Virus record (IMG/VR): IMGVR_UViG_3300032286_000710
Span: 1 to 64,000 of that record
DNA from: a virus
Reading direction: 5' to 3' (one strand)
DNA length: 64,000 bases
Under the pieces are notes generated by a model. The model ran no database searches and was not told the DNA's origin. It saw only the letters and a list, made by a program, of their open reading frames with translations. Positions 1 through 64,000 of the stretch are shown here, piece after piece; position 1 is the first letter of the stretch; every line of letters starts with the position of its first letter. The translations under genes and the position numbers were made by a program.

Positions 1-126
1 ATATTAGGACTAAAGTATAATTTCAAAGAAATTAGATGTAATGGAATGTATCACGTCATATTTTGGATCGGAAAGAAACCAACTGAATTCATAAAGAAAA
101 AAATTGACGCTCTGGAGAAAAATTAA
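1..126 (+). CDS. hypothetical protein, 5'-truncated by window edge
   Basis: Frame 1 is open from base 1 to TAA at 124-126, which overlaps the next ATG (TAATG). Confidence 0.6.
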   Translation: MLGLKYNFKEIRCNGMYHVIFWIGKKPTEFIKKKIDALEKN

Positions 127-308
127 TGTTTTTAATCGGATTATTTACAGGCTCATATATTATTGGGGCTTTATTCACTTTTTTTATAGTGGGATTTTTT
201 GCCGTATTAGGTGGAAATTCTGCTGATTTGTGGAAACCTTTTGTTTGTGGTTTTTTGTGGCCCGTATGGCTTCCATTATTTTTAAAGGAAAGATTAAGAT
301 ATAAATGA
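126..308 (+). CDS. small membrane protein
   Basis: GGAG RBS; hydrophobic 60 aa with a WPVW motif; coupled to its neighbours. Confidence 0.7.
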   Translation: MFLIGLFTGSYIIGALFTFFIVGFFAVLGGNSADLWKPFVCGFLWPVWLPLFLKERLRYK

Positions 309-517
309 CTCATGACGGATTAAGAGACGAAGTATTAATGAACATTAATCTTGAAAAAAAATACATTAAGACTATTCTTGATTCTTTAGAAGAATATAAG
401 ATTAGGGTCGAGGGTTGGGCTAATGATAAAACTATGAATGTGAATTTGTATCATTGCACTGAGAATGAAGTGGGAAATTTGATCAATCGTCTAACTAATA
501 CTTTGGAGAAAAATTAA
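305..517 (+). CDS. hypothetical protein (start may be 338)
   Basis: ATGA overlap; resembles ORFs at 2310 and 11508 (ILDS/AL motif). Confidence 0.65.
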   Translation: MTHDGLRDEVLMNINLEKKYIKTILDSLEEYKIRVEGWANDKTMNVNLYHCTENEVGNLINRLTNTLEKN

Positions 518-753
518 TGTTTACTTACTCAAATGATAATTTAATCGAGATAGTATCTTTGCCTGTTTTAAATCAACAAACTAAAACAAACGTAGAAAAT
601 CTCAAAAAACTCGTAGAAGAAGGCGAAAATGCTAAAAGGAAATTAAACGATTTACAAAATGCTTGTAAACATGAATATTTTTATGACGAGGCAGGATACC
701 CCTATGATTATAGATATTGTTCAAGTTGTGGCAAATTTATGTATGGTATTTAA
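517..753 (+). CDS. hypothetical protein with coiled coil and C-terminal Zn finger
   Basis: GGAG RBS; CKH...CSSC motif. Confidence 0.7.
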   Translation: MFTYSNDNLIEIVSLPVLNQQTKTNVENLKKLVEEGENAKRKLNDLQNACKHEYFYDEAGYPYDYRYCSSCGKFMYGI

Positions 754-777
754 CCTTAACTCAAATAGGAAATTAAA

Positions 778-1005
778 ATGAAATATATCGAAGTTAGTTC
801 TATGGCCGGTGTTGGTATCATTAAAACTAAAAATATTGACACTGTATTCTGCTGCCCTCCATCTGGATGTAATATGCCAGAATCTAAATTTTATCATATT
901 AAGTTTTACTTAAAAAGGGGCGACCCAATTATTGCATTTTATCAAACTGAAGAAAAAATGATGGAAGAATATCGAAATATCCACAATAACTTGTTTAATA
1001 ACTAG
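778..1005 (+). CDS. hypothetical protein
   Basis: AGGA RBS; tight gene packing. Confidence 0.65.
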   Translation: MKYIEVSSMAGVGIIKTKNIDTVFCCPPSGCNMPESKFYHIKFYLKRGDPIIAFYQTEEKMMEEYRNIHNNLFNN

Positions 1006-1014
1006 AGGAAAATA

Positions 1015-1254
1015 ATGACTAACGAACAAAATATGATTACAGCAACATTATCTCTTACTAAAGACCAGTGGGAATCTATTATTCGGCATATTGTAAATGA
1101 TATTGCCATGTTAGAACTAGGGTTATCTCCCCAAATAGGTCGAGATAGAATGAATGTGATTGTAAATAGTGGGCTAGACATAGTAAATAAAATTAAAGAG
1201 GCCGCTGGTATTGATGTTGATTTATCAGAGTGGGAACTCAGGTATGGAGAATAA
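1015..1254 (+). CDS. hypothetical protein
   Basis: GAGG RBS; tight packing. Confidence 0.7.
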   Translation: MTNEQNMITATLSLTKDQWESIIRHIVNDIAMLELGLSPQIGRDRMNVIVNSGLDIVNKIKEAAGIDVDLSEWELRYGE

Positions 1255-1446
1255 ATGATGAGGTGGATCAGACCCAATTATCGTGATGGTGATACTAGGA
1301 TACATACGTTTTTTGCATGGTTTCCAGTTAGTGTAATAGCAGAAGATATTCGTGAAACAAGATGGTTAACTATGGTAACCGTAAAACAACGCTTGTATCG
1401 TGGTAGGTACAATCATTGGATTAATAGTGAATTTATTGGAGAATAA
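1255..1446 (+). CDS. hypothetical protein
   Basis: GGAG RBS; FFAWFPV...RWL motif typical of small phage proteins. Confidence 0.7.
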   Translation: MMRWIRPNYRDGDTRIHTFFAWFPVSVIAEDIRETRWLTMVTVKQRLYRGRYNHWINSEFIGE

Positions 1447-1449
1447 CTA

Positions 1450-1650
1450 ATGAATCCTCTACAACAAGCCACCAAAACTTGGATAGAATCTGTGCAGAAA
1501 TATTATGAGAATACCAATCGAAATGAATTGACCCAAATTTATATGAGGGGCTATTTTAGTGGTTGGAGTGAGAGGGAGATTCTAGGATTGGCCGAAAAAC
1601 TACTAAAGAATGAGCAAGACTATCCTTTGTATAGAGAGAATGAAGAATGA
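1450..1650 (+). CDS. hypothetical protein
   Basis: GGAG RBS; tight packing. Confidence 0.65.
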   Translation: MNPLQQATKTWIESVQKYYENTNRNELTQIYMRGYFSGWSEREILGLAEKLLKNEQDYPLYRENEE

Positions 1651-1835
1651 GTATTGTTACTAAAGATTCCTACAAGGCTGATGTTTTTAACTTTGATGTT
1701 GAGCAGAGCGGAGAAATTATCAATCTGACTATTAATAATGTTATCTCTTGGGAATGGATGAAAATGAAGTTGACTAAAGAGGAAGCCAAGAGGTTAGCCG
1801 ATTTTATTTATGAAAGTCTTGGGGAAAAGAAATGA
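1647..1835 (+). CDS. hypothetical protein
   Basis: ATGA overlaps on both sides. Confidence 0.7.
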   Translation: MSIVTKDSYKADVFNFDVEQSGEIINLTINNVISWEWMKMKLTKEEAKRLADFIYESLGEKK

Positions 1836-2053
1836 AATTCTCTAAAGAACAAATTGAAGATACCATAATAAATGGTAACATTATAGATACAAAAACTAAA
1901 CAAGAAATTATTATTAGTGAGTACGAAAAATCACAAAAAAATATACAACCAATATGGTTAGGAGAAGGTTGGTATAAAGGAAGCCCCAATTCTTTTAACT
2001 ATTTTGCAGATGGATTTGATGCAGGAATGAATTACGCAAAGGGAACCAAATGA
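1832..2053 (+). CDS. hypothetical protein
   Basis: ATGA overlaps on both sides. Confidence 0.65.
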   Translation: MKFSKEQIEDTIINGNIIDTKTKQEIIISEYEKSQKNIQPIWLGEGWYKGSPNSFNYFADGFDAGMNYAKGTK

Positions 2054-2259
2054 AAGTTTACGCTGTAGTTTGTGAATATGGTGCTGCTAGTATTCGTGAG
2101 AGTATAGAGATAGTTTGTAAAACTCGTAAGATTGCAGAGTCATATTATTTAAATGAGGACTTTATTGGGCGTCCAATTCGTATTGATGAAATGATTGTGT
2201 GGGATAAAAAGTGGGAACCTCCTAAGCCTAAAAAGAAAAAGGCTAAAGGCCGCTCTTGA
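2050..2259 (+). CDS. hypothetical protein with basic C-terminal tail
   Basis: ATGA overlap; MKVYAVV N-terminus; Lys-rich tail. Confidence 0.7.
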   Translation: MKVYAVVCEYGAASIRESIEIVCKTRKIAESYYLNEDFIGRPIRIDEMIVWDKKWEPPKPKKKKAKGRS

Positions 2260-2284
2260 CAAGTGCCGATAAGTAGCGTATACT
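2256..2284 (+). promoter_or_regulatory. sigma70-type promoter with CGATA spacer element
   Basis: TTGACA-17 nt-TATACT; CGATA ends 7 nt before the -10. Confidence 0.85.
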
Positions 2285-2309
2285 GGTAGCACAACAGAGG
2301 AAACGAACT

Positions 2310-2525
2310 ATGGTATACTCGTATAAAGGGTTAATGAGAGTTAATATGAACTATTACATTGAAAAGCATGATATGGAAATTATCCTTGATGCTTTGGAAA
2401 ATCTTGTTTTGAGCATGAAAAATGCTGACGCATTTGGATTGCCTAATCATAGACCATATTCTATCGAAGATGTTGATGGTCTTTTTCAAAGTTTTGATAA
2501 TGGATATAAGGAGGATTGTAAATGA
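2310..2525 (+). CDS. hypothetical protein
   Basis: GAGG RBS downstream of the promoter; start may be 2347. Confidence 0.65.
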   Translation: MVYSYKGLMRVNMNYYIEKHDMEIILDALENLVLSMKNADAFGLPNHRPYSIEDVDGLFQSFDNGYKEDCK

Positions 2526-2620
2526 TCTATCTTTATGATTTTATACAATAAGAAAATAATCCTACACCTGTAGAAAAATTCGTGTGTCTGAAAAAGGTTA
2601 GGGGCTATAATATTTTAGAT

Positions 2621-2736
2621 GCGGTGGGAATCTGCCGCTTTAAACATCTTTTGATGTTGCTACGAAGCCTGAGTTAGCTGCGGTGGAGCCGTGGAGAACA
2701 AAGGAATCATAGAAAGGTATCTAACTTTTTCTATGA
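2621..2736 (+). other. GC-enriched multi-hairpin noncoding leader or candidate ncRNA
   Basis: Hairpins at 2621-2638, 2643-2658 and 2707-2736, downstream of TATAAT at 2606. Confidence 0.35.
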
Positions 2737-2744
2737 GGTGATTT

Positions 2745-2996
2745 ATGAAGACTAAAGTTTTAACAGAATATAATAGGACTGAGTTTCAACGTAAGTATAT
2801 CGACCATATCTTGGGATCTTTAAACTTTATGGAGATTAAAGATAGACTAAGAGATTATCTAGAGGTCGAAAAAGATCATTCTTCCGTTTCTGCGTTAGAA
2901 GCAGAGATTAGACACGAAGCACCAGATGTGCTAGTGGATAATTGGGAAGACATGAAAGGCCCAGCTACTTTAACAAAGAGCGGGAGGCAATCATGA
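2745..2996 (+). CDS. hypothetical protein, paralog of the next gene
   Basis: GAGGTG RBS; aligns with 2993..3256. Confidence 0.75.
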   Translation: MKTKVLTEYNRTEFQRKYIDHILGSLNFMEIKDRLRDYLEVEKDHSSVSALEAEIRHEAPDVLVDNWEDMKGPATLTKSGRQS

Positions 2997-3256
2997 AACG
3001 AATAATGACAATTACTGAAGATAACAAACCCTATGTTGTTAGAAGGTATACAGACTACATTACAAGCAGAATGGATAGTCTAGAAGTACTAGATGAATTT
3101 AAAGATTACTTTTTCAAGGAGAAAATCAATTATCCAGTTGATACTCTACAGAGTGAAATCAATAAATTCTGTCCAGAGGTTTTAGAAGACCACATTGTAG
3201 AATCTGTAGTGGGAAAAGGATCAGAGTTTTCCCATAAAGTCCGACAAACTATATAA
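2993..3256 (+). CDS. hypothetical protein, paralog of the previous gene
   Basis: GGAGG RBS; ATG at 2993 overlaps the upstream TGA. Confidence 0.75.
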   Translation: MKRIMTITEDNKPYVVRRYTDYITSRMDSLEVLDEFKDYFFKEKINYPVDTLQSEINKFCPEVLEDHIVESVVGKGSEFSHKVRQTI

Positions 3257-3279
3257 TCATAAATAAAGAGAGGTGTATT

Positions 3280-3519
3280 ATGGCTAAAATATTTGACAGA
3301 GTTGTAAAATTTCATGTTCAAGGTGAAATCTACGGTGACGATAACGTTGATCCAAACAGCGTAATCAATAACTATACTTGGACACAAAAAGACGTTGAAG
3401 GAGAAATCCATATTATTGGTCGCCACAAAGACAATCGTGGTAGAATCAATAAAATGGTAAAATTGTCAAAGGTTAGTCCTTGGCTTAGACCAAAGGGCGA
3501 ACTCTTTGTTCAATTATAA
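3280..3519 (+). CDS. hypothetical protein
   Basis: GAGGTG RBS. Confidence 0.7.
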   Translation: MAKIFDRVVKFHVQGEIYGDDNVDPNSVINNYTWTQKDVEGEIHIIGRHKDNRGRINKMVKLSKVSPWLRPKGELFVQL

Positions 3520-3530
3520 TTGTTGAATAT

Positions 3531-3580
3531 GGTAGGGCGGGATGATTTAACCATTAGCCCGCCTTACCTATTCTTTTGTT
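3531..3580 (+). terminator. intrinsic terminator-like hairpin
   Basis: GGTAGGGCGGG pairs with CCCGCCTTACC, followed by a T-rich tract. Confidence 0.6.
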
Positions 3581-3604
3581 TTAATTTCTAATTAAGGAGA
3601 ATTT

Positions 3605-3814
3605 ATGAAGAATCTAATTTGTGCGGTTGCAATTGTTCTTGGGTCTGCTACACTTGCTAGTGCAGATTGTTGCAGCGGGTCATGTTCGACTAGTCCAGTT
3701 AGGAAGGCTGGATCAACGGTTGTGAGCGTAACAAAGCGTGTTCTAACAGCACCATTTCGCATTGTAAAGAAGGCTAGGCAGAGTCGCCAGTGCGGCAGTA
3801 GTTGCTGTAACTGA
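3605..3814 (+). CDS. secreted Cys-rich small protein
   Basis: AAGGAG RBS; signal peptide ending LASA; CC/C motifs at both ends of a basic amphipathic core. Confidence 0.75.
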   Translation: MKNLICAVAIVLGSATLASADCCSGSCSTSPVRKAGSTVVSVTKRVLTAPFRIVKKARQSRQCGSSCCN

Positions 3815-3870
3815 AATTAGTGAGATTGCCTAGCTAATGAAGTTTTTAGTAGTTGGCTAGGTATCTCATT

Positions 3871-4059
3871 ATGACACTATTTCGCACTATAGTCCTTGAA
3901 TATGACTTAATAGAAATTCACTATAACAAAAAGTTAAAAAACAAACCTTACCTTATTAGAGTTTTCAGTTATAATAACATTGATCCTCATGAATTAAGAA
4001 TAGATAATAGCGAGCTTAAAGACCTATATAAAATATTGAAACAATACAAAATTTTATGA
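3871..4059 (+). CDS. hypothetical protein
   Basis: ORF coupled to the downstream gene (ATGA); start uncertain. Confidence 0.55.
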   Translation: MTLFRTIVLEYDLIEIHYNKKLKNKPYLIRVFSYNNIDPHELRIDNSELKDLYKILKQYKIL

Positions 4060-4220
4060 CAAACTTAGACTTGACAGAATGCGAAACAGATGTTATACTA
4101 TGGTTGATTGAAGATAAATTTGATGAAATATATGACGGCCCAGACGGTCTTTCCGAATGCATGAAGATTGAATTGAAAATTATGAATGATATTAAGAAGA
4201 AACTAGAAAAACTACTATGA
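4056..4220 (+). CDS. hypothetical protein (54 aa, not in ORF track)
   Basis: MTNLDLTECETDVILWLI...; ATGA overlaps at both ends. Confidence 0.6.
   Translation: MTNLDLTECETDVILWLIEDKFDEIYDGPDGLSECMKIELKIMNDIKKKLEKLL
4071..4099 (+). promoter_or_regulatory. sigma70-type promoter (CGAAA spacer variant) inside a CDS
   Basis: TTGACA-17 nt-TATACT. Confidence 0.7.
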
Positions 4221-4633
4221 TAAAACACTATCCAATTACAAATACTAAAAAGGTTGAAGAACTTTATTCTGAAAAGGATGGAGTGAAAGTATCTCATGTT
4301 TGTACCACAGAGTTTGGCAGTGGGAGCATTTGTGATATTTTTTATAGATCAACTCCACATCCAAAATTTGGTAATAGATATTTTGCAATATTCTTTAAAG
4401 GAGATGATCCTTATGTTGGTAATGCGGATGAAATTGAGAATTTAACATTTGGAACTGTAGAAAATGATGAGGGCGATGTAGAATATAGCAGAAGCCGTCA
4501 TGATTATAAGTCATTCAAGAATGGCAACATGATTGACGGAGGAAGGGATTATATACGATCTAGCGGTTCAGTATTGGTTTATCAAATAAAAGATGGAGAA
4601 TGGATACACTGCGGAGTTTCTAAAGAAAAATAG
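4217..4633 (+). CDS. conserved phage hypothetical protein
   Basis: YSRSRHDY...IDGGRDY motif. Confidence 0.75.
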   Translation: MIKHYPITNTKKVEELYSEKDGVKVSHVCTTEFGSGSICDIFYRSTPHPKFGNRYFAIFFKGDDPYVGNADEIENLTFGTVENDEGDVEYSRSRHDYKSFKNGNMIDGGRDYIRSSGSVLVYQIKDGEWIHCGVSKEK

Positions 4634-4745
4634 TTGATGCCACAAGGTTGGGATCGCGGGTAGTCCCATAATCAACCATCCGTATAGTTTTATGGTCCTA
4701 ATTTTCTGTAAGATTGAAAAAGAGACTAATACAAGAGGAATTAAA

Positions 4746-4826
4746 ATGAAAATCTTATTTAGAGGCATTTGTAAAATTTGTTGTGCAAATTGGAAAAGAT
4801 GCCCCAAATGTCAGTTTGGAGTCTAG
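4746..4826 (+). CDS. 26-aa Cys-rich micropeptide
   Basis: GAGG RBS; MKILFRGICKICCANWKRCPKCQFGV. Confidence 0.45.
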   Translation: MKILFRGICKICCANWKRCPKCQFGV

Positions 4827-4847
4827 CAAATTTAGTGGATATGAAAC

Positions 4848-5165
4848 ATGAACTTTGAACAAGCAAAAGAATTGTCTTTTCTAGTAGAGTGGAAAATTGC
4901 TGAATGTTTTAGTGGGCCACAATGTTGGTGCAGAAGAATTGTGCCAGTTGAGCCTATTGTTTGGTATCATCCAGATTTTCCAGAGATTAAAAATGAAATT
5001 GATATTGCTGATGATGGAGCATTAGATCAACAAACCGCTGAATATATTGTGAAACTTCATAATGAACACCATGAAAGAGTAAAACAAAATTGCAGAGATG
5101 CTATGAAAGAGACTATAGATAGTCTTATTGACGAGTGGCCTATTGAGGGTATTGATTACTACTAA
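4848..5165 (+). CDS. hypothetical protein
   Basis: 105-aa ORF with CFSGPQCWCR motif. Confidence 0.7.
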   Translation: MNFEQAKELSFLVEWKIAECFSGPQCWCRRIVPVEPIVWYHPDFPEIKNEIDIADDGALDQQTAEYIVKLHNEHHERVKQNCRDAMKETIDSLIDEWPIEGIDYY

Positions 5166-5168
5166 CCA

Positions 5169-5351
5169 ATGAATCAAACTCAAAAAGACAAAATACTTGA
5201 AGTTATCAAGTTGTGTAATCAAAAAATCAAAAAACAAAAAGATCATGAATCTTCTACTGGATATGGAGAAGATTATACTGATGGAAGAATTGTCGGCGGT
5301 GCTTCGTTAGCCCGACGAATATTAGAGATATTAAAAGGTTTTGAACTTTAA
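5169..5351 (+). CDS. hypothetical protein
   Basis: Tight packing. Confidence 0.65.
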   Translation: MNQTQKDKILEVIKLCNQKIKKQKDHESSTGYGEDYTDGRIVGGASLARRILEILKGFEL

Positions 5352-5365
5352 CAAAAAGGAATATT

Positions 5366-5524
5366 ATGAACAGTCGAAATTGTTTTATCGTTGCCGCATT
5401 TGCTAGTTTTGTTTTTAGTGTTACTCTATGGTTCGCAGGAGATAGTGACCTTAATAGGCAACAAGCACTATTCGTAGGATTGTGGGTTCCAAGCATTCTT
5501 TCTCTAGGAAATTTATTCAAATGA
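5366..5524 (+). CDS. small two-TM membrane protein (52 aa, not in ORF track)
   Basis: AAGGA RBS; two hydrophobic segments; LFVGLWVPSILS. Confidence 0.7.
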   Translation: MNSRNCFIVAAFASFVFSVTLWFAGDSDLNRQQALFVGLWVPSILSLGNLFK

Positions 5525-5670
5525 GCAATCTTACCATATTTATAGTAGGCATAGTAGTAACCCTTATAACTGGTATGGGGGTTATTACTAGCACAGTATT
5601 TATGGGTTACAAAAAGCCAAAGAGTCAGAACAAAGAAGTTAAGTATAATGTTTTACCTAAGTCTGCTTAA
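5521..5670 (+). CDS. small single-TM membrane protein
   Basis: ATGA overlap with the previous gene; hydrophobic N-terminus and basic tail. Confidence 0.7.
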   Translation: MSNLTIFIVGIVVTLITGMGVITSTVFMGYKKPKSQNKEVKYNVLPKSA

Positions 5671-5749
5671 AATAGTAGAAGTATGTTGTGGTATATTGTT
5701 GGCCCGATCAATACTCTATGGAATAAGTAAAATTAAAAAGGAAAAATAA

Positions 5750-6280
5750 ATGAAACTTAAAGATATAGTACCATACTGTTTACAAATTAAAAATGGTCAG
5801 CCGCACTCATCAGAATACTATTGGATTATTAATGGAATAAATTATGCTTTTGATTCTTTACAATTAGACATTGTTAACTTTATTAATTTGATCGCCAATC
5901 CTAATGGATATGATTATTTAATGCTCAACTTAAACAATGAGATAACTATTTTTGACAAATTCATTCTGGTTCATAAAACTCAAAACGAAACAACAAACAA
6001 TGAATCAAGAGTATTTCACCGACAAAATTATCCTATAGCCTATGGTCAGCCGCACTCAGCAGAATGCTATACCATAGGATTATTTCATACCACCACCAAC
6101 TGCATGATGGTTGATCTGAGAACCACCATATTTAAAGACCTTATCTCTCCACCTGTCCAATCTAAACCAGCCGATTTGACTCTGGATGAACGAGTTGATG
6201 GTCTTATTGATGAACTTATGAGACAAAGCAAAACTATGGTTATTAAAAAATTAAAGAGAATGTTAAATGAGCGACTCTGA
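5750..6280 (+). CDS. hypothetical protein with internal repeat
   Basis: AAGGA RBS; GQPHSSEYY and GQPHSAECY repeat. Confidence 0.7.
   Translation: MKLKDIVPYCLQIKNGQPHSSEYYWIINGINYAFDSLQLDIVNFINLIANPNGYDYLMLNLNNEITIFDKFILVHKTQNETTNNESRVFHRQNYPIAYGQPHSAECYTIGLFHTTTNCMMVDLRTTIFKDLISPPVQSKPADLTLDERVDGLIDELMRQSKTMVIKKLKRMLNERL
5793..6069 (+). repeat. 28-bp direct repeat (26/28 identical) at 5793-5820 and 6042-6069
   Basis: ATGGTCAGCCGCACTCA(T/G)CAGAAT(A/G)CTA. Confidence 0.85.
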
Positions 6281-6548
6281 AAAAGTATATTTACTAACTA
6301 ATTTCTTAACTCAAGATGAATTAGATAAATTCCAAAGAGAAATAAAAGATGATATAAAATACTCATATGAATTTAAGGAACAGTTTAAGAAGTATGAGAT
6401 AGAGTTACACATATCAAAAAATGACGCTATCAAATATTATGATTTATTTACTGAATTATTTTTCTTGGTTGAAACTAAAATTGGTCAAGCAATCTCATGG
6501 AAAAGATTTAAGAATGTTTTTAAGAATGAATCCTCATCGAAAGTATAA
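6267..6548 (+). CDS. hypothetical protein
   Basis: Overlaps the upstream stop. Confidence 0.6.
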   Translation: MSDSEKVYLLTNFLTQDELDKFQREIKDDIKYSYEFKEQFKKYEIELHISKNDAIKYYDLFTELFFLVETKIGQAISWKRFKNVFKNESSSKV

Positions 6549-6837
6549 AAGTTATATGCAAGGTTCAGACCTTTTACTAATAATTTTACCAATTTTTTTG
6601 GTACTATTCGGTGTATTTATTCTGAATCCACTTCATAAAAATAATATATCACAACCATTGTGTCAACAATATACCTTAAAACAATCTGATCAGGTATGGT
6701 TTTATAAGCCAGACGAGATTTGCTGGACAAAAGGAGAGGTATTATATTTATGGGGCTATCATCCAGTAGTTTATTGTAAACAACTGAATAAAACTTTTAA
6801 TTTTCATGAAATAGAATGGACAATAGGAAATGATTGA
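6526..6837 (+). CDS. membrane-anchored hypothetical protein
   Basis: One TM segment; start uncertain. Confidence 0.55.
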   Translation: MNPHRKYKSYMQGSDLLLIILPIFLVLFGVFILNPLHKNNISQPLCQQYTLKQSDQVWFYKPDEICWTKGEVLYLWGYHPVVYCKQLNKTFNFHEIEWTIGND

Positions 6838-7759
6838 ACACGAAAAAGATCTAGTAGGTTTGTTTTATATCACAATAGTTATTTTTGCTGTTGCTTTAAT
6901 CGGAGTATTCTGTTTAAATAGTATCTATAAAAAGAATACGGATAAAGTACCCCAAAACAAACCAATTGATAGACAAACTATAAGTACCGATAATATTACT
7001 GGTAATGTTGAAAGTATTCATCCTTGGGGACGAACAGAAATTGTTCCCATGAAAAGTATAGAGTTAGAATATTTTGAATATTGCGAACAATGGGTTATGT
7101 ATGGTGATGTTGTTCAGCCAGTTGGCCGCAAAGGTTATTTCATGCCGGTAATGAGAGGCAACCTTGATTTTAATGTTAGAGATCTTACCCAAACTTGGGT
7201 TGAACATAAAATTCTTGCAACTGGCCCAGAAAAAACAGCAGAAACTTATGAAGATTTTAGAGTAGCAAATATTAGAGCAGAAAAAGGAAAAATTATTGAT
7301 ATAAACTACTCTCATTATAGGTTGTTGTCAGATAATACTTGGAGTATAATAGCATCATGGAAAGCAATAGTTAATCCAGACGTTCCTGACCCTGTTCCAG
7401 AAAATGTACAGAAAGAATCAGAACATCCAGTAATAGTTTGTTCATCTTGTAAAGGTAAGGGAGAAAAACTTACCGACGTTAATAAATTAATGATGGATGC
7501 GTCACTGGCTATATTTTTTAATCATCATCTGATGGTTGACAAATGTGAAAAGTGTGTTAAACTACCTAACGGCGACGGTTATAACTACTGCGACGTTGTA
7601 AATGAGCGTTACCAGACTTTACTTAAAGAATATGGTGATGCTGGGCCGAAAATAGATATGGCAGCGTGTGAACAATGTATGGGCATGGGAACTTTTAGTA
7701 GCCAAGATGCAACTACCGGAAAGTGGCTAACTCAGGAAGAATATGATGAAAAAAATTAA
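6830..7759 (+). CDS. membrane-anchored protein with DnaJ-type Zn-finger motifs
   Basis: N-terminal TM; CSSCKGKG and CEQCMGMG motifs. Confidence 0.7.
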   Translation: MIEHEKDLVGLFYITIVIFAVALIGVFCLNSIYKKNTDKVPQNKPIDRQTISTDNITGNVESIHPWGRTEIVPMKSIELEYFEYCEQWVMYGDVVQPVGRKGYFMPVMRGNLDFNVRDLTQTWVEHKILATGPEKTAETYEDFRVANIRAEKGKIIDINYSHYRLLSDNTWSIIASWKAIVNPDVPDPVPENVQKESEHPVIVCSSCKGKGEKLTDVNKLMMDASLAIFFNHHLMVDKCEKCVKLPNGDGYNYCDVVNERYQTLLKEYGDAGPKIDMAACEQCMGMGTFSSQDATTGKWLTQEEYDEKN

Positions 7760-8096
7760 AAGAAAACAAACAAAAGAGTCAATAACCTCTGTGAGTCCTT
7801 GGGATTTGTCTGGCAGTCCAGAGGATATTTGTAAAGAATTGAGAACAACTCAAGACGCTTATCTGAAAGATCGAAATGATGTTATTGAATCATATTGGTC
7901 TTGGGAAAGTACTCCTTATAGTGATCATGGATCATTTGAACTGGTCATTACTAGACTAGAAAACGATAAAGAGTATAATGCTAGAGTTAAAGAGTTAATG
8001 AAAATTAAGGAAAAGAAGAAGGCCGATAAACAAAAGCAAGATGAATATGAACTACAGGAATATTTGAAACTAAAAAATAAATTTGATAAGGAATAA
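7743..8096 (+). CDS. hypothetical protein, coiled-coil C-terminus
   Basis: RLENDKEY...ELQEYLKLKNKF pattern common in phage ORFs. Confidence 0.7.
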   Translation: MMKKIKRKQTKESITSVSPWDLSGSPEDICKELRTTQDAYLKDRNDVIESYWSWESTPYSDHGSFELVITRLENDKEYNARVKELMKIKEKKKADKQKQDEYELQEYLKLKNKFDKE

Positions 8097-8097
8097 T

Positions 8098-8262
8098 ATG
8101 AACTGGGAATGTAATCGTTGTGGCTATAGAGTTCAACCTGTTAAAGAGGTCGAACCTGATGGAATGGCTTGGCCTGCTGGTCGGGCTTGCTCTAGATGTC
8201 TGGGCGAAATGGTATATCGCCCAATTTATAAAGGTTTGGAGGTTTATCTTAAAATGTATTAA
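8098..8262 (+). CDS. Zn-ribbon small protein (54 aa, not in ORF track)
   Basis: AAGGA RBS; CNRC...CSRC. Confidence 0.6.
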   Translation: MNWECNRCGYRVQPVKEVEPDGMAWPAGRACSRCLGEMVYRPIYKGLEVYLKMY

Positions 8263-8340
8263 ACAATATCGGATTTAGGTAAAAAAAGTGGATGGAACGC
8301 TAGAGTATTTCAGTGGGAAGATTCTGATGAAGTAAGGCGT

Positions 8341-8508
8341 ATGCTTCCAAATCCACAGGATCATTCAAAATGGTACTATGTAGATTTTTACATGACGAAT
8401 GATTATACTAACGGCACTCGTATAGAAGGAACAAAAGAAGATCTACAAAGAATAGTAGACATGTTAAATATTGCAATTTATCAAATGCCTGTTGATATTG
8501 AAAAGTAA
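8341..8508 (+). CDS. hypothetical protein; frame open upstream to 8263
   Basis: 55-aa ORF filling the gap before 8525. Confidence 0.45.
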   Translation: MLPNPQDHSKWYYVDFYMTNDYTNGTRIEGTKEDLQRIVDMLNIAIYQMPVDIEK

Positions 8509-8524
8509 CTAAAGGAGAATAAAC

Positions 8525-8767
8525 ATGAATAGTTTTTGGAAAGGTTTCTGTAACTTATTTGGTTGTTTTAGTCCTAAAACGCTAGACGAAAGCATGGAGG
8601 ATTTATATTCACGAATGGGATGGGGACAATATCACAATCCTTGTGAATCTTATAATACTGCTGTTGATATTAACAGAGCATTAGAAGAGCAAACATTTTC
8701 TAATATGATTAAAGATCCATCAAGACCAAGAATTAATCAGTGCTATAATAGACAAAGATACAAATGA
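8525..8767 (+). CDS. hypothetical protein
   Basis: AAGGAG RBS. Confidence 0.7.
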   Translation: MNSFWKGFCNLFGCFSPKTLDESMEDLYSRMGWGQYHNPCESYNTAVDINRALEEQTFSNMIKDPSRPRINQCYNRQRYK

Positions 8768-9045
8768 AAACCTATAAGAAAAAAACAGTTAAAGTTCTTG
8801 ATAAGATTCATTGTGATTGCTGTGGAGAAAATTGCTCCAAAAATATAGACCATGAATATGCTGAACTAAGTGCTACTTGGGGCTATTGTTCCAATCAAGA
8901 TGGTACTCAATATGATATTCAAATTTGTGAAACTTGTTTCACTGAAGTATTAGATTACATTAAAGACAAACGACGAAAAGTTTTGGGGGCATTCAATTAC
9001 CCATATGATCATGATCCTTTAAATGGAAAGACATATTTCCCATGA
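8764..9045 (+). CDS. Zn-finger hypothetical protein
   Basis: CDCCG...WGY...ICETC. Confidence 0.75.
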   Translation: MKTYKKKTVKVLDKIHCDCCGENCSKNIDHEYAELSATWGYCSNQDGTQYDIQICETCFTEVLDYIKDKRRKVLGAFNYPYDHDPLNGKTYFP

Positions 9046-9290
9046 ATGATTTTTCATACACAACCGCATTAACAATCTTTATCACTTATGTTGCAATTGA
9101 TATGTTATACGCTTGGTACATTATGAGCGTTAACAAAAAACGGGCCTTTACAGCAGCAGTCCTCACTAGTATAATCTACAGTCTACTGGCGTTTGGCGTG
9201 GTATCATATAGTAAGAACATTTACTACTTAATTCCACTAGCGTCTGGGGCATTTCTTGGTACATATTTAATGGTTAAATTTAAGGAATAA
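9042..9290 (+). CDS. small multi-TM membrane protein
   Basis: Three hydrophobic helices; GAFLGTY motif. Confidence 0.75.
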   Translation: MNDFSYTTALTIFITYVAIDMLYAWYIMSVNKKRAFTAAVLTSIIYSLLAFGVVSYSKNIYYLIPLASGAFLGTYLMVKFKE

Positions 9291-9291
9291 C

Positions 9292-9513
9292 ATGAAAGCC
9301 ACATTTGAATTCGACTTTCCAGAAGATGAGCGTGAATATGAGGTAATGAATCAAGCCCATAAAATGCAAAAAATGTTATGGGGATTTAGTCAACAATTAC
9401 GAGAGTGGGAAAAATATGGTCATCAGTTTAATAGTGCTGATAATGCTGTATATAGTATAAGAGAAGAATTTTACAAAATGCTCAACAACTATGAAGTGAA
9501 TATTGATCTATAA
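9292..9513 (+). CDS. conserved phage hypothetical protein
   Basis: AAGGA RBS; MKATFEFDFPEDE N-terminus. Confidence 0.75.
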   Translation: MKATFEFDFPEDEREYEVMNQAHKMQKMLWGFSQQLREWEKYGHQFNSADNAVYSIREEFYKMLNNYEVNIDL

Positions 9514-10244
9514 TGTTTAAACTAAAGAAAAGAAGTCGAATCAATTACTGGAGTTGTTCAAAGTTCGCTAATCTTATTAGAGGCGACGAAAAACCTTTTG
9601 CTTTGCCTTGGGATGAATGGGAAACTTGGCGACAAACATCAGCAAAGAACCATCCTTATCGTTATTGGGTGGCTGAAGAAGTTTTAGACTTTTTGCAGGA
9701 TATTGTGCATCTTCCTATGGATATTTACTATACCATAGAAGTTTATGTTCGTAACAGATATATTGACAAACTTCATTATTTGCGAACAGGATTAAAGCCG
9801 GGTGAATATTATGATCCTGACTATCGTATTCTTCATGGGTTGTTCAATGAGTTGGTTATTTTTGTTGAGAGCGAACAGGCTCATTTGATGAAAGCATATC
9901 CAGAACGAAAATATAAGTTCGTTAAAGGACGATGCAAACAAGCGGGTTTGGATTATCTAAACTGGGCAGTTCAATTAAAATTGAATGAAGATTATGGTTT
10001 CAGTCCAGATGATGAAGATTATAATAAGCCAACAGCACAGGCTATAGACTCTCAGAAGATTTTGAGACTTTACAATTGGTGGTTGGATAGAGATTATAGA
10101 GTTGATCCTCATGATCTTTTCAACAAAGAAAAAGACGGAAAATATTATTATCGTAAGATTGGTGAGATGGAGGACAATTACGATAAAGAAGATACTGAGA
10201 AATTAATTGAACTAATCAAGATTAGGAGTTCATTGTGGACATGA
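9513..10244 (+). CDS. conserved phage hypothetical protein
   Basis: 243 aa; LYNWW...LIKIRSSLWT C-terminus. Confidence 0.8.
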   Translation: MFKLKKRSRINYWSCSKFANLIRGDEKPFALPWDEWETWRQTSAKNHPYRYWVAEEVLDFLQDIVHLPMDIYYTIEVYVRNRYIDKLHYLRTGLKPGEYYDPDYRILHGLFNELVIFVESEQAHLMKAYPERKYKFVKGRCKQAGLDYLNWAVQLKLNEDYGFSPDDEDYNKPTAQAIDSQKILRLYNWWLDRDYRVDPHDLFNKEKDGKYYYRKIGEMEDNYDKEDTEKLIELIKIRSSLWT

Positions 10245-10744
10245 AAAAATATTCCACTTCGCCAGAACGAGGAAGTTTTTATCGCAAACACTGGTTGGAA
10301 CAATTAGAACAAATGAAAACTCCTCAAGACGTTTATGAAGGAATGATGAAAATACTTGATGAAGACGATAAAAGAGAAGAAGATGAAGATAAAACTTTTA
10401 ATTTAGGATATGATCTTCGCTCAAATGAAAGAATGTTATCAAAAGCCCGTAATAGCGAAGTTTATTGTGAACAATTATACGCCGCTCTTTGTAATAATCA
10501 ATTCTTTTATGGAGACAAAGAATGGACTTGTACCTGGAGATTTGCTGGCGGTATAATCTCTGACATGATACAAAAAGGGGACTATATTGATTGGTATTGC
10601 AGCGGAAACGAAGGTTTTGTTACTGATGAAATTAAATTAGATTTGATGATGATGGGATGGATTGTAAAACCTTATGATGTTAAACAAAAAAGATTAGAAG
10701 CATTAGAAAAATTAAGTGACCTCGACGAAGAATTAGGATTATAA
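10241..10744 (+). CDS. conserved phage hypothetical protein
   Basis: LYAALCNN...WRFAGG...GDYIDWYCSG. Confidence 0.8.
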   Translation: MKKYSTSPERGSFYRKHWLEQLEQMKTPQDVYEGMMKILDEDDKREEDEDKTFNLGYDLRSNERMLSKARNSEVYCEQLYAALCNNQFFYGDKEWTCTWRFAGGIISDMIQKGDYIDWYCSGNEGFVTDEIKLDLMMMGWIVKPYDVKQKRLEALEKLSDLDEELGL

Positions 10745-10759
10745 TACTGGAGAAGAAAT

Positions 10760-10993
10760 ATGAAAAAGAAAATTACTAAAAAGAAAAAGCCCGTCAAGCA
10801 AAAGATTGATGTGGTATTAGAGTCATTAGTTAATCTTGAAAGAAAAGTCAAGGAACTAATAGGTAAAGTAGAAAGTTTGCATAAGCAAAGGTATTATTAT
10901 CCATACAACGCCGAACCCAAAAAATATTGGCCGGGTGATTACCCAAAATATAAAGATGTAACATGGGATGCTATTGACAAAGGTTTACAATAG
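10760..10993 (+). CDS. hypothetical protein
   Basis: GGAG RBS; basic N-terminus, coiled coil. Confidence 0.65.
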   Translation: MKKKITKKKKPVKQKIDVVLESLVNLERKVKELIGKVESLHKQRYYYPYNAEPKKYWPGDYPKYKDVTWDAIDKGLQ

Positions 10994-11090
10994 TGAATAT
11001 TGAGCTAATACAAAATGGAATCCACCAGAGTATAACTAATGACTAACTTAACAACTGAACAAAAGTTTGCTATTTTTTAGAAAATAAATC

Positions 11091-11321
11091 ATGAAAATAA
11101 TTAGTGAAAGAAGGTCTACTATTGATGGGAACATATTGTTATCTTGTATAATAGAATACCGAAATAGAAAATTCAAAATTAGTGAGTGTTCACCTACAAA
11201 ATTATACATATGGTCAGGATTTAATGGTTGGTTGTTTATAGATAATGGATATCCAAAACATACTACTCAAGAAAGTATAGATCAATTTTTAGATATTATG
11301 AGAGCTTATACTGATGAATAA
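11091..11321 (+). CDS. hypothetical protein
   Basis: 76-aa ORF overlapping the next gene. Confidence 0.6.
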   Translation: MKIISERRSTIDGNILLSCIIEYRNRKFKISECSPTKLYIWSGFNGWLFIDNGYPKHTTQESIDQFLDIMRAYTDE

Positions 11322-11511
11322 ATCAATAACTGAACCAGAATTAAAAGATCGTCTACGACAAATTGTACAACATGAATTTATTGAAGAATGGTTAGATACT
11401 CCTAATAAAGCTTTTGGAAATAAAACACCACGCCAATTAATTATAGATCAGAATACATTAGAAATTGAACGTATGTTATATGTTATGGAAACCGGAGAAC
11501 CACTTTTATGA
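11314..11511 (+). CDS. MbcA/ParS/Xre antitoxin C-terminal (DUF2384-like) domain protein
   Basis: EWLDTPNKAFGNKTPRQLI...IERMLYVMETG matches the WLxxPnxaLggxxPxxLl signature. Confidence 0.75.
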   Translation: MNKSITEPELKDRLRQIVQHEFIEEWLDTPNKAFGNKTPRQLIIDQNTLEIERMLYVMETGEPLL

Positions 11512-11654
11512 ACATTGATATTAACAAAAATGAAGCATGGAAGATACTGGATGCTCTAGCGTCCTATAAAAAAGACTACGCATTAAGTGGGGCGGTTGTT
11601 AAAACAATTGACAGTGCTATTAAGAAACTAAGGGATTTTGTAAATGAAAATTAA
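11508..11654 (+). CDS. hypothetical protein (48 aa, not in ORF track)
   Basis: GGAG RBS, ATGA overlap; MNIDINKNEAWKILDAL. Confidence 0.6.
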   Translation: MNIDINKNEAWKILDALASYKKDYALSGAVVKTIDSAIKKLRDFVNEN

Positions 11655-11853
11655 TAATAAGACTCATATAACTATGAGCGATGAAGATGTTAAAGATGCT
11701 ATTATAAAGTATCTTTATCAGAATCAGGGGTTGAGTGGTATTTTTGATGTGAAATTTAAGGTTGTGAACAAACCTATTGGTCTAAATACAAGAGATAATA
11801 TGGATCACTGGGTATTTGATGGGGCAGAGATTGAGGTTGATTTAAATGAATGA
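11644..11853 (+). CDS. hypothetical protein
   Basis: Tight packing. Confidence 0.65.
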   Translation: MKINNKTHITMSDEDVKDAIIKYLYQNQGLSGIFDVKFKVVNKPIGLNTRDNMDHWVFDGAEIEVDLNE

Positions 11854-11934
11854 ACCAACTGCTTGGACAATATTGGGCATAGTATATATTATATGTGCAA
11901 TAGTCACGGTAATAATCTGTCAAATTGAGAAAAG

Positions 11935-12123
11935 ATGATTTGCTTTAAAATAAATCCAGAACTTACATGCGAAAAGGTATGTAATGCTCTGAAAAAATTG
12001 TTGGATGGTGGCAATCACCAAGGAGATACATTCTTGGTAATCACCATAAAAAAAGTAGAACAAACAAATGATGATTTAATACCCAAGCTTACACATGAGG
12101 TTGATGTTAATAATATTGATTAA
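11935..12123 (+). CDS. hypothetical protein
   Basis: 62-aa ORF. Confidence 0.55.
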   Translation: MICFKINPELTCEKVCNALKKLLDGGNHQGDTFLVITIKKVEQTNDDLIPKLTHEVDVNNID

Positions 12124-12130
12124 TTAAAAA

Positions 12131-12140
12131 GTGTATATAT
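12131..12140 (+). promoter_or_regulatory. GTGTATA(T/A) motif, putative late promoter
   Basis: Recurrent intergenic motif upstream of the thioredoxin-tmRNA unit. Confidence 0.55.
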
Positions 12141-12183
12141 ATTCAAGGTAGAATATATTATTTACCAACTGGAGGGTTATAGC

Positions 12184-12525
12184 ATGAGAAATACACTAGT
12201 GTCTGTCCTTTTGATTTCGTGTTTAATATCTATCGCTTCTGCTTTTGCTTTTGAGAATAAAAACGAAAAAATTCTAATCATATTTTCCGCTGATTGGTGC
12301 AAATACTGTCATATAGCTAAGAATGACATGAAAAATGACCCACAATTATCAGAGATTGTAAAAAATTATACCATCGTAGACGTAGATTTTGATGTTGACA
12401 AAGACATAGTTGAAGGCTACAATATAAAAACGATCCCTGCCTTTGTTGTTTTTGAAAACGGCAAAGAAAAGGGAAGAAAGATTGGCTATAGTGGGCCAAG
12501 TAGTTTAATAAACTTTTTAAAATAA
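12184..12525 (+). CDS. secreted thioredoxin-family protein
   Basis: Signal peptide; FSADWCKYC active site; IPAF cis-Pro loop. Confidence 0.9.
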   Translation: MRNTLVSVLLISCLISIASAFAFENKNEKILIIFSADWCKYCHIAKNDMKNDPQLSEIVKNYTIVDVDFDVDKDIVEGYNIKTIPAFVVFENGKEKGRKIGYSGPSSLINFLK

Positions 12526-12878
12526 GGGGGCGAAAGGTATCGACAGGTAAACGGATATATAGATGGCATCCACTGGTTAATCGACCGGCCAGTATAAAAG
12601 TCGATTAAAATGTTAGTTGGCGAAACTCGTTTCGCTCTCGCTGCCTGACCTAGTTAGGCAAGAGTGCGGTGGCATGAACCGTATTGCCCAATCATGCTGA
12701 CTCCGATAATCGGATATGGTATCCTCACCAAACATAAATGGGGATGATGATTGTACTCAATCTGACACAGATAATTCTGTTAGTTTTGTTAGCTGTGCGA
12801 TAACAACTAACTAAGGATGTAGATGTTTATATTGGTGTATACTCTGGACGCGGCTTTCGAATGCCGCCGCCTCCACCA
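12526..12878 (+). ncRNA. ssrA: tmRNA
   Basis: GGGGGCG/CGCCTCC acceptor stem with G3.U70, ACCA end, GGTATCGAC 5' motif, T-arm GCGGC-TTTCGAAT-GCCGC; tag ORF 12619-12648 GETRFALAA*. Confidence 0.93.
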
Positions 12879-12899
12879 TATTATCGTGCGCCTCCACCA
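12868..12899 (+). repeat. 11-bp direct repeat of the tmRNA 3' end
   Basis: CGCCTCCACCA at 12868-12878 and 12889-12899. Confidence 0.85.
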
Positions 12900-12932
12900 C
12901 TTTTTTGTGTATAATGTAGTGGAGGCAAAATT

Positions 12933-13478
12933 ATGAAAACAACAGAAATAACCTGTGCAGAATGTGGAATAAAAAGCTCTAAAAAAAAAGCAGAAATAGA
13001 TAGACAAATAAAAAAAGGAAAAACTGTTTTTTATTGCAGTATTAGCTGTGCTTCTAAAAATTCATGTTCACACTTAGCAAAATATCACGGATCATACAAT
13101 CAAAATTTAGTATCAAATAATAGATTAGATGAGTTTACGTCGTTTAAATGGTATATCAAAGCCGTTCGGAAAAATTCAAAAAGTAGAAAGCACGAATATA
13201 ATATTGATTGTAAGTACTTAAAAAAGTTATGGGAAGAACAAAATGGAACTTGTCCATTTACAAATAAAAAATTAACATTGAGAACTCATTCAAATAATGA
13301 TATCAAAAAATATCCATATCAAGCATCATTAGATAGAATAGATAGCTCTATTGGATATATTGAAAGTAATGTAAGATTCGTTGCTTTGATATATAACTAT
13401 GCTAAGAATACATTTTCTGACGATGATGTAATAAATTTTTGTAAGAATGTATGCGACAGACTTGACAATAGCAACTAG
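12933..13478 (+). CDS. putative HNH-like (His-Me) endonuclease with N-terminal Zn finger
   Basis: CAEC..YCSISC; QNGTCPFT...SLDRIDSSIGY...NVRFV...NYAKN. Confidence 0.75.
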   Translation: MKTTEITCAECGIKSSKKKAEIDRQIKKGKTVFYCSISCASKNSCSHLAKYHGSYNQNLVSNNRLDEFTSFKWYIKAVRKNSKSRKHEYNIDCKYLKKLWEEQNGTCPFTNKKLTLRTHSNNDIKKYPYQASLDRIDSSIGYIESNVRFVALIYNYAKNTFSDDDVINFCKNVCDRLDNSN

Positions 13479-13490
13479 TAGTGATACAAT
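13462..13490 (+). promoter_or_regulatory. sigma70-type promoter for the tRNA
   Basis: TTGACA-17 nt-TACAAT, 5 nt upstream of the tRNA. Confidence 0.8.
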
Positions 13491-13495
13491 TCTTA

Positions 13496-13582
13496 GGAAG
13501 AATGGCAGAGTGGACTAATGCATCTGATTACTAATCAGAAGAAGCTTAAAAACTTCCGTGGGTTCGAATCCTACTTCTTCCG
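13496..13582 (+). tRNA. tRNA-Ser, anticodon ACT (ACU), CCA not encoded
   Basis: GGAAGAA/TTCTTCC acceptor, TGGCAGAGTGG D-arm, TCTGA-TTACTAA-TCAGA anticodon arm, long variable arm, GGTTCGAATCC T-arm, G73. Confidence 0.9.
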
Positions 13583-13606
13583 TTACTTTTTATGAAAGGT
13601 TGAACA

Positions 13607-13897
13607 ATGAACGTTAAACAATTGCAAGATAGTGGATACAAAGTAAAAGTTTTTCACAACCGTCTTTATAATGGATATCACGCTTGGCAAAATGGCAAAA
13701 GAGTCTATGGTTATACTGATGGGATTATCGGGCCAGATACTAAGGGCGGTTCTACTGAAGTGATTATTGATTCTCCCAATGGTGAACGCTTGCACGGTCT
13801 TGCAATTTGCAGCACAGAAGATAACTATGATAAAAAACTCGGTGTTAGAATAGCACTTGGGAGGGCTTTGTATGCAAATGAATCAACTAGAGTTTGA
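13607..13897 (+). CDS. conserved phage hypothetical protein
   Basis: KGGST...GLAICSTEDNYDKKLGVRIALGRA motif. Confidence 0.8.
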   Translation: MNVKQLQDSGYKVKVFHNRLYNGYHAWQNGKRVYGYTDGIIGPDTKGGSTEVIIDSPNGERLHGLAICSTEDNYDKKLGVRIALGRALYANESTRV

Positions 13898-14441
13898 TTT
13901 TTCAAAAGATCAAGTAGACGATGAAGAAGAATTAACGACAGTAATCTTAAATGGAATTCCTATAAAAGAATACAGCGTTTCAAAAAGTGGTAATATATAC
14001 TCTCATTTTAAAAGAATTAATGAGGAAAAAAGTGGTTATCGTATTTGCGTTATTGATACTTCATATAAAAAACTTTTAAAACCTCGTATATGTAAGCAAG
14101 GATATAATAAGGTGGATATTTCATTTGATTGTGGTACTTTTGATTATGAATATAGCTCAAAAGGAAGATATGGATCTAAAAAACAATCATTAAATTGTCG
14201 AGTTCATAAATTAGTAATTGATAGCTGGAAGCCATTTGATCAAAATCTACCAAAAGAAATTAATGCAAAAGACTATAAAAAGACTCCAGAATCTATCAAA
14301 GTATTTCTAAGAGAATTATTCATTGTAAATCATATAGATCACAATAAATCTAATAATAGCCTTGATAATCTAGAGAGAGTAACCCACAAGCAAAATGCTA
14401 GGGCGGCAGTAAAACATTATGGGTCAATAGATGAAGATTAA
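13878..14441 (+). CDS. HNH homing endonuclease (NUMOD4-like N-terminus)
   Basis: YSVSKSGNIYS; RVHKLV; VNHIDHNKSNNSLDNLERVTHKQN. Confidence 0.85.
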   Translation: MNQLEFDFSKDQVDDEEELTTVILNGIPIKEYSVSKSGNIYSHFKRINEEKSGYRICVIDTSYKKLLKPRICKQGYNKVDISFDCGTFDYEYSSKGRYGSKKQSLNCRVHKLVIDSWKPFDQNLPKEINAKDYKKTPESIKVFLRELFIVNHIDHNKSNNSLDNLERVTHKQNARAAVKHYGSIDED

Positions 14442-14634
14442 TATAAATGACTTCCCAGTAGATACTGATGACTATATAAATAGACTATTGAGGGAGATAG
14501 AATCCCTTAAAAATACAGTAGAATCATTAAAACTGGAAATAAAAACCCAAAGAAAAGAAATAGCCCTACTTAGAGAAGAAAGAAAAGCCATTTTAGACAA
14601 CGACAAACCTCCCGGCTGGTGTATAAGATGGTAG
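14431..14634 (+). CDS. coiled-coil hypothetical protein
   Basis: Heptad pattern. Confidence 0.65.
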   Translation: MKININDFPVDTDDYINRLLREIESLKNTVESLKLEIKTQRKEIALLREERKAILDNDKPPGWCIRW

Positions 14635-14669
14635 CCTACCTAAAATATCCCACCTTAAGGAGTTTATTC

Positions 14670-14840
14670 ATGAAATATACATTTGTAGCATTATTACTAT
14701 CAGTATTAGTATCATCTTTATCGGTAAATTTACTATATATTGACCTACTTAATGAAATTAATCAGAGCCACAGTGTAAATGAGCACAAGATGAGTATAAT
14801 AATGGAAAAGGTAGATGAGTTAACATACAAGGCAGAGTAG
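14670..14840 (+). CDS. small membrane protein
   Basis: AAGGAG RBS before ATG 14670; N-terminal TM. Confidence 0.6.
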   Translation: MKYTFVALLLSVLVSSLSVNLLYIDLLNEINQSHSVNEHKMSIIMEKVDELTYKAE

Positions 14841-14967
14841 ATTCATGTTTTTATGGCTAAATGACAGACTATTTAATAGATATCTAAAAGTTTTGCGAAA
14901 GATGGATATGCGTAGTATCTATCCTATAGCATTTAAGTGTGATTTTTTATACAGAGAGGAATTTTTT

Positions 14968-15261
14968 ATGGCACTAGTTTATAATGTAACCGCTGGCCCA
15001 GTTGTTGATAGTGACGTTTCAGAGCGTAGACTTTCAGTGGCTGTTAATGGTGAAGTTCGTTCAACATCGCCCTTCCCAGCAAATACCACCAGTTTTGGTG
15101 AGCTATCATTCTCAGACAATGATAGTGTTGTTTTAACCTTAGTAGACGTTGACGATGCTGGCAATGTAAGTTCGCCAGCCACCGTGCAATTTACTGCGGT
15201 TGATACTGTACCTCCCGCAGCACCGGGTGAATTTGGCGTGGCTTTTGTTCGTGAAGAGTGA
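14968..15261 (+). CDS. stand-alone Ig-like/FN3-like protein (possible virion decoration)
   Basis: GAGGA RBS; DDAGNVS...DTVPPAAP Ig-like signature; followed by a terminator. Confidence 0.7.
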   Translation: MALVYNVTAGPVVDSDVSERRLSVAVNGEVRSTSPFPANTTSFGELSFSDNDSVVLTLVDVDDAGNVSSPATVQFTAVDTVPPAAPGEFGVAFVREE

Positions 15262-15289
15262 ACAATAGTTACCTAATAAGTAATGAATT

Positions 15290-15320
15290 AGGGGGCGGCG
15301 AAAGCTGCCCCCTTTTTATT
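15290..15320 (+). terminator. intrinsic terminator
   Basis: AGGGGGCGGC-GAAA-GCTGCCCCCT followed by TTTT. Confidence 0.9.
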
Positions 15321-15322
15321 TA

Positions 15323-15331
15323 GTGTATATA
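15323..15331 (+). promoter_or_regulatory. GTGTATATA motif, putative late promoter
   Basis: Directly after a terminator and about 30 nt before ATG 15362. Confidence 0.6.
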
Positions 15332-15361
15332 TATAAGGGTTTTTAATCTTATGGGAAAATT

Positions 15362-15724
15362 ATGTTTAATTGGTTAAGAGATAAAATATCTGACTATTCT
15401 AGATCGCCCCAGTGGTCTAACGTTAGGAAGGAACATTTAAAACATCAATCAATTTGTCAGGCATGTGGGAGAAAAAATGATCTACAAGTCCATCACATAA
15501 TACCATATCATTTAGATCCAAGTAATGAATTAAATCCAGATAATTTAATAACATTATGTTCTGATTGTCATCTATTATTGGGCCATTTGATGGACTACAA
15601 AAGTTGGAATACAAATGTAGTCACTGATTGTGAACAAATATCACTCAAAATCAAAAATAGGCCATACAATGAACAAACTTATCAACAGCCTCCTAGTTGG
15701 ATTTCTTATTGGTTTAATATCTAA
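15362..15724 (+). CDS. HNH endonuclease
   Basis: CQACG...VHHIIP...NLITLCSDCH. Confidence 0.9.
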   Translation: MFNWLRDKISDYSRSPQWSNVRKEHLKHQSICQACGRKNDLQVHHIIPYHLDPSNELNPDNLITLCSDCHLLLGHLMDYKSWNTNVVTDCEQISLKIKNRPYNEQTYQQPPSWISYWFNI

Positions 15725-16433
15725 CATATACGCTGGAACAATAGACCCTAACACTCCAGATGAAAAATACATTGAATACGGTAAAAAGTTTGATTGCGTA
15801 TTAGAGATAATGGGTTCTTATGATAATGATGAAGGATTATTTTCAGCCTCTGCTGTTGCTATAGATTCTCGCTGGGTATTAACGGCGGCTCATGTTGTTA
15901 AGGATTCTAAGTTTGCTTTCTTGCACAGCGAAAAGAAAAAACAGATTATAGTTATAGATGAAATTATGTGCCACGAAGATTTTGAAAATAGGCAATTTGG
16001 ATTTGCAGACATAGCACTATGCCACACAACCTCAGATATAGATCTTGAATTTTATCCACAATTATACGAAGAATCAAACGAAATTAACAAAATATGTGCC
16101 ATTGCTGGCTATGGTAAAACTGGTACTTTTATAACTGGAATACAGAATGGAGATAAGAAAAAAAGGGGCGGATCAAACAAAATAGACAGAATAGAAAATG
16201 ATCTTTTGATTTGCAGTCCATCTATATCAAATAGAACAGAACTTGAGTTTCTAATAGGTAGTGGTGATAGCGGAGGCGGTTTATTTATAGATGGCAAATT
16301 GGCTGGAATAAATTCTTGCGTCACAACCCTTGACAAAAAGCCAGACTCAACGTATAATGATGATAGTGGACATACAAGGATTAGCAATTTTTTAGATTGG
16401 ATAAGACAAAAGACTCAAAAGAAAAGGGAGTAG
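15669..16433 (+). CDS. secreted trypsin-like serine protease (S1)
   Basis: Signal peptide; LTAAH, DIAL and GDSGGG catalytic triad motifs. Confidence 0.9.
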   Translation: MNKLINSLLVGFLIGLISNIYAGTIDPNTPDEKYIEYGKKFDCVLEIMGSYDNDEGLFSASAVAIDSRWVLTAAHVVKDSKFAFLHSEKKKQIIVIDEIMCHEDFENRQFGFADIALCHTTSDIDLEFYPQLYEESNEINKICAIAGYGKTGTFITGIQNGDKKKRGGSNKIDRIENDLLICSPSISNRTELEFLIGSGDSGGGLFIDGKLAGINSCVTTLDKKPDSTYNDDSGHTRISNFLDWIRQKTQKKRE

Positions 16434-16450
16434 ACACAAGGCCCACTCCC
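16417..16450 (-). terminator. terminator for the minus-strand gene
   Basis: GGGAGT...ACTCCC stem with a T-tract on the minus strand. Confidence 0.6.
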
Positions 16451-16478
16451 ATAACCAATTTGGTTTATTTGCTATCTA

Positions 16479-16832
16479 TCAAGTTTCGTCCTTAACGTCA
16501 TATGTCATACCGGTCATGTTTAAATCAACATTTACTCCGTATGATTTTCTGACCGAAGATGAATCTAAGAATGAGATTGTGCTGGTTGCGTTTAACTTGT
16601 TTGTCGAGGTATTAGCACCCATTGCTGTCAAGCCACTATTGATTTTGTCTAATACAGAGTATAATAACTCTCTAACATCACCACTAGTGCCAGTTTTATA
16701 GCTCTCTAAAGCTCCAGAAGGAATAAAGATTCCACCAGATCCACTAAAACTTAATGAAGTAGTACAACCAGAACCAAAGAAAAAGTTGCTTGCGGGATTA
16801 AGTTGTCCAGACTGAACGGGTGTAAGAGGCAT
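16479..16832 (-). CDS. hypothetical protein, structural-like composition (only clear minus-strand gene)
   Basis: AAGGAG RBS and GTGTATAAT motif upstream on the minus strand; S/G/T-rich. Confidence 0.8.
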   Translation of the reverse strand: MPLTPVQSGQLNPASNFFFGSGCTTSLSFSGSGGIFIPSGALESYKTGTSGDVRELLYSVLDKINSGLTAMGANTSTNKLNATSTISFLDSSSVRKSYGVNVDLNMTGMTYDVKDET

Positions 16833-16871
16833 AGTGTTATCTCCTTATGAAAAAATTGAGTACTCATTACA

Positions 16872-16880
16872 ATTATACAC
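16872..16880 (-). promoter_or_regulatory. GTGTATAAT motif, putative late promoter
   Basis: Reverse complement of ATTATACAC, about 40 nt upstream of 16832. Confidence 0.6.
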
Positions 16881-16890
16881 TAAAATCAAT

Positions 16891-17541
16891 ATGAACATTA
16901 CTTTATTAGTCGGAACTTGTGACAAATATAACTTCCTTTGGAAGAAATTTGGCTTATTATTTGACAAATATTGGGACCATACTATAGATATACCACGATA
17001 TTTTTTATCAGAAACCTTAGAATTCAATGATTATGGCTTTAAATCCATTCTGCCGGGTAAAACACCATATTCAGATCGTCTAAAGCACACTCTGGATATG
17101 GTCGATACAGATTACATATTATGGATGCAAGATGACTACTTTTTGAGAAAAACCATTCCAAAATCACAATTTGAAATGTATATGTCTATTATTAAAAATG
17201 GGGTAAATAGATTTGGGATACATGAAGATAGCAATTTATACCAAAAATTTCATTTGATAAATAATTTATACAGACTACAGCAATATAGTTTATATACTAT
17301 ATCAATGCAAGCATCCATATGGGATAAAGAATTTTTAAAATCGTGTTTAATAACAACAGGATCAGAGAATATTTGGGAATTTGAAGTAAATGGATCACAA
17401 AGATTAAATAATCGCGTTTACCACAATATACTATTTGACAAGCAAGATACCCCTTGGTATAATGAGGCTATGAGAAAAAGCGAATTCACACCAGACTATT
17501 ATGATATAGTAGAAAAAGAGAAACTGTATGACATTTTATGA
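16891..17541 (+). CDS. GT-A-fold glycosyltransferase-like protein
   Basis: TCDKY..LW..F, YILWMQDDYFL, QASIW and WEFE motifs of polysaccharide-cluster proteins. Confidence 0.6.
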   Translation: MNITLLVGTCDKYNFLWKKFGLLFDKYWDHTIDIPRYFLSETLEFNDYGFKSILPGKTPYSDRLKHTLDMVDTDYILWMQDDYFLRKTIPKSQFEMYMSIIKNGVNRFGIHEDSNLYQKFHLINNLYRLQQYSLYTISMQASIWDKEFLKSCLITTGSENIWEFEVNGSQRLNNRVYHNILFDKQDTPWYNEAMRKSEFTPDYYDIVEKEKLYDIL

Positions 17542-17881
17542 GGCAATAAGGCTCACTTCTAATATAGGTAGTCCAGTATATACTCATTCTGGAGAAGTCG
17601 TTGTAATATCTGGATGGAATCAAAAGTTTGATAACCCATGTATTACAGACGATTTGTATTTTTCGTGTGTAGATAGCATGTTTAATATAGAGCAATATAG
17701 GTATAATGAATTATGTGGGCCGGAGCTTTGCGATGAAGACAAAATGTTTATTGATTGGCTACAAAATAAAGAAATATTAAAGAGCGATATTCCCCTCTTA
17801 AAAGAAGCATTTATATCTGGATTTTCTAAAGGATATTCTCATAAGCAAAAGACTAAATCACAAGAGCAACTACAAAAATGA
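17528..17881 (+). CDS. hypothetical protein
   Basis: Coupled to its neighbours. Confidence 0.7.
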   Translation: MTFYEAIRLTSNIGSPVYTHSGEVVVISGWNQKFDNPCITDDLYFSCVDSMFNIEQYRYNELCGPELCDEDKMFIDWLQNKEILKSDIPLLKEAFISGFSKGYSHKQKTKSQEQLQK

Positions 17882-18096
17882 CTTGGACAGAAATAAGATC
17901 ATGGGCCAAAGGTCTTGGATATGAGACTATCAAAGATAAAGACGATGCTCAATATTATTGGGCAAAATCTAGTGATAACTCTATTGGCGGTAGCGGTGCT
18001 GCTCCAAGCGTTAGTAAATTGGCTAGGGCGATTTTTAACCATCATACGAGTGATAGGTGGTTAGAGCATCAAGAAAAATATCAGAAAAATGCTTAA
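17878..18096 (+). CDS. hypothetical protein
   Basis: ATGA overlap. Confidence 0.7.
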   Translation: MTWTEIRSWAKGLGYETIKDKDDAQYYWAKSSDNSIGGSGAAPSVSKLARAIFNHHTSDRWLEHQEKYQKNA

Positions 18097-18583
18097 CAGC
18101 CTGTATATAGATAGAGAGTGGGAAACTAAGTGCATAGATAAAATCTGTGATGAAATTAGATATATATTCCCTCATGATAATAAAACTGCAATACTACAAT
18201 TAAGTTATGAATATTCTGGTTTAATGGCTCAGTTGATGGCTCACAAGTTATCTATAAAAGATAAACCTATAGATATCGAGCCTGTTAACATACCATATAA
18301 AAATGAGTTTGAATCCATTATTCATCCAGATCAACTTGATCCTTATAATAAACTTATAGTTATTGACAGTGGATGTTTGAGTGGAAATAACTTTAGAAAG
18401 ATAGAAAAGAAATTATTAGATTATGGTTTTAAACGCTCAGACTTATTCTTTGCTTGTGTAGCCTGCGATCTCAATAGTATCTTTCGTCCAGATTTTTGTC
18501 CAATATATTTTAATGGCGACAAAATAATGGTGCATTTTTGGTGGGAAACTAGAACAAATAAATTTGATAGGAATATAACATGA
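18089..18583 (+). CDS. phosphoribosyltransferase-like protein (divergent)
   Basis: [14 protein letters not shown] resembles the PRPP-binding loop; C-terminal FWWE. Confidence 0.55.
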
Positions 18584-19215
18584 ATGTAAAACTAGTTAGC
18601 GTAACTCCAGATGCAGAAAAATTAATAGCATATTGTGCTAGAGTCTCAAATCCAAATAAACAAAACAACGAGAACTATGCTAAACTATTGAAGTATTGTA
18701 TAGACCATAAGCATTTCTCCATATTTGAACAAAGTTTTATGACTATGGAGATTAATACCACTAGAGGGCTTGCTGCTCAAATTCTAAGGCATAGAAGTTT
18801 CACATTCCAAGAGTTTAGCCAACGATATGCCGATACAACTCTATTGGCAGAAGACATTCCAGTATTTGAACTAAGGCGACAAGATACTAAAAATAGACAA
18901 AACAGTATAGATGACATTAGCGATGAATTACGAGTTAAATGGAATACAAAAATTCGTGAGCATTTTGCCAAGGCAAAATCAATATACGATGACATGATTA
19001 AAGATGGGGTGGCTAAAGAGTGTGCTAGGTTTGTATTACCACTGGCAACTCCTACAAGACTTTATGTCAGTGGCACGGTAAGGTCGTGGATTCATTATAT
19101 AGATTTACGATCTGCTAATGGTACTCAAAAAGAACATATGGATATAGCAAATGAATGTAAACAAATTTTTACAGAACAATTTCCTACAATTAGTGAGGCT
19201 TTAGGCTGGCAATGA
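18580..19215 (+). CDS. thyX: FAD-dependent thymidylate synthase
   Basis: HFSIFE; [17 protein letters not shown]; ARFVLP. Confidence 0.97.
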
Positions 19216-19514
19216 AAATCAAACTTGATATGAGTGAGAGTGATATCATTCGTGCTATGAAGAATAATAGGCATTCTCCAGTAGATTTATTAGCAGCAAA
19301 ATATTTTAAAGAAGATCCAGAAAATGTAGAATCTGATTACGATTGCATAGTTATATGGGATGATTCCATTAATGACTATAATTCTTATAGATATTGCACA
19401 GAAGATATAAATTCTGTCAAAGATTTTCTAGATCAGTGGTTTGATTACTCAGATGGATATTTAGTGGATTTTGCATTAAATCCTATTTCTTTTTGCGTAG
19501 AAGAGAACGGATAA
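19212..19514 (+). CDS. hypothetical acidic protein
   Basis: ATGA overlap. Confidence 0.7.
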
Positions 19515-19532
19515 AAAAATTAAACTGCCCGC

Positions 19533-19560
19533 TTGACAGTGACGATAACTCTGGTATACT
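19533..19560 (+). promoter_or_regulatory. sigma70-type promoter with CGATA spacer element
   Basis: TTGACA-16 nt-TATACT upstream of rIIA. Confidence 0.85.
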
Positions 19561-19605
19561 CAAAGCACACACAGCACTTAAGCACTTTTTAGGAGATTAG
19601 CAATT

Positions 19606-21744
19606 ATGAAACTTCACGCTAGTACGAACGTTATTGAGAAATCTGGTCAGTTTGAAGAGTCCAAGTTCAGCATTGAAGCATCGTCTAAGGCATTCTTTAT
19701 CCTTTCTGACGGTCTGTATTCTAACAAGATTCTCGCGGTTGTTCGTGAGCTTTCTACCAATGCCTATGACTCTCAAGTAGAGGCTGGCAAGTCGAACGTT
19801 CCTTTTGACGTTCATATCCCTACTGCTATTTCGCCCGTATTCTCTATTCGTGACTACGGCACTAGCATGGATCATGAAAACTGTATGCAACTCTATACTA
19901 CGTATTTCCGTAGCACCCGAAACAATAGCAATGATGCTGTTGGTTGTCTTGGTCTGGGCAGCAAGGCTCCCTTTGCATATTCTGATAGCTTTACCGTTGA
20001 GGCTTATCTTAATGGTACTCGTAGGCTTTATACTGCCTATAAGGACGAGAGTGGCAATCCTGTCTTCTCTTTGATGGACGAGTCTGATACCAGCGAACAG
20101 AATGGTATCAAGGTTTCTATCAACGTGAATGATCATGATATCAACCGATTTCAGTATGAATCGCACCATGTTTATGAACACTTCAAGGTAAAGCCAAACT
20201 TTGTGGCTTATAAGCCTTCATTCCGTAGCATTGATAAGGTTCTGGCTGGAACCAACTGGTACTTTGATGACAATGCTAGAGAGAATGTTATTGTGATGGG
20301 TCAGATCTCATATCCAATTGACGTTAACCAGCTTACTGCTAATGGTGATAAGTCTTTTCAGCGTCATCGTGAATTCATTGAGTATTCCAACGGACTGAGA
20401 ATCTTTGTGAATATTGGAGATGTTGACATTACTCCTAGTCGTGAGTCTCTTTCATATAGTCGAGACACTAAGAAAAATATTCTTAGCATGATTGATAACA
20501 TCATTAACGAGATTGCTGTTAAGATTGAAGAGCAAATTGCTAGCCAGCCTTCTTTGTTCAAGGCTCGTATGAAGTATGTTCAGATTAGCAATCAGTGTTC
20601 TTCTATCAATACTGCCGTTCAGTCTCTTCAAAAGTCTATCACTTGGAATGATATGAAGCTTTTTGATAGCGTTGCTGGAGAGTATATCAATGCCAAAGAT
20701 AGTGGCATTAACTTGATGGAAAAGTCCCAGTATCGTTCTAAGGTCGATATTAAGTACGGTGTTGAGCGTATTGTATTTAACACGCACACTAAGTTTTTTA
20801 TTGATAACCTTACTAGGGGTGGAGTTAGCCGAATTCGTCAGTATATGAAGGAGAACGGCGGCTCTCAGGCTTACTATGTTTACAAGCTTAAGGAAAGTGA
20901 GACTGTTGACAACTGCCGTTTGTATGGTATTATGGGTGATGCCGGTCAGGAAGATGTTGTCTTGACTTCAACTCTTGATAAGGTTAATTACAATCGTTCT
21001 TCTAGTTATACCGCTGGAAATTCTGTTCCTATCGTGCAGGCAAAGGTTTTCAATGAAGAAACTGGAAAGTTTGAAGAGTGCAGTATGAGCGTTAAGTATG
21101 AGAATGCACATTATTTCAAGGAGTCTAAGGATACTGTTGACCTTAAATACTCTGAGATTACTGTCTATTATCTGGAACGTATGCTTGAATATGCACACAA
21201 GAATTATGCAGATAAGGTTGGTGATGCTACGTTTTATATCGTAAAGCCTTCTGTCATTAAGAATAGGAAGCTTAATGAGCGTGATAATTGGCATGATGCT
21301 ACGGTTCTTATTAGCAACATCTTTAATGAGGCAGTCAATACTCATAAGAAACAGATTATTGAATGTCAGAAGAGGTATAATCTTTCTGCTCATCGTAATG
21401 AGCGTTGGAAGGATTGTATTATGATGACAAATATTGATAATGAACTCAAGAGGATTGTGCGTGAACATGATGCTCACGCAAAGGAACTCAATGCTATTCG
21501 TGAAGATATGGGTCATATTTATGAGGCTTCGCGTAAGTTATCTGGTGTTGAGTCCATTAATTTTTCTGGAGTTAAAATGGATGAGACTAAATTTTCAGCT
21601 AAGTTTGATGAAGAGATTAAGAAGTATCCTATGCTTCGACTTCTTTCCAATGTTTGGTCAGATCAAGATAGGAAACTTGTTGCAGATTATATTGACACTA
21701 TTAACGTCGGTATTAATGCAACGAATGTTTTGAGCCAACTGTGA
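19606..21744 (+). CDS. rIIA: rIIA-like protein (N-terminal GHKL/HSP90-like ATPase)
   Basis: LYSNKILAVVRELSTNAYD, DYG and GCLGLGSK motifs; paired with an rIIB-like gene. Confidence 0.85.
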   Translation: MKLHASTNVIEKSGQFEESKFSIEASSKAFFILSDGLYSNKILAVVRELSTNAYDSQVEAGKSNVPFDVHIPTAISPVFSIRDYGTSMDHENCMQLYTTYFRSTRNNSNDAVGCLGLGSKAPFAYSDSFTVEAYLNGTRRLYTAYKDESGNPVFSLMDESDTSEQNGIKVSINVNDHDINRFQYESHHVYEHFKVKPNFVAYKPSFRSIDKVLAGTNWYFDDNARENVIVMGQISYPIDVNQLTANGDKSFQRHREFIEYSNGLRIFVNIGDVDITPSRESLSYSRDTKKNILSMIDNIINEIAVKIEEQIASQPSLFKARMKYVQISNQCSSINTAVQSLQKSITWNDMKLFDSVAGEYINAKDSGINLMEKSQYRSKVDIKYGVERIVFNTHTKFFIDNLTRGGVSRIRQYMKENGGSQAYYVYKLKESETVDNCRLYGIMGDAGQEDVVLTSTLDKVNYNRSSSYTAGNSVPIVQAKVFNEETGKFEECSMSVKYENAHYFKESKDTVDLKYSEITVYYLERMLEYAHKNYADKVGDATFYIVKPSVIKNRKLNERDNWHDATVLISNIFNEAVNTHKKQIIECQKRYNLSAHRNERWKDCIMMTNIDNELKRIVREHDAHAKELNAIREDMGHIYEASRKLSGVESINFSGVKMDETKFSAKFDEEIKKYPMLRLLSNVWSDQDRKLVADYIDTINVGINATNVLSQL

Positions 21745-21773
21745 CGCTATAATAGTTTAAAGGAGACACACAA

Positions 21774-22643
21774 ATGAAATACATTATTGCAAATGACGGT
21801 ACTGTTACTGCGGTTGTTAGTGGTCAGGCATACTGCTTCGGCAAGTCCCACCCTAACTATAATAAGTTGATTAATCATCTTAAGAATAACAATGTCGAAC
21901 ACTTTGAGGCTTCTTACGATATCATTTCGCATGTCAATGCTTACTGCGATGGATATGTAAATTGTCAGGATGGTGGTTTGAGTTGGGATGGAATTAAGAT
22001 GCCCGATATGTTTACTGGAACAATCCTTGATATGATTAAGCAAGGTTTTCCTTTTGAGCCTATGTTGAACTTCCTTGATAATCTTAGTCAGAATCCATCT
22101 GATCATGCTGTTATTGAGTTGTTCGACTTTATGGAAAACAAGAACATGCCTATCACTTATGATGGTTGTTTCTTGTCCTATAAGGCTGTACGCGAAGACT
22201 ACAAGGATATTTATTCTGGCACTTTTGACAATCGTGTTGGTTCTGTTTGCGAAGTTCCTCGCAATAAAGTAGATAGCAATCGTGATAACGGTTGTGGTAA
22301 GGGTCTACATGTTGGTGCTATTGATTATGCTAAGAGTTATGGTGGCATTGATATTGACAACGATAACGATGGTGGTGGCAATCGTCTAATGATTTGCAAG
22401 GTTAATCCACGCGATGTTGTTAGCGTACCAAACGATTCTAAGTTTCAAAAGCTGCGCACTTGTCGATATGAGGTTGTATCTGAGTTTGATAGCATTTTTG
22501 ATAAGGTCGTTCATATGACCGGCGATGATATTGAGCATATTAATCGTAAGAAGCGTAACCGTGATTGGGTTGTTGAGGTTACTGCAAAGATGGATAGACT
22601 TAATAGAGTTCTTTCCAAGCGTAGGCAGGCTGTTAGTGTTTGA
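21774..22643 (+). CDS. rIIB: rIIB-like protein
   Basis: DGCFLSYK; CGKGLHVG; KVNPRDVVSVP; KLRTCRYEV. Confidence 0.88.
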   Translation: MKYIIANDGTVTAVVSGQAYCFGKSHPNYNKLINHLKNNNVEHFEASYDIISHVNAYCDGYVNCQDGGLSWDGIKMPDMFTGTILDMIKQGFPFEPMLNFLDNLSQNPSDHAVIELFDFMENKNMPITYDGCFLSYKAVREDYKDIYSGTFDNRVGSVCEVPRNKVDSNRDNGCGKGLHVGAIDYAKSYGGIDIDNDNDGGGNRLMICKVNPRDVVSVPNDSKFQKLRTCRYEVVSEFDSIFDKVVHMTGDDIEHINRKKRNRDWVVEVTAKMDRLNRVLSKRRQAVSV

Positions 22644-22656
22644 TTGTGTGTTAAAT

Positions 22657-22690
22657 CCGATGGGGGAAGAAATTCCCCTGTCGGTTTTTT
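22657..22690 (+). terminator. intrinsic terminator
   Basis: CCGATGGGGGAA-GAAA-TTCCCCTGTCGG followed by TTTTTT. Confidence 0.85.
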
Positions 22691-22703
22691 CTTTGGAGTA
22701 AGC

Positions 22704-22880
22704 ATGTGCGATAAAAATGATAATGAAATATTAGCTGGTGGATGTTTAGTTATAATATTTATTATTACTATAGTTGCATTTGGTACGTTTGCTGTCATGA
22801 AAGAGTTAGGATACGAAAGATCAAATGCCAAATGTTTTTTCTGTGGGCAAAAAATAAAGGTTGAGCAAAATGAACATTAA
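22704..22880 (+). CDS. small membrane protein
   Basis: GGAG RBS; one TM; CFFC. Confidence 0.6.
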   Translation: MCDKNDNEILAGGCLVIIFIITIVAFGTFAVMKELGYERSNAKCFFCGQKIKVEQNEH

Positions 22881-23979
22881 TAATGATACAAAACTTGATT
22901 TCGATGATGTCCTACTCGTTCCACAGAGATCCCGAGCCGCCTCACGGTCCTTGGTCGATGTAAAAAGAACGTTTAAATTTTTTCACTCATCTTTGGAGTG
23001 GAGTGGTGTTCCCATAATGGCCGCGAATATGGATACCACTGGCACATTCGAAATGGCAGAATCTCTATCAAAGAAAAATTGTATCACATGCCTACATAAA
23101 CATTATAATGTAGAAGATTATATAGAAAATCTCCAAGATTTGAATACATTTTGGTATAGCATGGGAATTAGTGATGAAGAAGTCAGCAAACTAAGGAAAA
23201 TAGTCGATAGAATAGAGGACATACCAAATATTTGTATTGACGTTGCAAATGGATATACCGATAAGTTTGTAGACCACTGTGCAAAAATAAGGGAAAAGTT
23301 TGGAACTAGACCCGTTATAATGGCTGGCAATGTATGTACCCCCGAAATGGTTCATGAATTAATTCTTCACGGTGGCGTTGATATTGTTAAGGTTGGAATT
23401 GGGCCGGGATCAGCATGTACCACAAGATTAAAAGCTGGAGTAGGATATCCTCAGTTATCAGCCATTAATGAATGTTCTCATGCCGCCCATGGATTAAAAG
23501 CACAACACAAGCACTTGGGTCTAATTTGTGCAGATGGTGGCTGTAGGACTCCAGCAGATGTTGTAAAAGCATTTGCTGCTGGTGCAGACTTTGTTATGCT
23601 TGGGGGAATGATTGCTGGTACAGAGGAATGCAGTGGAGGATGGGAATATGAATATATGAATGAAAATGGACTTTGGGAAAAATTAAAAGAAAATCAGTCG
23701 CCTATCGACTCTAGAAAGCTTAGAAGGTCAAACTTAACATTCTATGGAATGAGTTCCCATGCAGCACAGGAAAAATATGGTGGAATTAAAAATTATAGGG
23801 CCAGCGAAGGTCGTGTTAAAACGGTAGAATATAAGGGTGAGGTATCAGATGTCATTGATGATATATTGGGTGGCATAAGAAGTGCATGTGCATATGTTGG
23901 GGCAGATAGCATAAAAGACCTTCCAAAATGTGCAGAATTTGTCAAGGTAAACAGAGTACACTTTGATAAGACATTATAA
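22870..23979 (+). CDS. guaC: GMP reductase
   Basis: LDFDDVLLVP; MAANMDTTG; DVANGY; KVGIGPGSACTTR; FYGMSS; YRASEG. Confidence 0.93.
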   Translation: MNINNDTKLDFDDVLLVPQRSRAASRSLVDVKRTFKFFHSSLEWSGVPIMAANMDTTGTFEMAESLSKKNCITCLHKHYNVEDYIENLQDLNTFWYSMGISDEEVSKLRKIVDRIEDIPNICIDVANGYTDKFVDHCAKIREKFGTRPVIMAGNVCTPEMVHELILHGGVDIVKVGIGPGSACTTRLKAGVGYPQLSAINECSHAAHGLKAQHKHLGLICADGGCRTPADVVKAFAAGADFVMLGGMIAGTEECSGGWEYEYMNENGLWEKLKENQSPIDSRKLRRSNLTFYGMSSHAAQEKYGGIKNYRASEGRVKTVEYKGEVSDVIDDILGGIRSACAYVGADSIKDLPKCAEFVKVNRVHFDKTL

Positions 23980-23982
23980 TAT

Positions 23983-24405
23983 ATGAAATGGGATTACAGA
24001 TTTCTTGACTTAGCAGAATTTATTTCTAGTTGGTCTAAAGATCCATCAACTAAAGTTGGTGCTGTTATAGTAGATGAAAATAATAGAATAGTTTCTGTTG
24101 GATATAATGGTTTTCCTAAACATATTGATGATAACGATAGGCTAAAAGAGAGAGATATAAAGTATAATATAATTGTACACGGCGAGATAAATGCGATCTT
24201 ATTTGCTAATAAGTCTGTAGAAGGATGTACTTTATATACTTACCCATTCATGCCATGTCCAAGGTGTGCTGGTTTAATAATACAGTCAGGAATAAAGAGA
24301 GTAGTTTCATTCGTAAATAAAATAGATAGATGGGAAAAGGATTTTGAACTATCAAGAGAATTATTTCATGAATCTGACATTGAATGCATGGAGTATCAAA
24401 AATGA
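23983..24405 (+). CDS. dCMP deaminase
   Basis: SKDPSTKVGA; GYNG; HGEINA; PCPRC. Confidence 0.93.
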   Translation: MKWDYRFLDLAEFISSWSKDPSTKVGAVIVDENNRIVSVGYNGFPKHIDDNDRLKERDIKYNIIVHGEINAILFANKSVEGCTLYTYPFMPCPRCAGLIIQSGIKRVVSFVNKIDRWEKDFELSRELFHESDIECMEYQK

Positions 24406-24614
24406 GTACTAATAATAAACGTACAGTAAAAGAAACTCTAGATATGATAGAGGAATGTGTTTATTCAAATAAGCTAGAATTTCTTGCAGAGTTAATAGTT
24501 AAATTAGAAAGTGAATATGTTGATGTTGCTAGACTTGGCACAGATGACAATTATCAACCTAATTGGACTCATGTTCAAGTTTTAGATTATATGACATATG
24601 AACAAAAACCATGA
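24402..24614 (+). CDS. hypothetical protein
   Basis: GGAG RBS, ATGA overlap. Confidence 0.65.
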   Translation: MSTNNKRTVKETLDMIEECVYSNKLEFLAELIVKLESEYVDVARLGTDDNYQPNWTHVQVLDYMTYEQKP

Positions 24615-24669
24615 TTGTTTTTGATAGTACTGCTAGGTATAACAAGGTGGACAAACAAGGAGAAAAAGA

Positions 24670-24849
24670 ATGACAGTTGTAGAAATGGCAAAAGCACATT
24701 TGCAGAATGTCGCTCAAAGGATTGAAGAATTGACAAAGCAGCAGGCTTTAATTCAAAATGAGATTGAGCAATTAAAAGTTTATGTGCAAAATGGCGTTAA
24801 AGATGTTAAAGTTTTCGAAGAATTAAATAGCAATGAAGAAGGAGATTGA
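24670..24849 (+). CDS. coiled-coil hypothetical protein (59 aa, not in ORF track)
   Basis: AAGGAG RBS; MTVVEMAKAHLQNVAQRIEEL. Confidence 0.7.
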   Translation: MTVVEMAKAHLQNVAQRIEELTKQQALIQNEIEQLKVYVQNGVKDVKVFEELNSNEEGD

Positions 24850-24850
24850 T

Positions 24851-25168
24851 ATGAATTACGGTGAACTTTTTGATAGACTTTCTAACCTAGCTGATGCGTA
24901 TCGCTGGGATATTGATCATAATCGTGTTATTGCCACAATTCAGAGTGGTTACTATAAGGGTGTAACTCTAAATCCAATTACCGCATTGGCACATAAGTCT
25001 GGTTTTGGCTTTTTTGGTAATAATCGTGAAGATACCGAATTCGCCGCTCGACTTTTAGGCATTCCACGATCAATTGCTAGGAATGTATATAGTGCCACGC
25101 TAGGCACATACAACCGTGGTAATACACAGGTAGTAAGAGGTAGAATTCGTTCAGCACTGGAGGTATGA
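24851..25168 (+). CDS. hypothetical protein
   Basis: AAGGAG RBS before ATG 24851. Confidence 0.75.
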   Translation: MNYGELFDRLSNLADAYRWDIDHNRVIATIQSGYYKGVTLNPITALAHKSGFGFFGNNREDTEFAARLLGIPRSIARNVYSATLGTYNRGNTQVVRGRIRSALEV

Positions 25169-25172
25169 TAGC

Positions 25173-25505
25173 ATGAATATTAATACATGGTTAGGATGTG
25201 GTAGATTAACAAAGGATGCGGAACTAAGCACAACCCAAAAGGGTACTGCTATGGCAAAGTTTCGCATGGCAGTGAATGATCGTCGCAATGAAGACACTCT
25301 ATTCTTAAATATCCTATGCTTTGGAAAGATGGCTGAAGCATTAAAGGATCATCTAAAGAAGGGCAGATTGGTTGGCGTTCAAGGAAAGTTAAAAATTGAC
25401 GATTATCAAGATAAGGATGGAAATCAAAAGAACTCTATCTGCGTAATGGCAGATGAAATTTCTTTAGGCCCATCTGGAATTGTAGGGCAAGACTCTAAAG
25501 AGTGA
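25173..25505 (+). CDS. ssb: single-stranded DNA-binding protein (short)
   Basis: GRLTKDAEL; FRMAVN; FGKMAE; LKKGRLVGVQGKL. Confidence 0.92.
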   Translation: MNINTWLGCGRLTKDAELSTTQKGTAMAKFRMAVNDRRNEDTLFLNILCFGKMAEALKDHLKKGRLVGVQGKLKIDDYQDKDGNQKNSICVMADEISLGPSGIVGQDSKE

Positions 25506-25528
25506 ATTGGATAGTCAATCTGTCTAGG

Positions 25529-25566
25529 AAATGGCTCGTTGCTTCATGCTTCGGGCCATTTTTTTT
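25529..25566 (+). terminator. intrinsic terminator
   Basis: AAATGGCTCG...CGGGCCATTT followed by a T-tract. Confidence 0.75.
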
Positions 25567-25577
25567 AAGTTTTTCCC

Positions 25578-25605
25578 TTGACTATGACGATAGTTATGGT
25601 ATGAT
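25578..25605 (+). promoter_or_regulatory. sigma70-type promoter with CGATA spacer element
   Basis: TTGACT-16 nt-TATGAT. Confidence 0.8.
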
Positions 25606-25623
25606 CGTAGTAGGAGAAAAACT

Positions 25624-26124
25624 ATGAACCCACAACCACACCCCAATGTTGGAAATTTTTGGGCATTTGTTATCATTTGCTTAACAATTTTTTATACATA
25701 TAAGGCATACATTGAAGGCAAATCAATTAGTTTCAACAGGCTAGATAAGTTTGTTATTGGATATGTAGAAGACTACACTTATATTGAAAAACCAAAACAA
25801 GTAAAGGTTGTACCAACACAAAGCTATGCTGTCAAGAGTGTACCAAAACGCACCGTTGCAGATAAGCCCAAACCTAAGAAAAATAACCCCGTCATTAATC
25901 AACCGGCAACCATACCTACTATTACACCAACAACAACAACCCCCCAACCAAAACCAGTACGAGATGAACAGCTTTACAATGATTGTATTAGTTCGCTTGT
26001 AGCACTTGGATACAAAAAGACAGAAGCAAAACAGAAAACCAAACAAGCTTTTGATAACCATAAAGTAACTAGTATCCAAGAATTTATCAAGCTTATTACT
26101 ATCAATACTATAGATTTCTCATGA
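25624..26124 (+). CDS. membrane-anchored protein with RuvA C-terminal-like domain
   Basis: N-terminal TM, Pro/Thr/Lys linker, DCISSLVALGYKKTEAK. Confidence 0.6.
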   Translation: MNPQPHPNVGNFWAFVIICLTIFYTYKAYIEGKSISFNRLDKFVIGYVEDYTYIEKPKQVKVVPTQSYAVKSVPKRTVADKPKPKKNNPVINQPATIPTITPTTTTPQPKPVRDEQLYNDCISSLVALGYKKTEAKQKTKQAFDNHKVTSIQEFIKLITINTIDFS

Positions 26125-26528
26125 ATATAATAGATCAATCACTTGAAATAGCACTGAGTCTTTTACCTAAAGCAAAAGAGGAAAGACAAACCAAAAATAA
26201 ATTTTTTCATTTTGCTTTTGGATATAAGAAGAATAAGCTTCTTGCTATTGGGCAAAACAATCCCGAAAAGACACATACTCAGGCTTTAATATTAGCCAAG
26301 AGATTCAATACAGATTCTGAATATCCTTACTTTCATGCAGAGACTGATTTAATATCTCGTTTATGGGGCAAACATTATATAGATAATAGCCTTAAAATGG
26401 TGATTATACGACTTAATAAGCGTGGTGAATTAAGATGTAGTCAGCCGTGTGATAAGTGTGATAGAATAATGAGATCTCTAAGTATTAATAAAGTATGGTG
26501 GAGCATAGACAATGGATTTAATAAATAA
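26121..26528 (+). CDS. cytidine-deaminase-fold Zn-dependent deaminase
   Basis: HAE...SQPCDKC motifs. Confidence 0.85.
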   Translation: MNIIDQSLEIALSLLPKAKEERQTKNKFFHFAFGYKKNKLLAIGQNNPEKTHTQALILAKRFNTDSEYPYFHAETDLISRLWGKHYIDNSLKMVIIRLNKRGELRCSQPCDKCDRIMRSLSINKVWWSIDNGFNK

Positions 26529-27072
26529 CTTAGTTGGTATGAGAGTTTATTTAGTTGGTGCTATGGATAGAGTTCCAGATGGTGGAACTACTTGGCGTAA
26601 ACGAATAACTCCATACCTAAATGAACTAGGTGTAACTGTTATTGACCCGTGCGACAAACCGATCAATGGAGTGACTGAAGATGAAGATACTAGGCACTGG
26701 ATAGAATATTATAAAGAGACAGAAAAGTATGAAAAGATCAAAGAGAAGTTTGGTATAATACGTAGTGCAGATTTACGATGTGTAGATATATCTGATTTCA
26801 TTATTGCTCATATTGATCTTAATATCCACGCTTGTGGAACATATGAAGAGATAGTCACAGCCAATAGAGAAAAAAAGCCAGTTTTAATATGGTGCGAACA
26901 GGGTAAAAGTCAAGCACCCAATTGGCTATTCTTTATGTTGCCACACGAACACATATTTAATTCTTTAAGCGAGGTATTAAACTATCTTAGTTATATAAAT
27001 CAGGAAGAAGACGTAACAAAACTAAAACGATGGTTCTTTTTTAGGAATAACAAAATAAACTATGAATACTAA
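26512..27072 (+). CDS. nucleoside 2-deoxyribosyltransferase-like protein
   Basis: VYLVGAM...WR...IDP; DLRCVDISD; GTYEE; KPV. Confidence 0.8.
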   Translation: MDLINNLVGMRVYLVGAMDRVPDGGTTWRKRITPYLNELGVTVIDPCDKPINGVTEDEDTRHWIEYYKETEKYEKIKEKFGIIRSADLRCVDISDFIIAHIDLNIHACGTYEEIVTANREKKPVLIWCEQGKSQAPNWLFFMLPHEHIFNSLSEVLNYLSYINQEEDVTKLKRWFFFRNNKINYEY

Positions 27073-28135
27073 AATTAATATAATGGCCCCAATTAATCAG
27101 CTTGGATATGGGGTCACAGGATTAAACGTTGTTAAAGAACTATCTAAATCTGTAGAAGTATCTTTATTCATGATAGGACAACCTCAAGTAACAAATCAAG
27201 AAGATGCTGACATAATCTCTAAATGTATAAAAAATTCTCAGTTTTATGATTATAACGCCCCATGTATAAAAATATGGCATCAACATGATATGGCACAATT
27301 TGTTGGTAAAGGAACCAGAATAGGGTTTCCCATATTTGAGTTAGATAAGTTTAATGACTTTGAAAAGCATCAACTTCAATCTTTAGATAGAGTATTTGTA
27401 TGTTCAGAATGGGCTAAGAAGATTGTATTAGATAATACAACTATTGAAGAATCTAATGTCATAGTAGTTCCATTGGGGGTTGATTCATCTATTTTTCAAC
27501 CATGCAAAATGCCTCAGAATGTCCCAACCAGATTTTTTAATTGTGGAAAGTGGGAAATAAGAAAGGGGCATGATGTATTAGTTGATATATTTAACTTAGC
27601 CTTTAACGAAGATGATAATGTAGAACTATTGATGATGTGCGAAAATCCATTTTGTACAGAGCAAGAGCAAAATGAATGGATAAATCTGTACAAAAGGTCT
27701 AAATTAGGATCTAAAATACATATTATTCCACGACAGAACACTCAACAAGAAGTGTATAATATAATGTCCCAGACTCATTGTGGAGTATTTCCAGCAAGAG
27801 CAGAGGGATGGAATTTAGAGCTATTAGAAATGATGGCTTGTGGAAAACGTGTAATAGCAACAGACTACTCTGCCCATACAGAATTTTGTAACTCTAATAA
27901 TGCATTGTTAATACCTATAGAAGAAACCGAAACTGCATATGATGGTAAATGGTTTCATGGTCAGGGTAACTGGGCTAGGATAGATGATAAGGCCAAAAAT
28001 ATTGCCATAAAATATATGCAAAATATTCATGAGCTAAATATAACTAATAGCCTAACTGTCAATGAGTATGGAATTACAACTGCTAAAAATTTTAGCTGGA
28101 AAAACACCGGGAGAAAAATATTAAATGTTATTTAA
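27062..28135 (+). CDS. glycosyltransferase, GT4/GT-B family
   Basis: GKWEIRKG; RAEGWNLELLEMMACG. Confidence 0.9.
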   Translation: MNTKINIMAPINQLGYGVTGLNVVKELSKSVEVSLFMIGQPQVTNQEDADIISKCIKNSQFYDYNAPCIKIWHQHDMAQFVGKGTRIGFPIFELDKFNDFEKHQLQSLDRVFVCSEWAKKIVLDNTTIEESNVIVVPLGVDSSIFQPCKMPQNVPTRFFNCGKWEIRKGHDVLVDIFNLAFNEDDNVELLMMCENPFCTEQEQNEWINLYKRSKLGSKIHIIPRQNTQQEVYNIMSQTHCGVFPARAEGWNLELLEMMACGKRVIATDYSAHTEFCNSNNALLIPIEETETAYDGKWFHGQGNWARIDDKAKNIAIKYMQNIHELNITNSLTVNEYGITTAKNFSWKNTGRKILNVI

Positions 28136-28496
28136 TTTCTTCAAGAAAAAACCAGATAATGAACAAGTTTCAGAACCTAATGAAGTTTTAGCAAAAATAA
28201 GTTACATAGTTTTTAAAGGTTCAGATTCTACGATAGTGGACGTAGAACTAGAAGATTACAGTGATGAATCTATTGAATCACTATCTTATATAATAGACAC
28301 TCTAGCAGAAGATAGGGCGATACTAGAAACTATGAACATAGTAAAAAATGCTCTTGTAGAAGAAGGTAGAGAAGATTGCTTAATAAAAATTTTTAATCTA
28401 ATAAGCAAAGACACCAAAGCAAAAATTATAAATGGGCATAAAGATAATAAGGCGGATGAACCTTGCATAAAACCATCTGAAGTTTTCACAAAATAG
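28125..28496 (+). CDS. hypothetical protein
   Basis: 123-aa ORF coupled upstream. Confidence 0.75.
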   Translation: MLFNFFKKKPDNEQVSEPNEVLAKISYIVFKGSDSTIVDVELEDYSDESIESLSYIIDTLAEDRAILETMNIVKNALVEEGREDCLIKIFNLISKDTKAKIINGHKDNKADEPCIKPSEVFTK

Positions 28497-28505
28497 GAGT
28501 CATAT

Positions 28506-28961
28506 ATGTCTAAAAAAGTAGGATGGCAAAAATATGAAGATTATATTGAAAAACAATTATCGTTTCCCATACTGCAAAATATAATACAGAATATGATTCC
28601 AGAATCAGAAGAAGATATTTTAGGTGAAGAAGACGATGACGATGATGAAGACGAATCATATGAAGATGAAGATAATAAAAAAGATATGATGTCGGCCGTT
28701 TTGCATAAGATGTTGCCACTCACTCCGCAGGTAATAGATGATATATCTATGTTAGCCAATTTTGACTGCTGGATTGGTCACACAAACTTCGATATTACAC
28801 CGGCTATAAAAAATAAACTTAATAAAATGCCCGGTATTGAAATACTAAAAATCTTTAGTCGTTATAGATTTTTTGTTGGTATAGGACAGATGTTTGATTT
28901 TCAGAGTATAAGATTTGATATTGAACAAGAACTTATAAAAGGAGAATTTGAAGATGAGTAA
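28506..28961 (+). CDS. hypothetical protein with poly-acidic tract
   Basis: AGGAG RBS; EEDDDDDEDE tract; WIGHTNFDIT. Confidence 0.8.
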   Translation: MSKKVGWQKYEDYIEKQLSFPILQNIIQNMIPESEEDILGEEDDDDDEDESYEDEDNKKDMMSAVLHKMLPLTPQVIDDISMLANFDCWIGHTNFDITPAIKNKLNKMPGIEILKIFSRYRFFVGIGQMFDFQSIRFDIEQELIKGEFEDE

Positions 28962-29427
28962 TTGCATAGATGATAAGATACAGGTTGCCCTTAAGGATGA
29001 AAACATTGTTAAGATTATGAATCAAGCTTCTAAAAGATTTAGAAATCAATTAGATGCCGACTCTATAAGAACGTGCCAGTTAAATGCTTTATGGAAAACA
29101 TTTGTTAACTATAATCCAGAAAAGGGAGCTAAATTTACTACTTATTTATATAAAGGTGTGTTTATTGAGTGCATGAAAGAGATTAAATTTTCTAATAAAA
29201 ATAAGTCATTTGGTATGTTGCACCACAATATAGCATCTAAAACAGATCCATTTTTTAGTATTGATCTGATGGACGAGTTCAAGAATTCAGAAGATAGGGA
29301 TTTGATTGAGGATAGACTTAGCAATATGACCATAGCAGAAATCTCTGAAAAACGTGGGAAAAACAGAGAAAGCATTAGGCGTAAAATCCACAAGCTTGCA
29401 GATAACATAAAGGATAAATTCTGCTAA
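28954..29427 (+). CDS. sigma-70-family (ECF-like) RNA polymerase sigma factor
   Basis: Region 2 ALWKTFVNYNPEKGAKFTTYLY; region 4 HTH MTIAEISEKRGKNRESIRR. Confidence 0.8.
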   Translation: MSNCIDDKIQVALKDENIVKIMNQASKRFRNQLDADSIRTCQLNALWKTFVNYNPEKGAKFTTYLYKGVFIECMKEIKFSNKNKSFGMLHHNIASKTDPFFSIDLMDEFKNSEDRDLIEDRLSNMTIAEISEKRGKNRESIRRKIHKLADNIKDKFC

Positions 29428-29429
29428 AT

Positions 29430-29438
29430 GTGTATATA
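29430..29438 (+). promoter_or_regulatory. GTGTATATA motif, putative late promoter
   Basis: Intergenic, upstream of the structural-like gene 29513. Confidence 0.6.
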
Positions 29439-29512
29439 ATTTTAGGAACTGGACTATAAAAGGATGCGGAATTATTACTTTGCAAATTTTATTTAAATAA
29501 AAGGAGAATAAT

Positions 29513-30151
29513 ATGGCATCCCAAAAAGCCAACACAAATTTTTCAGTCAAAAATAACGGCGGAAGTGTTATTAATGCTGGAGCTACAGATTCTGGCGTTC
29601 TTTCAGATTTATCTCTAATCAAAAATCTAGGAAGCGGACTACAAGCTTACGGAACCTCAGTTTTTTCAGATACCCCGACTGCACCATTTAATTTTAATGA
29701 TCCTCGCGGGGTTATTAAGGCTAGAAGTGTTAATCCGTTTGCATATACTCCACCGGCTGGTAGCGGATATTTATTAATTGCTGCTGGTGATAATGCTAGC
29801 ACAATTGGCGGTTCTGGAACTACACTACTCAACATCCCCGGCGGTGCTACAGAAGCTGTTGTAAATAAGAACCTAAAGACTACTCAGCTTGGTTCATATG
29901 CTACCAGAAAATTTGATGTTCTTGCAGTTCCATCCAGCGGTAATTCTCCCGGTTTGACCAGAGGTACAGGTGCTGGTACTGCTGTGACTTATAGATCTAC
30001 TAGCGGTAATCTGTATCCAGCAGTTGATGATGCTGCAAGTCTAACTAGAGCAGTTCCCGGTGAACTTACTTATAGATTTGGGGCAGCTTTACCAACTCGT
30101 AATGTTGCCTACAAGGCTAGGGATGCAGCAGAATCTGGCATTAATCTTTAA
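29513..30151 (+). CDS. putative virion structural protein
   Basis: AAGGAG RBS; G/S/A/T-rich; followed by a terminator. Confidence 0.6.
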   Translation: MASQKANTNFSVKNNGGSVINAGATDSGVLSDLSLIKNLGSGLQAYGTSVFSDTPTAPFNFNDPRGVIKARSVNPFAYTPPAGSGYLLIAAGDNASTIGGSGTTLLNIPGGATEAVVNKNLKTTQLGSYATRKFDVLAVPSSGNSPGLTRGTGAGTAVTYRSTSGNLYPAVDDAASLTRAVPGELTYRFGAALPTRNVAYKARDAAESGINL

Positions 30152-30159
30152 TAATTAGC

Positions 30160-30210
30160 AGGATATAAGTGCTTTTTGAGAAATCTTAAGGCACTTTATC
30201 CTTCTTTTTC
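30160..30210 (+). terminator. intrinsic terminator-like hairpin
   Basis: AGGATA-AAGTGC...GCACTT-TATCCT followed by a T-rich tract. Confidence 0.6.
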
Positions 30211-30224
30211 CTACGGAGGCAATT

Positions 30225-30818
30225 ATGCTAGACATAAAAAGTCCAGAACATATCACCTTTATATTTAGTATTGTTGGTGGTCTAGGAACATTTTTTAGCT
30301 TAATGTGGGTCAAGGTAATAAAACCAGCAATTAAATTTGTTAAAGGTCAGGAAGAAGTTGGTAAATCGTTAGAAACAATAAAAAAAGAACTAACAACTAA
30401 TGGTGGAAATAGCCTAAAAGACGCTATTGTAGATTTAAGATCCACCGTCAACAGGATGGAAAAAAGACAAAAGGTTATAGAACAAAGAACAAAGGCCGCA
30501 CTTCACTATAATGATGCGGCATTATTTGAAACAGATGATCATGGTAGACTAACTTGGACCAATAATAATTTTTATGAATTTACACAAGAAGTTATTAATA
30601 GTGTAGAAGGTTATGATTGGCTCAACTATATAAAAGAAGAAGATAGGGAAGATCTTTTTGATGAATTGAAATCTTGCTTAAAAATGAATAGAAAATTAGT
30701 CAAAACAGTACAAACAGTAGACGATAAGACAGTCAAAATGATGGGATTTCCATACAGGATAAATGATAAGGAGCATGGGGGATTTTTAATAAGCATTTCT
30801 CAACTCAAGGAGACATAA
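30225..30818 (+). CDS. membrane-anchored PAS-domain protein (TM, coiled coil, PAS)
   Basis: N-terminal TM; NGGNSLKDAI; LFETDDHGRLTWTN...EGYDWLNYIKEEDR PAS signature. Confidence 0.8.
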   Translation: MLDIKSPEHITFIFSIVGGLGTFFSLMWVKVIKPAIKFVKGQEEVGKSLETIKKELTTNGGNSLKDAIVDLRSTVNRMEKRQKVIEQRTKAALHYNDAALFETDDHGRLTWTNNNFYEFTQEVINSVEGYDWLNYIKEEDREDLFDELKSCLKMNRKLVKTVQTVDDKTVKMMGFPYRINDKEHGGFLISISQLKET

Positions 30819-30819
30819 A

Positions 30820-31041
30820 ATGTCAGAAGTAAAAATGGGTTCACCTGCATTCTCACTAAACACAACTGATCTTATTTCAGTTGGTAAAAACGCAGCATTA
30901 GTTGGTTTAGCAGCACTATTAACATATCTTGGCGAAAATCTAACTAAACTTGATCTTGGCAGTATGACAGCACTTATTGTGCCTGTTACTGTTGTAGTAA
31001 TCAATACCGTAGTCAAGTGGGCAAAGGATAACTCAAAGTGA
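30820..31041 (+). CDS. putative holin (two TM)
   Basis: 73 aa, two hydrophobic helices, charged C-terminus; upstream of a hydrolase. Confidence 0.6.
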   Translation: MSEVKMGSPAFSLNTTDLISVGKNAALVGLAALLTYLGENLTKLDLGSMTALIVPVTVVVINTVVKWAKDNSK

Positions 31042-31958
31042 TGTTTAAGACACCTAAAGATTTATTAAAAGCCTATAAAGATGGTTTTGTAGGATCATAC
31101 TGCGACCCAAAAGAGTTGGACAAACTCTTAGGAGAACTACCACATCCACTATTCGGGGTGGCAGCACATGACTTATATGGTAGTGGAAAAGGAAAAGTAT
31201 CCTTACCATTTAAGTCTCTCTTAAAGTTTGATCCCTCTTTTGGTCCATCGGAAAGACAAGTCCAAGGAGATTGTGTTTCACATGCAACGCGAAACTCTGT
31301 AGATGTTACACGTAGTTGTGAAATTATCAATGGCGAACGTGAGGAATTTGTAGCCCGTGGTGCTACAGAGGGTATTTACGGTTCACGCGGACATGGCGGT
31401 GAAGGCATGACTTGTGCTGGTGCTGCTAGATTCGTCCATGAAAATGGCGGATTATTACTCCGTCAAAAGTACGGAGATTATGACCTTTCAGAGTATAGTG
31501 CTATTGGTGGCAAATGGGGTCGCACTGGCGTTCCAGAAGAATTAATAAAGGTAGCCAAAAAACACCAAGTTAAAACCATAAGTTTAATCAACACCATAGA
31601 TCAAGCCAGAGATGCTATAGCCAATGGTTATTCTATTAGTGTATGTAGTAATTCTGGATTTAGTTCTAGAAGAGATAAGAATGGTATTGCTGCCCGATCT
31701 GGATCATGGGGTCACGCCATGGCTTGGATCGGAATGGATGATACCCACGAAATTTATAATGAAACACTATTCTTAGTCCAAAACTCTTGGGGAGTTTGGA
31801 ATAATGGTGAGAAGCGTCTAGATCAACCCGATGGAAGTTTCTGGATAAGAGAACGAGATGCAGCAGAAATGTTAGCACAGAATGGTTCTTGGGTATTTAG
31901 TGATGTAGACGGTTTTCCTCCAAGAAAAGTAATTTGGACATTAAAAGATCAATTTTAA
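31038..31958 (+). CDS. papain-like cysteine peptidase (C1A-like)
   Basis: QVQGDCVSH (Gln/Cys), WGHAM (His), VQNSWG (Asn); GSFWI. Confidence 0.88.
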   Translation: MMFKTPKDLLKAYKDGFVGSYCDPKELDKLLGELPHPLFGVAAHDLYGSGKGKVSLPFKSLLKFDPSFGPSERQVQGDCVSHATRNSVDVTRSCEIINGEREEFVARGATEGIYGSRGHGGEGMTCAGAARFVHENGGLLLRQKYGDYDLSEYSAIGGKWGRTGVPEELIKVAKKHQVKTISLINTIDQARDAIANGYSISVCSNSGFSSRRDKNGIAARSGSWGHAMAWIGMDDTHEIYNETLFLVQNSWGVWNNGEKRLDQPDGSFWIRERDAAEMLAQNGSWVFSDVDGFPPRKVIWTLKDQF

Positions 31959-31975
31959 CATATAAGGGGTAACAA

Positions 31976-32224
31976 ATGGCAATCTCAACAACTGATGTAA
32001 TAACCAACGTGGTTCCCGGTAGAGAAACAATTCAGAACGGTTCAGCCGTTGTATATTGCTTTTTCGGAAAGCCAGTAAGTGGAAGCGGCAGTTATCAAGC
32101 TTTAATTAGTCCATTTGAATATGAAAAGTCTTATTCTTACACTGCTAACGAAAATAGACTAAAGAGTAGATTTGATGATGTTACTTATTACACTGTTGGA
32201 AATTCTGGCGTAATTGGAGTCTAA
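31976..32224 (+). CDS. hypothetical protein, possibly structural
   Basis: AAGGGG RBS; in the late module. Confidence 0.6.
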   Translation: MAISTTDVITNVVPGRETIQNGSAVVYCFFGKPVSGSGSYQALISPFEYEKSYSYTANENRLKSRFDDVTYYTVGNSGVIGV

Positions 32225-32226
32225 GT

Positions 32227-33414
32227 ATGGCACTTACTAGAATAAATCAATTACCATCTGGAGCAGCAGTTACTGATGATGATATATTTATTGTTATGGA
32301 TGACCCGTCTGGAATTGCAGTAACAAAAAGAGTTTCTGCCAGCGTACTAAGAAGTTCAATTCTAAATCAAGCCGCACAATTACAGTTAAGACAGGGTACA
32401 AATGTAGAAAGGGGCTTGATTACCCCAGCCAGCGGAGAACCAATTTGGGTTACTGATCAAAAGAAGCTTTATATTGGGGATGGTACTACAGTAGGAGGAC
32501 AATTTATTGGGCCATATATCGAAACAGGTACTGAATTAGTTGGTAGAGATACAACTAATAGTGCTATTGCTGGAGGACAAAAAAATCAAATTATTTCTCC
32601 TAACTACGGTGTTACAATAGGTGCTGGATACTACAACGTTGCTAAACCTGGAACTCAATTTAGTACTATTGGTGGAGGATATTATAACGAAGCTTCAACT
32701 GGATCTATTAAAGGAACTATTTCTGGAGGCGAATGGAATACAGTAGTTGGAAGTCATTCAACAATTGGTGGCGGTGGAGGAAATACTACTAATGGACTTC
32801 TTTCAACAATTGGTGGCGGTGGTAGTTTGGCTGGTGAGAGTAGGAATATTGGAAATATTGCTAATGGATACGCTTCAACAATTTGCGGAGGCGTTGCCAA
32901 TAATTCATTGGGTGATTATTCAATAGTAATTGGTGGATATGGAGGAAAGTCAACTTTATATGGACAAGTTTCTCATGCTGCTGGAAATTTTGCTAATCAG
33001 GGAGATGCTCAACATTCTATTTTAATAGCAAGACGAGCAACATCAGACGCTACAGCAAATACAGTATTAACACTAGATGGTGGCACACCGGGGTCAACCA
33101 ATAGATTAACAATAGCCGCCTCAACAGCGTGGTCATTCCTAATAAAAATTAGTGCATATAATACTACTGATAATGCGGCAGCTTCTTGGTTTTTAAAGGG
33201 TGGTATAAGAAGAAATGCTGCTAATGGAACAGCATTAATAGGATCAGTTACTTCAGAAACATGGACAGAAGCTGCTATGTCAACTGCTACCGTTAGTGCT
33301 GTTGCCGATGACACCAACGAGGCTTTAGAAATAAGAGTAACTGGTATAGCTAGTAAATCTATAAGATGGGTAGCTGTAGTTGATATTACTCAAGTAAGCT
33401 TTGGATCACCATAA
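32227..33414 (+). CDS. tail fibre / adhesin-like protein
   Basis: LQLRQGT...GEPIWVTDQKKLYIGDG (Mtd-N-like) followed by STIGGG beta-repeat units. Confidence 0.8.
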   Translation: MALTRINQLPSGAAVTDDDIFIVMDDPSGIAVTKRVSASVLRSSILNQAAQLQLRQGTNVERGLITPASGEPIWVTDQKKLYIGDGTTVGGQFIGPYIETGTELVGRDTTNSAIAGGQKNQIISPNYGVTIGAGYYNVAKPGTQFSTIGGGYYNEASTGSIKGTISGGEWNTVVGSHSTIGGGGGNTTNGLLSTIGGGGSLAGESRNIGNIANGYASTICGGVANNSLGDYSIVIGGYGGKSTLYGQVSHAAGNFANQGDAQHSILIARRATSDATANTVLTLDGGTPGSTNRLTIAASTAWSFLIKISAYNTTDNAAASWFLKGGIRRNAANGTALIGSVTSETWTEAAMSTATVSAVADDTNEALEIRVTGIASKSIRWVAVVDITQVSFGSP

Positions 33415-34664
33415 TGGATAATGCTAAAGGCATTCCACTTAAATGTGGTTCTATATCTGGAGTTAATGCTCCAACATATATTTTTAAAAAACCTACATTC
33501 GGTGGAAGTAAAATACAATTATCAGTACAACCATTTACTAGAATAACATCATCGTCTTCTGCTGGAAATATTACTTCTTATGATGCTATTTTTTTAAGAA
33601 GTATTTCTGCCTCCACGATTACTGATTATAATACATTCATAAATAAAGATGAGGATGTACAATCGGTATCTGTATATAGTCTTAATAGTGGAATAATTTT
33701 AGGATCAAATTTTAACTTGGCGTCTGGAGTTTCTGGCGGAATCACATCTTTAGTAGCAACCGGAATTGGTATATCAAACTGTTTTAGTCTAGCTAGCGTT
33801 ACTGTTGATCAACTTGGACCATCAACGGTAGATTCATTTATATCATACTCTGGCGGAACTCTTGCTAAAAACTGCTATGATACAATTAATAATAGAATAA
33901 CTGGAAAAAATCCAACAATATCAAAACCAATTTTTTCAACTTTAAATCATACATTGTCAACCTATGTTAGAAATACTGGTTGTTGGGCATATGATTTAGA
34001 CTTAACCTGTATTAGTCCGTGGAATAGTGCTGGCGGTATTACTATGGGTGGCACACTCATAAGTCCATGTCATATAGCATTTGCTAATCATTATCAAATA
34101 AGTAATGGATCTAAGATTAGATATGTAACATCAAATAACGTTACTGTAGAAAAAACAGTTATTGATCAAATTAATGCCGTTGACGATATACAAATAGGTA
34201 TACTTGATAGCGACGTTCCATCATCTATTTCTTTTGCAAAAATATTACCAAACAACTGGTCAACTTATTTACCAAACTTATATAGAAATACTCAATATAA
34301 TACTAATTCTGCTGGATTACCCATAATGACTTTAGATTATGATAAAAAAGCCTCAATAATGGAACTCCACTATATAGCAAACAATGCTGGAGCTTTTGTC
34401 AGGGGGCCATCACCAAACTCAAGTTTTTATCCATTCCTAGAATCGGTAGTTGGTGGAGATAGCGGCAGTCCATCATTTTTAATTATCAATAATCAATTAG
34501 TTTTAATTCTGACTTGGACTAGTGTTATTGCTGGGCCATTTTATGGTGGAATTTATGTTAGTTCAATTAATACTGCCATGAATACCCTGTGGACAAGAAA
34601 TGGGCGATCTGGTGGTTCATATGCTGTAACCCTAATTGATTTAACTGGATTCACTCCGTTCTAA
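33414..34664 (+). CDS. putative virion protein with C-terminal trypsin-like protease domain
   Basis: GGTLISPCHIAFANHY, DDIQIG and GGDSGSP triad motifs. Confidence 0.7.
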   Translation: MDNAKGIPLKCGSISGVNAPTYIFKKPTFGGSKIQLSVQPFTRITSSSSAGNITSYDAIFLRSISASTITDYNTFINKDEDVQSVSVYSLNSGIILGSNFNLASGVSGGITSLVATGIGISNCFSLASVTVDQLGPSTVDSFISYSGGTLAKNCYDTINNRITGKNPTISKPIFSTLNHTLSTYVRNTGCWAYDLDLTCISPWNSAGGITMGGTLISPCHIAFANHYQISNGSKIRYVTSNNVTVEKTVIDQINAVDDIQIGILDSDVPSSISFAKILPNNWSTYLPNLYRNTQYNTNSAGLPIMTLDYDKKASIMELHYIANNAGAFVRGPSPNSSFYPFLESVVGGDSGSPSFLIINNQLVLILTWTSVIAGPFYGGIYVSSINTAMNTLWTRNGRSGGSYAVTLIDLTGFTPF

Positions 34665-34665
34665 C

Positions 34666-34694
34666 TTGCAATACTGCTAGGATCGGACTATAAT
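34666..34694 (+). promoter_or_regulatory. sigma70-type promoter, probably giving a leaderless mRNA
   Basis: TTGCAA-17 nt-TATAAT; ATG 5 nt downstream with no SD. Confidence 0.65.
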
Positions 34695-34699
34695 AGTTT

Positions 34700-35500
34700 A
34701 TGACTAGAAATTTGCACTATATAAGCGGATTACCAAGAAGCGGAAGCACCCTACTTTGTAATATTCTGTCTCAAAATCCAGACTTTTTTGTTAGCAAGGC
34801 TACTAGTGGTTGCCACGATATTCTATTCAGTATTAGAAATCAGTGGGATAGATTGCTAGAGCATAAAGCAGAAGGAGTTGACTACAATCAACTGAAAAGG
34901 GTTTTACAGTCAATATTAAATAGTTACCATACTACTGATAAAGATATTATATTTGATAAAGGTAGGGGTTGGTTAAGTTTGATAGAAACAGTCGAATTTA
35001 TAACCGGGAAAACTCCTAAAATTATTGTTCCGGTAAGAAATATTTCGGCAATACTCAGTAGTTTTGAAAAATTGTGGAGAAAAAATACTGGTTTTTCTCA
35101 GTGGAATATTGAGCAAGAAGACTATTTCAAAGCTCAAACTGTTGATGGTAGATGCGAAATATGGGCAAATCAAAATCAACCTGTTGGAATGGCATATAAC
35201 AGGGTTAGGGATGCTATAAGCAGGGGCTACAAAGATAGCCTATTCTTTTTAGAATTTGAAGATTTAACATCTCGCCCGTATCAGACCATGAGAAAGGTGT
35301 ATGATTATTTAGAACTACCATATTATGAGCATAATTTTAATCATGTGGAACAGGTCACAAGGGAAGATGACGAAAACGTACATAGAATTCCCGGTCTTCA
35401 TTCTATACGCTCAGTAGTTGAACCCGTAAAAAATGACTCTATAAATATTTTAGGAGAATTTTTGACTAAAAAATACTCTAACTTAGAAATATGGAAATAA
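34700..35500 (+). CDS. sulfotransferase-family protein
   Basis: SGLPRSGSTLL PAPS-binding loop; VRNI..ILSSFEKL; FEDL. Confidence 0.88.
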   Translation: MTRNLHYISGLPRSGSTLLCNILSQNPDFFVSKATSGCHDILFSIRNQWDRLLEHKAEGVDYNQLKRVLQSILNSYHTTDKDIIFDKGRGWLSLIETVEFITGKTPKIIVPVRNISAILSSFEKLWRKNTGFSQWNIEQEDYFKAQTVDGRCEIWANQNQPVGMAYNRVRDAISRGYKDSLFFLEFEDLTSRPYQTMRKVYDYLELPYYEHNFNHVEQVTREDDENVHRIPGLHSIRSVVEPVKNDSINILGEFLTKKYSNLEIWK

Positions 35501-35505
35501 TTATT

Positions 35506-35811
35506 ATGAAAAAATATATACTTTTATTGTTAATGCTATCTGGGTGTTCAAATAATATGTTTTGTGTCAATCCAGAAGATATAACAAATATGTACTCTTC
35601 TTACGTAACGGAGTGGCAAGAGAAGTGTAAGACAGCTTTTGACAATGCAGAAAAAGAAGTTTTTAAGGTAGATCCAAAACCGCAGCCGGTTGTGGATACT
35701 GATCCAGACCCAGTAAAATGCGTTTGCAAAGGCACAGGAATAATTGTTCAAGGAGATGGTCATAAAACAATATGTCCATTTCATGCAAAGACCACTAATT
35801 TAAAGAGGTAA
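35506..35811 (+). CDS. lipoprotein with C-terminal Zn-finger-like motif
   Basis: MKK..LLLLMLSG|C lipobox; CVCKGTG...CPFH. Confidence 0.75.
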   Translation: MKKYILLLLMLSGCSNNMFCVNPEDITNMYSSYVTEWQEKCKTAFDNAEKEVFKVDPKPQPVVDTDPDPVKCVCKGTGIIVQGDGHKTICPFHAKTTNLKR

Positions 35812-35815
35812 TAAG

Positions 35816-36091
35816 ATGGAATCGTGGAATATTTTGTTAATTGGAATTGCTTTACTTATATTAGCAACTAACTTTGTAGATATTCCATACTGGGTATCTA
35901 GACTATTTGCTAAGTCTAAGGTCAAAGTTGTAGAGAACAAAGAAGAAGGATTCTTGGAAATAGTTAGTTTATGGTATCAACTAAAAAATAAATGCGATGA
36001 ATACCATTTAACCGTAGCGTCTGATAAGTTAGACGAAGTATTTCCACTACTAAACAAAGTAATTGAGGACAACGATGGAAAAGTTTCTTAA
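35816..36091 (+). CDS. membrane protein
   Basis: GAGG RBS; N-terminal TM. Confidence 0.75.
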   Translation: MESWNILLIGIALLILATNFVDIPYWVSRLFAKSKVKVVENKEEGFLEIVSLWYQLKNKCDEYHLTVASDKLDEVFPLLNKVIEDNDGKVS

Positions 36092-36542
36092 GGTTAAAAA
36101 TTTAATAGCACTAATTTTACTTGGCATAGCTTTATACCAACCAATATTAAATATAGTTCCAATCTCACCAAAACCAGATGTTGCTATTCTAAATATTGAT
36201 CGCCCTAGCGATGAAGTTATAGAATTAGTTAAACCAGTATCATCATTAATAATTGATCCAACAGATAGAGCAAAAGTTGCTATATATAGTCAAGAGTTTG
36301 CAAATAGAGTAAAGACCTATGACGCTCAGTTACAACAAGTAAATGATGTGCTAGCATTATCTGCAAGCGGATTCTTTGAAGGAACCATGAATGATAAGTA
36401 TAAAGATTTAGATGTGGCTATTGTAGATTTAATTACTTCTGCCGTTGGTGGTGATGAAAATCATAAACTAACAGATGAAGAAAAAAATAAAATCTCAGAT
36501 AGATTTATGGGCTTGGCTTGGTCACTAATACAGAAGAATTAA
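36075..36542 (+). CDS. membrane-anchored or secreted protein
   Basis: GAGG RBS; N-terminal hydrophobic helix. Confidence 0.75.
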   Translation: MEKFLKVKNLIALILLGIALYQPILNIVPISPKPDVAILNIDRPSDEVIELVKPVSSLIIDPTDRAKVAIYSQEFANRVKTYDAQLQQVNDVLALSASGFFEGTMNDKYKDLDVAIVDLITSAVGGDENHKLTDEEKNKISDRFMGLAWSLIQKN

Positions 36543-36543
36543 T

Positions 36544-37182
36544 ATGCCAATACCAATTTCACAAATTAAACAAATTGTTGATTTCATCTTTTCGAAGAAT
36601 GGTTATGACATTAAAAATCTAAATATAAGTTTCCCCCAACCATTAGATATTAAAGTTATAAAAGACCCTTCTGAAAATATTATTCTGTCATTCACTGAAT
36701 CTCTCCCAAAAGTAACTTGGAAAAAATACATCAAGTTAAGTGCTTATGTGCAGGGCTTGACTTTAGGTAAAGAGGGTGGTACACTCAAGCTAAAGTACCT
36801 ACCAGATATCAAGTTTTCCTATGATGAAAACTCAGAAACTCTGTTTGGTAGTTCTTTCGACACCAGCGACATAGAAGCTCAGATTGACGCTGAATATGCA
36901 GACTTAGAAAGAAACTTTTTAGCCAAAAAATGTTTGCAATACGGCAACGAATGGGCTACAATAGCTAGCCAAAGCGGAACAAACTTTACGGAGTGTGACA
37001 CATATAGTAAAAGGCAACTAAAAAGAGATTGCAAAGACTTCGTAATGTCCAATGTAAAACAAGATCCAGAAGTAATGTATGGATCTGTTATACTAACATT
37101 TTTGCTAATCTATGTTGTTTTGCCCGTTATATTAAAGTTTATACTTGAAAGATTGTTTAGAAAACTTTTTAACGAATATTGA
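36544..37182 (+). CDS. hypothetical protein with C-terminal TM
   Basis: VILTFLLIYVVLPVILKF helix. Confidence 0.75.
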   Translation: MPIPISQIKQIVDFIFSKNGYDIKNLNISFPQPLDIKVIKDPSENIILSFTESLPKVTWKKYIKLSAYVQGLTLGKEGGTLKLKYLPDIKFSYDENSETLFGSSFDTSDIEAQIDAEYADLERNFLAKKCLQYGNEWATIASQSGTNFTECDTYSKRQLKRDCKDFVMSNVKQDPEVMYGSVILTFLLIYVVLPVILKFILERLFRKLFNEY

Positions 37183-37208
37183 TAGTTGATTAAAAGAAAG
37201 AGGGGATT

Positions 37209-39443
37209 ATGCGCGTTCAAAAAAGGAACGGTAGTTTCGAAGTCTACACAGTTGAGAAGATTCATAAGGTTGTAGAGTGGGCGATTAAAGACATCGCTAA
37301 CGTTTCTTGGTCAGATATAGAGATGAATGCCAACCTCTCTCTAAAAGATGGAATAACCACAGAAGAAATCCATCAAATCTTAATCAAATCTGCCAACGAT
37401 CTAACTTCTCCCAGCAAACCAAACTATCAATATGTCGCATCTAGACTATTGAATATGTCTCTTAGAAAAGACCTTTGGGAAAACCACGACGCTCCACCAA
37501 GTTTGTTTTCTCATATATCAACTAATGTAGAGGCTGAAATATATGATGATGCTCTATTATCAAAATGGAGTAAAGAACAAATAGATCAGATTGAGAAGTT
37601 CGTTGATCACGATAGGGATTACTTATATACTTATGCTGGATTACAGCAAATGATAGATAAGTATCTTATCAAGAATAGGTCTACCGGGCAGATGTATGAA
37701 ACACCACAATTTGCTTATGTAGCAATTGCTATGTCTTTATTTGATACCGTAGAGGAAGTAGAAGAGGCATATGAATGTTTCTCTACATTTAAGATCAATC
37801 TTCCAACCCCAATCATGGCGGGTGTAAGAACTAAAATTAAACAGTTTGCTAGTTGTGTTCTAGTAGACGTTGCAGATGATCTTGATTCCATATTCTCAAG
37901 CGTACATGCTGTTGGAAAGTATACTGCCAGAAGGGCTGGTATTGGTCTAAACATTGGTCGAATTCGCCCAATTAACTCTAGCATTAGAGGCGGCGAAGTA
38001 ATTCATACTGGTCTTATCCCATACTTAAAGATATTTGAGTCAACCGTTAAGGCAACAAGTCAGAATGGTATTCGTGGTGGTTCTGCTACTGTTCATATTC
38101 CATTTTGGCATTATGAAATTGAAGACGTAATGACACTAAAGAATAACGCCGGAACTGACGATAATAGAGTAAGAAAGCTAGATTACTCTGTTCAGTTTAA
38201 TAAGTTGTTCTATGAGCGTTTAATTAAAAATGAAGACATTACATTAATGAGTCCTCATGAAACTGGTGGTCTTTATAGTTCTATGAACAACAATGAAGAC
38301 TTTAAAAAGCTATATGAAAAATATGAAAACTCTCGCCATATAAAGATGAAGAAAAAAATTAACGCAAGAAAGCTTGCTGAAATTTTTACCAAAGAGAGAT
38401 TAGAAACTGGTCGCATTTATGTTATGAATATTGATAATGCTAATGAGCATGGATCATGGGATGCCCCAGTTTACATGAGTAATCTCTGCCAAGAAATTAT
38501 TCATCCAACTATACCCATATCATCCATAGATGACAAAGAGGGCGAAATTGGTATTTGTATTCTATCAGCATTAAACCTACTTGAACTAGAAGATAACAAG
38601 GATATAGAAAAGGCTTGTTCTATTGCTGTAAAGTCTTTGGAATCCATTATTGACTATCAAAATTATCCAGTAGCGGCTGGCGAAAACTTTACAAAGAATC
38701 GTAGATCACTCGGAATTGGTGTTACTAATTTTGCTGCATTTTTAGCAAAGCACAAGCTAAAATATGATGATGCAGAAACACTAAGATTAGTTCATGAAAT
38801 TATGGAAAAAATTCAGTGGTACTTACTAAACGAGTCTTGCAAACTTGCTGAACTCAAGGGACCATGTAATAAATTCAATGAGACTAAATATTCTCGCGGA
38901 TTATTGCCAATTGATTGGTATAAAAAGACAGTTGACGAACTGGTTAAGCCAGAGTATACTATGGATTGGGAAGGCTTGAGAACTAGGATCAAAACCCATG
39001 GTCTAAGACACTCTACCCTGACCGCTATAATGCCCTGTGAGTCTTCTAGCGTCATCCAGAACAGCACAAATGGAATTGAACCTGTCCGTAGCCTCATGTC
39101 TTATAAAAAGGCTAAGAACGGCATTCTCAAGCAATTAGTGCCAAATTATGCTTCTCGTAAAAATTACTATACTTTAGCATGGGAAATGCAAAATAACAAA
39201 GCAATATTAAATATTTGTGCCGTATTACAGAAATTTGTTGACATGAGTATAAGTGTTAATTTATACTACAATTATGCCCATTATCCTGACGGCAATATTC
39301 CTTTGAGTATTTTGATCAAAGATCAGATACAGGGGTATAAGTATGGTGTAAAGAACTTTTATTATTGCAATACGCCAGATTCTGATGGTAATACTGAAAA
39401 AGATTTGTTATCTACCTGTGAGGGTGGTTCTTGTGCAATATAA
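37209..39443 (+). CDS. nrdA: ribonucleotide reductase class Ia alpha subunit
   Basis: ATP cone VQKRNG; PTPIMAG; SCVL; SNLCQEI; C-terminal CEGGSCAI. Confidence 0.97.
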   Translation: MRVQKRNGSFEVYTVEKIHKVVEWAIKDIANVSWSDIEMNANLSLKDGITTEEIHQILIKSANDLTSPSKPNYQYVASRLLNMSLRKDLWENHDAPPSLFSHISTNVEAEIYDDALLSKWSKEQIDQIEKFVDHDRDYLYTYAGLQQMIDKYLIKNRSTGQMYETPQFAYVAIAMSLFDTVEEVEEAYECFSTFKINLPTPIMAGVRTKIKQFASCVLVDVADDLDSIFSSVHAVGKYTARRAGIGLNIGRIRPINSSIRGGEVIHTGLIPYLKIFESTVKATSQNGIRGGSATVHIPFWHYEIEDVMTLKNNAGTDDNRVRKLDYSVQFNKLFYERLIKNEDITLMSPHETGGLYSSMNNNEDFKKLYEKYENSRHIKMKKKINARKLAEIFTKERLETGRIYVMNIDNANEHGSWDAPVYMSNLCQEIIHPTIPISSIDDKEGEIGICILSALNLLELEDNKDIEKACSIAVKSLESIIDYQNYPVAAGENFTKNRRSLGIGVTNFAAFLAKHKLKYDDAETLRLVHEIMEKIQWYLLNESCKLAELKGPCNKFNETKYSRGLLPIDWYKKTVDELVKPEYTMDWEGLRTRIKTHGLRHSTLTAIMPCESSSVIQNSTNGIEPVRSLMSYKKAKNGILKQLVPNYASRKNYYTLAWEMQNNKAILNICAVLQKFVDMSISVNLYYNYAHYPDGNIPLSILIKDQIQGYKYGVKNFYYCNTPDSDGNTEKDLLSTCEGGSCAI

Positions 39444-39453
39444 TTTAAAAGAA

Positions 39454-39903
39454 ATGTTATCATATGACCCCAACACTGGAAATATATTCTGGAAAATAAA
39501 TCCTAATTTGGGATATACAAAGGCGGGAGATATCGCAGGTACTATTGATAATAAGGGGTATATAGTAATATCAGTAGGATATAAAAGATATAAAGCACAC
39601 AGATTGGCATGGTATTTGTATTATGATGAATGGCCTAAAAATCAAATAGATCACATTGATAGAAATAAACAGAATAATTGTATTAATAATTTACGAGATG
39701 TCACACAAGAAATTAATCAAAGTAATTCACATGTTAGAAAAGATTCAACTAGTGGGTATAGAGGTATTTCTTGGAATAAAATAAGAAAAAAGTGGCAAGT
39801 AAGAATACAAATTAATGGTAAACGCAAAGAGTTAGGCTTTTTTGATGATATAAATAAAGCTATAGAAAGAAGATTGGAACATGAAAACAATATTAAATAC
39901 TAA
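39454..39903 (+). CDS. HNH-AP2 homing endonuclease (free-standing; start may be GTG 39433)
   Basis: YDPNTG; AHRLAW; IDHIDRNKQNNCINNLR; SGYRGISW...KWQVRI AP2 domain. Confidence 0.9.
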   Translation: MLSYDPNTGNIFWKINPNLGYTKAGDIAGTIDNKGYIVISVGYKRYKAHRLAWYLYYDEWPKNQIDHIDRNKQNNCINNLRDVTQEINQSNSHVRKDSTSGYRGISWNKIRKKWQVRIQINGKRKELGFFDDINKAIERRLEHENNIKY

Positions 39904-40960
39904 AAACGTTGACTACTTGAAGCAACCATTATTTTTAGGCGAAAACTTATCATTACAGAGATATGATAAATTTAAATATCCAGTATTTTTTGATTTGTAT
40001 AAGAAACAAATTGAATTCTTTTGGCGTCCAGAAGAAATAGAACTGAAGAAAGATCGTAATGACTTCAAAAATGATGATATTATGAGTGAGAATGAAAGAT
40101 TTATTTTCACATCTAATCTTAAATATCAAACTATGCTTGATTCAGTTATTTGTAGGGGTGTTCCAAGCTTTAATCAATATGTTTCTAATCCAGAATTAGA
40201 AGCCTGTATGAATGTTTGGCAATTTTTCGAACAAATTCATAGTTACAGCTATACATATATTATTAAGAACGTATATAACAATCCTAGCGAAATACTAGAT
40301 AGCTGTTTAACAGATAAAGAAATTCTTAAACGAGCCAATGTAGCAATCAAAGAATATAACGCTTTACGAGAAGTAGGTCATTCCGGCAAAGTTAAAGATA
40401 TAAAAAAGCAGATTTACCTAACTCTCATTAGCGTTAACATACTTGAAGCAGTTAGATTTTATGTCTCATTTATTTCTGCATTCGCGTTTGCAGAAAACAA
40501 GAAAATGATTGGCAATGCAGATATTATTAAACTTATTAAACGTGATGAAGCATTACATCTTTATAATACTCAGGAAATTATTAAGATTCTTCACAATGTT
40601 CCAGAAGAGGGATTTGTAAAGATAGCAGAAGAATGTCAAGAAGAAGCCGTAGCAATGTTTGAATCCGCAGCAAATGAGGAAAAGGCATGGGCAGAATACC
40701 TATTTAAAGATGGATCAATCATTGGTTTAAATGAAAAGGTTATGGCTGAATATATTGATTGGCTATGCATGACTAGAAGAAAAAACATAGGTTTACCATA
40801 CGATAAGGGTTGTAGAAATCCAATATCTGGATGGACTGACCCTTGGATGAATAGTGAATCAGTGCAAGTTGCACCACAAGAGCATGAAATTACTTCATAT
40901 AAGATTGGTGCTAGTAAGAACGATTTAGAGGATGTTGACCTAGGAGGATTCGATTTATGA
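39881..40960 (+). CDS. nrdB: ribonucleotide reductase class Ia beta subunit
   Basis: FFWRPEE; EQIHSYSY; LEAVRFYVSF; RDEALH; VAPQE. Confidence 0.97.
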   Translation: MKTILNTKNVDYLKQPLFLGENLSLQRYDKFKYPVFFDLYKKQIEFFWRPEEIELKKDRNDFKNDDIMSENERFIFTSNLKYQTMLDSVICRGVPSFNQYVSNPELEACMNVWQFFEQIHSYSYTYIIKNVYNNPSEILDSCLTDKEILKRANVAIKEYNALREVGHSGKVKDIKKQIYLTLISVNILEAVRFYVSFISAFAFAENKKMIGNADIIKLIKRDEALHLYNTQEIIKILHNVPEEGFVKIAEECQEEAVAMFESAANEEKAWAEYLFKDGSIIGLNEKVMAEYIDWLCMTRRKNIGLPYDKGCRNPISGWTDPWMNSESVQVAPQEHEITSYKIGASKNDLEDVDLGGFDL

Positions 40961-41376
40961 TTTCTGTTCAATTACTTGATAACAATGCCAAGATTCCAAC
41001 AAAAGCCAACCCAAATGACGCAGGATTTGACTTATACTCAGTGCTTGATACCGTCATACCACCAAAACAACGTAAGACTGTCAGAACGGGGATAGCAATA
41101 AAAATGCCAGAACACTTTGCTGGTTTAATTTGGCCAAGATCGGGCCTTTCAGTTAAACAAGGTATTGATGTTTTAGCAGGGGTAGTGGATAGCGGATATA
41201 GAGGAGAAATAATGGTATGCTTATACAACACTTCTGATGAAGTTGTAGGTATAAATACCGGGGATAGAATCGCTCAGATTATATTCCAAGAGGTTCCTCG
41301 CGTAAGTATGGAGGTCCATGAAACGTTAGGTTCCTCGCAACGAGGAGACAACGGCTTTGGCAGCAGCGGCAAATAA
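40957..41376 (+). CDS. dut: dUTP pyrophosphatase
   Basis: DAGFDL; PRSG; GVVDSGYRGE; RIAQ; RGDNGFGSSG. Confidence 0.97.
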   Translation: MISVQLLDNNAKIPTKANPNDAGFDLYSVLDTVIPPKQRKTVRTGIAIKMPEHFAGLIWPRSGLSVKQGIDVLAGVVDSGYRGEIMVCLYNTSDEVVGINTGDRIAQIIFQEVPRVSMEVHETLGSSQRGDNGFGSSGK

Positions 41377-42049
41377 CAATCCGAGAAAGAATAACAACAA
41401 CAAAAAAAATAAAAAGCAAACTCCTAAAGAAAATGTTTTAATAGCTAAAACGGACAATCAAAAAGAATATATCTTATCTATTGTTGAGAATGATATTATT
41501 TTTTGCACTGGCCCATCTGGTACTGGCAAGTCTTTTATTGCTGCCGGTATAGCTGCTGAACATCTTATGAAGGATAAGATAGAATCCATTATAGTAACAA
41601 GACCCTTAGTTTGCACTGGCAAAGATATTGGTTCTTTACCGGGAGAACTTGGTGATAAAATTAAACCATACTTACAGCCTATGGAAGAAAATCTTAAATA
41701 TTTTCTAGGCAGAGATAAGTTTGGCTTGTACTATAATACTAGAAGAATAAGATTTGAGCCGTTAGAAACAATGAGAGGATCAACATTCCATAATGCGTAT
41801 ATGATTTTAGACGAAGCCCAAAATTGCACATTAGAGCAGATTAAAATGTTTATAACAAGAATGGGCGAGAACTCTAAAGTTATGATCAATGGCGATACAA
41901 AACAAACAGATTTGTATCGCGGCAATGGGTTGTTAGAATGTATAGATAAATTAAGTAATATTAATGGTATTGGTATTTGCGGTTTAGGTTATCAAGATAT
42001 ACAAAGAAATGGAATATTAGGAGCAGTTTTACACGCTCTAGAATCTTGA
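41357..42049 (+). CDS. phoH: PhoH-family ATPase (start uncertain)
   Basis: GPSGTGKS; LPG; MRGSTF; LDEAQN; TRMG; GDTKQTD. Confidence 0.95.
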   Translation: MAAAANNNPRKNNNNKKNKKQTPKENVLIAKTDNQKEYILSIVENDIIFCTGPSGTGKSFIAAGIAAEHLMKDKIESIIVTRPLVCTGKDIGSLPGELGDKIKPYLQPMEENLKYFLGRDKFGLYYNTRRIRFEPLETMRGSTFHNAYMILDEAQNCTLEQIKMFITRMGENSKVMINGDTKQTDLYRGNGLLECIDKLSNINGIGICGLGYQDIQRNGILGAVLHALES

Positions 42050-42056
42050 GGAAAAA

Positions 42057-42407
42057 ATGCTATATGACTACGTTTGTGATGAATGTTCACATGAAATGAA
42101 GGATGTTTATCAGTCTATAAAAGATGAATCTTTGACACAATGCCCAAGCTGTGGAAAAGAAGGTCTGAGAAGGCTAATATATGGTGGGATAGCTTCTTTT
42201 ATGTCAGAACCTAAGACTATTGGAAGTCTCGCGGATAGAAATTGGTCTAAAAAAGGTCACTACGAGAAGTCTGAGATAGAAGCCCAATCGAAGAAGAGTA
42301 CGGGTGATGACTCGTATTTTTCTTCATTGGGATCTGCCTCTAAAAAAGAAATAAATAAAATGTCAGAAACTCAAAGAACTAAATATATAATGACAGGTGA
42401 AAAATGA
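42057..42407 (+). CDS. FmdB-family Zn-ribbon protein
   Basis: YDYVCDEC...CPSCG...LRRLI. Confidence 0.8.
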   Translation: MLYDYVCDECSHEMKDVYQSIKDESLTQCPSCGKEGLRRLIYGGIASFMSEPKTIGSLADRNWSKKGHYEKSEIEAQSKKSTGDDSYFSSLGSASKKEINKMSETQRTKYIMTGEK

Positions 42408-42751
42408 AGTTTATTAGCTCATCAGATAATGTGGAAAATATTGACAAGAAAGAAATCAATGAAGTTTGTATTAATAAGATAGGGATGCAAATTATTGATG
42501 AATCTGAAAGGGTTTTTGCCAAGATAATCACCGCAGATATTGGTGATGGTAGAATCCAAATGAAGTATGTTATCCTTGTGTTTAATAGTCAGCCATATGA
42601 CCCATACGGTGCTGATAGTCACAGAGAATCAAATCTAAGATTAGAGTATAAAACTGTAAGTAAACAAACATATGATTATTATGTTTCATACTTGAAAAGT
42701 AAGAACTCATTATATATGACGAGAGCACAAAGGAGTTTTATTAATGGCTAA
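42404..42751 (+). CDS. hypothetical protein
   Basis: AGGT RBS; ATGA overlap. Confidence 0.75.
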   Translation: MKFISSSDNVENIDKKEINEVCINKIGMQIIDESERVFAKIITADIGDGRIQMKYVILVFNSQPYDPYGADSHRESNLRLEYKTVSKQTYDYYVSYLKSKNSLYMTRAQRSFING

Positions 42752-43028
42752 GACAGGACCACTAGGAAAAGCAGAAGCTTTTTATGTTACGGAAAAATTT
42801 AAATCTGGACAGTCGATGGAACAGATAGCAACAGATTTAGATAGGGCAGTTGGGGCTATAGAGAAATATATAAAAAAGAGTAAGGTTGAAGCACCAAGAA
42901 CGTTAATTGATCAGCAATTTGCTCGTCAGAGTGGTGCTACAATAATGACAGAAAGTGCATCTACAATGATAGATGAAAATAAAAAAAGCACCCCAATAAA
43001 GCACGACTGTGTGACCAAGATCAGATGA
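42744..43028 (+). CDS. putative HTH DNA-binding protein
   Basis: SMEQIATDLDRAVGAIEKYI. Confidence 0.6.
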   Translation: MAKTGPLGKAEAFYVTEKFKSGQSMEQIATDLDRAVGAIEKYIKKSKVEAPRTLIDQQFARQSGATIMTESASTMIDENKKSTPIKHDCVTKIR

Positions 43029-43459
43029 AAAATTTCATAACATCATATAAAGATTGGCTAGAAGAATATAAAAAAGATAAGTATAATACTTGGATAAGAG
43101 CTATCTTATCTAATGACTTAGAAATATATCTAACAGATTATTCAGATTGGTTTGAATTAAAAACATATTGCAAAGAAAACAAGTTATCAATCAAGAAAAT
43201 AGGGCTACAATATCGATCTCATTCTATAGAGGTTGACACGCTAGACTCAGATGGTGTATACTTAACACGATCTATAATAGGGTCGTTCGGTCAATCAACA
43301 CGCCAAACATTCACCATTGGCATGTTGCATGATGATATTGTTAAGAAAACTATTTGGGTTATCCCAGAATTGATCAAAGAATTAGAAGATGAAGATAATA
43401 TTGCAGATTGTTTTGAGGAAGCTTTAATTTATGACTACACCGAAAAAAGAGAAACCTGA
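43025..43459 (+). CDS. hypothetical protein
   Basis: ATGA overlap. Confidence 0.75.
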   Translation: MKNFITSYKDWLEEYKKDKYNTWIRAILSNDLEIYLTDYSDWFELKTYCKENKLSIKKIGLQYRSHSIEVDTLDSDGVYLTRSIIGSFGQSTRQTFTIGMLHDDIVKKTIWVIPELIKELEDEDNIADCFEEALIYDYTEKRET

Positions 43460-43952
43460 TCTTTTTAATCAAGACTATCAAAAGCAATGGTCTGAGACTC
43501 ATAAGTATAAGCATATCCATACTGGTGAATATTGTACTTTTGAAGCATACGTTGCAGAATATATAGTATTGAGAAGATCAGAGAAATTGAACTTGGGAAA
43601 ACCATCATATAAATTTTGGACTAAAGGTGATCCCCTACATTGGCTATGGAAGAAACAGCACGGTGCTGCGGTTCAGCTTAGAAAGAAATATAGCGAAGAA
43701 GCTATATTGCAAGCTATAAAATCAAAAGACTTTGATAGACTGCTGGTAATTGGGGTGCAGAATGGAAGAGGATATAAGATTAGTCCAGAAGCAGAAAAAG
43801 TAATTGCAAAATATCAAAAAAAGATTGAAGAAGAACAAAATAAACCCCAAATCAATCTTGAAGTTAAAGAAGAAAATACTCCGCTTGAAACTAGAGCGTC
43901 TAGCGGCTATAATACGAAAAGGACAACATTGAACCAACTGAGGAATTTATGA
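43431..43952 (+). CDS. hypothetical protein
   Basis: GAGG RBS; coupled to recA. Confidence 0.75.
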   Translation: MTTPKKEKPDLFNQDYQKQWSETHKYKHIHTGEYCTFEAYVAEYIVLRRSEKLNLGKPSYKFWTKGDPLHWLWKKQHGAAVQLRKKYSEEAILQAIKSKDFDRLLVIGVQNGRGYKISPEAEKVIAKYQKKIEEEQNKPQINLEVKEENTPLETRASSGYNTKRTTLNQLRNL

Positions 43953-45055
43953 GCAAAACCAAAAAGATAACAGGTAAGTTTTCAGAAGATGCGGTTAGTA
44001 ATTCTATAGTAAGTAAGTATGGTGATGTTGTTAGGAGTGGAACAGAAGTCCTTCAAAATATAAATAGTCTTGGCGTGATAGGAATATCTCCAGCTTTAGA
44101 TATTGCTCTTGGTGGTGGATTAAGAGAAGGGTCTGTTGTAGTAATGACAGGAGATCCAAAGAGTGGAAAGACCACCACGGCTTTGCACTTTGCTGCTAAG
44201 TGTCAAAAGCTTAGTAAGAGAATAATTTATATCAACACAGAGGGTAGACTATCTAAGCAAAACTTTGATGGTATTAAAGGTCTAGAGCCAGATAATATTA
44301 TCATTATAGAATCAACAGATGAGAGGGTTCTATCAGCAGAAGACTTTTTAAATATCATTGAGTTTTATATTAATAATGATCCCGGTTGCCTAATAATTAC
44401 TGACTCACTATCTAACATGGTTCCAGCATGTGAATTAGAGGGAGAAGTTAGAACGGGCGTAAGAAATGCTTTACCTAGATTACTCTCAATGTTTTTCAAG
44501 CGTATAAGTGGTACGCTCATGAAGAATAAGACTATATTAATTTGTATCACTCATAATATTGCTAATACCGGTGGATCTCCATATGCACCACAAAAAATGG
44601 CAGACTGTGGAAACATGTTACAATATCAAGCCGGTACAAATATGGTAATTACCCATCGTGGAAAGTGGCAAGTGCCAAAGGATACCGGTGTTCATGTTGG
44701 TCAAATAGCCAACTGGGTAATAAAAACATCAACCGCTGGCGGTAGGCCAAATAGCACAGCAGAAAGTTGGATCAAGTATGGAGTTGGCGTTGACGAAGTA
44801 CAAGAGATAATTCAGATTGCCTGTGAGTTTAGGCTTATAAAGGCGGCGGGTGCTTGGTATACTATACAGTGTGCTGTAGATGAGCCAGAAAATCCCATTG
44901 TTTCCAAGGTACTAGAAGAAAACCAAATAGGCAAGACTCCAGACGAAATAGAAAGATTCTTTAAATTTCAAGGCGTTAATAACGTAGCAGAATTCTTGAA
45001 TGGTAATCTAGCAATTTCATCATTTATTTATAATAAGATAAAGGAGCTTCATTGA
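43949..45055 (+). CDS. recA: RecA/UvsX-like recombinase
   Basis: LDIALGGG; Walker A GDPKSGKTT; LIITDS; AGAWY. Confidence 0.9.
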   Translation: MSKTKKITGKFSEDAVSNSIVSKYGDVVRSGTEVLQNINSLGVIGISPALDIALGGGLREGSVVVMTGDPKSGKTTTALHFAAKCQKLSKRIIYINTEGRLSKQNFDGIKGLEPDNIIIIESTDERVLSAEDFLNIIEFYINNDPGCLIITDSLSNMVPACELEGEVRTGVRNALPRLLSMFFKRISGTLMKNKTILICITHNIANTGGSPYAPQKMADCGNMLQYQAGTNMVITHRGKWQVPKDTGVHVGQIANWVIKTSTAGGRPNSTAESWIKYGVGVDEVQEIIQIACEFRLIKAAGAWYTIQCAVDEPENPIVSKVLEENQIGKTPDEIERFFKFQGVNNVAEFLNGNLAISSFIYNKIKELH

Positions 45056-45474
45056 AAGTTACCGGCATAAATGGTAAGGAATATGCGTGGAACCTAACTG
45101 GATATGATGTCTTTAATGATGACAAACGTAAGCGATCTAAATATCATATTCGGGCTAGAAACCTATTAAAAGAAATCTATAATAGCTATAGAATACTAGA
45201 AGAAGTAAAGTTGCCGGGAAGTACAGCCCTACACAGAAAATCTGTACTGTATCTTGACTTTTACATTCCTTCTATTAAACTGGGAGTTGAGGTTCATGGA
45301 GAGCAGCACTATGATTACAATCCATTCTTTCATAGGAGTAAAGCAGACTTTATAAAAGGTCAAGTTCGTGACGATGATAAGATAAACTGGTGTGAGTTGA
45401 ATGGAATCGAATTGATAACCCTAAAATATTCAGAAAGTGACGATGAGTGGCGACAAAGAATTAAAGGCATCTGA
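45052..45474 (+). CDS. DUF559/Vsr-like PD-(D/E)XK endonuclease
   Basis: LDFYIPSIKLGVEVHGEQHY; RDDDKINWC. Confidence 0.8.
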   Translation: MKVTGINGKEYAWNLTGYDVFNDDKRKRSKYHIRARNLLKEIYNSYRILEEVKLPGSTALHRKSVLYLDFYIPSIKLGVEVHGEQHYDYNPFFHRSKADFIKGQVRDDDKINWCELNGIELITLKYSESDDEWRQRIKGI

Positions 45475-45919
45475 CAAGTTAGCAGAATATATAGCATCAA
45501 TCAATGACTATATAAATTTGAGTAATACAAAGTTCTCTTCTTTTAGAGAAGAATATTTGTTTGTAGCAGATATGTCCTCTGACCAACTTAGGAAGTTAAC
45601 ACAAACAGAACTATTTGATGCCGCATATCTTCTATATGGTTATGCAACCTATATTCAAGATGAAATAAGTAAGAATAAAGTGGCATTGAATTGGTGCAAT
45701 GATCAAATGGAAAAGCTAATTGTTAAGAATAGTCAAGAGTTTGGTCAATATACTAAGCACGAATCTAAGAAGCATATATTAGCTAATAGTAATTCATATG
45801 CCGCATCTCTAGAAAATATGAGAGAAGTAGCAGAGGCTAGGCTACAATCATTAGACGGCAAGGTATTTGAACTAAAGAGAAAAGCCGATATACTACTTGA
45901 GAAAGGTAAAAGATCATGA
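45443..45919 (+). CDS. helical hypothetical protein (UvsY-like position)
   Basis: All-alpha/coiled-coil pattern between recA and the helicase. Confidence 0.55.
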   Translation: MSGDKELKASDKLAEYIASINDYINLSNTKFSSFREEYLFVADMSSDQLRKLTQTELFDAAYLLYGYATYIQDEISKNKVALNWCNDQMEKLIVKNSQEFGQYTKHESKKHILANSNSYAASLENMREVAEARLQSLDGKVFELKRKADILLEKGKRS

Positions 45920-46341
45920 GTATGAACGATTTTATAAACATGCTTAACGACGAACAAAAGCAAGCTTTGTTAAAGGCACTAGTTGGTGATAGTCCAACCG
46001 TAGCTAGTGTTCCAAAAGAAGTGAGAAAAGAAAGCATAAAGAAGATACAGTCTTCCACACCCCCTGCAAGTGTGAATGAAGATTTTACAATGTTTAAGCA
46101 GGATAGTAATTCTAATACTAATACTAGGAGAAAAGAAGCCGTGAGAGCTAGAAAGAATGAATGGAAAGATACGGGTGAGTCTAGGGATGTAGAAACTCCA
46201 CAGTTTGAAAGAACACCCCGTCGCCGTGAGCCATACAAAAAGGTAGAAGTAGAATGCCACGTTTGTGGAAAGTCTTTCAAGGAAGATCCCAAGATTATTC
46301 ATGGAGAATACTATCGTTGCAATAGATGCACCGGTAAATAA
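45916..46341 (+). CDS. hypothetical protein with C-terminal Zn finger
   Basis: CHVCG...CNRC. Confidence 0.75.
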   Translation: MSMNDFINMLNDEQKQALLKALVGDSPTVASVPKEVRKESIKKIQSSTPPASVNEDFTMFKQDSNSNTNTRRKEAVRARKNEWKDTGESRDVETPQFERTPRRREPYKKVEVECHVCGKSFKEDPKIIHGEYYRCNRCTGK

Positions 46342-46342
46342 T

Positions 46343-47809
46343 ATGGAAGTAACACTGACTGATATTGGATCAGAAAGAGCCGTTTTAGCTGGATTATTGC
46401 AGCACGGTATAGATGGATATGTAGCGGTATCTGACATAGTGAGTCAAGACACTTTCGGACATTTGAACAATCAAATATTGTTTAAGTGCATTGAAAAAGT
46501 TATTCTCAACGATCAGAAAGTAGACATACCATCCATATTATCCGCAGCAGATCAGTTAAATCTTTCTGAAAGTATAAATACAGATCAAGAGTTGAAGTAT
46601 ATAAAGTCTCTAATGGACTTCCCCATCAACAAAGATAATGTTTTTAGCTTTGCAATACAGATGAAGAAGTTTGAGTTTGCACGTAAAATAAAAGGTCTTA
46701 CTGCAAAGATTCATAAAGATGTAGATAGTGTTACTGGTGCTGAATCTATAAATGAGATTATACAAATACTTGAAAATCCAGTTACTGATTTCTTAAGGGA
46801 AGATGATAGCGGCGATCTTCCAGAAAAGATTGGCAAGGATGCTAAAGATTATATACAGTTTCTAGAAGAGAATAAATGTGATATCATAGGTATTCCAACG
46901 GGCTTCAATAAATATGATGAAGCAATTGGTGGCGGATTACGAAGGAAATGTGTTGATTTAGTATCAGCAAGACCAAAGGTTGGAAAAAGCGTATTCGCTG
47001 ATAATGTAGCATTAAATGTATCTTCCGGTGGCGTTCCAGTACTGATGTTAGATACTGAAATGAGTAAGGAAGATCACTTAAATAGACTATTGGCAAATAT
47101 CAGCGGAGTTCCAATTAATGAAGTTGCTACTGGTAAATTCACAGATGATGAAGAAAAACGACGCAAGGTGATGGAAGCAATCGAAAAGATTGAATCTATA
47201 CCTTACAGTTATGTTAGCGTTGCTGGAAAGCCGTTTGAACAAATACTTAACCTAATTAAGCGTTGGGTTATGCAAGAAGTCAGAATTGGCGACAATGGCA
47301 AGACAAACAACTGTCTTATCATATATGATTATCTTAAGTTAATGTCATCGACTTCTATTACTAATAATATACAAGAATACCAAGCACTTGGTTTTCAGAT
47401 TACATCACTACATAATCTTTGCGTCAAGCTTGACATACCATGTTTGTCCTTTGTACAATTGAACCGTGACGGCATAACAAAAGAAAGCACAGACGCTGTT
47501 TCTGGATCAGACAGATTGATTTGGTTATGTACATCATTTAGCATATTCAAAATCAAATCTCCAGAAGAACTAGCAGAAGATGGGCCAAATGCTGGAAACA
47601 GGAAGCTTGTACCGATTGTTTCAAGACATGGTGGAGGCTTGGACGATGGTGATTACATTAACATGGTAATGCAGGGATCTCACGCAAAGTTAAGAGAGCT
47701 GAAAACACGTAACGAATTTAAGAATCAGCCAGTTGGAGACACTGGCATGGTAGACCAGAACACATTAGATAAGCTAAAAATTAATGGACTTGCAGAAGAT
47801 CAAGAATAG
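46343..47809 (+). CDS. dnaB: DnaB-like replicative helicase
   Basis: SERAVLAG; GIPTGF; ARPKVGKS; DTEM; YDYL; QLNR. Confidence 0.93.
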   Translation: MEVTLTDIGSERAVLAGLLQHGIDGYVAVSDIVSQDTFGHLNNQILFKCIEKVILNDQKVDIPSILSAADQLNLSESINTDQELKYIKSLMDFPINKDNVFSFAIQMKKFEFARKIKGLTAKIHKDVDSVTGAESINEIIQILENPVTDFLREDDSGDLPEKIGKDAKDYIQFLEENKCDIIGIPTGFNKYDEAIGGGLRRKCVDLVSARPKVGKSVFADNVALNVSSGGVPVLMLDTEMSKEDHLNRLLANISGVPINEVATGKFTDDEEKRRKVMEAIEKIESIPYSYVSVAGKPFEQILNLIKRWVMQEVRIGDNGKTNNCLIIYDYLKLMSSTSITNNIQEYQALGFQITSLHNLCVKLDIPCLSFVQLNRDGITKESTDAVSGSDRLIWLCTSFSIFKIKSPEELAEDGPNAGNRKLVPIVSRHGGGLDDGDYINMVMQGSHAKLRELKTRNEFKNQPVGDTGMVDQNTLDKLKINGLAEDQE

Positions 47810-48824
47810 TCTTAACGATCAGTCAGAAGAAGTATTCTCAAAACTAGGTATGAAATACGAGGTTTTGGGAGATAATATCTATTGTAATTGTCCTGTTCAT
47901 GAGGGTAGCGACAATCCAAGAGCTTTCTCATTCTCTAAAGATAAAGGTATATGGAAGTGCTGGACTAGAGATTGTCAACAACAATATAGAAATGACATAT
48001 TTGGAGTCATAAGAGGATCACTTTCAAAAGAGAGTGGAGTAGAGGCTGAATTTTCTGATGCTTTAAAATGGGCATGTGATTTTCTAGGTATCAAAAAGGG
48101 TAGAAGTTCATCTCAAAAACCCGCCGTAAAAGAACCAGTAAAAGAAGATGACTTTAATAAACTAGTAAACACAATAAACTCTAAAATTAAACTAGATGAT
48201 AATTATCCAGCCATTGAAATAGATGAGTGTGTAAAAACACCATCACAATACTTTATATCTAGGGGATTCAAACCAGAAACTTTAGTTCATTTTGATGTTG
48301 GAGATTGTTATGATCGTGTATCAAAATTATACGAAAGATCAGTAGTCCCCATTCATAATGATACGGGCGATAAAGTAATAGCTTGTATAGCAAGGTCTAT
48401 AAAAGAATATAGAAGCCCAAAGTTTCTTCTAGATCCAAAGGGGTTTGATAAGAGATACTTCTTTTATAACTATCACCGGGCTATAGAAAGCGTTAAGCAA
48501 ACATCATCATTGTTTCTTGTAGAAGGGCAGGGCGATGTTTGGAGACTATATGAAGCTGGTATTACTCAGTCAATGAGTCTTTTTGGTAGGAGTCTTAGCA
48601 AAGAACAAGAACTAAAACTGTCTAAAATGCCTCTCACTCATATAATAGTCTTACTAGACAACGATCAAGCTGGTCGAGAGGCAAAGGTTCAACTCCAGAG
48701 ACAATTGGGTAGAATGTATAAATTATCTTTCCCCAAAATACCAACCAAAGACGTTGGCGAGATGAGAGTTGAACAAATAAAGAATATTATTATACCACAG
48801 GTCAAGGGAACAATAAATGGTTAA
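47784..48824 (+). CDS. dnaG: DNA primase (CHC2 Zn finger plus TOPRIM)
   Basis: CPVH...WKCWTRDC; LVEGQGD; LDNDQAG; KDVGE. Confidence 0.92.
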   Translation: MDLQKIKNSLNDQSEEVFSKLGMKYEVLGDNIYCNCPVHEGSDNPRAFSFSKDKGIWKCWTRDCQQQYRNDIFGVIRGSLSKESGVEAEFSDALKWACDFLGIKKGRSSSQKPAVKEPVKEDDFNKLVNTINSKIKLDDNYPAIEIDECVKTPSQYFISRGFKPETLVHFDVGDCYDRVSKLYERSVVPIHNDTGDKVIACIARSIKEYRSPKFLLDPKGFDKRYFFYNYHRAIESVKQTSSLFLVEGQGDVWRLYEAGITQSMSLFGRSLSKEQELKLSKMPLTHIIVLLDNDQAGREAKVQLQRQLGRMYKLSFPKIPTKDVGEMRVEQIKNIIIPQVKGTING

Positions 48825-49557
48825 AATTATTGGTATTTCTGGTAGAAAACAGTCTGGAAAAAATACTGTAGCAAATTATATTAATGGTCAAGTGTTAAAG
48901 GAAAGGTCTATGATTAATGACTTTGCTATTAGCGATGATGGCAACTTGTTAATAAATACTCAGGATATAACTGGGACAAGTGGGTATGGAATATTTGATG
49001 TTACCAGAAAAGACTCAATTTTTGTGGAGTACGCACAAAGAGAATTGTGGCCTTATATCAAAGTATACCATTTCGCAGATTACTTGAAAGACATGTCAGT
49101 TAATCTATTTGGTCTTAATTCTAAGAACGTTTACGGTAATGATGACCAAAAGAATGAATCTACCCCTTTTCTATGGGAAGAAATGCCAACAGAAACAAAT
49201 AAAGTTGGAAATATGACACACAGAGAGTTTTTAGAGTACCTTGGGACTAAAATAATAAGACGAGTCAAATCAGATGCTTGGGTACATGCTACAATAAATA
49301 AAATATTAGATGAAGATTCTCAGTTAGCTATTGTTCCAGATGTTAGATTCCCTAACGAAGTTAAAGCCATAAAAGACAATGGTGGAATTGTTATTAGATT
49401 AACTAGAAACATATTTAGCAGTGATTCTGAGTCAGAGTCATCATTAGATAGTGATAAATTTGATTGGCATAATTTTGATACAGTAATTGATAATCATAAT
49501 ATGACACTAGAAGTTCTATGTGATGAACTCAAAAATAATAACTTTTGGAGATTTTAA
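48817..49557 (+). CDS. deoxynucleoside monophosphate kinase
   Basis: IIGISGRKQSGKNT; FADYLK; REFLEYLGT; PDVRFPNE. Confidence 0.88.
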   Translation: MVKIIGISGRKQSGKNTVANYINGQVLKERSMINDFAISDDGNLLINTQDITGTSGYGIFDVTRKDSIFVEYAQRELWPYIKVYHFADYLKDMSVNLFGLNSKNVYGNDDQKNESTPFLWEEMPTETNKVGNMTHREFLEYLGTKIIRRVKSDAWVHATINKILDEDSQLAIVPDVRFPNEVKAIKDNGGIVIRLTRNIFSSDSESESSLDSDKFDWHNFDTVIDNHNMTLEVLCDELKNNNFWRF

Positions 49558-50577
49558 ATGCTAGTAACTTACATACGATCATCTAGTTATAATAATTATG
49601 CATATTGTCAAATGCAATATTTCATAACATATGTTCTTGGGCATCAACCAGATAGTGGTAAAAAGGCAGAGTTAGGGACTATTGTTCATAAGGTAATGGA
49701 AACATTAGCTCAACTCAAAAAGTATCAGCAAGACAATCCCAAGAAATTGACTTTATCAATAGAGGATGATGCTTTAAAAACAGTATCAATTAAAAAGAAT
49801 GAATTATTGACTAGCACACTGGTTGATAAACTTTTGTCTAGAAGCTTTGATTTTTATACTGAAGGATCTAAACATACTTTTACTAAAGGTGATAGAGATT
49901 TATGTTTAAAGCTTGTATGGGATACCTTAAAGTATAATGACGGTCAATTTGATCCACGATTAAGGAAAATAGTCGCAGCAGAACCTCATTTTGATATACC
50001 AATTGATGAAGATTGGGCTTTTTATGAGTATGAAGTAAATGGTCAAAAGGTTAAGGGGCAATTGGCTATTAAAGGTACAATTGACCTAGTAACGGAAACA
50101 GAAGAGGGGATCATTGAAGTAATTGATTGGAAGACCGGAAGAAGGCTAGATTGGGCAACCGGCGAGGAAAAGACATATGGTAAGTTGTGTTCAGATCCTC
50201 AGTTATTGCTATATAATTATGCAATTTCTAAGCTTTTCCCACAATATAAGCAGTCAATAATGAGTATCTTTTTCATTAAGGATGGCGGTCCATTTTCTAT
50301 GTGTTTTGACAAAGCTGATGAAAAAAGGTTCTTAGAAATGCTAAAAGATAAGTTTCTAGACATCAAGCATAACGAAAAACCACAGCCAATTTCGCCCAAT
50401 AGAGAGAACTGGAAATGCACTAAGTTGTGCCATTATTGCAAGAACAAGTGGCCCGAAACCGACCAGAACATGTGTATATATATAGAGAATAGTATAAAAA
50501 CTAAGGGTATGGATCAAACCATAAAGGATTGCACAAGGCCGGGATTTGATATTGGATTTTATTCTGCTCCCGGTTAA
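49558..50577 (+). CDS. Cas4/RecB-like PD-(D/E)XK exonuclease
   Basis: YCQMQY; GTIVH; GTIDLV...IDWKTG; QLLLY; CTKLCHYC. Confidence 0.88.
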   Translation: MLVTYIRSSSYNNYAYCQMQYFITYVLGHQPDSGKKAELGTIVHKVMETLAQLKKYQQDNPKKLTLSIEDDALKTVSIKKNELLTSTLVDKLLSRSFDFYTEGSKHTFTKGDRDLCLKLVWDTLKYNDGQFDPRLRKIVAAEPHFDIPIDEDWAFYEYEVNGQKVKGQLAIKGTIDLVTETEEGIIEVIDWKTGRRLDWATGEEKTYGKLCSDPQLLLYNYAISKLFPQYKQSIMSIFFIKDGGPFSMCFDKADEKRFLEMLKDKFLDIKHNEKPQPISPNRENWKCTKLCHYCKNKWPETDQNMCIYIENSIKTKGMDQTIKDCTRPGFDIGFYSAPG

Positions 50578-50588
50578 GGAAAGGAAAT

Positions 50589-51461
50589 ATGAGTAAATTA
50601 CTTACAATCGGAATGGCTACATATGACGATTTTGATGGGGTGTATTTCACTACTCAATCGTTAGTAATGTATCAAGAAGTACTAAAAAATATTGACTATG
50701 AGATAATAGTCATAGACAATAATCCAAGCGGAAAACACGGGCAGGCTGTTAAGGATGTATCTGGGTGGCTTAGAAGTTATGTAAAATATATACCATATGA
50801 GGAAAAAGCAAGTACAGCAGTAAGAAACGAAATATTTGCTAATTCATCTGGTAAATATACAATATCTATTGACTGCCATGTTTTAATTAAACCCGGTGCA
50901 ATAGAGTCACTATTAAAATATTACGAAAGTAATCCAAATTGTAAAGATATAATACAAGGGCCAATGATATATGATGATCAAGTAAGTTATTCAACTCAAT
51001 TTGATCCATCTTGGCGTGGAGATATGTTCGGCACATGGGGTACAAACAAAGATGCTTATGAAAAGGGTGAACCTTTTGATATACCCATGATGGGGCTTGG
51101 GTTGTTTTCATGTGAGACAAAAAACTGGTTAGGATTTAATAAGCATTTTAAAGGATTTGGCGGAGAAGAAGGATATATACACGAAAAATTTAGAAGAAAT
51201 GGTGGACGAGCAATATGCTTGCCACAACTAGGATGGTTACATAGATTTGGTAGGCCAGAGGGTGTTAAATACAGGCTAGTCTTAGAGGATAGAGTTTGGA
51301 ATTATTTTGTTGGGTGGTTAGAAATAACAAAAGATCCAAATGATATAATGGTTTTGGGTGCATATAACTACTTTAGAAATAGAATACCTAGAGAAAGCTT
51401 AGATAACATTTTTAACGACGCTAAAAAACTAATACTTGGAGATAATTATGCCACTTCCTAA
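50589..51461 (+). CDS. glycosyltransferase, GT2/GT-A family
   Basis: TIGMATY; IIVIDN; RN; IDCH; GFGGEE. Confidence 0.85.
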   Translation: MSKLLTIGMATYDDFDGVYFTTQSLVMYQEVLKNIDYEIIVIDNNPSGKHGQAVKDVSGWLRSYVKYIPYEEKASTAVRNEIFANSSGKYTISIDCHVLIKPGAIESLLKYYESNPNCKDIIQGPMIYDDQVSYSTQFDPSWRGDMFGTWGTNKDAYEKGEPFDIPMMGLGLFSCETKNWLGFNKHFKGFGGEEGYIHEKFRRNGGRAICLPQLGWLHRFGRPEGVKYRLVLEDRVWNYFVGWLEITKDPNDIMVLGAYNYFRNRIPRESLDNIFNDAKKLILGDNYATS

Positions 51462-52419
51462 AAGAAACAAAGATGAAGATAAGAATAAATTCGTAGCACG
51501 ATGTATTAGTAGCGATGCTATGAAGAAAGAATATCCAGATAATTCTCAAAGAGTAGCAATTTGCATGAGCCAAGCCACGGCAGATTGTGGTTGTGTAGAA
51601 TCCGCAGATTTTTATATGCAAATGGAAGCTGGATATGAAGAAGAAATTGACGAAAATAATTTCTACATTCCTGCCGAAGCAGAGTATGAAGATTTTGGCG
51701 AAGAAACAGAAGAGTGGGACATTGCTGGAGAAAGGCCGGGACTTTGGGAGAACATAAGAAAGAAGAAAGAAAGAGAAGGCAAGAATTACAAACCAGCAAA
51801 AAGAGGCGATAAAGATCGTCCAGATCCAGAGTCTTGGAAAAAGGCTCAATCTGACGATAGCATAATGGCTATTGAGCAAGTTCAAAAAATGCGTGATCAA
51901 CTTGTTGAAATAGCATCAAAGATTGATGGAATGGTTGATACTCCAATAGAATTTGAAGATTGGACTAAGGATATGATTTCTAAAGCAGAAATATATGTAC
52001 AAAATATATATGATTTTGTTAAGTATTATAGTCCAGATAAGTATGAAGATGATGACTTGTCAGAAACAGAAGCCAAGTATGAATATCAAGATCCACAAAC
52101 TGGAGAAGTCTATCAATATAGACGAAAAGGATATTATGAACGTGATGGCAGAGTTTTAATGTATATGGGAGAAGGTAGTGAATATCAAGGAAGAAAAGTT
52201 ACACTAAATAAACCCTTTAGAACTCCAGATGGTCCAAAGAAGTTTAGCGTATATGTTAAGAACGATAGGGGCAATGTAGTCAAGGTAAACTTTGGCGATC
52301 CAAATATGGAAATCAAAAAAGATATTCCAGCTAGACGTAAAAGCTTTAGAGCAAGAATGAGATGTGATAATCCTGGCCCCAAATATAAAGCAAGATATTG
52401 GGCTTGTAAGAGTTGGTAA
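51448..52419 (+). CDS. modular protein of short basic motifs (possible internal head protein)
   Basis: KFVARCI..YPD..QRVAIC; GLWENIRKKK; EYQGRKVTLNKP...SFRARMRC...RYWAC modules separated by acidic linkers. Confidence 0.6.
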   Translation: MPLPKRNKDEDKNKFVARCISSDAMKKEYPDNSQRVAICMSQATADCGCVESADFYMQMEAGYEEEIDENNFYIPAEAEYEDFGEETEEWDIAGERPGLWENIRKKKEREGKNYKPAKRGDKDRPDPESWKKAQSDDSIMAIEQVQKMRDQLVEIASKIDGMVDTPIEFEDWTKDMISKAEIYVQNIYDFVKYYSPDKYEDDDLSETEAKYEYQDPQTGEVYQYRRKGYYERDGRVLMYMGEGSEYQGRKVTLNKPFRTPDGPKKFSVYVKNDRGNVVKVNFGDPNMEIKKDIPARRKSFRARMRCDNPGPKYKARYWACKSW

Positions 52420-52433
52420 CTTGAGGAGTAAAA

Positions 52434-53012
52434 ATGCCTTCTTTGAATAAAGATTTTATATTACAACTAAAAGATAACTATAAAAACTATAGTAATTTTA
52501 TAGAAACTGGTACATATATGGGTCAAACTATAATGGAAATGGAACCCATGTTTGAAAAATTATATACTATAGAAATTAAAGAAGATATTTATAATACTAC
52601 AAAAAATACTTATTCTGGAAACAAGATAGAATTTATACTTGGGGATAGTTCCACAGAATTAAAAAAGTTACTCCCCAAAATAATTGGTAAATCGTTAATT
52701 TTTTTAGATGGTCACTGGAGTGCTGGGGACACCGGAAAAGGTGTAAAAGATTGTCCACTAATAGAAGAAATTGATAGCATAAATTTATATCATAAAGATA
52801 AAGCAATTGTGATTATAGATGATGTTAGATTATTTGGCATGGGGCCAAACAAAAACAATGAAGTATGCAATTGGGAAGATATAGAAGTTAATAAAATACT
52901 AGATACTCTAAATAATAGGATAACAGATTATTATTATTTACCAAGTGAATTTTTTGAAAAAGACAGATTAGTATTACATATAACTGGAGAAAATTATGAA
53001 CAAAATAGATGA
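52434..53012 (+). CDS. SAM-dependent methyltransferase-like protein
   Basis: FIETGTYMG; GDS; FLDGH; IDD. Confidence 0.75.
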
Positions 53013-53523
53013 TCTTTTAGAACAGCAGTCACAAGCACAAGAAGTAGTAGTAGTTGGTTATTCTAGTGACCAAGTAATTGAATTACTAAAAAAATCTTTG
53101 AATATTCACTGGCAGCAGACAACTGTTTTAACTGCACAAGCAGAACATCTTGAACGATGGGGTTATAAGAAATTAGCAGCAGTTATTAAGGCAGATTCTA
53201 GACAAGAACAAGAACATGCTGCTATTAATATCAAAAGGCTTGAATTTTTTGATGCCGATTATCAACCATTAATAGTAAGTCCACCATCTTGGAAGAGGCA
53301 CGATATGGTGGCCATGATTGAATACAATCTTAATTCAGTCAGAGAAGCATCAGTCGCTGAAAGAAACACAATTGTTGCTGCTAGGGCGGTTGGAGATGAA
53401 ATTACTGCTAATATGATGATTCCATTATTACAGGGCAGTGAAGATGGAATTGAATTATATGAGGGCTATTTAAAGCTTATTGAAGAAATGGGTCTTGATA
53501 ACTTCTTGAGTATACAGGTTTAG
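52996..53523 (+). CDS. bacterioferritin-like protein (divergent)
   Basis: RWGYKKLA...EQEHA...RLEFF; GDEIT; EEMGLDNFL align with Bfr. Confidence 0.75.
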
Positions 53524-53531
53524 TAGTTTTG

Positions 53532-53573
53532 CTTGGGGGTCATATTGACTTATGGCCCCCAAGATGGTATAAT
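53532..53573 (+). promoter_or_regulatory. dnaE promoter with the -35 in the loop of an inverted repeat
   Basis: CTTGGGGGTCATA-TTGACT-TATGGCCCCCAAG-ATGG-TATAAT (17-nt spacer). Confidence 0.75.
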
Positions 53574-53610
53574 AAGTTGTTGATCTCTTGATTTTGAAAT
53601 AAGGAAATAT

Positions 53611-55236
53611 ATGAATTGGTTCCCGTTGAAGAATTTTACTCATTATAGTTTGCTCAAGGGGTATTCCAAACCAGAAGAATTAGCAAAGAAATGCAAGGAT
53701 AATGGATATCCAGCATGTGGCATTTGTGATTATAAAACATTATCTGGTGCAGTTGCCTTCTATAAAGCTTGCAAGAAGCAAGGCATAAAGCCAATCATTG
53801 GATGCTCGTTTGATTTTGCTACACTTTTTGCCAAGAACAAAGATGGGTGGTACGAGTTAATTGAGATGGTTTCATCACTAGATGAAAATGGTAAGTTACC
53901 AGAGCAATATGACAATACAAATATCAGTAAAAATTTGATTAGTGTCTATAATGCTCCTACTGAATTAATGCCTATTAGTTATTATACAAATAGGGAAGAT
54001 GCCAAACTTCACAGAATATTATTATGTTCTGACATGAAGACTACGCTACCAAGAATAAAGAAGTGCATTAGGCCAGATAACAAGGGTGGTCTAAATATAG
54101 ATTCAAAATATCCAGAAGAGCATATGGATAAATTAGTATATTTTATGCAAGATTCTTTTTACGTCAAAGACAAGGATGAATCTAAGGGGTTAGACTCGTC
54201 TAAACTAAAAGAGATTTATGACCAGTGCGAAGACTATGATATTCTTAGCAAGCCAATGCTACCTAAATTTGAATGTCCAAAAGGGGCATCAGAAGAAGAT
54301 TATCTCAAAGAACTATGCCGTATTGGCTGGAAGAAAATACTAATAGATCAAAATAAGGTATCAAAAGAAGAAGATAAGCAGAAGTATTTGAGTAGATTCA
54401 AGGAAGAGTTTGATGTTATTAAAGATGCTAATCTATTCGGATATTTTCTTATTGTTCGTGATATTATAAAGCACGTTAATGATATGGGTTGGTTATCTGG
54501 TCCCGGTAGAGGATCTGCCGCAGGGTGTTTAATCTCATATTTAATTGGTATCACAAAGATTGACCCAATAGAGTTTGACCTTCTATTTGCACGATTTTAT
54601 AACGCTGGAAGAAATAGTGCTGATCATATATCTCTACCAGATATTGATATAGACGTTCCCGGTACTAAACGTGATGAAATTATCGCATATCTAAAGGATA
54701 AATATGGTCATAGTCGAGTCAGTCAAATGTTAACGTTTGGCAGACTTCAAGGCAAAAGTGCTATCAAAGAAGTCTTGCGTGTTAATGAGGCTTGTTCATT
54801 CTCTGAAATGAATGCTATAAGTAATTGTATTCCAGATGAAGCAAAGATTTCAGACCAGTTAGCAGAAATGGATGATGAAGATCGTTCTATTATTAAATGG
54901 GCATTAATCAACAACTCTGAGGATCTAAGAGATTTCTGTAGAATATCAGAAGATGGTAAACTTGAGGGTGAATACGCAGAATATTTTGAACAAGCTATTC
55001 AGATAGAGGGAACATTCAAAACTCAGGGAAAACACGCTGCCGGTGTAGTAATTTCAGCAGAGCCACTTCAAAAGGTATGCCCAATGGTAAAACAAAAAGG
55101 TTCATCAGAAAAGGTGGCTGGACTTGAAATGGCAGACTTAGAGGCATTAGGCCACGTAAAGTTTGACGTTCTAGGAATTAATTTGCTAGATAAAATTATG
55201 AAGATTGAAGAACTAACAGGAGTATCTAATGGCTAA
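53611..55236 (+). CDS. dnaE: DNA polymerase III alpha, N-terminal part (reduced PHP plus palm)
   Basis: GPGRGSAAG; LPDIDID; HAAGVVI; KFDVLG near the C-terminus. Confidence 0.93.
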   Translation: MNWFPLKNFTHYSLLKGYSKPEELAKKCKDNGYPACGICDYKTLSGAVAFYKACKKQGIKPIIGCSFDFATLFAKNKDGWYELIEMVSSLDENGKLPEQYDNTNISKNLISVYNAPTELMPISYYTNREDAKLHRILLCSDMKTTLPRIKKCIRPDNKGGLNIDSKYPEEHMDKLVYFMQDSFYVKDKDESKGLDSSKLKEIYDQCEDYDILSKPMLPKFECPKGASEEDYLKELCRIGWKKILIDQNKVSKEEDKQKYLSRFKEEFDVIKDANLFGYFLIVRDIIKHVNDMGWLSGPGRGSAAGCLISYLIGITKIDPIEFDLLFARFYNAGRNSADHISLPDIDIDVPGTKRDEIIAYLKDKYGHSRVSQMLTFGRLQGKSAIKEVLRVNEACSFSEMNAISNCIPDEAKISDQLAEMDDEDRSIIKWALINNSEDLRDFCRISEDGKLEGEYAEYFEQAIQIEGTFKTQGKHAAGVVISAEPLQKVCPMVKQKGSSEKVAGLEMADLEALGHVKFDVLGINLLDKIMKIEELTGVSNG

Positions 55237-55909
55237 TAGAGACTATATTATATTTGATTTTGAAACAGGATCACGTAATCCACACAAAACACAACCAACA
55301 CAAATTGCTGCTATTGCTTTAGATGGAAGAACATTGCAGATGAAGGGTCAATTCAATAGTGAAATCAAGCCTATTTTTGATGATGAAAAGGCTATAGCGG
55401 CTGGATTTGATCCTGTACAAGATGAAGCTTTAAAGATAACGAAGAAAACAAGAGAACAATTAGAATTAGCACCATCTTTAAAGTCTGTGTGGAATAAATT
55501 TACAAAATTTGTTGATCAGTACAATTGGAAGGGTGAACCATTTTTTAATCCTATCCCCGTTGGTTTTAATATAATTGGCTTTGATATGCACATTATACAT
55601 AGACTATGCAAGGAATTTGGACCTTGGGACAAAGAGAGAGAACAGCAAAAACTATTTAGTAGAGTCTATAAGATAGATATTATGGATAGTGTATTTGCTT
55701 GGACAGAAAGCGATCCAAGTGTTAGGTCTATAAGTATGGACTCATTACGCGAGAGAATGGGCTTGAGTTTTGATAATGCTCACGATGCTCTACAGGACGT
55801 TAAAGATGAGGCAAATATATTTATTAAGCTTATGAAGACTCATCGTGCGGTGTATCAGAACATGAATTTTGATAAGGCGTTTGCTGATGGAAATTTGTAT
55901 GTTAAATAA
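55229..55909 (+). CDS. dnaQ: DEDDh 3'-5' exonuclease (DnaQ/epsilon-like)
   Basis: FDFETG; GFN..GFD; AHDALQD. Confidence 0.88.
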   Translation: MANRDYIIFDFETGSRNPHKTQPTQIAAIALDGRTLQMKGQFNSEIKPIFDDEKAIAAGFDPVQDEALKITKKTREQLELAPSLKSVWNKFTKFVDQYNWKGEPFFNPIPVGFNIIGFDMHIIHRLCKEFGPWDKEREQQKLFSRVYKIDIMDSVFAWTESDPSVRSISMDSLRERMGLSFDNAHDALQDVKDEANIFIKLMKTHRAVYQNMNFDKAFADGNLYVK

Positions 55910-57470
55910 TTTAGACTATAATGATAAAGCAACTTGGCAACTGTTCGCAGAAGGCAAGACTAAGGGAATCTTTCAATTAGAAAGCAACCTTGGAAAATCA
56001 TGGTCTAAAAAATTAGCACCGACCAATATTGAAGAACTATCAGCACTAATTGCTATTATTAGGCCGGGAACCTTAAAAGCAATTGTTGATGGTAAAAGTA
56101 TGACACAGCATTACGTTGACCGTAAGCATGTTAGAGAAGAAGTAACATATCTTCATCCCGCATTAGAAGATATTTTAAAGCCAACATATGGCGTTCTTGT
56201 ATATCAAGAGCAGTCAATGCGTATAGCAGAAAAAATCGCTGGTTTTAATTTACAAGAGGCAGACGTTCTTCGTAAGGCTATTGGAAAGAAGAAAGCCGAT
56301 CTTATGAATGAAGTCAAAAAATCATTTATAGCGGGGGCAGAGCGTGTTGGAATCGTAAATAAGGAGAACGCGGAAGAAATCTTCGGATGGATTGAGAAAT
56401 CATCAAGATATGCATTCAATAAATCTCACAGTGTTTCATATGCTGTATGTTCTTATTGGAGTGCATATTTTAAGGCTCATAATACCAAGGAATTCTTTTT
56501 ATCTTATCTCTTTTATGCAAATGAAAAGCAAGATCCACATCAAGAAGTTTATGAATTGATATCTGAAGCTAAACTATTTGATATTGAGACAAGAACTCCA
56601 AGCTTAACGAACTTTGAAAGAAAGTTCAATATTAAACGTGGTAAGATATACTTTGGTATTAAAGATATAAAGTCACTAACTGGTGCAACCGGAGATAAGT
56701 TAATAGAGACTATAACTGAAGCAGAGAAGACTTTGAGTAAGCCAGTAAAGGAATTTACTTGGCTTGAAATTTTACTTTTTATAGGATCAAATATTAGCTC
56801 TACTGCATTCAAGGCTTTAGCTTCCATAGGATTCTTTAGGAATTTCAAAGGTAATGTTACTAGAAATAAAGCCCTTTATGATTATGAAATTTACAGAACT
56901 CTCACTAAAGCAGAACAAACTTGGATATTAAATCATTATAATGATAAAAAGTGGGATTCTTTTGTGGATTGTTTGAGAGATTTAGCACCAACTAAAAAAG
57001 AGGGCGGTGGAACTAGCAAAGCTGACAGGAAGCAGGCTATAGAAAATGAGATACAACTATTAGTAAGTCCACCATATGATCTAGAGGACGATCCAACTTG
57101 GATTATAGATCAAGAAGTTAAATTTTTAGGTTGTCCTGTTACAATGACAAAGGTGGAGACTTCTGATACGTCTGCCGCAAATACTACTTGCAAAGAAATA
57201 ATCAATGGCAAGAAGGGTAAGGATATGTGTATAGTAGCCAACATTCAAAGATTATCAGATTACACAATTAATAAGGGTGAATCTAAAGGTCAGGTAATGT
57301 CATTTCTAACAATAGAAGATGATACGTGCATACTTGATAGTGTTATAGTGTTCCCTAAGACCCGAGAAAAATATAAATATATTCTATATGAAGGAAACAA
57401 CTTAATTTTCTGTGGGTCAGTAAGTGATAAAGACACATCATTTATAGTAGATAAGATTCACGAAATTTAA
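55899..57470 (+). CDS. dnaE: DNA polymerase III alpha, C-terminal part (fingers, HhH, OB)
   Basis: GIFQLES; IRPG; TYGVLVYQEQ; LRKAIGKK; YAFNKSHS; OB-fold MSFLTIED. Confidence 0.93.
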   Translation: MLNNLDYNDKATWQLFAEGKTKGIFQLESNLGKSWSKKLAPTNIEELSALIAIIRPGTLKAIVDGKSMTQHYVDRKHVREEVTYLHPALEDILKPTYGVLVYQEQSMRIAEKIAGFNLQEADVLRKAIGKKKADLMNEVKKSFIAGAERVGIVNKENAEEIFGWIEKSSRYAFNKSHSVSYAVCSYWSAYFKAHNTKEFFLSYLFYANEKQDPHQEVYELISEAKLFDIETRTPSLTNFERKFNIKRGKIYFGIKDIKSLTGATGDKLIETITEAEKTLSKPVKEFTWLEILLFIGSNISSTAFKALASIGFFRNFKGNVTRNKALYDYEIYRTLTKAEQTWILNHYNDKKWDSFVDCLRDLAPTKKEGGGTSKADRKQAIENEIQLLVSPPYDLEDDPTWIIDQEVKFLGCPVTMTKVETSDTSAANTTCKEIINGKKGKDMCIVANIQRLSDYTINKGESKGQVMSFLTIEDDTCILDSVIVFPKTREKYKYILYEGNNLIFCGSVSDKDTSFIVDKIHEI

Positions 57471-57522
57471 CGGTTGTTTTTTTAATCAGTCGCTGCTAAT
57501 ATATTAAGATGAGGAGACTAGA

Positions 57523-57834
57523 ATGAATATGTGTTCTTTTACGGGATACTTGGTTGAAAACCCAAGAATCTCTATGGTTGGAGATGTGGTTTTGGCGGAA
57601 TTTGTTATGGTGATATATACTTATCGCAAAACAAAAACCGGTGAAAAGAATAGAATTCCAACATATATACATTGTGAAGCTTGGCATACCGGTGCTGAGA
57701 CTTTAGAAAAGTATGCCACGCAAGGCACTAAGTTAGTTATTCATGCCTCTGCTAAAAATCCAGAAAAGGATAATGAAGATATTGTTTTTAGAATTAACGA
57801 GTTTGATTTCTGTCACAAGGACTTTGAAGACTGA
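57523..57834 (+). CDS. second SSB-like OB-fold protein
   Basis: MNMCSFTGYL; CEAWHTGAE; QGTKL. Confidence 0.75.
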   Translation: MNMCSFTGYLVENPRISMVGDVVLAEFVMVIYTYRKTKTGEKNRIPTYIHCEAWHTGAETLEKYATQGTKLVIHASAKNPEKDNEDIVFRINEFDFCHKDFED

Positions 57835-59501
57835 TGAGAAAACCAAGAATATTATTTTGTAGCGAAGCTACGTTTTTAAATACTGGTTATGCAACATATA
57901 CCAGAGAAATATTAAACTATCTACACGGTACTGGAAAATACGAGATAGCTGAAATGGCTTCTTACGGAGAGCGTAATGACCCAAGAGCAAAAGATATACC
58001 TTGGAAATTCTACGGGGTAGTTCCAGACTCCACTTGTTCAGAAGAAGAAAAAAATCAATACTCACAGTATCCAACTGCACAATTTGGTGAAATGATTTTT
58101 GAGCATGTGTGTTTAGACTTTTTGCCAGATGTTGTTTGTGATATACGAGACTTTTGGATGTTGGATTTTGCTGAAAGATCACCATTTAGACCATATTTTA
58201 AATGGTGCATAATGCCAACAGTTGATGCTAGGCCACAGGCCAGACAGTGGGTTGCAACCTATAAATCAGCAGATGCCTGTTTAACATATTCAGAATGGGC
58301 TGGAGAAGTATTAAAACAACAGTCTGGTGATAAGATAAACTATATTGGCATTTCTCCACCGTCAGCACACGGTGCTTACCAACCCATAGAAGATAAGGCC
58401 GGGCTTAGAGCATCTATGGGAATTAATCCAGAGGCTAAAATCATTGGGACCGTCATGAGAAATCAGCGACGAAAATTATACCCAGATCTATTTCAAGCTT
58501 TTAGACTTTTGCTAGATAGCGTTGAAGACAATACTGATTATTATTTATATTGTCACACAAGTTATCCAGATTTGGGTTGGGATATTCCAGAGCTATTACA
58601 ACAATATCAATTATCATCTAAGGTATATTTTACATATATCTGTGGTCAAACTGGAAAACCGTTCCCATCGTTATTTAAGGGTGCTATTGCACAATCCCCT
58701 TACACTGGACAATTTGGGGCATCATTATCAAACGTAAAGCACGGCGTAGAATATGAAGACCTTTCCAAGATAATAAACTTATTTGATCTATATGTTCAGT
58801 ATGCTAACTGTGAAGGTTTTGGTCTGCCACAAGTAGAAGCCGCCGCATGTGGAGTACCAGTAATGGCTACAGATTATTCTGCTATGGAAAGCGTAGTAAG
58901 AAATCTAGGTGGTACTCCGCTCACTCCAAAAGCACTATATAAGGAACTTGAAACTGGTTGTTTTAGGGCGGTTCCAGACAATGTATTAGCAGCACAAAAG
59001 TTCAAAGAGTTTTTCGAACAACCAGCTAGTATAAGAAGAAGACTTGGATTTGATACTAGGCAAGCATTTTTAAAGCATTACCAATGGGATAAAAGTGGTA
59101 AAGCTTGGGAAAATTATTTTGATAGCATTGAAATATCAGAGACTTTTGATTCTTGGAGACAACCCTCTAGAATAAAAGAACCCCAACCAAAACCCGACAA
59201 GTTACCAGATAATGTTAGTCATCAAGATATATCTAGGTGGTTAATCTCAGAAGTTTTGTGTGAGCCAGAAAAGACAAATTCTTATATAGAATCTAGACTA
59301 GTAAGAGATTTAATGTATAGAAATTCCATGGCAACTACTGGCGGAATGTATTTCAATGAAAGTTCTGCTGTATTTGATGGGAAACAAACAAGAAACCCGT
59401 TTGATTTTGATATAGCGTATGATCAAATGGTAAATCTTTGCAATAGAAGAAATTTTTGGGAAAACAAGAGGCTTGAAATGTTGAAAGCTAGGGGCATGTA
59501 A
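57834..59501 (+). CDS. glycosyltransferase, GT4/GT-B family
   Basis: TGYA; RNQRRK; EGFGLPQVEAAACG. Confidence 0.9.
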   Translation: MRKPRILFCSEATFLNTGYATYTREILNYLHGTGKYEIAEMASYGERNDPRAKDIPWKFYGVVPDSTCSEEEKNQYSQYPTAQFGEMIFEHVCLDFLPDVVCDIRDFWMLDFAERSPFRPYFKWCIMPTVDARPQARQWVATYKSADACLTYSEWAGEVLKQQSGDKINYIGISPPSAHGAYQPIEDKAGLRASMGINPEAKIIGTVMRNQRRKLYPDLFQAFRLLLDSVEDNTDYYLYCHTSYPDLGWDIPELLQQYQLSSKVYFTYICGQTGKPFPSLFKGAIAQSPYTGQFGASLSNVKHGVEYEDLSKIINLFDLYVQYANCEGFGLPQVEAAACGVPVMATDYSAMESVVRNLGGTPLTPKALYKELETGCFRAVPDNVLAAQKFKEFFEQPASIRRRLGFDTRQAFLKHYQWDKSGKAWENYFDSIEISETFDSWRQPSRIKEPQPKPDKLPDNVSHQDISRWLISEVLCEPEKTNSYIESRLVRDLMYRNSMATTGGMYFNESSAVFDGKQTRNPFDFDIAYDQMVNLCNRRNFWENKRLEMLKARGM

Positions 59502-60145
59502 TGTATAATGCACAAACATATCAAGATCTTTTTGTAAACAAGTTATTAGATATAGACAATGGATATTTTGTTGATATAGGTGCTGGAACCGGCGGATTAC
59601 CACTATATAGCCCCGGTTTTTATAGTAATACATATTTTTTTGAGAGTCGTGGCTGGCGGGGAATAGCAATAGATTACGATCAGAATTATATAAAATCAGT
59701 AGAGGGTTTTAGAAAAGCAAAATGTATTCTTGCTGATTTAAACTTTGTAAATATAAATACAATATTGGAGTCTAATAATTGCCCAGAAGAAATAGACTAT
59801 CTATCTATGGACGTAGATGATGTTCAATTCAAAGTGTTTAATGATTTCAATTTTGAAAAATATAAGTTCAAGGTGCTAACACTAGAGCATAATCTATTTC
59901 AGTCATTTTCAGAGTGTAACCAAGATCATACAGTAGAATATAAAAATAAAATAGTAAAAGAATACAAAGAATATAGATCAAAATTGCAAGACTTGGGCTA
60001 TAAAATACTTTGGGGCAATATTATATTAGATGGTTACGGACCAGTGGAAGATTGGTATGTAAATCAAGACATATATGAGAAATATAAATATTTAGAAGCA
60101 GAAAACATAAATTGTAAAGAGGTAATAAATGCTATTTTTAGATGA
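59501..60145 (+). CDS. FkbM-like methyltransferase
   Basis: GYFVDIGAG; SNTYFFE..GWRGI; IDYLSMDVD; EDWY. Confidence 0.8.
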   Translation: MYNAQTYQDLFVNKLLDIDNGYFVDIGAGTGGLPLYSPGFYSNTYFFESRGWRGIAIDYDQNYIKSVEGFRKAKCILADLNFVNINTILESNNCPEEIDYLSMDVDDVQFKVFNDFNFEKYKFKVLTLEHNLFQSFSECNQDHTVEYKNKIVKEYKEYRSKLQDLGYKILWGNIILDGYGPVEDWYVNQDIYEKYKYLEAENINCKEVINAIFR

Positions 60146-60809
60146 CATTAAAAAAACTCATGATAAAATAACTAATATTTTTGAAATAGGCGCACACCGT
60201 GGTTATGACATTGACGATATAGTAAAATATTGGCCAGAAGCAAATGTCTATGCTTTTGAGGCAGATCCATTCAATTATGATATATGCAAGAAAAGATGTG
60301 AACAATATAAGAATGTTTCTGTATTTAACTTGGCTGTGACTGATGAAAATGGACAAATCACATTTAATAGATTTTGTGATATAGAAAAAATTCCAGATAG
60401 TGCTACATTTGAAGGTTCTAACATGCAATTTACTGGATGTGGATCTATCAAAAAGCCCGGTGATGGTTTAAAGAATATATACAATATCAATGAAGTTACC
60501 CAAGAAATAGTTGTGGATGCCATCACTTTAGAACATTTTTGCAAATCAAACAATATATCATCTATAGATGCTCTTTTTATGGATGTTCAAGGGGCAGAAA
60601 TGAACGTATTAAATGGATGCAAAAATTTACTCAATACTACAAAAGCGATGACATTAGAATGGTCAACAAACAGAGTTTTATACGATGGAGAAACTGATTT
60701 TACAGTAATAAAATTATTTCTTGAAAGCATAGGTTTAACCGAACAGTGTAGAGAATATCAAATATACGGTTTGAATGGGGATTCATTGTTTGTAAGATTG
60801 GAGTCATGA
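60129..60809 (+). CDS. FkbM-family methyltransferase
   Basis: FEIGAHRG; YAFEA; MDVQGAE. Confidence 0.88.
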   Translation: MLFLDDIKKTHDKITNIFEIGAHRGYDIDDIVKYWPEANVYAFEADPFNYDICKKRCEQYKNVSVFNLAVTDENGQITFNRFCDIEKIPDSATFEGSNMQFTGCGSIKKPGDGLKNIYNINEVTQEIVVDAITLEHFCKSNNISSIDALFMDVQGAEMNVLNGCKNLLNTTKAMTLEWSTNRVLYDGETDFTVIKLFLESIGLTEQCREYQIYGLNGDSLFVRLES

Positions 60810-60810
60810 A

Positions 60811-61926
60811 GTGAAAATACTTTATATAGGACATTATAAAGAAAGTAGCGGTTGGTCAAAAGCCGCTATAGATTTGATATTAGCTATGGATTCAGTAGGA
60901 ATCGATGTTACGTGTAGAAATATAAAGCTAACATCTAAAAGTGCTGAAATTCCAAATAGAATTTTGGAGTTAGAAAAAAAACCTCTAAAAAATATTGATA
61001 TTTGTATACAGCATGTTTTGCCTCACCATATTGTGGGTACTTCCAAGTTTAAGAAAAATATAGCTTATTATGTGTCAGAATCAAGTACTATTAATTTTAA
61101 TAATTGGTCTTCTAGCTTAAAATTAGTCGATGAATTATGGGTTCCTAATAGCACCTCCTTAAAAAATATGCAAAAGGACGGATTTGAAAATATAAAATAC
61201 GTACCACACGCTTTTGATTTGTCAATATATAAAAATAAGACCAGCACCAAAATAAACTTTGGAGAGAAAAATAGCACATTTAAATTTTATTATATAGCAG
61301 ATTTAAATGAGAGAAAGAACATAGAATCAATTATTAAATGTTTTCATAGTGAATTCCACAGATATGAACCGGTATCATTGATATTAAAAGTCAAAAAATT
61401 TGGAGTTCATCCATCAGAACTACATAAACATGTAAAAGATATATGCAACTCAATCAAAAAAACTTTAAGAATATATCCTAGTGCGGAAGATTATCACGAA
61501 GAAATAATTATTCCAAATGATATGACAGGGGACGAGATTGACGCACTACATAATTCTTGCGATTGCTTGATTAATACAACTCATGGTGAGGGCTGGTCAA
61601 TACCAGCTTTTGATGCTATGTGCTTTGGGAAAACTCCAATCTGTGGTAATGAAGGTGGTCCAAAAGAGTTTATAAAAGATAAGAGTTCTGGCACATTGAT
61701 CAGTGGCGTAAGTGGAGTTTGCGAACATTCTGACCCAGCTTTTAATAACATATTCACTGGTAGGGAGTCTTGGTTTGTTCCAGATGAAGAAGAAGTAAAA
61801 TCTGCGATGAGATACTATTACGAAAACAAAGATTTAATTGATAGAGCTAGAGGTCTTAAAGATGCAGAAGAGTTTTCATACGAAAATGTAGGGAATCTAA
61901 TAAGGGGATTGCTAGATGTACAATAA
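60811..61926 (+). CDS. glycosyltransferase, GT4/GT-B family
   Basis: SGWSKAA; ERKN; GEGWSIPAFDAM. Confidence 0.88.
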   Translation: MKILYIGHYKESSGWSKAAIDLILAMDSVGIDVTCRNIKLTSKSAEIPNRILELEKKPLKNIDICIQHVLPHHIVGTSKFKKNIAYYVSESSTINFNNWSSSLKLVDELWVPNSTSLKNMQKDGFENIKYVPHAFDLSIYKNKTSTKINFGEKNSTFKFYYIADLNERKNIESIIKCFHSEFHRYEPVSLILKVKKFGVHPSELHKHVKDICNSIKKTLRIYPSAEDYHEEIIIPNDMTGDEIDALHNSCDCLINTTHGEGWSIPAFDAMCFGKTPICGNEGGPKEFIKDKSSGTLISGVSGVCEHSDPAFNNIFTGRESWFVPDEEEVKSAMRYYYENKDLIDRARGLKDAEEFSYENVGNLIRGLLDVQ

Positions 61927-62908
61927 TACAGTAGACAGACTGATTAGTATAGCAAATAAGGAAAAACCAGAAAAGTATAATATACTCACCTTTCCTACTC
62001 ATGAAAGATATGAGAGCGAATTATGCAAAACTGGCCATAATTTCTATGCGCTAAATACAAAAAATATGAAAAAGTGGAATGTTGAGCAAACACAAGTTCC
62101 TGCCAACTATCATATTCTTCCAGACGATCAGCTATGTGATTATTTAAACTATGACTTTATTCTAGTTCAAAGCAAATTTGGTCAATTTCAAGTTGCACAA
62201 AATATAAATCAGACTCTAAGTTTGCCAATTATATGTTTAGAGCATACCCTTCCAACCCCACAAACAATTTCTAAAAGTCAGTTAGAACAAATGCGTAATA
62301 TGCGTGGGGATGTAAATGTATTTATATCAAATTTTTCTAAAAAAGCTTGGGGCTTAGAAGGTATAATAGTGCATCATGGAGTAGATACTAAAATGTTTGC
62401 ACCAAGGGATAATCCAAAGAACTCTAAAATACTTACAGTAGCTAATGATTTCATAAATCGTGATTATTGTTTGAACTATTCTGGATGGAAACGTGTAACA
62501 GATGGATTAGAAGTAAGAGTAGTTGGAGAAACTAAGGGATTATCAGAGTCAGCAAAATCAATTGAAGATCTAGTAGATGAATATAATTCTTGCTCAGTAT
62601 ATTTTAATAGTTCTACATTAAGTCCAATACCTACCTCACTATTGGAAGCTATGGCTTGTGGATGTGCCGTTGTTTCTACTGCGACTTGCATGATACCAGA
62701 TATTATTCAAAATGGGAAAAATGGATACATTTCTAATGACGAAAAAGAGTTAAGATACTATTTGCAGCATATTATAAATGATGAAGGGATAAGAAAAACT
62801 CTTGGGCAAAATGCCAGACAAACTATAATAGACATGTTTTCAGAGGAAGGGTTTATTAATACGTGGAATTCAATATTTGACAACATATACGAGGTATCAA
62901 ACACATGA
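61916..62908 (+). CDS. glycosyltransferase, GT4/GT-B family
   Basis: HGVD; PTSLLEAMACGCAVV; NGKNG. Confidence 0.9.
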   Translation: MYNNTVDRLISIANKEKPEKYNILTFPTHERYESELCKTGHNFYALNTKNMKKWNVEQTQVPANYHILPDDQLCDYLNYDFILVQSKFGQFQVAQNINQTLSLPIICLEHTLPTPQTISKSQLEQMRNMRGDVNVFISNFSKKAWGLEGIIVHHGVDTKMFAPRDNPKNSKILTVANDFINRDYCLNYSGWKRVTDGLEVRVVGETKGLSESAKSIEDLVDEYNSCSVYFNSSTLSPIPTSLLEAMACGCAVVSTATCMIPDIIQNGKNGYISNDEKELRYYLQHIINDEGIRKTLGQNARQTIIDMFSEEGFINTWNSIFDNIYEVSNT

Positions 62909-63321
62909 AATTACAGATATTAACAGACATAAAAGATTGTATAGATGGGTACAATCCAGCATTTTTAGATAATGAAGTTTTGAATGTAGATGTTCCAGAT
63001 AATTCCGTATCGTCAATATTAATGATAGGATCTATAGAGAGCGTATCATATAAGTCGCTAGACAATCTATTGAATTCTGTTAGGCGTATTCTCAGAAGAA
63101 ATGGTAAAGTTGTAATAAGTGGTATAGATATTAATTGTATTAGTAGAGATTTGATAAATAGAGTTATAGACGCAAAAACATATAATGAAGTTGTTTTTAG
63201 CAAAAATGGGATATATGATTCTAAAGAATTGTGCAATAAGTTGTCATTTTTAGGTCTTACTATAGAAAAAGTTACTTTAAAAGGATCAGTATATGAATTA
63301 CATGCCTCCCGATCCAACTAA
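62905..63321 (+). CDS. degenerate class I methyltransferase-like protein
   Basis: PDNSVSSI...LNSVRRILRRNGKV. Confidence 0.55.
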   Translation: MKLQILTDIKDCIDGYNPAFLDNEVLNVDVPDNSVSSILMIGSIESVSYKSLDNLLNSVRRILRRNGKVVISGIDINCISRDLINRVIDAKTYNEVVFSKNGIYDSKELCNKLSFLGLTIEKVTLKGSVYELHASRSN

Positions 63322-64000
63322 ACAAACCAGTTGTAAAAACTGTATATTTGCTATCTATGAAGATAACACACAGGTTGGGTGTGAAGATAATAGGGTTTCC
63401 AAATTTGGGGATTTAGTTATAGAAGCCTATGATGATTCAAAAGAGTTTTATGTAATAAACAGGCTATGTAATCTCTATAGAAATATTAAGTGGAATGATG
63501 GAATAAAAGACGTATCCAAAGCTAAGAAAGAGTCTTGCCTGAGTTTTGACGTATTAATAGATTGTGACGATATAAATGATCAGTATAGGAATAAAATCAT
63601 AGAAGAGATTAGCAAGTTAGACTATCCTAAAGAAAAATGCGTAATATCTCTTTTTCAATCTTATACTTGCGATAAGACCCAAAGAGAAGAAGCGATAGGT
63701 ATTCATGCCCATCATCCTACTACTAATTTATCGGTTTACTTCGACAGGACAGATTACATACATTCATTCCTATCAAAATCTAGGAATTCATTTCATTTAA
63801 TATTGAATAAAAACAACATAGATAATTTTTCTAATTTTATCATCAGTGTTGACAAATTAGTGAATGATGATCTAAAAAGATTTATTTTGTGTAAGGGTGA
63901 CAATAAGCTTACAATATCTAATACAGCCTGTAGAATTATATATCAAAATTTATATTCAGAATATGAAAATAATGTTGCTATTATGATAGAAGATGCTAAA
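63302..64000 (+). CDS. hypothetical protein with Cys-rich N-terminus, 3'-truncated by window edge
   Basis: AAGGA upstream; MPPDPTKQTSCKNCIFA..., open to the window end. Confidence 0.65.
   Translation, partial: MPPDPTKQTSCKNCIFAIYEDNTQVGCEDNRVSKFGDLVIEAYDDSKEFYVINRLCNLYRNIKWNDGIKDVSKAKKESCLSFDVLIDCDDINDQYRNKIIEEISKLDYPKEKCVISLFQSYTCDKTQREEAIGIHAHHPTTNLSVYFDRTDYIHSFLSKSRNSFHLILNKNNIDNFSNFIISVDKLVNDDLKRFILCKGDNKLTISNTACRIIYQNLYSEYENNVAIMIEDAK

Follow-up and report, generated by a model that had tools for sequence, protein, structure and literature searches.

The conserved membrane module described here, counted as eight genes and built around a papain-type protease, is best read as a lysis module based on a protease and carried by an uncultured tailed phage from an aquatic habitat, a reading to which we assign a probability of about 0.55. 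Phages that carry it probably lyse their hosts by a route not previously described, and a literature search found no published account of the module. The module lies in the window, i.e., the 64,000-nucleotide stretch of DNA that was analyzed, which belongs to an uncultured freshwater tailed-phage genome of 166.6 kb (~167 kb). The original prediction had seen a three-gene, sensor-gated lysis cassette consisting of a membrane-anchored PAS protein (g1), a holin-like protein (g2) and a papain-like protease (g3). The synteny of g1, g2 and g3 bears this out in part, but as judged from sequence comparison the conserved core is g3 with two exported partners, w159 and w106, while g1 and g2 are lineage-specific additions.

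Organization and conservation of the locus

All genes of the module, its upstream context and the insert described below are encoded on the plus strand. The three open reading frames g1 (30225..30818), g2 (30820..31041) and g3 (31038..31958) are coupled exactly as originally described, with a 1-nt gap followed by a 4-nt overlap. The ribosome-binding sites of g1 and g2 are strong (GGAGG/AGGAG), and g3 starts either at a GTG with a 4-nt GTGA overlap on g2 or at an ATG at 31041 with a 1-nt overlap. Upstream, and outside the module proper, lies a sigma-factor-like gene of 159 aa (28948..29427) that matches the RNA polymerase sigma factor family phrog_351 (E 3.5e-7). It is followed by a gene at a conserved position for a 212-aa G/S/T/A-rich protein (29513..30151), which has no Pfam, PHROG or NCBIfam match. 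Reading of the sequence 3' of this gene reveals a hairpin (AAGTGC...GCACTT) and then a T-rich run at ~30168-30212. A candidate "late promoter" motif upstream of the block, GTGTATAW, occurs 9 times against 6.8 expected, and 22 of 100 shuffles reach 9; since the motif is not enriched, it was dropped as a basis for defining the operon. The phage also encodes homologues of rIIA and rIIB.

The order sigma-like gene, 212-aa gene, g1, g2, g3 is found in all related viral loci that include the flank (33/33), with the sigma-like gene upstream in each of them. Among 73 loci found via g1, g2 is adjacent in 71 and g3 lies within 4 kb in 67, and this preserved g1-g2-g3 order indicates that the arrangement goes beyond chance. 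Distant g1 relatives are found without g2 or g3: those at 30-32% identity adjoin clamp-loader genes. One sub-lineage has the ribonucleotide reductase (RNR) gene directly after g1-g2, without g3. A g3 profile search of six records with exceptional g1 loci found none, five of these records being at most 19% complete and the search having no positive control, and no g3 was found in one 72%-complete genome with an exceptional g1 locus. Conversely, most lineages with the g3 core lack g1 and g2.

Searches of 50,697 GenBank phage records (tblastn) with g3, g1 and two distant g3 relatives gave no match, no g3-family member was found in any cultured phage, and the TerL of this phage is at most 27% identical to that of any isolate.

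A papain-fold peptidase as candidate lytic effector

The candidate lytic effector g3 is a 306-aa, signal-less cysteine peptidase of the papain (C1) fold. Its catalytic set Q74/C79/H226/N249 occurs in that order, and the motif QNSWG is present. Across 53 relatives with 34-88% identity there is no variation at Q74, C79, H226 or W251 and almost none at N249 or S250. The structural model (pLDDT 94) has the two lobes of the papain fold and gives 254 Foldseek matches at E<=1e-3, including xylellain at E 4.6e-11. Comparison with xylellain gives a VIA Z of 21.5 and an rmsd of 2.9 over 232 residues, compared to a VIA Z of 17-20 for cathepsins and papain and 17.7 for Cwp84. The invariance and the model together confirm the predicted papain Gln-Cys-His-Asn set in a protein with no signal peptide. 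Xylellain and C1 zymogens rank highest among the structural matches; zymogen structures align from residue 5 of the g3 model, while mature enzymes align from residues ~31-51. In sequence, g3 stays below the PF00112 gathering cut-off (18.6 vs 20.7 bits, E 0.0021), which places it in a distant, separate C1 subfamily, and some of its relatives carry PF00112.

The g3 family is large and almost wholly viral. In 33 of 150 g3 representatives, and also in a close relative, inteins interrupt the protein precisely at C79 and H226, which points to a strongly conserved active site and to a gene that matters to the phage. While g3 itself has no N-terminal hydrophobic segment, export signal or SAR domain, other family members do carry targeting features. 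These include Tat motifs (P0258 and P0356), a lipobox (P0339) and, in about 15 of the 150 representatives, a strongly hydrophobic N-terminal TM anchor combined with a w159 domain. The presence of Tat signals, lipoboxes and membrane anchors in many members suggests that the enzyme acts outside the cytoplasm.

Exported partners and the variable insert

Immediately downstream of g3, w82 (31976..32224) encodes a small soluble protein, and in relatives it adjoins g3 or the lipoprotein gene. Next comes a variable insert (32227..35500), which does not belong to the module and separates g3 from its w106/w159 partners in this window. The insert holds a tail-fibre-like gene (32227-33414; Mtd_N, E 1.2e-7), a gene of 416 aa (33414-34664), a sigma-70-like promoter (34666-34694) and a sulfotransferase gene (34700-35500), the latter with a Sulfotransfer_3 match above the cut-off (E 1.2e-15). 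Its length varies between loci, and it is missing altogether in three of them (L006-L008).

The module resumes with w106 (35491..35811), a Cys-rich lipoprotein with the lipobox LSGC, a Pro-rich linker and a CxCxGxG...GDGH...CP motif; the lipoboxes of its relatives read FVGC, LAGC, LCGC and FAGC. The w106 family adjoins g3 homologues in 13 diverse loci, and the w106 motif is fused to the C-terminus in 5 of the 150 g3 representatives. In two marine relatives (L047 and L050) thioredoxin is fused to w106, and in L038 a thioredoxin gene lies next to g3. The next gene, w91 (35816..36091), encodes an N-terminal TM segment and a small Cys-containing C-terminal domain and is a member of the module in low-GC lineages. 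It is followed by w159 (36063..36542), with an N-terminal membrane anchor and a ~130-aa extracytoplasmic domain. This is the most constant partner of g3, being adjacent or fused in ~20 of 22 diverse loci and forming the N-terminal domain in 15 of the 150 g3 representatives (E 1e-37 to 3e-19). The last conserved gene is w212 (36544..37182), which has a C-terminal membrane anchor and precedes the gene of the RNR large subunit, beginning at 37209. Neither w82, w106, w91, w159 nor w212 has a Pfam, PHROG or NCBIfam match.

These neighbours bear on whether g3 could instead be a cytoplasmic enzyme that matures the adjacent fibre-like or other virion proteins or serves host takeover or anti-defence, with membrane neighbours that are functionally unrelated to it. 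The missing signal peptide and the adjoining fibre-like genes in this window would fit such a role, and papain-like proteases process proteins in many viruses, from which C1-like proteins are known. However, the fibre genes belong to an insert that some relatives do without, and the Tat signals, lipoboxes, TM anchors and fusions to exported partners in the family argue against a cytoplasmic enzyme. The phage also has a separate head maturation protease (136373-137017), which is distinct from g3. We therefore regard a cytoplasmic role as highly improbable.

The membrane proteins g1 and g2

The 197-aa protein encoded by g1 is a predicted N-out/C-in single-pass membrane protein with a long helix and a C-terminal PAS fold. 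Its hydrophobic segment comprises residues 10-28, and across 30 relatives the C-terminal flank of this segment carries 2.9 K/R compared to 0.7 on the N-terminal side. This excess indicates an N-out/C-in topology, and the PAS domain is thus predicted to face the cytoplasm, in agreement with the original prediction. In the AlphaFold2 model a helix spans residues 7-94, and residues ~96-197 form a five-stranded antiparallel sheet with flanking helices, in the order strand, strand, three helices, three strands, as in PAS folds. The segment ELTTNGGNSLKD, which is invariant in g1 relatives, sits in the long cytoplasmic helix; a suggested likeness of its NxGxSLxD pattern to lysis-cassette proteins could be tied to no family.

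The PAS assignment is supported by structure, as the model gives 232 PAS matches at E<=1e-3 (Foldseek/PDB) and VIA Z values of 12-12.9 over 96-117 residues. In sequence, g1 matches the PAS region of NCBIfam PnpS (E 4e-5) and stays under every curated PAS cut-off (PAS_10, 14.7 vs 22.1; TIGR00229, 15 vs 22.9). Relatives of g1 are annotated as PAS, and PF00989 is found in 31% of its Atlas cluster, which has 1142 members, 99% of them viral. The profile of the g1 N-terminus matches its own lineage only. The chain ends after the PAS domain and g1 is therefore without an output domain.

We consider g1 a candidate holin-like partner or lysis regulator, which raises the question of whether its PAS domain senses anything. 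The module might be a lysis cassette without sensor gating, in which the PAS domain serves oligomerization or as a scaffold, and timing is set via accumulation and membrane potential. Many PAS domains are dimerization modules, and no LOV NCRFL motif or other cofactor signature is visible on reading the g1 sequence. The sequence scores below all PAS model cut-offs also suit this alternative, as do the lineages in which the same protease core does without a PAS protein. In addition, a PAS-less pair of one-TMD and two-TMD proteins has precedent (PMC13056207). On the other hand, the PAS core of g1 is highly conserved: in 30 relatives at 61-88% identity, ~55 positions never vary, and these include both polar and aromatic residues as well as Cys151 of the F-alpha helix. 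Moreover, ~190-aa PAS proteins form several separate viral clusters in the Atlas, which suggests a selected function beyond scaffolding. Weighing both sides, we consider a non-gated cassette a real possibility, though a rather unlikely one.

The second membrane protein, g2, has 73 aa and two hydrophobic helices, with hydropathy peaks at ~18-38 (the weaker) and 44-62 and a charged C-terminus (KWAKDNSK). It is small, has two TMDs and a charged C-terminus and adjoins a candidate lysin gene, which is the layout of class II/pinholin-like holins, and we consider it a candidate class II-type holin on the basis of this sequence layout. The original claim that g2 is a holin is thus sustained for the layout, but no known holin family could be assigned: g2 matches no Pfam, PHROG or NCBIfam family and no described holin family, and its 124 relatives all fall within this viral group. 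The single positive sign is a language-model lead, as the nearest Atlas clusters of g2 are auto-named holin. An assignment to the r1t-type holins (Atlas score 0.87) was rejected, since hhalign against the r1t holin itself gave a probability of 0.1%. Modelling g1 and g2 as a complex (two alignments) gave a score of 0.00 and no verdict, which we count neither for nor against pairing.

Genomic position and search for a conventional endolysin

The positions of g3 in other genomes agree with the original view that the protease occupies the slot of a lysin, as its relatives are found amid small membrane proteins and lipoproteins at positions typical of lysis cassettes. In L037 and L038, the terminase/portal region lies a few kb downstream of g3, which is set amid small TM proteins and a 71-aa Pro-rich lipoprotein. 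In loci from planctomycetes, one of which (L058) is on a 922-kb contig, g3 lies between capsid and head-completion genes; the high-GC g3 relatives are concentrated in Planctomycetota MAGs and this one contig locus. Small two-TM proteins unrelated to g2 accompany g3 in L037 and L048.

The statement that no glycosidase or amidase endolysin is visible could be extended from the window to the whole genome and its relatives. The 166.6-kb genome was searched for sixteen Pfam families with muralytic or peptidoglycan-binding function, and none was detected. Missing from the genome are PF00959, PF01510, PF01464, PF00182, PF05838, PF13539, PF01520, PF01183, PF05257, PF01551 and PF00877. The eight families also searched in 10 relatives, of which 4 are at least 90% complete, are missing from both the genome and these relatives (PF00959, PF01510, PF01464, PF08291, PF01471, PF01476, PF07486 and PF11860). 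Pfam-level six-frame searches of this kind may overlook lysins that have diverged, and GH19, GH108 and PF11860 gave no match in the control genomes. Within this scope, 11 related genomes of 99-167 kb are without a recognizable endolysin. To our knowledge, the lysis route of abundant uncultured aquatic phages is largely unknown.

An enzyme that escaped these searches could carry out lysis, while the protease core (g3, w159, w106 and neighbours) remodels the envelope. Such remodelling could mean that receptors or envelope proteins are destroyed, which would prevent superinfection or release progeny from debris, or that exported or glycosylated proteins of the phage itself are processed. The module adjoins a hypervariable tail-fibre-like region, with glycan-modifying genes nearby, and Cwp84, an S-layer protein processor, is a structural neighbour of g3 (Z 17.7). 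Exported and membrane-anchored forms of the g3 family could also act before lysis. However, g3 itself is without an export signal and is translationally coupled to the two-TM protein g2, which fits release at lysis and not early export. The lack of an alternative lysin in the 11 genomes also argues against this explanation, as do the positions in small phages and prophages, which are those of lysis cassettes. We find envelope remodelling decidedly unlikely as the role of the core and retain the protease-based lysis module as the preferred reading.

Proposed mechanism

Under the lysis reading, g3 would gather in the cytoplasm late in infection in a self-inhibited, zymogen-like state. Such a state is proposed because the N-terminal segment of g3 aligns with C1 pro-regions. 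Meanwhile g2, probably with g1, would build up in the inner membrane until triggering lets g3 reach the periplasm. There, w159 may dock g3, and the Cys-motif lipoprotein w106, with thioredoxin where present, may keep or make the catalytic cysteine of g3 reduced. The enzyme would then cut peptide links of the envelope, which could be peptidoglycan stem peptides, cross-links or envelope proteins. It counts against this reading that proteins are the classical substrates of C1-family enzymes and that g3 carries no peptidoglycan-binding domain. The least supported step concerns the PAS domain of g1, which may set the trigger according to redox, energy state or a ligand, or might serve oligomerization only.

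In its most far-reaching form, the mechanism would be a proteolytic pathway distinct from muralytic endolysis. A holin pair, of which one partner senses a cytoplasmic signal via its PAS domain, would release a zymogen-like C1 protease. Once in the periplasm, this protease would be docked and redox-activated through a membrane anchor and a Cys-motif or thioredoxin lipoprotein, and would then dismantle a protein-rich or disulfide-cross-linked envelope. We regard this complete version as speculative and unlikely.

Comparison with known lysis systems

In lambda (S-R-Rz/Rz1) and phage 21 (S21 with a SAR endolysin), as here, a small two-TMD protein is coupled to a signal-less hydrolase. Canonical holin-endolysin-spanin cassettes also resemble the present block in containing genes for inner-membrane-anchored proteins and lipoproteins, and in lying near terminase or capsid genes, as the block does in small relatives. 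They differ in the enzyme, as g3 is a peptidase of the C1 papain fold rather than a muramidase, amidase, transglycosylase, M15/M23 or CHAP/NlpC enzyme. They also differ in the partners, which here carry a Cys motif or thioredoxin and are without the usual spanin gene layout. The lipobox lipoprotein of a two-component spanin has a counterpart in w106 (LSGC), but an i-spanin gene, whose product has a coiled-coil periplasmic domain, precedes, overlaps or embeds its o-spanin gene, whereas the order here is lipoprotein, w91, w159. Furthermore, w106 and w159 both occur as fusions with the protease in other phages, unlike spanins.

Compared to SAR endolysins, g3 is without an N-terminal signal-anchor-release domain. 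P1 Lyz is a SAR endolysin (lysozyme) with an internal caging cysteine and is activated by disulfide isomerization. The cysteine chemistry of this lysin is controlled in the oxidizing periplasm, and a similar link may be drawn for g3, which has membrane-anchored relatives paired with thioredoxin or Cys-motif proteins. Here, however, the enzyme is a protease, and redox control would fall to a protein that is separate from it or fused to it. For T4 T with the antiholins RI/RIII, a single-pass protein with a globular domain is proposed to link lysis timing to a signal, as for g1. T is N-in with a periplasmic domain, while g1 is predicted to be N-out with a cytoplasmic PAS domain, and the comparison implies no homology; T is not among the 50 matches listed from either structure search.

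With xylellain, procathepsins, propapain and Cwp84 of Clostridioides difficile, g3 shares the fold, the Gln-Cys-His-Asn set and the NSWG motif. The pro-regions of C1A zymogens, with which the N-terminal segment of g3 aligns, block the active-site cleft. In contrast to these enzymes, to which it is 11-17% identical, g3 is phage-encoded, has no signal peptide and has exported partners and an intein-rich family.

A published architectural parallel to g1 and g2 comes from F1 mycobacteriophages, where efficient lysis needs both LysF1a, an r1t-type protein with two TMDs, and LysF1b, which has one TMD and an N-out/C-in topology (PMC13056207). The likeness to g2 and g1 is one of architecture: a ~75-aa two-TMD protein is paired with a one-TMD N-out/C-in protein that has a long, charged cytoplasmic helix, and the genes overlap or abut in the lysis cassette as g1 and g2 abut (PMC13056207). 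Here, however, the gene order is reversed, g1 has an additional C-terminal PAS domain, hosts and lysins are unrelated, and no homology between g2 and r1t holins is detectable. Precedent for a Cys-His lysin is given by papain-superfamily phage peptidases that cut peptidoglycan peptides, i.e., CHAP, NlpC/P60 and the cysteine peptidase domains N4/N5 of mycobacteriophage LysA (PMC3314691). These belong to other families than g3 and are usually fused to cell-wall-binding domains, and CHAP (PF05257) and NlpC/P60 (PF00877) were not detected in this genome.

Implications

The g3 family is a rich new intein host, with insertions at catalytic residues, and its natural fusions predict binding partners that are testable. 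A PAS-bearing holin partner would, if true, link the timing of lysis to a sensor fold of the classical intracellular kind, and we know of no earlier case of a PAS-type sensor fold in this role. If the C1 peptidase is the lysin, it would represent a new enzyme class in phage lysis, together with a requirement for a redox partner, and such enzymes would be of interest for bacteria with unusual, protein-rich envelopes.

The g1-g2-g3 unit

The original prediction described g1 (30225-30818, 197 aa), g2 (30820-31041, 73 aa) and g3 (31038-31958, 306 aa) as a candidate sensor-gated lysis cassette of a PAS protein, a holin-like protein and a papain-like protease. Three tightly coupled ORFs are indeed found at these positions, with a 1-nt gap followed by an overlap of 4 nt (GTGA) or 1 nt (TGATG), and the unit has strong ribosome-binding sites. 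All 33 related IMG/VR loci that extend into the flank keep the order sigma-like gene, 212-aa gene, g1, g2, g3. At 30168-30212, in the interval separating the 212-aa gene from g1, a hairpin (AAGTGC...GCACTT) precedes a T-rich run; judged from the sequence, the two may form a partial terminator, through which the membrane genes would be expressed less strongly than the gene upstream.

The g1 protein has a single hydrophobic segment (residues 10-28). In 30 relatives, the C-terminal flank of this segment is richer in K/R than the N-terminal flank (mean 2.9 vs. 0.7), and therefore the bulk of g1, including the PAS side, is predicted to be cytoplasmic, in line with the earlier use of the positive-inside rule. 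The AlphaFold2 model (30 relatives, mean pLDDT 75) shows a long helix (residues 7-94) and then strands and helices in PAS order. Foldseek against the PDB gave 232 matches at E<=1e-3, with PAS domains throughout among the matches listed, and the structure comparison VIA gave Z up to 12.9 with about 100 residues aligned. The g1 sequence scored under every cut-off of the curated PAS models, and its relatives carry PAS annotation. The predicted PAS domain is thus borne out by the modelled structure, and the protein ends after it, as expected from the proposed lack of an output domain. In the alignment of relatives, the ELTTNGGNSLKD stretch is invariant.

Among the loci found from g1, g2 adjoins in 71 of 73 and g3 lies within 4 kb in 67. 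Relatives at 30-32% identity have neither g2 nor g3 nearby, and no g3 was found in the one 72%-complete record. These distant TM-NGGxSIKD-PAS proteins of 222 aa (L134:3938-4606 and L135:3923-4591) are encoded on other large phage contigs, retain the PAS domain along with the NGGxSIKD motif, and adjoin sliding-clamp and clamp-loader-like genes.

For g2, the proposed small two-TM protein is recovered as two predicted hydrophobic segments, the first weaker and the second strong, with a charged C-terminus. It matched no holin family among the families searched.

The papain-fold peptidase family

The top structural match of the g3 model (pLDDT 94) is xylellain (Foldseek E 4.6e-11; VIA Z 21.5, rmsd 2.9, 232 residues); procathepsins, propapain and further C1 enzymes rank next. 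The Pfam C1 score (18.6) is slightly under the cut-off of 20.7. Q74, C79, H226 and W251 are invariant in 53 relatives with identity down to 34%, and N249 and S250 are nearly so; together with the modelled C1 fold, this supports the papain Q-C-H-N set read from the sequence. C1 zymogens align with the model from residue 5 and mature enzymes from residue 31-51. This difference suggests that g3 may have a built-in pro-segment, which would explain how the protease could wait harmlessly in the cytoplasm.

The family comprises 1524 cluster representatives at E<=1e-3, and the structural Atlas neighbours are 91-96% viral. Twin-arginine motifs start two representatives (P0258 and P0356) and a lipobox is found in a third (P0339), and about 15 of 150 have a strongly hydrophobic N-terminal helix, then a domain of about 150-200 residues, then the protease. 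Many members are therefore predicted to be exported or membrane-tethered.

The g3 family is also unusually intein-rich. In-frame inserts of 130-430 aa with canonical Cys...HN|Cys junctions occur in 33 of the 150 representatives (P0241-P0390); the insertion points lie immediately ahead of the catalytic C79, immediately behind the catalytic H226 and at no fewer than two more sites (near residues 126 and 250). Pfam recognises Intein_splicing and LAGLIDADG domains in P0243 and LAGLIDADG in P0241, and in a close relative of this phage, 83% identical (L029:4657-6699, 680 aa; also L030), an intein of 374 aa sits at QGD|C. The insertions at C79 and H226 argue for strong constraint on the active site and for a gene of importance to the phage.

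Exported partners and module architecture

The extra N-terminal domain of the 15 anchored representatives is homologous to w159 (36063-36542; E 1e-37 to 3e-19), and the w159 family adjoins or is fused to the protease in about 20 of 22 diverse loci. A second partner, w106 (35491-35811), has a lipobox (LSGC), a Pro-rich linker and a CxCxGxG..GDGH..CP motif. This Cys motif is present at the C-terminus of 5 of the 150 representatives, and the w106 family adjoins the protease in 13 of the 22 loci. In two marine loci a thioredoxin with a CGPC site, above Pfam cut-offs, is fused to the w106 protein (L047, 6931-7617; L050, 6499-7143), and in L038 a Tat-signal protease is followed by a thioredoxin-like lipoprotein (8088-8639). 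The w106 of the window has the Cys motif only, without thioredoxin. A lysin under redox control in the periplasm has a precedent in P1 Lyz.

Because many family members are exported or tethered and both partners adjoin or fuse to the protease, g3 is predicted to act outside the cytoplasm, where a protein anchored in the membrane and a redox-linked lipoprotein rich in Cys would work alongside it. A cytoplasmic protease, the alternative for an enzyme that has no signal peptide of its own, is very unlikely in view of this association; the head protease is encoded by a gene separate from g3.

In L006-L008, the genes g1, g2, g3, w82, w106, w91, w159 and w212 are contiguous. In the window (w82, 31976-32224; w91, 35816-36091; w212, 36544-37182) and many other relatives, a variable tail-fibre-like insert splits the module. 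In the window it spans 32227-35500 and holds an Mtd_N tail-fibre-like gene, a 416-aa gene and a sulfotransferase. Among relatives it ranges from 0 to about 5.3 kb and can precede or follow the small gene w82, and the site is a hotspot where host-recognition-like genes are exchanged. The system's core extends beyond g1-g2-g3, the cassette first proposed, and is partly encoded elsewhere in the window.

Evidence for a probable role in lysis

Lysis is the best reading of the module, and we give a protease-based lysis module a probability of roughly 55%. Translational coupling links the signal-less g3 to a small membrane protein with two helices, in the classic holin-lysin arrangement. In the small relatives L037 and L038, terminase and portal genes follow the protease block at a distance of a few kb, and the block is surrounded by several genes for small membrane proteins and one for a Pro-rich lipoprotein of 71 aa; in planctomycete loci including L058, a protease-capsid fusion gene lies on one side of the block and head-completion genes on the other. 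Such sites near terminase or capsid genes are typical of lysis cassettes in lambda-like and P2-like genomes. Unrelated small two-TM proteins are paired with the same protease core in L037 (65 aa) and L048 (62 aa); holins are diverse, and unrelated two-TM partners in other lineages are expected.

The original prediction saw no glycosidase or amidase endolysin in the window, and this now extends to the 166.6-kb genome and ten relatives. Eleven muralytic Pfam families gave no match anywhere in the genome, and eight families, including the wall-binding domains PG_binding_1 and LysM, gave none in the genome or the ten relatives (four of which are at least 90% complete). SLT, M23 and NlpC/P60 were absent from the genome in Pfam searches, and lysozyme, SLT and PG-binding from the genome and all ten relatives; these large tailed phages therefore have no recognisable virion-associated wall-degrading enzyme or endolysin. 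Envelope remodelling would share the predicted extracytoplasmic action of g3, and is improbable when weighed against the lysis-like context and these empty searches.

Possible sensor gating and known systems

For the sensor-gated cassette as a whole, the PAS, TM and papain observations and the lysis-like context stand, but g1 and g2 are limited to this lineage and its marine relatives, and both are missing from the majority of phages that have the protease core. The g1-g2 pair and the g3-w212 block appear to be separable units. In one sub-lineage (L107:3947-7112; also L111-L113), g1-g2 is directly followed by the ribonucleotide reductase (RNR) large-subunit gene, and the g3-to-w212 block is gone from that position. 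Our literature search found no paper linking PAS domains with holins or antiholins. The same lysis module with a PAS domain that has no sensing role is a credible if doubtful alternative, and it overlaps with the protease-based lysis reading.

The closest published analogue of the g1-g2 pair is LysF1a/LysF1b of F1 mycobacteriophages, in which efficient lysis requires both a two-TMD protein and a one-TMD N-out/C-in partner whose cytoplasmic helix is charged (PMC13056207); g1 resembles a LysF1b-type partner that gained a PAS domain. The lysis module would work like a holin-endolysin-accessory cassette, yet every component falls outside the known families. Unlike known endolysins, g3 is a distant C1 peptidase and not a muralytic domain, although the papain superfamily offers lysin precedents in the CHAP, NlpC/P60 and LysA N4/N5 domains (PMC3314691). 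Compared with known holin families g2 is an orphan, and the anchor and lipoprotein pair lacks the gene architecture of spanins and, in other phages, occurs fused to the enzyme.

Lineage and hosts

The full record (166,604 bp, direct terminal repeats) is rated complete, and the window is its first 64 kb, with about 34% G+C and nearly all genes on the plus strand. It encodes rIIA and rIIB homologues, a class I RNR, a DnaB-type helicase, a UvsX-like recombinase and a split polymerase. The rIIA (E 1e-126) and rIIB (E 1e-64) homologues (19606-22643) occur in a phage whose replication and packaging genes are otherwise not T4-like, and the polymerase, which matches phrog_405 (53611-57470), is divided between ORFs of 541 and 533 aa that flank a 226-aa ORF. 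A candidate promoter motif, GTGTATAW, was not enriched in 12131-51182 (9 matches vs. 6.8 expected; 9 or more in 22 of 100 shuffles). Structural genes lie on the minus strand at about 70-142 kb, including TerL (134388-136376) and the head maturation protease (136373-137017). TerL is at most 27% identical to any sequenced isolate, and the lineage is therefore uncultured; no homologue of g1 or g3 was found in the 50,697 GenBank phage records searched.

Low-GC loci with g3 relatives occur on MAG contigs labelled Flavobacteriales, SAR202 and Promethearchaeota (one of 152 kb, the others 5-23 kb), which may be phage DNA assigned to the wrong bin. High-GC relatives of the protease core (L058; L052-L056, L059, L060) are concentrated in Planctomycetota MAGs. 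Of the genome and MAG loci with g3 relatives, 7 of 15 are from Planctomycetota, including L058 on a 922-kb Thermoguttaceae contig. This planctomycete occurrence fits, rather than demonstrates, a role of the protease against protein-rich envelopes.
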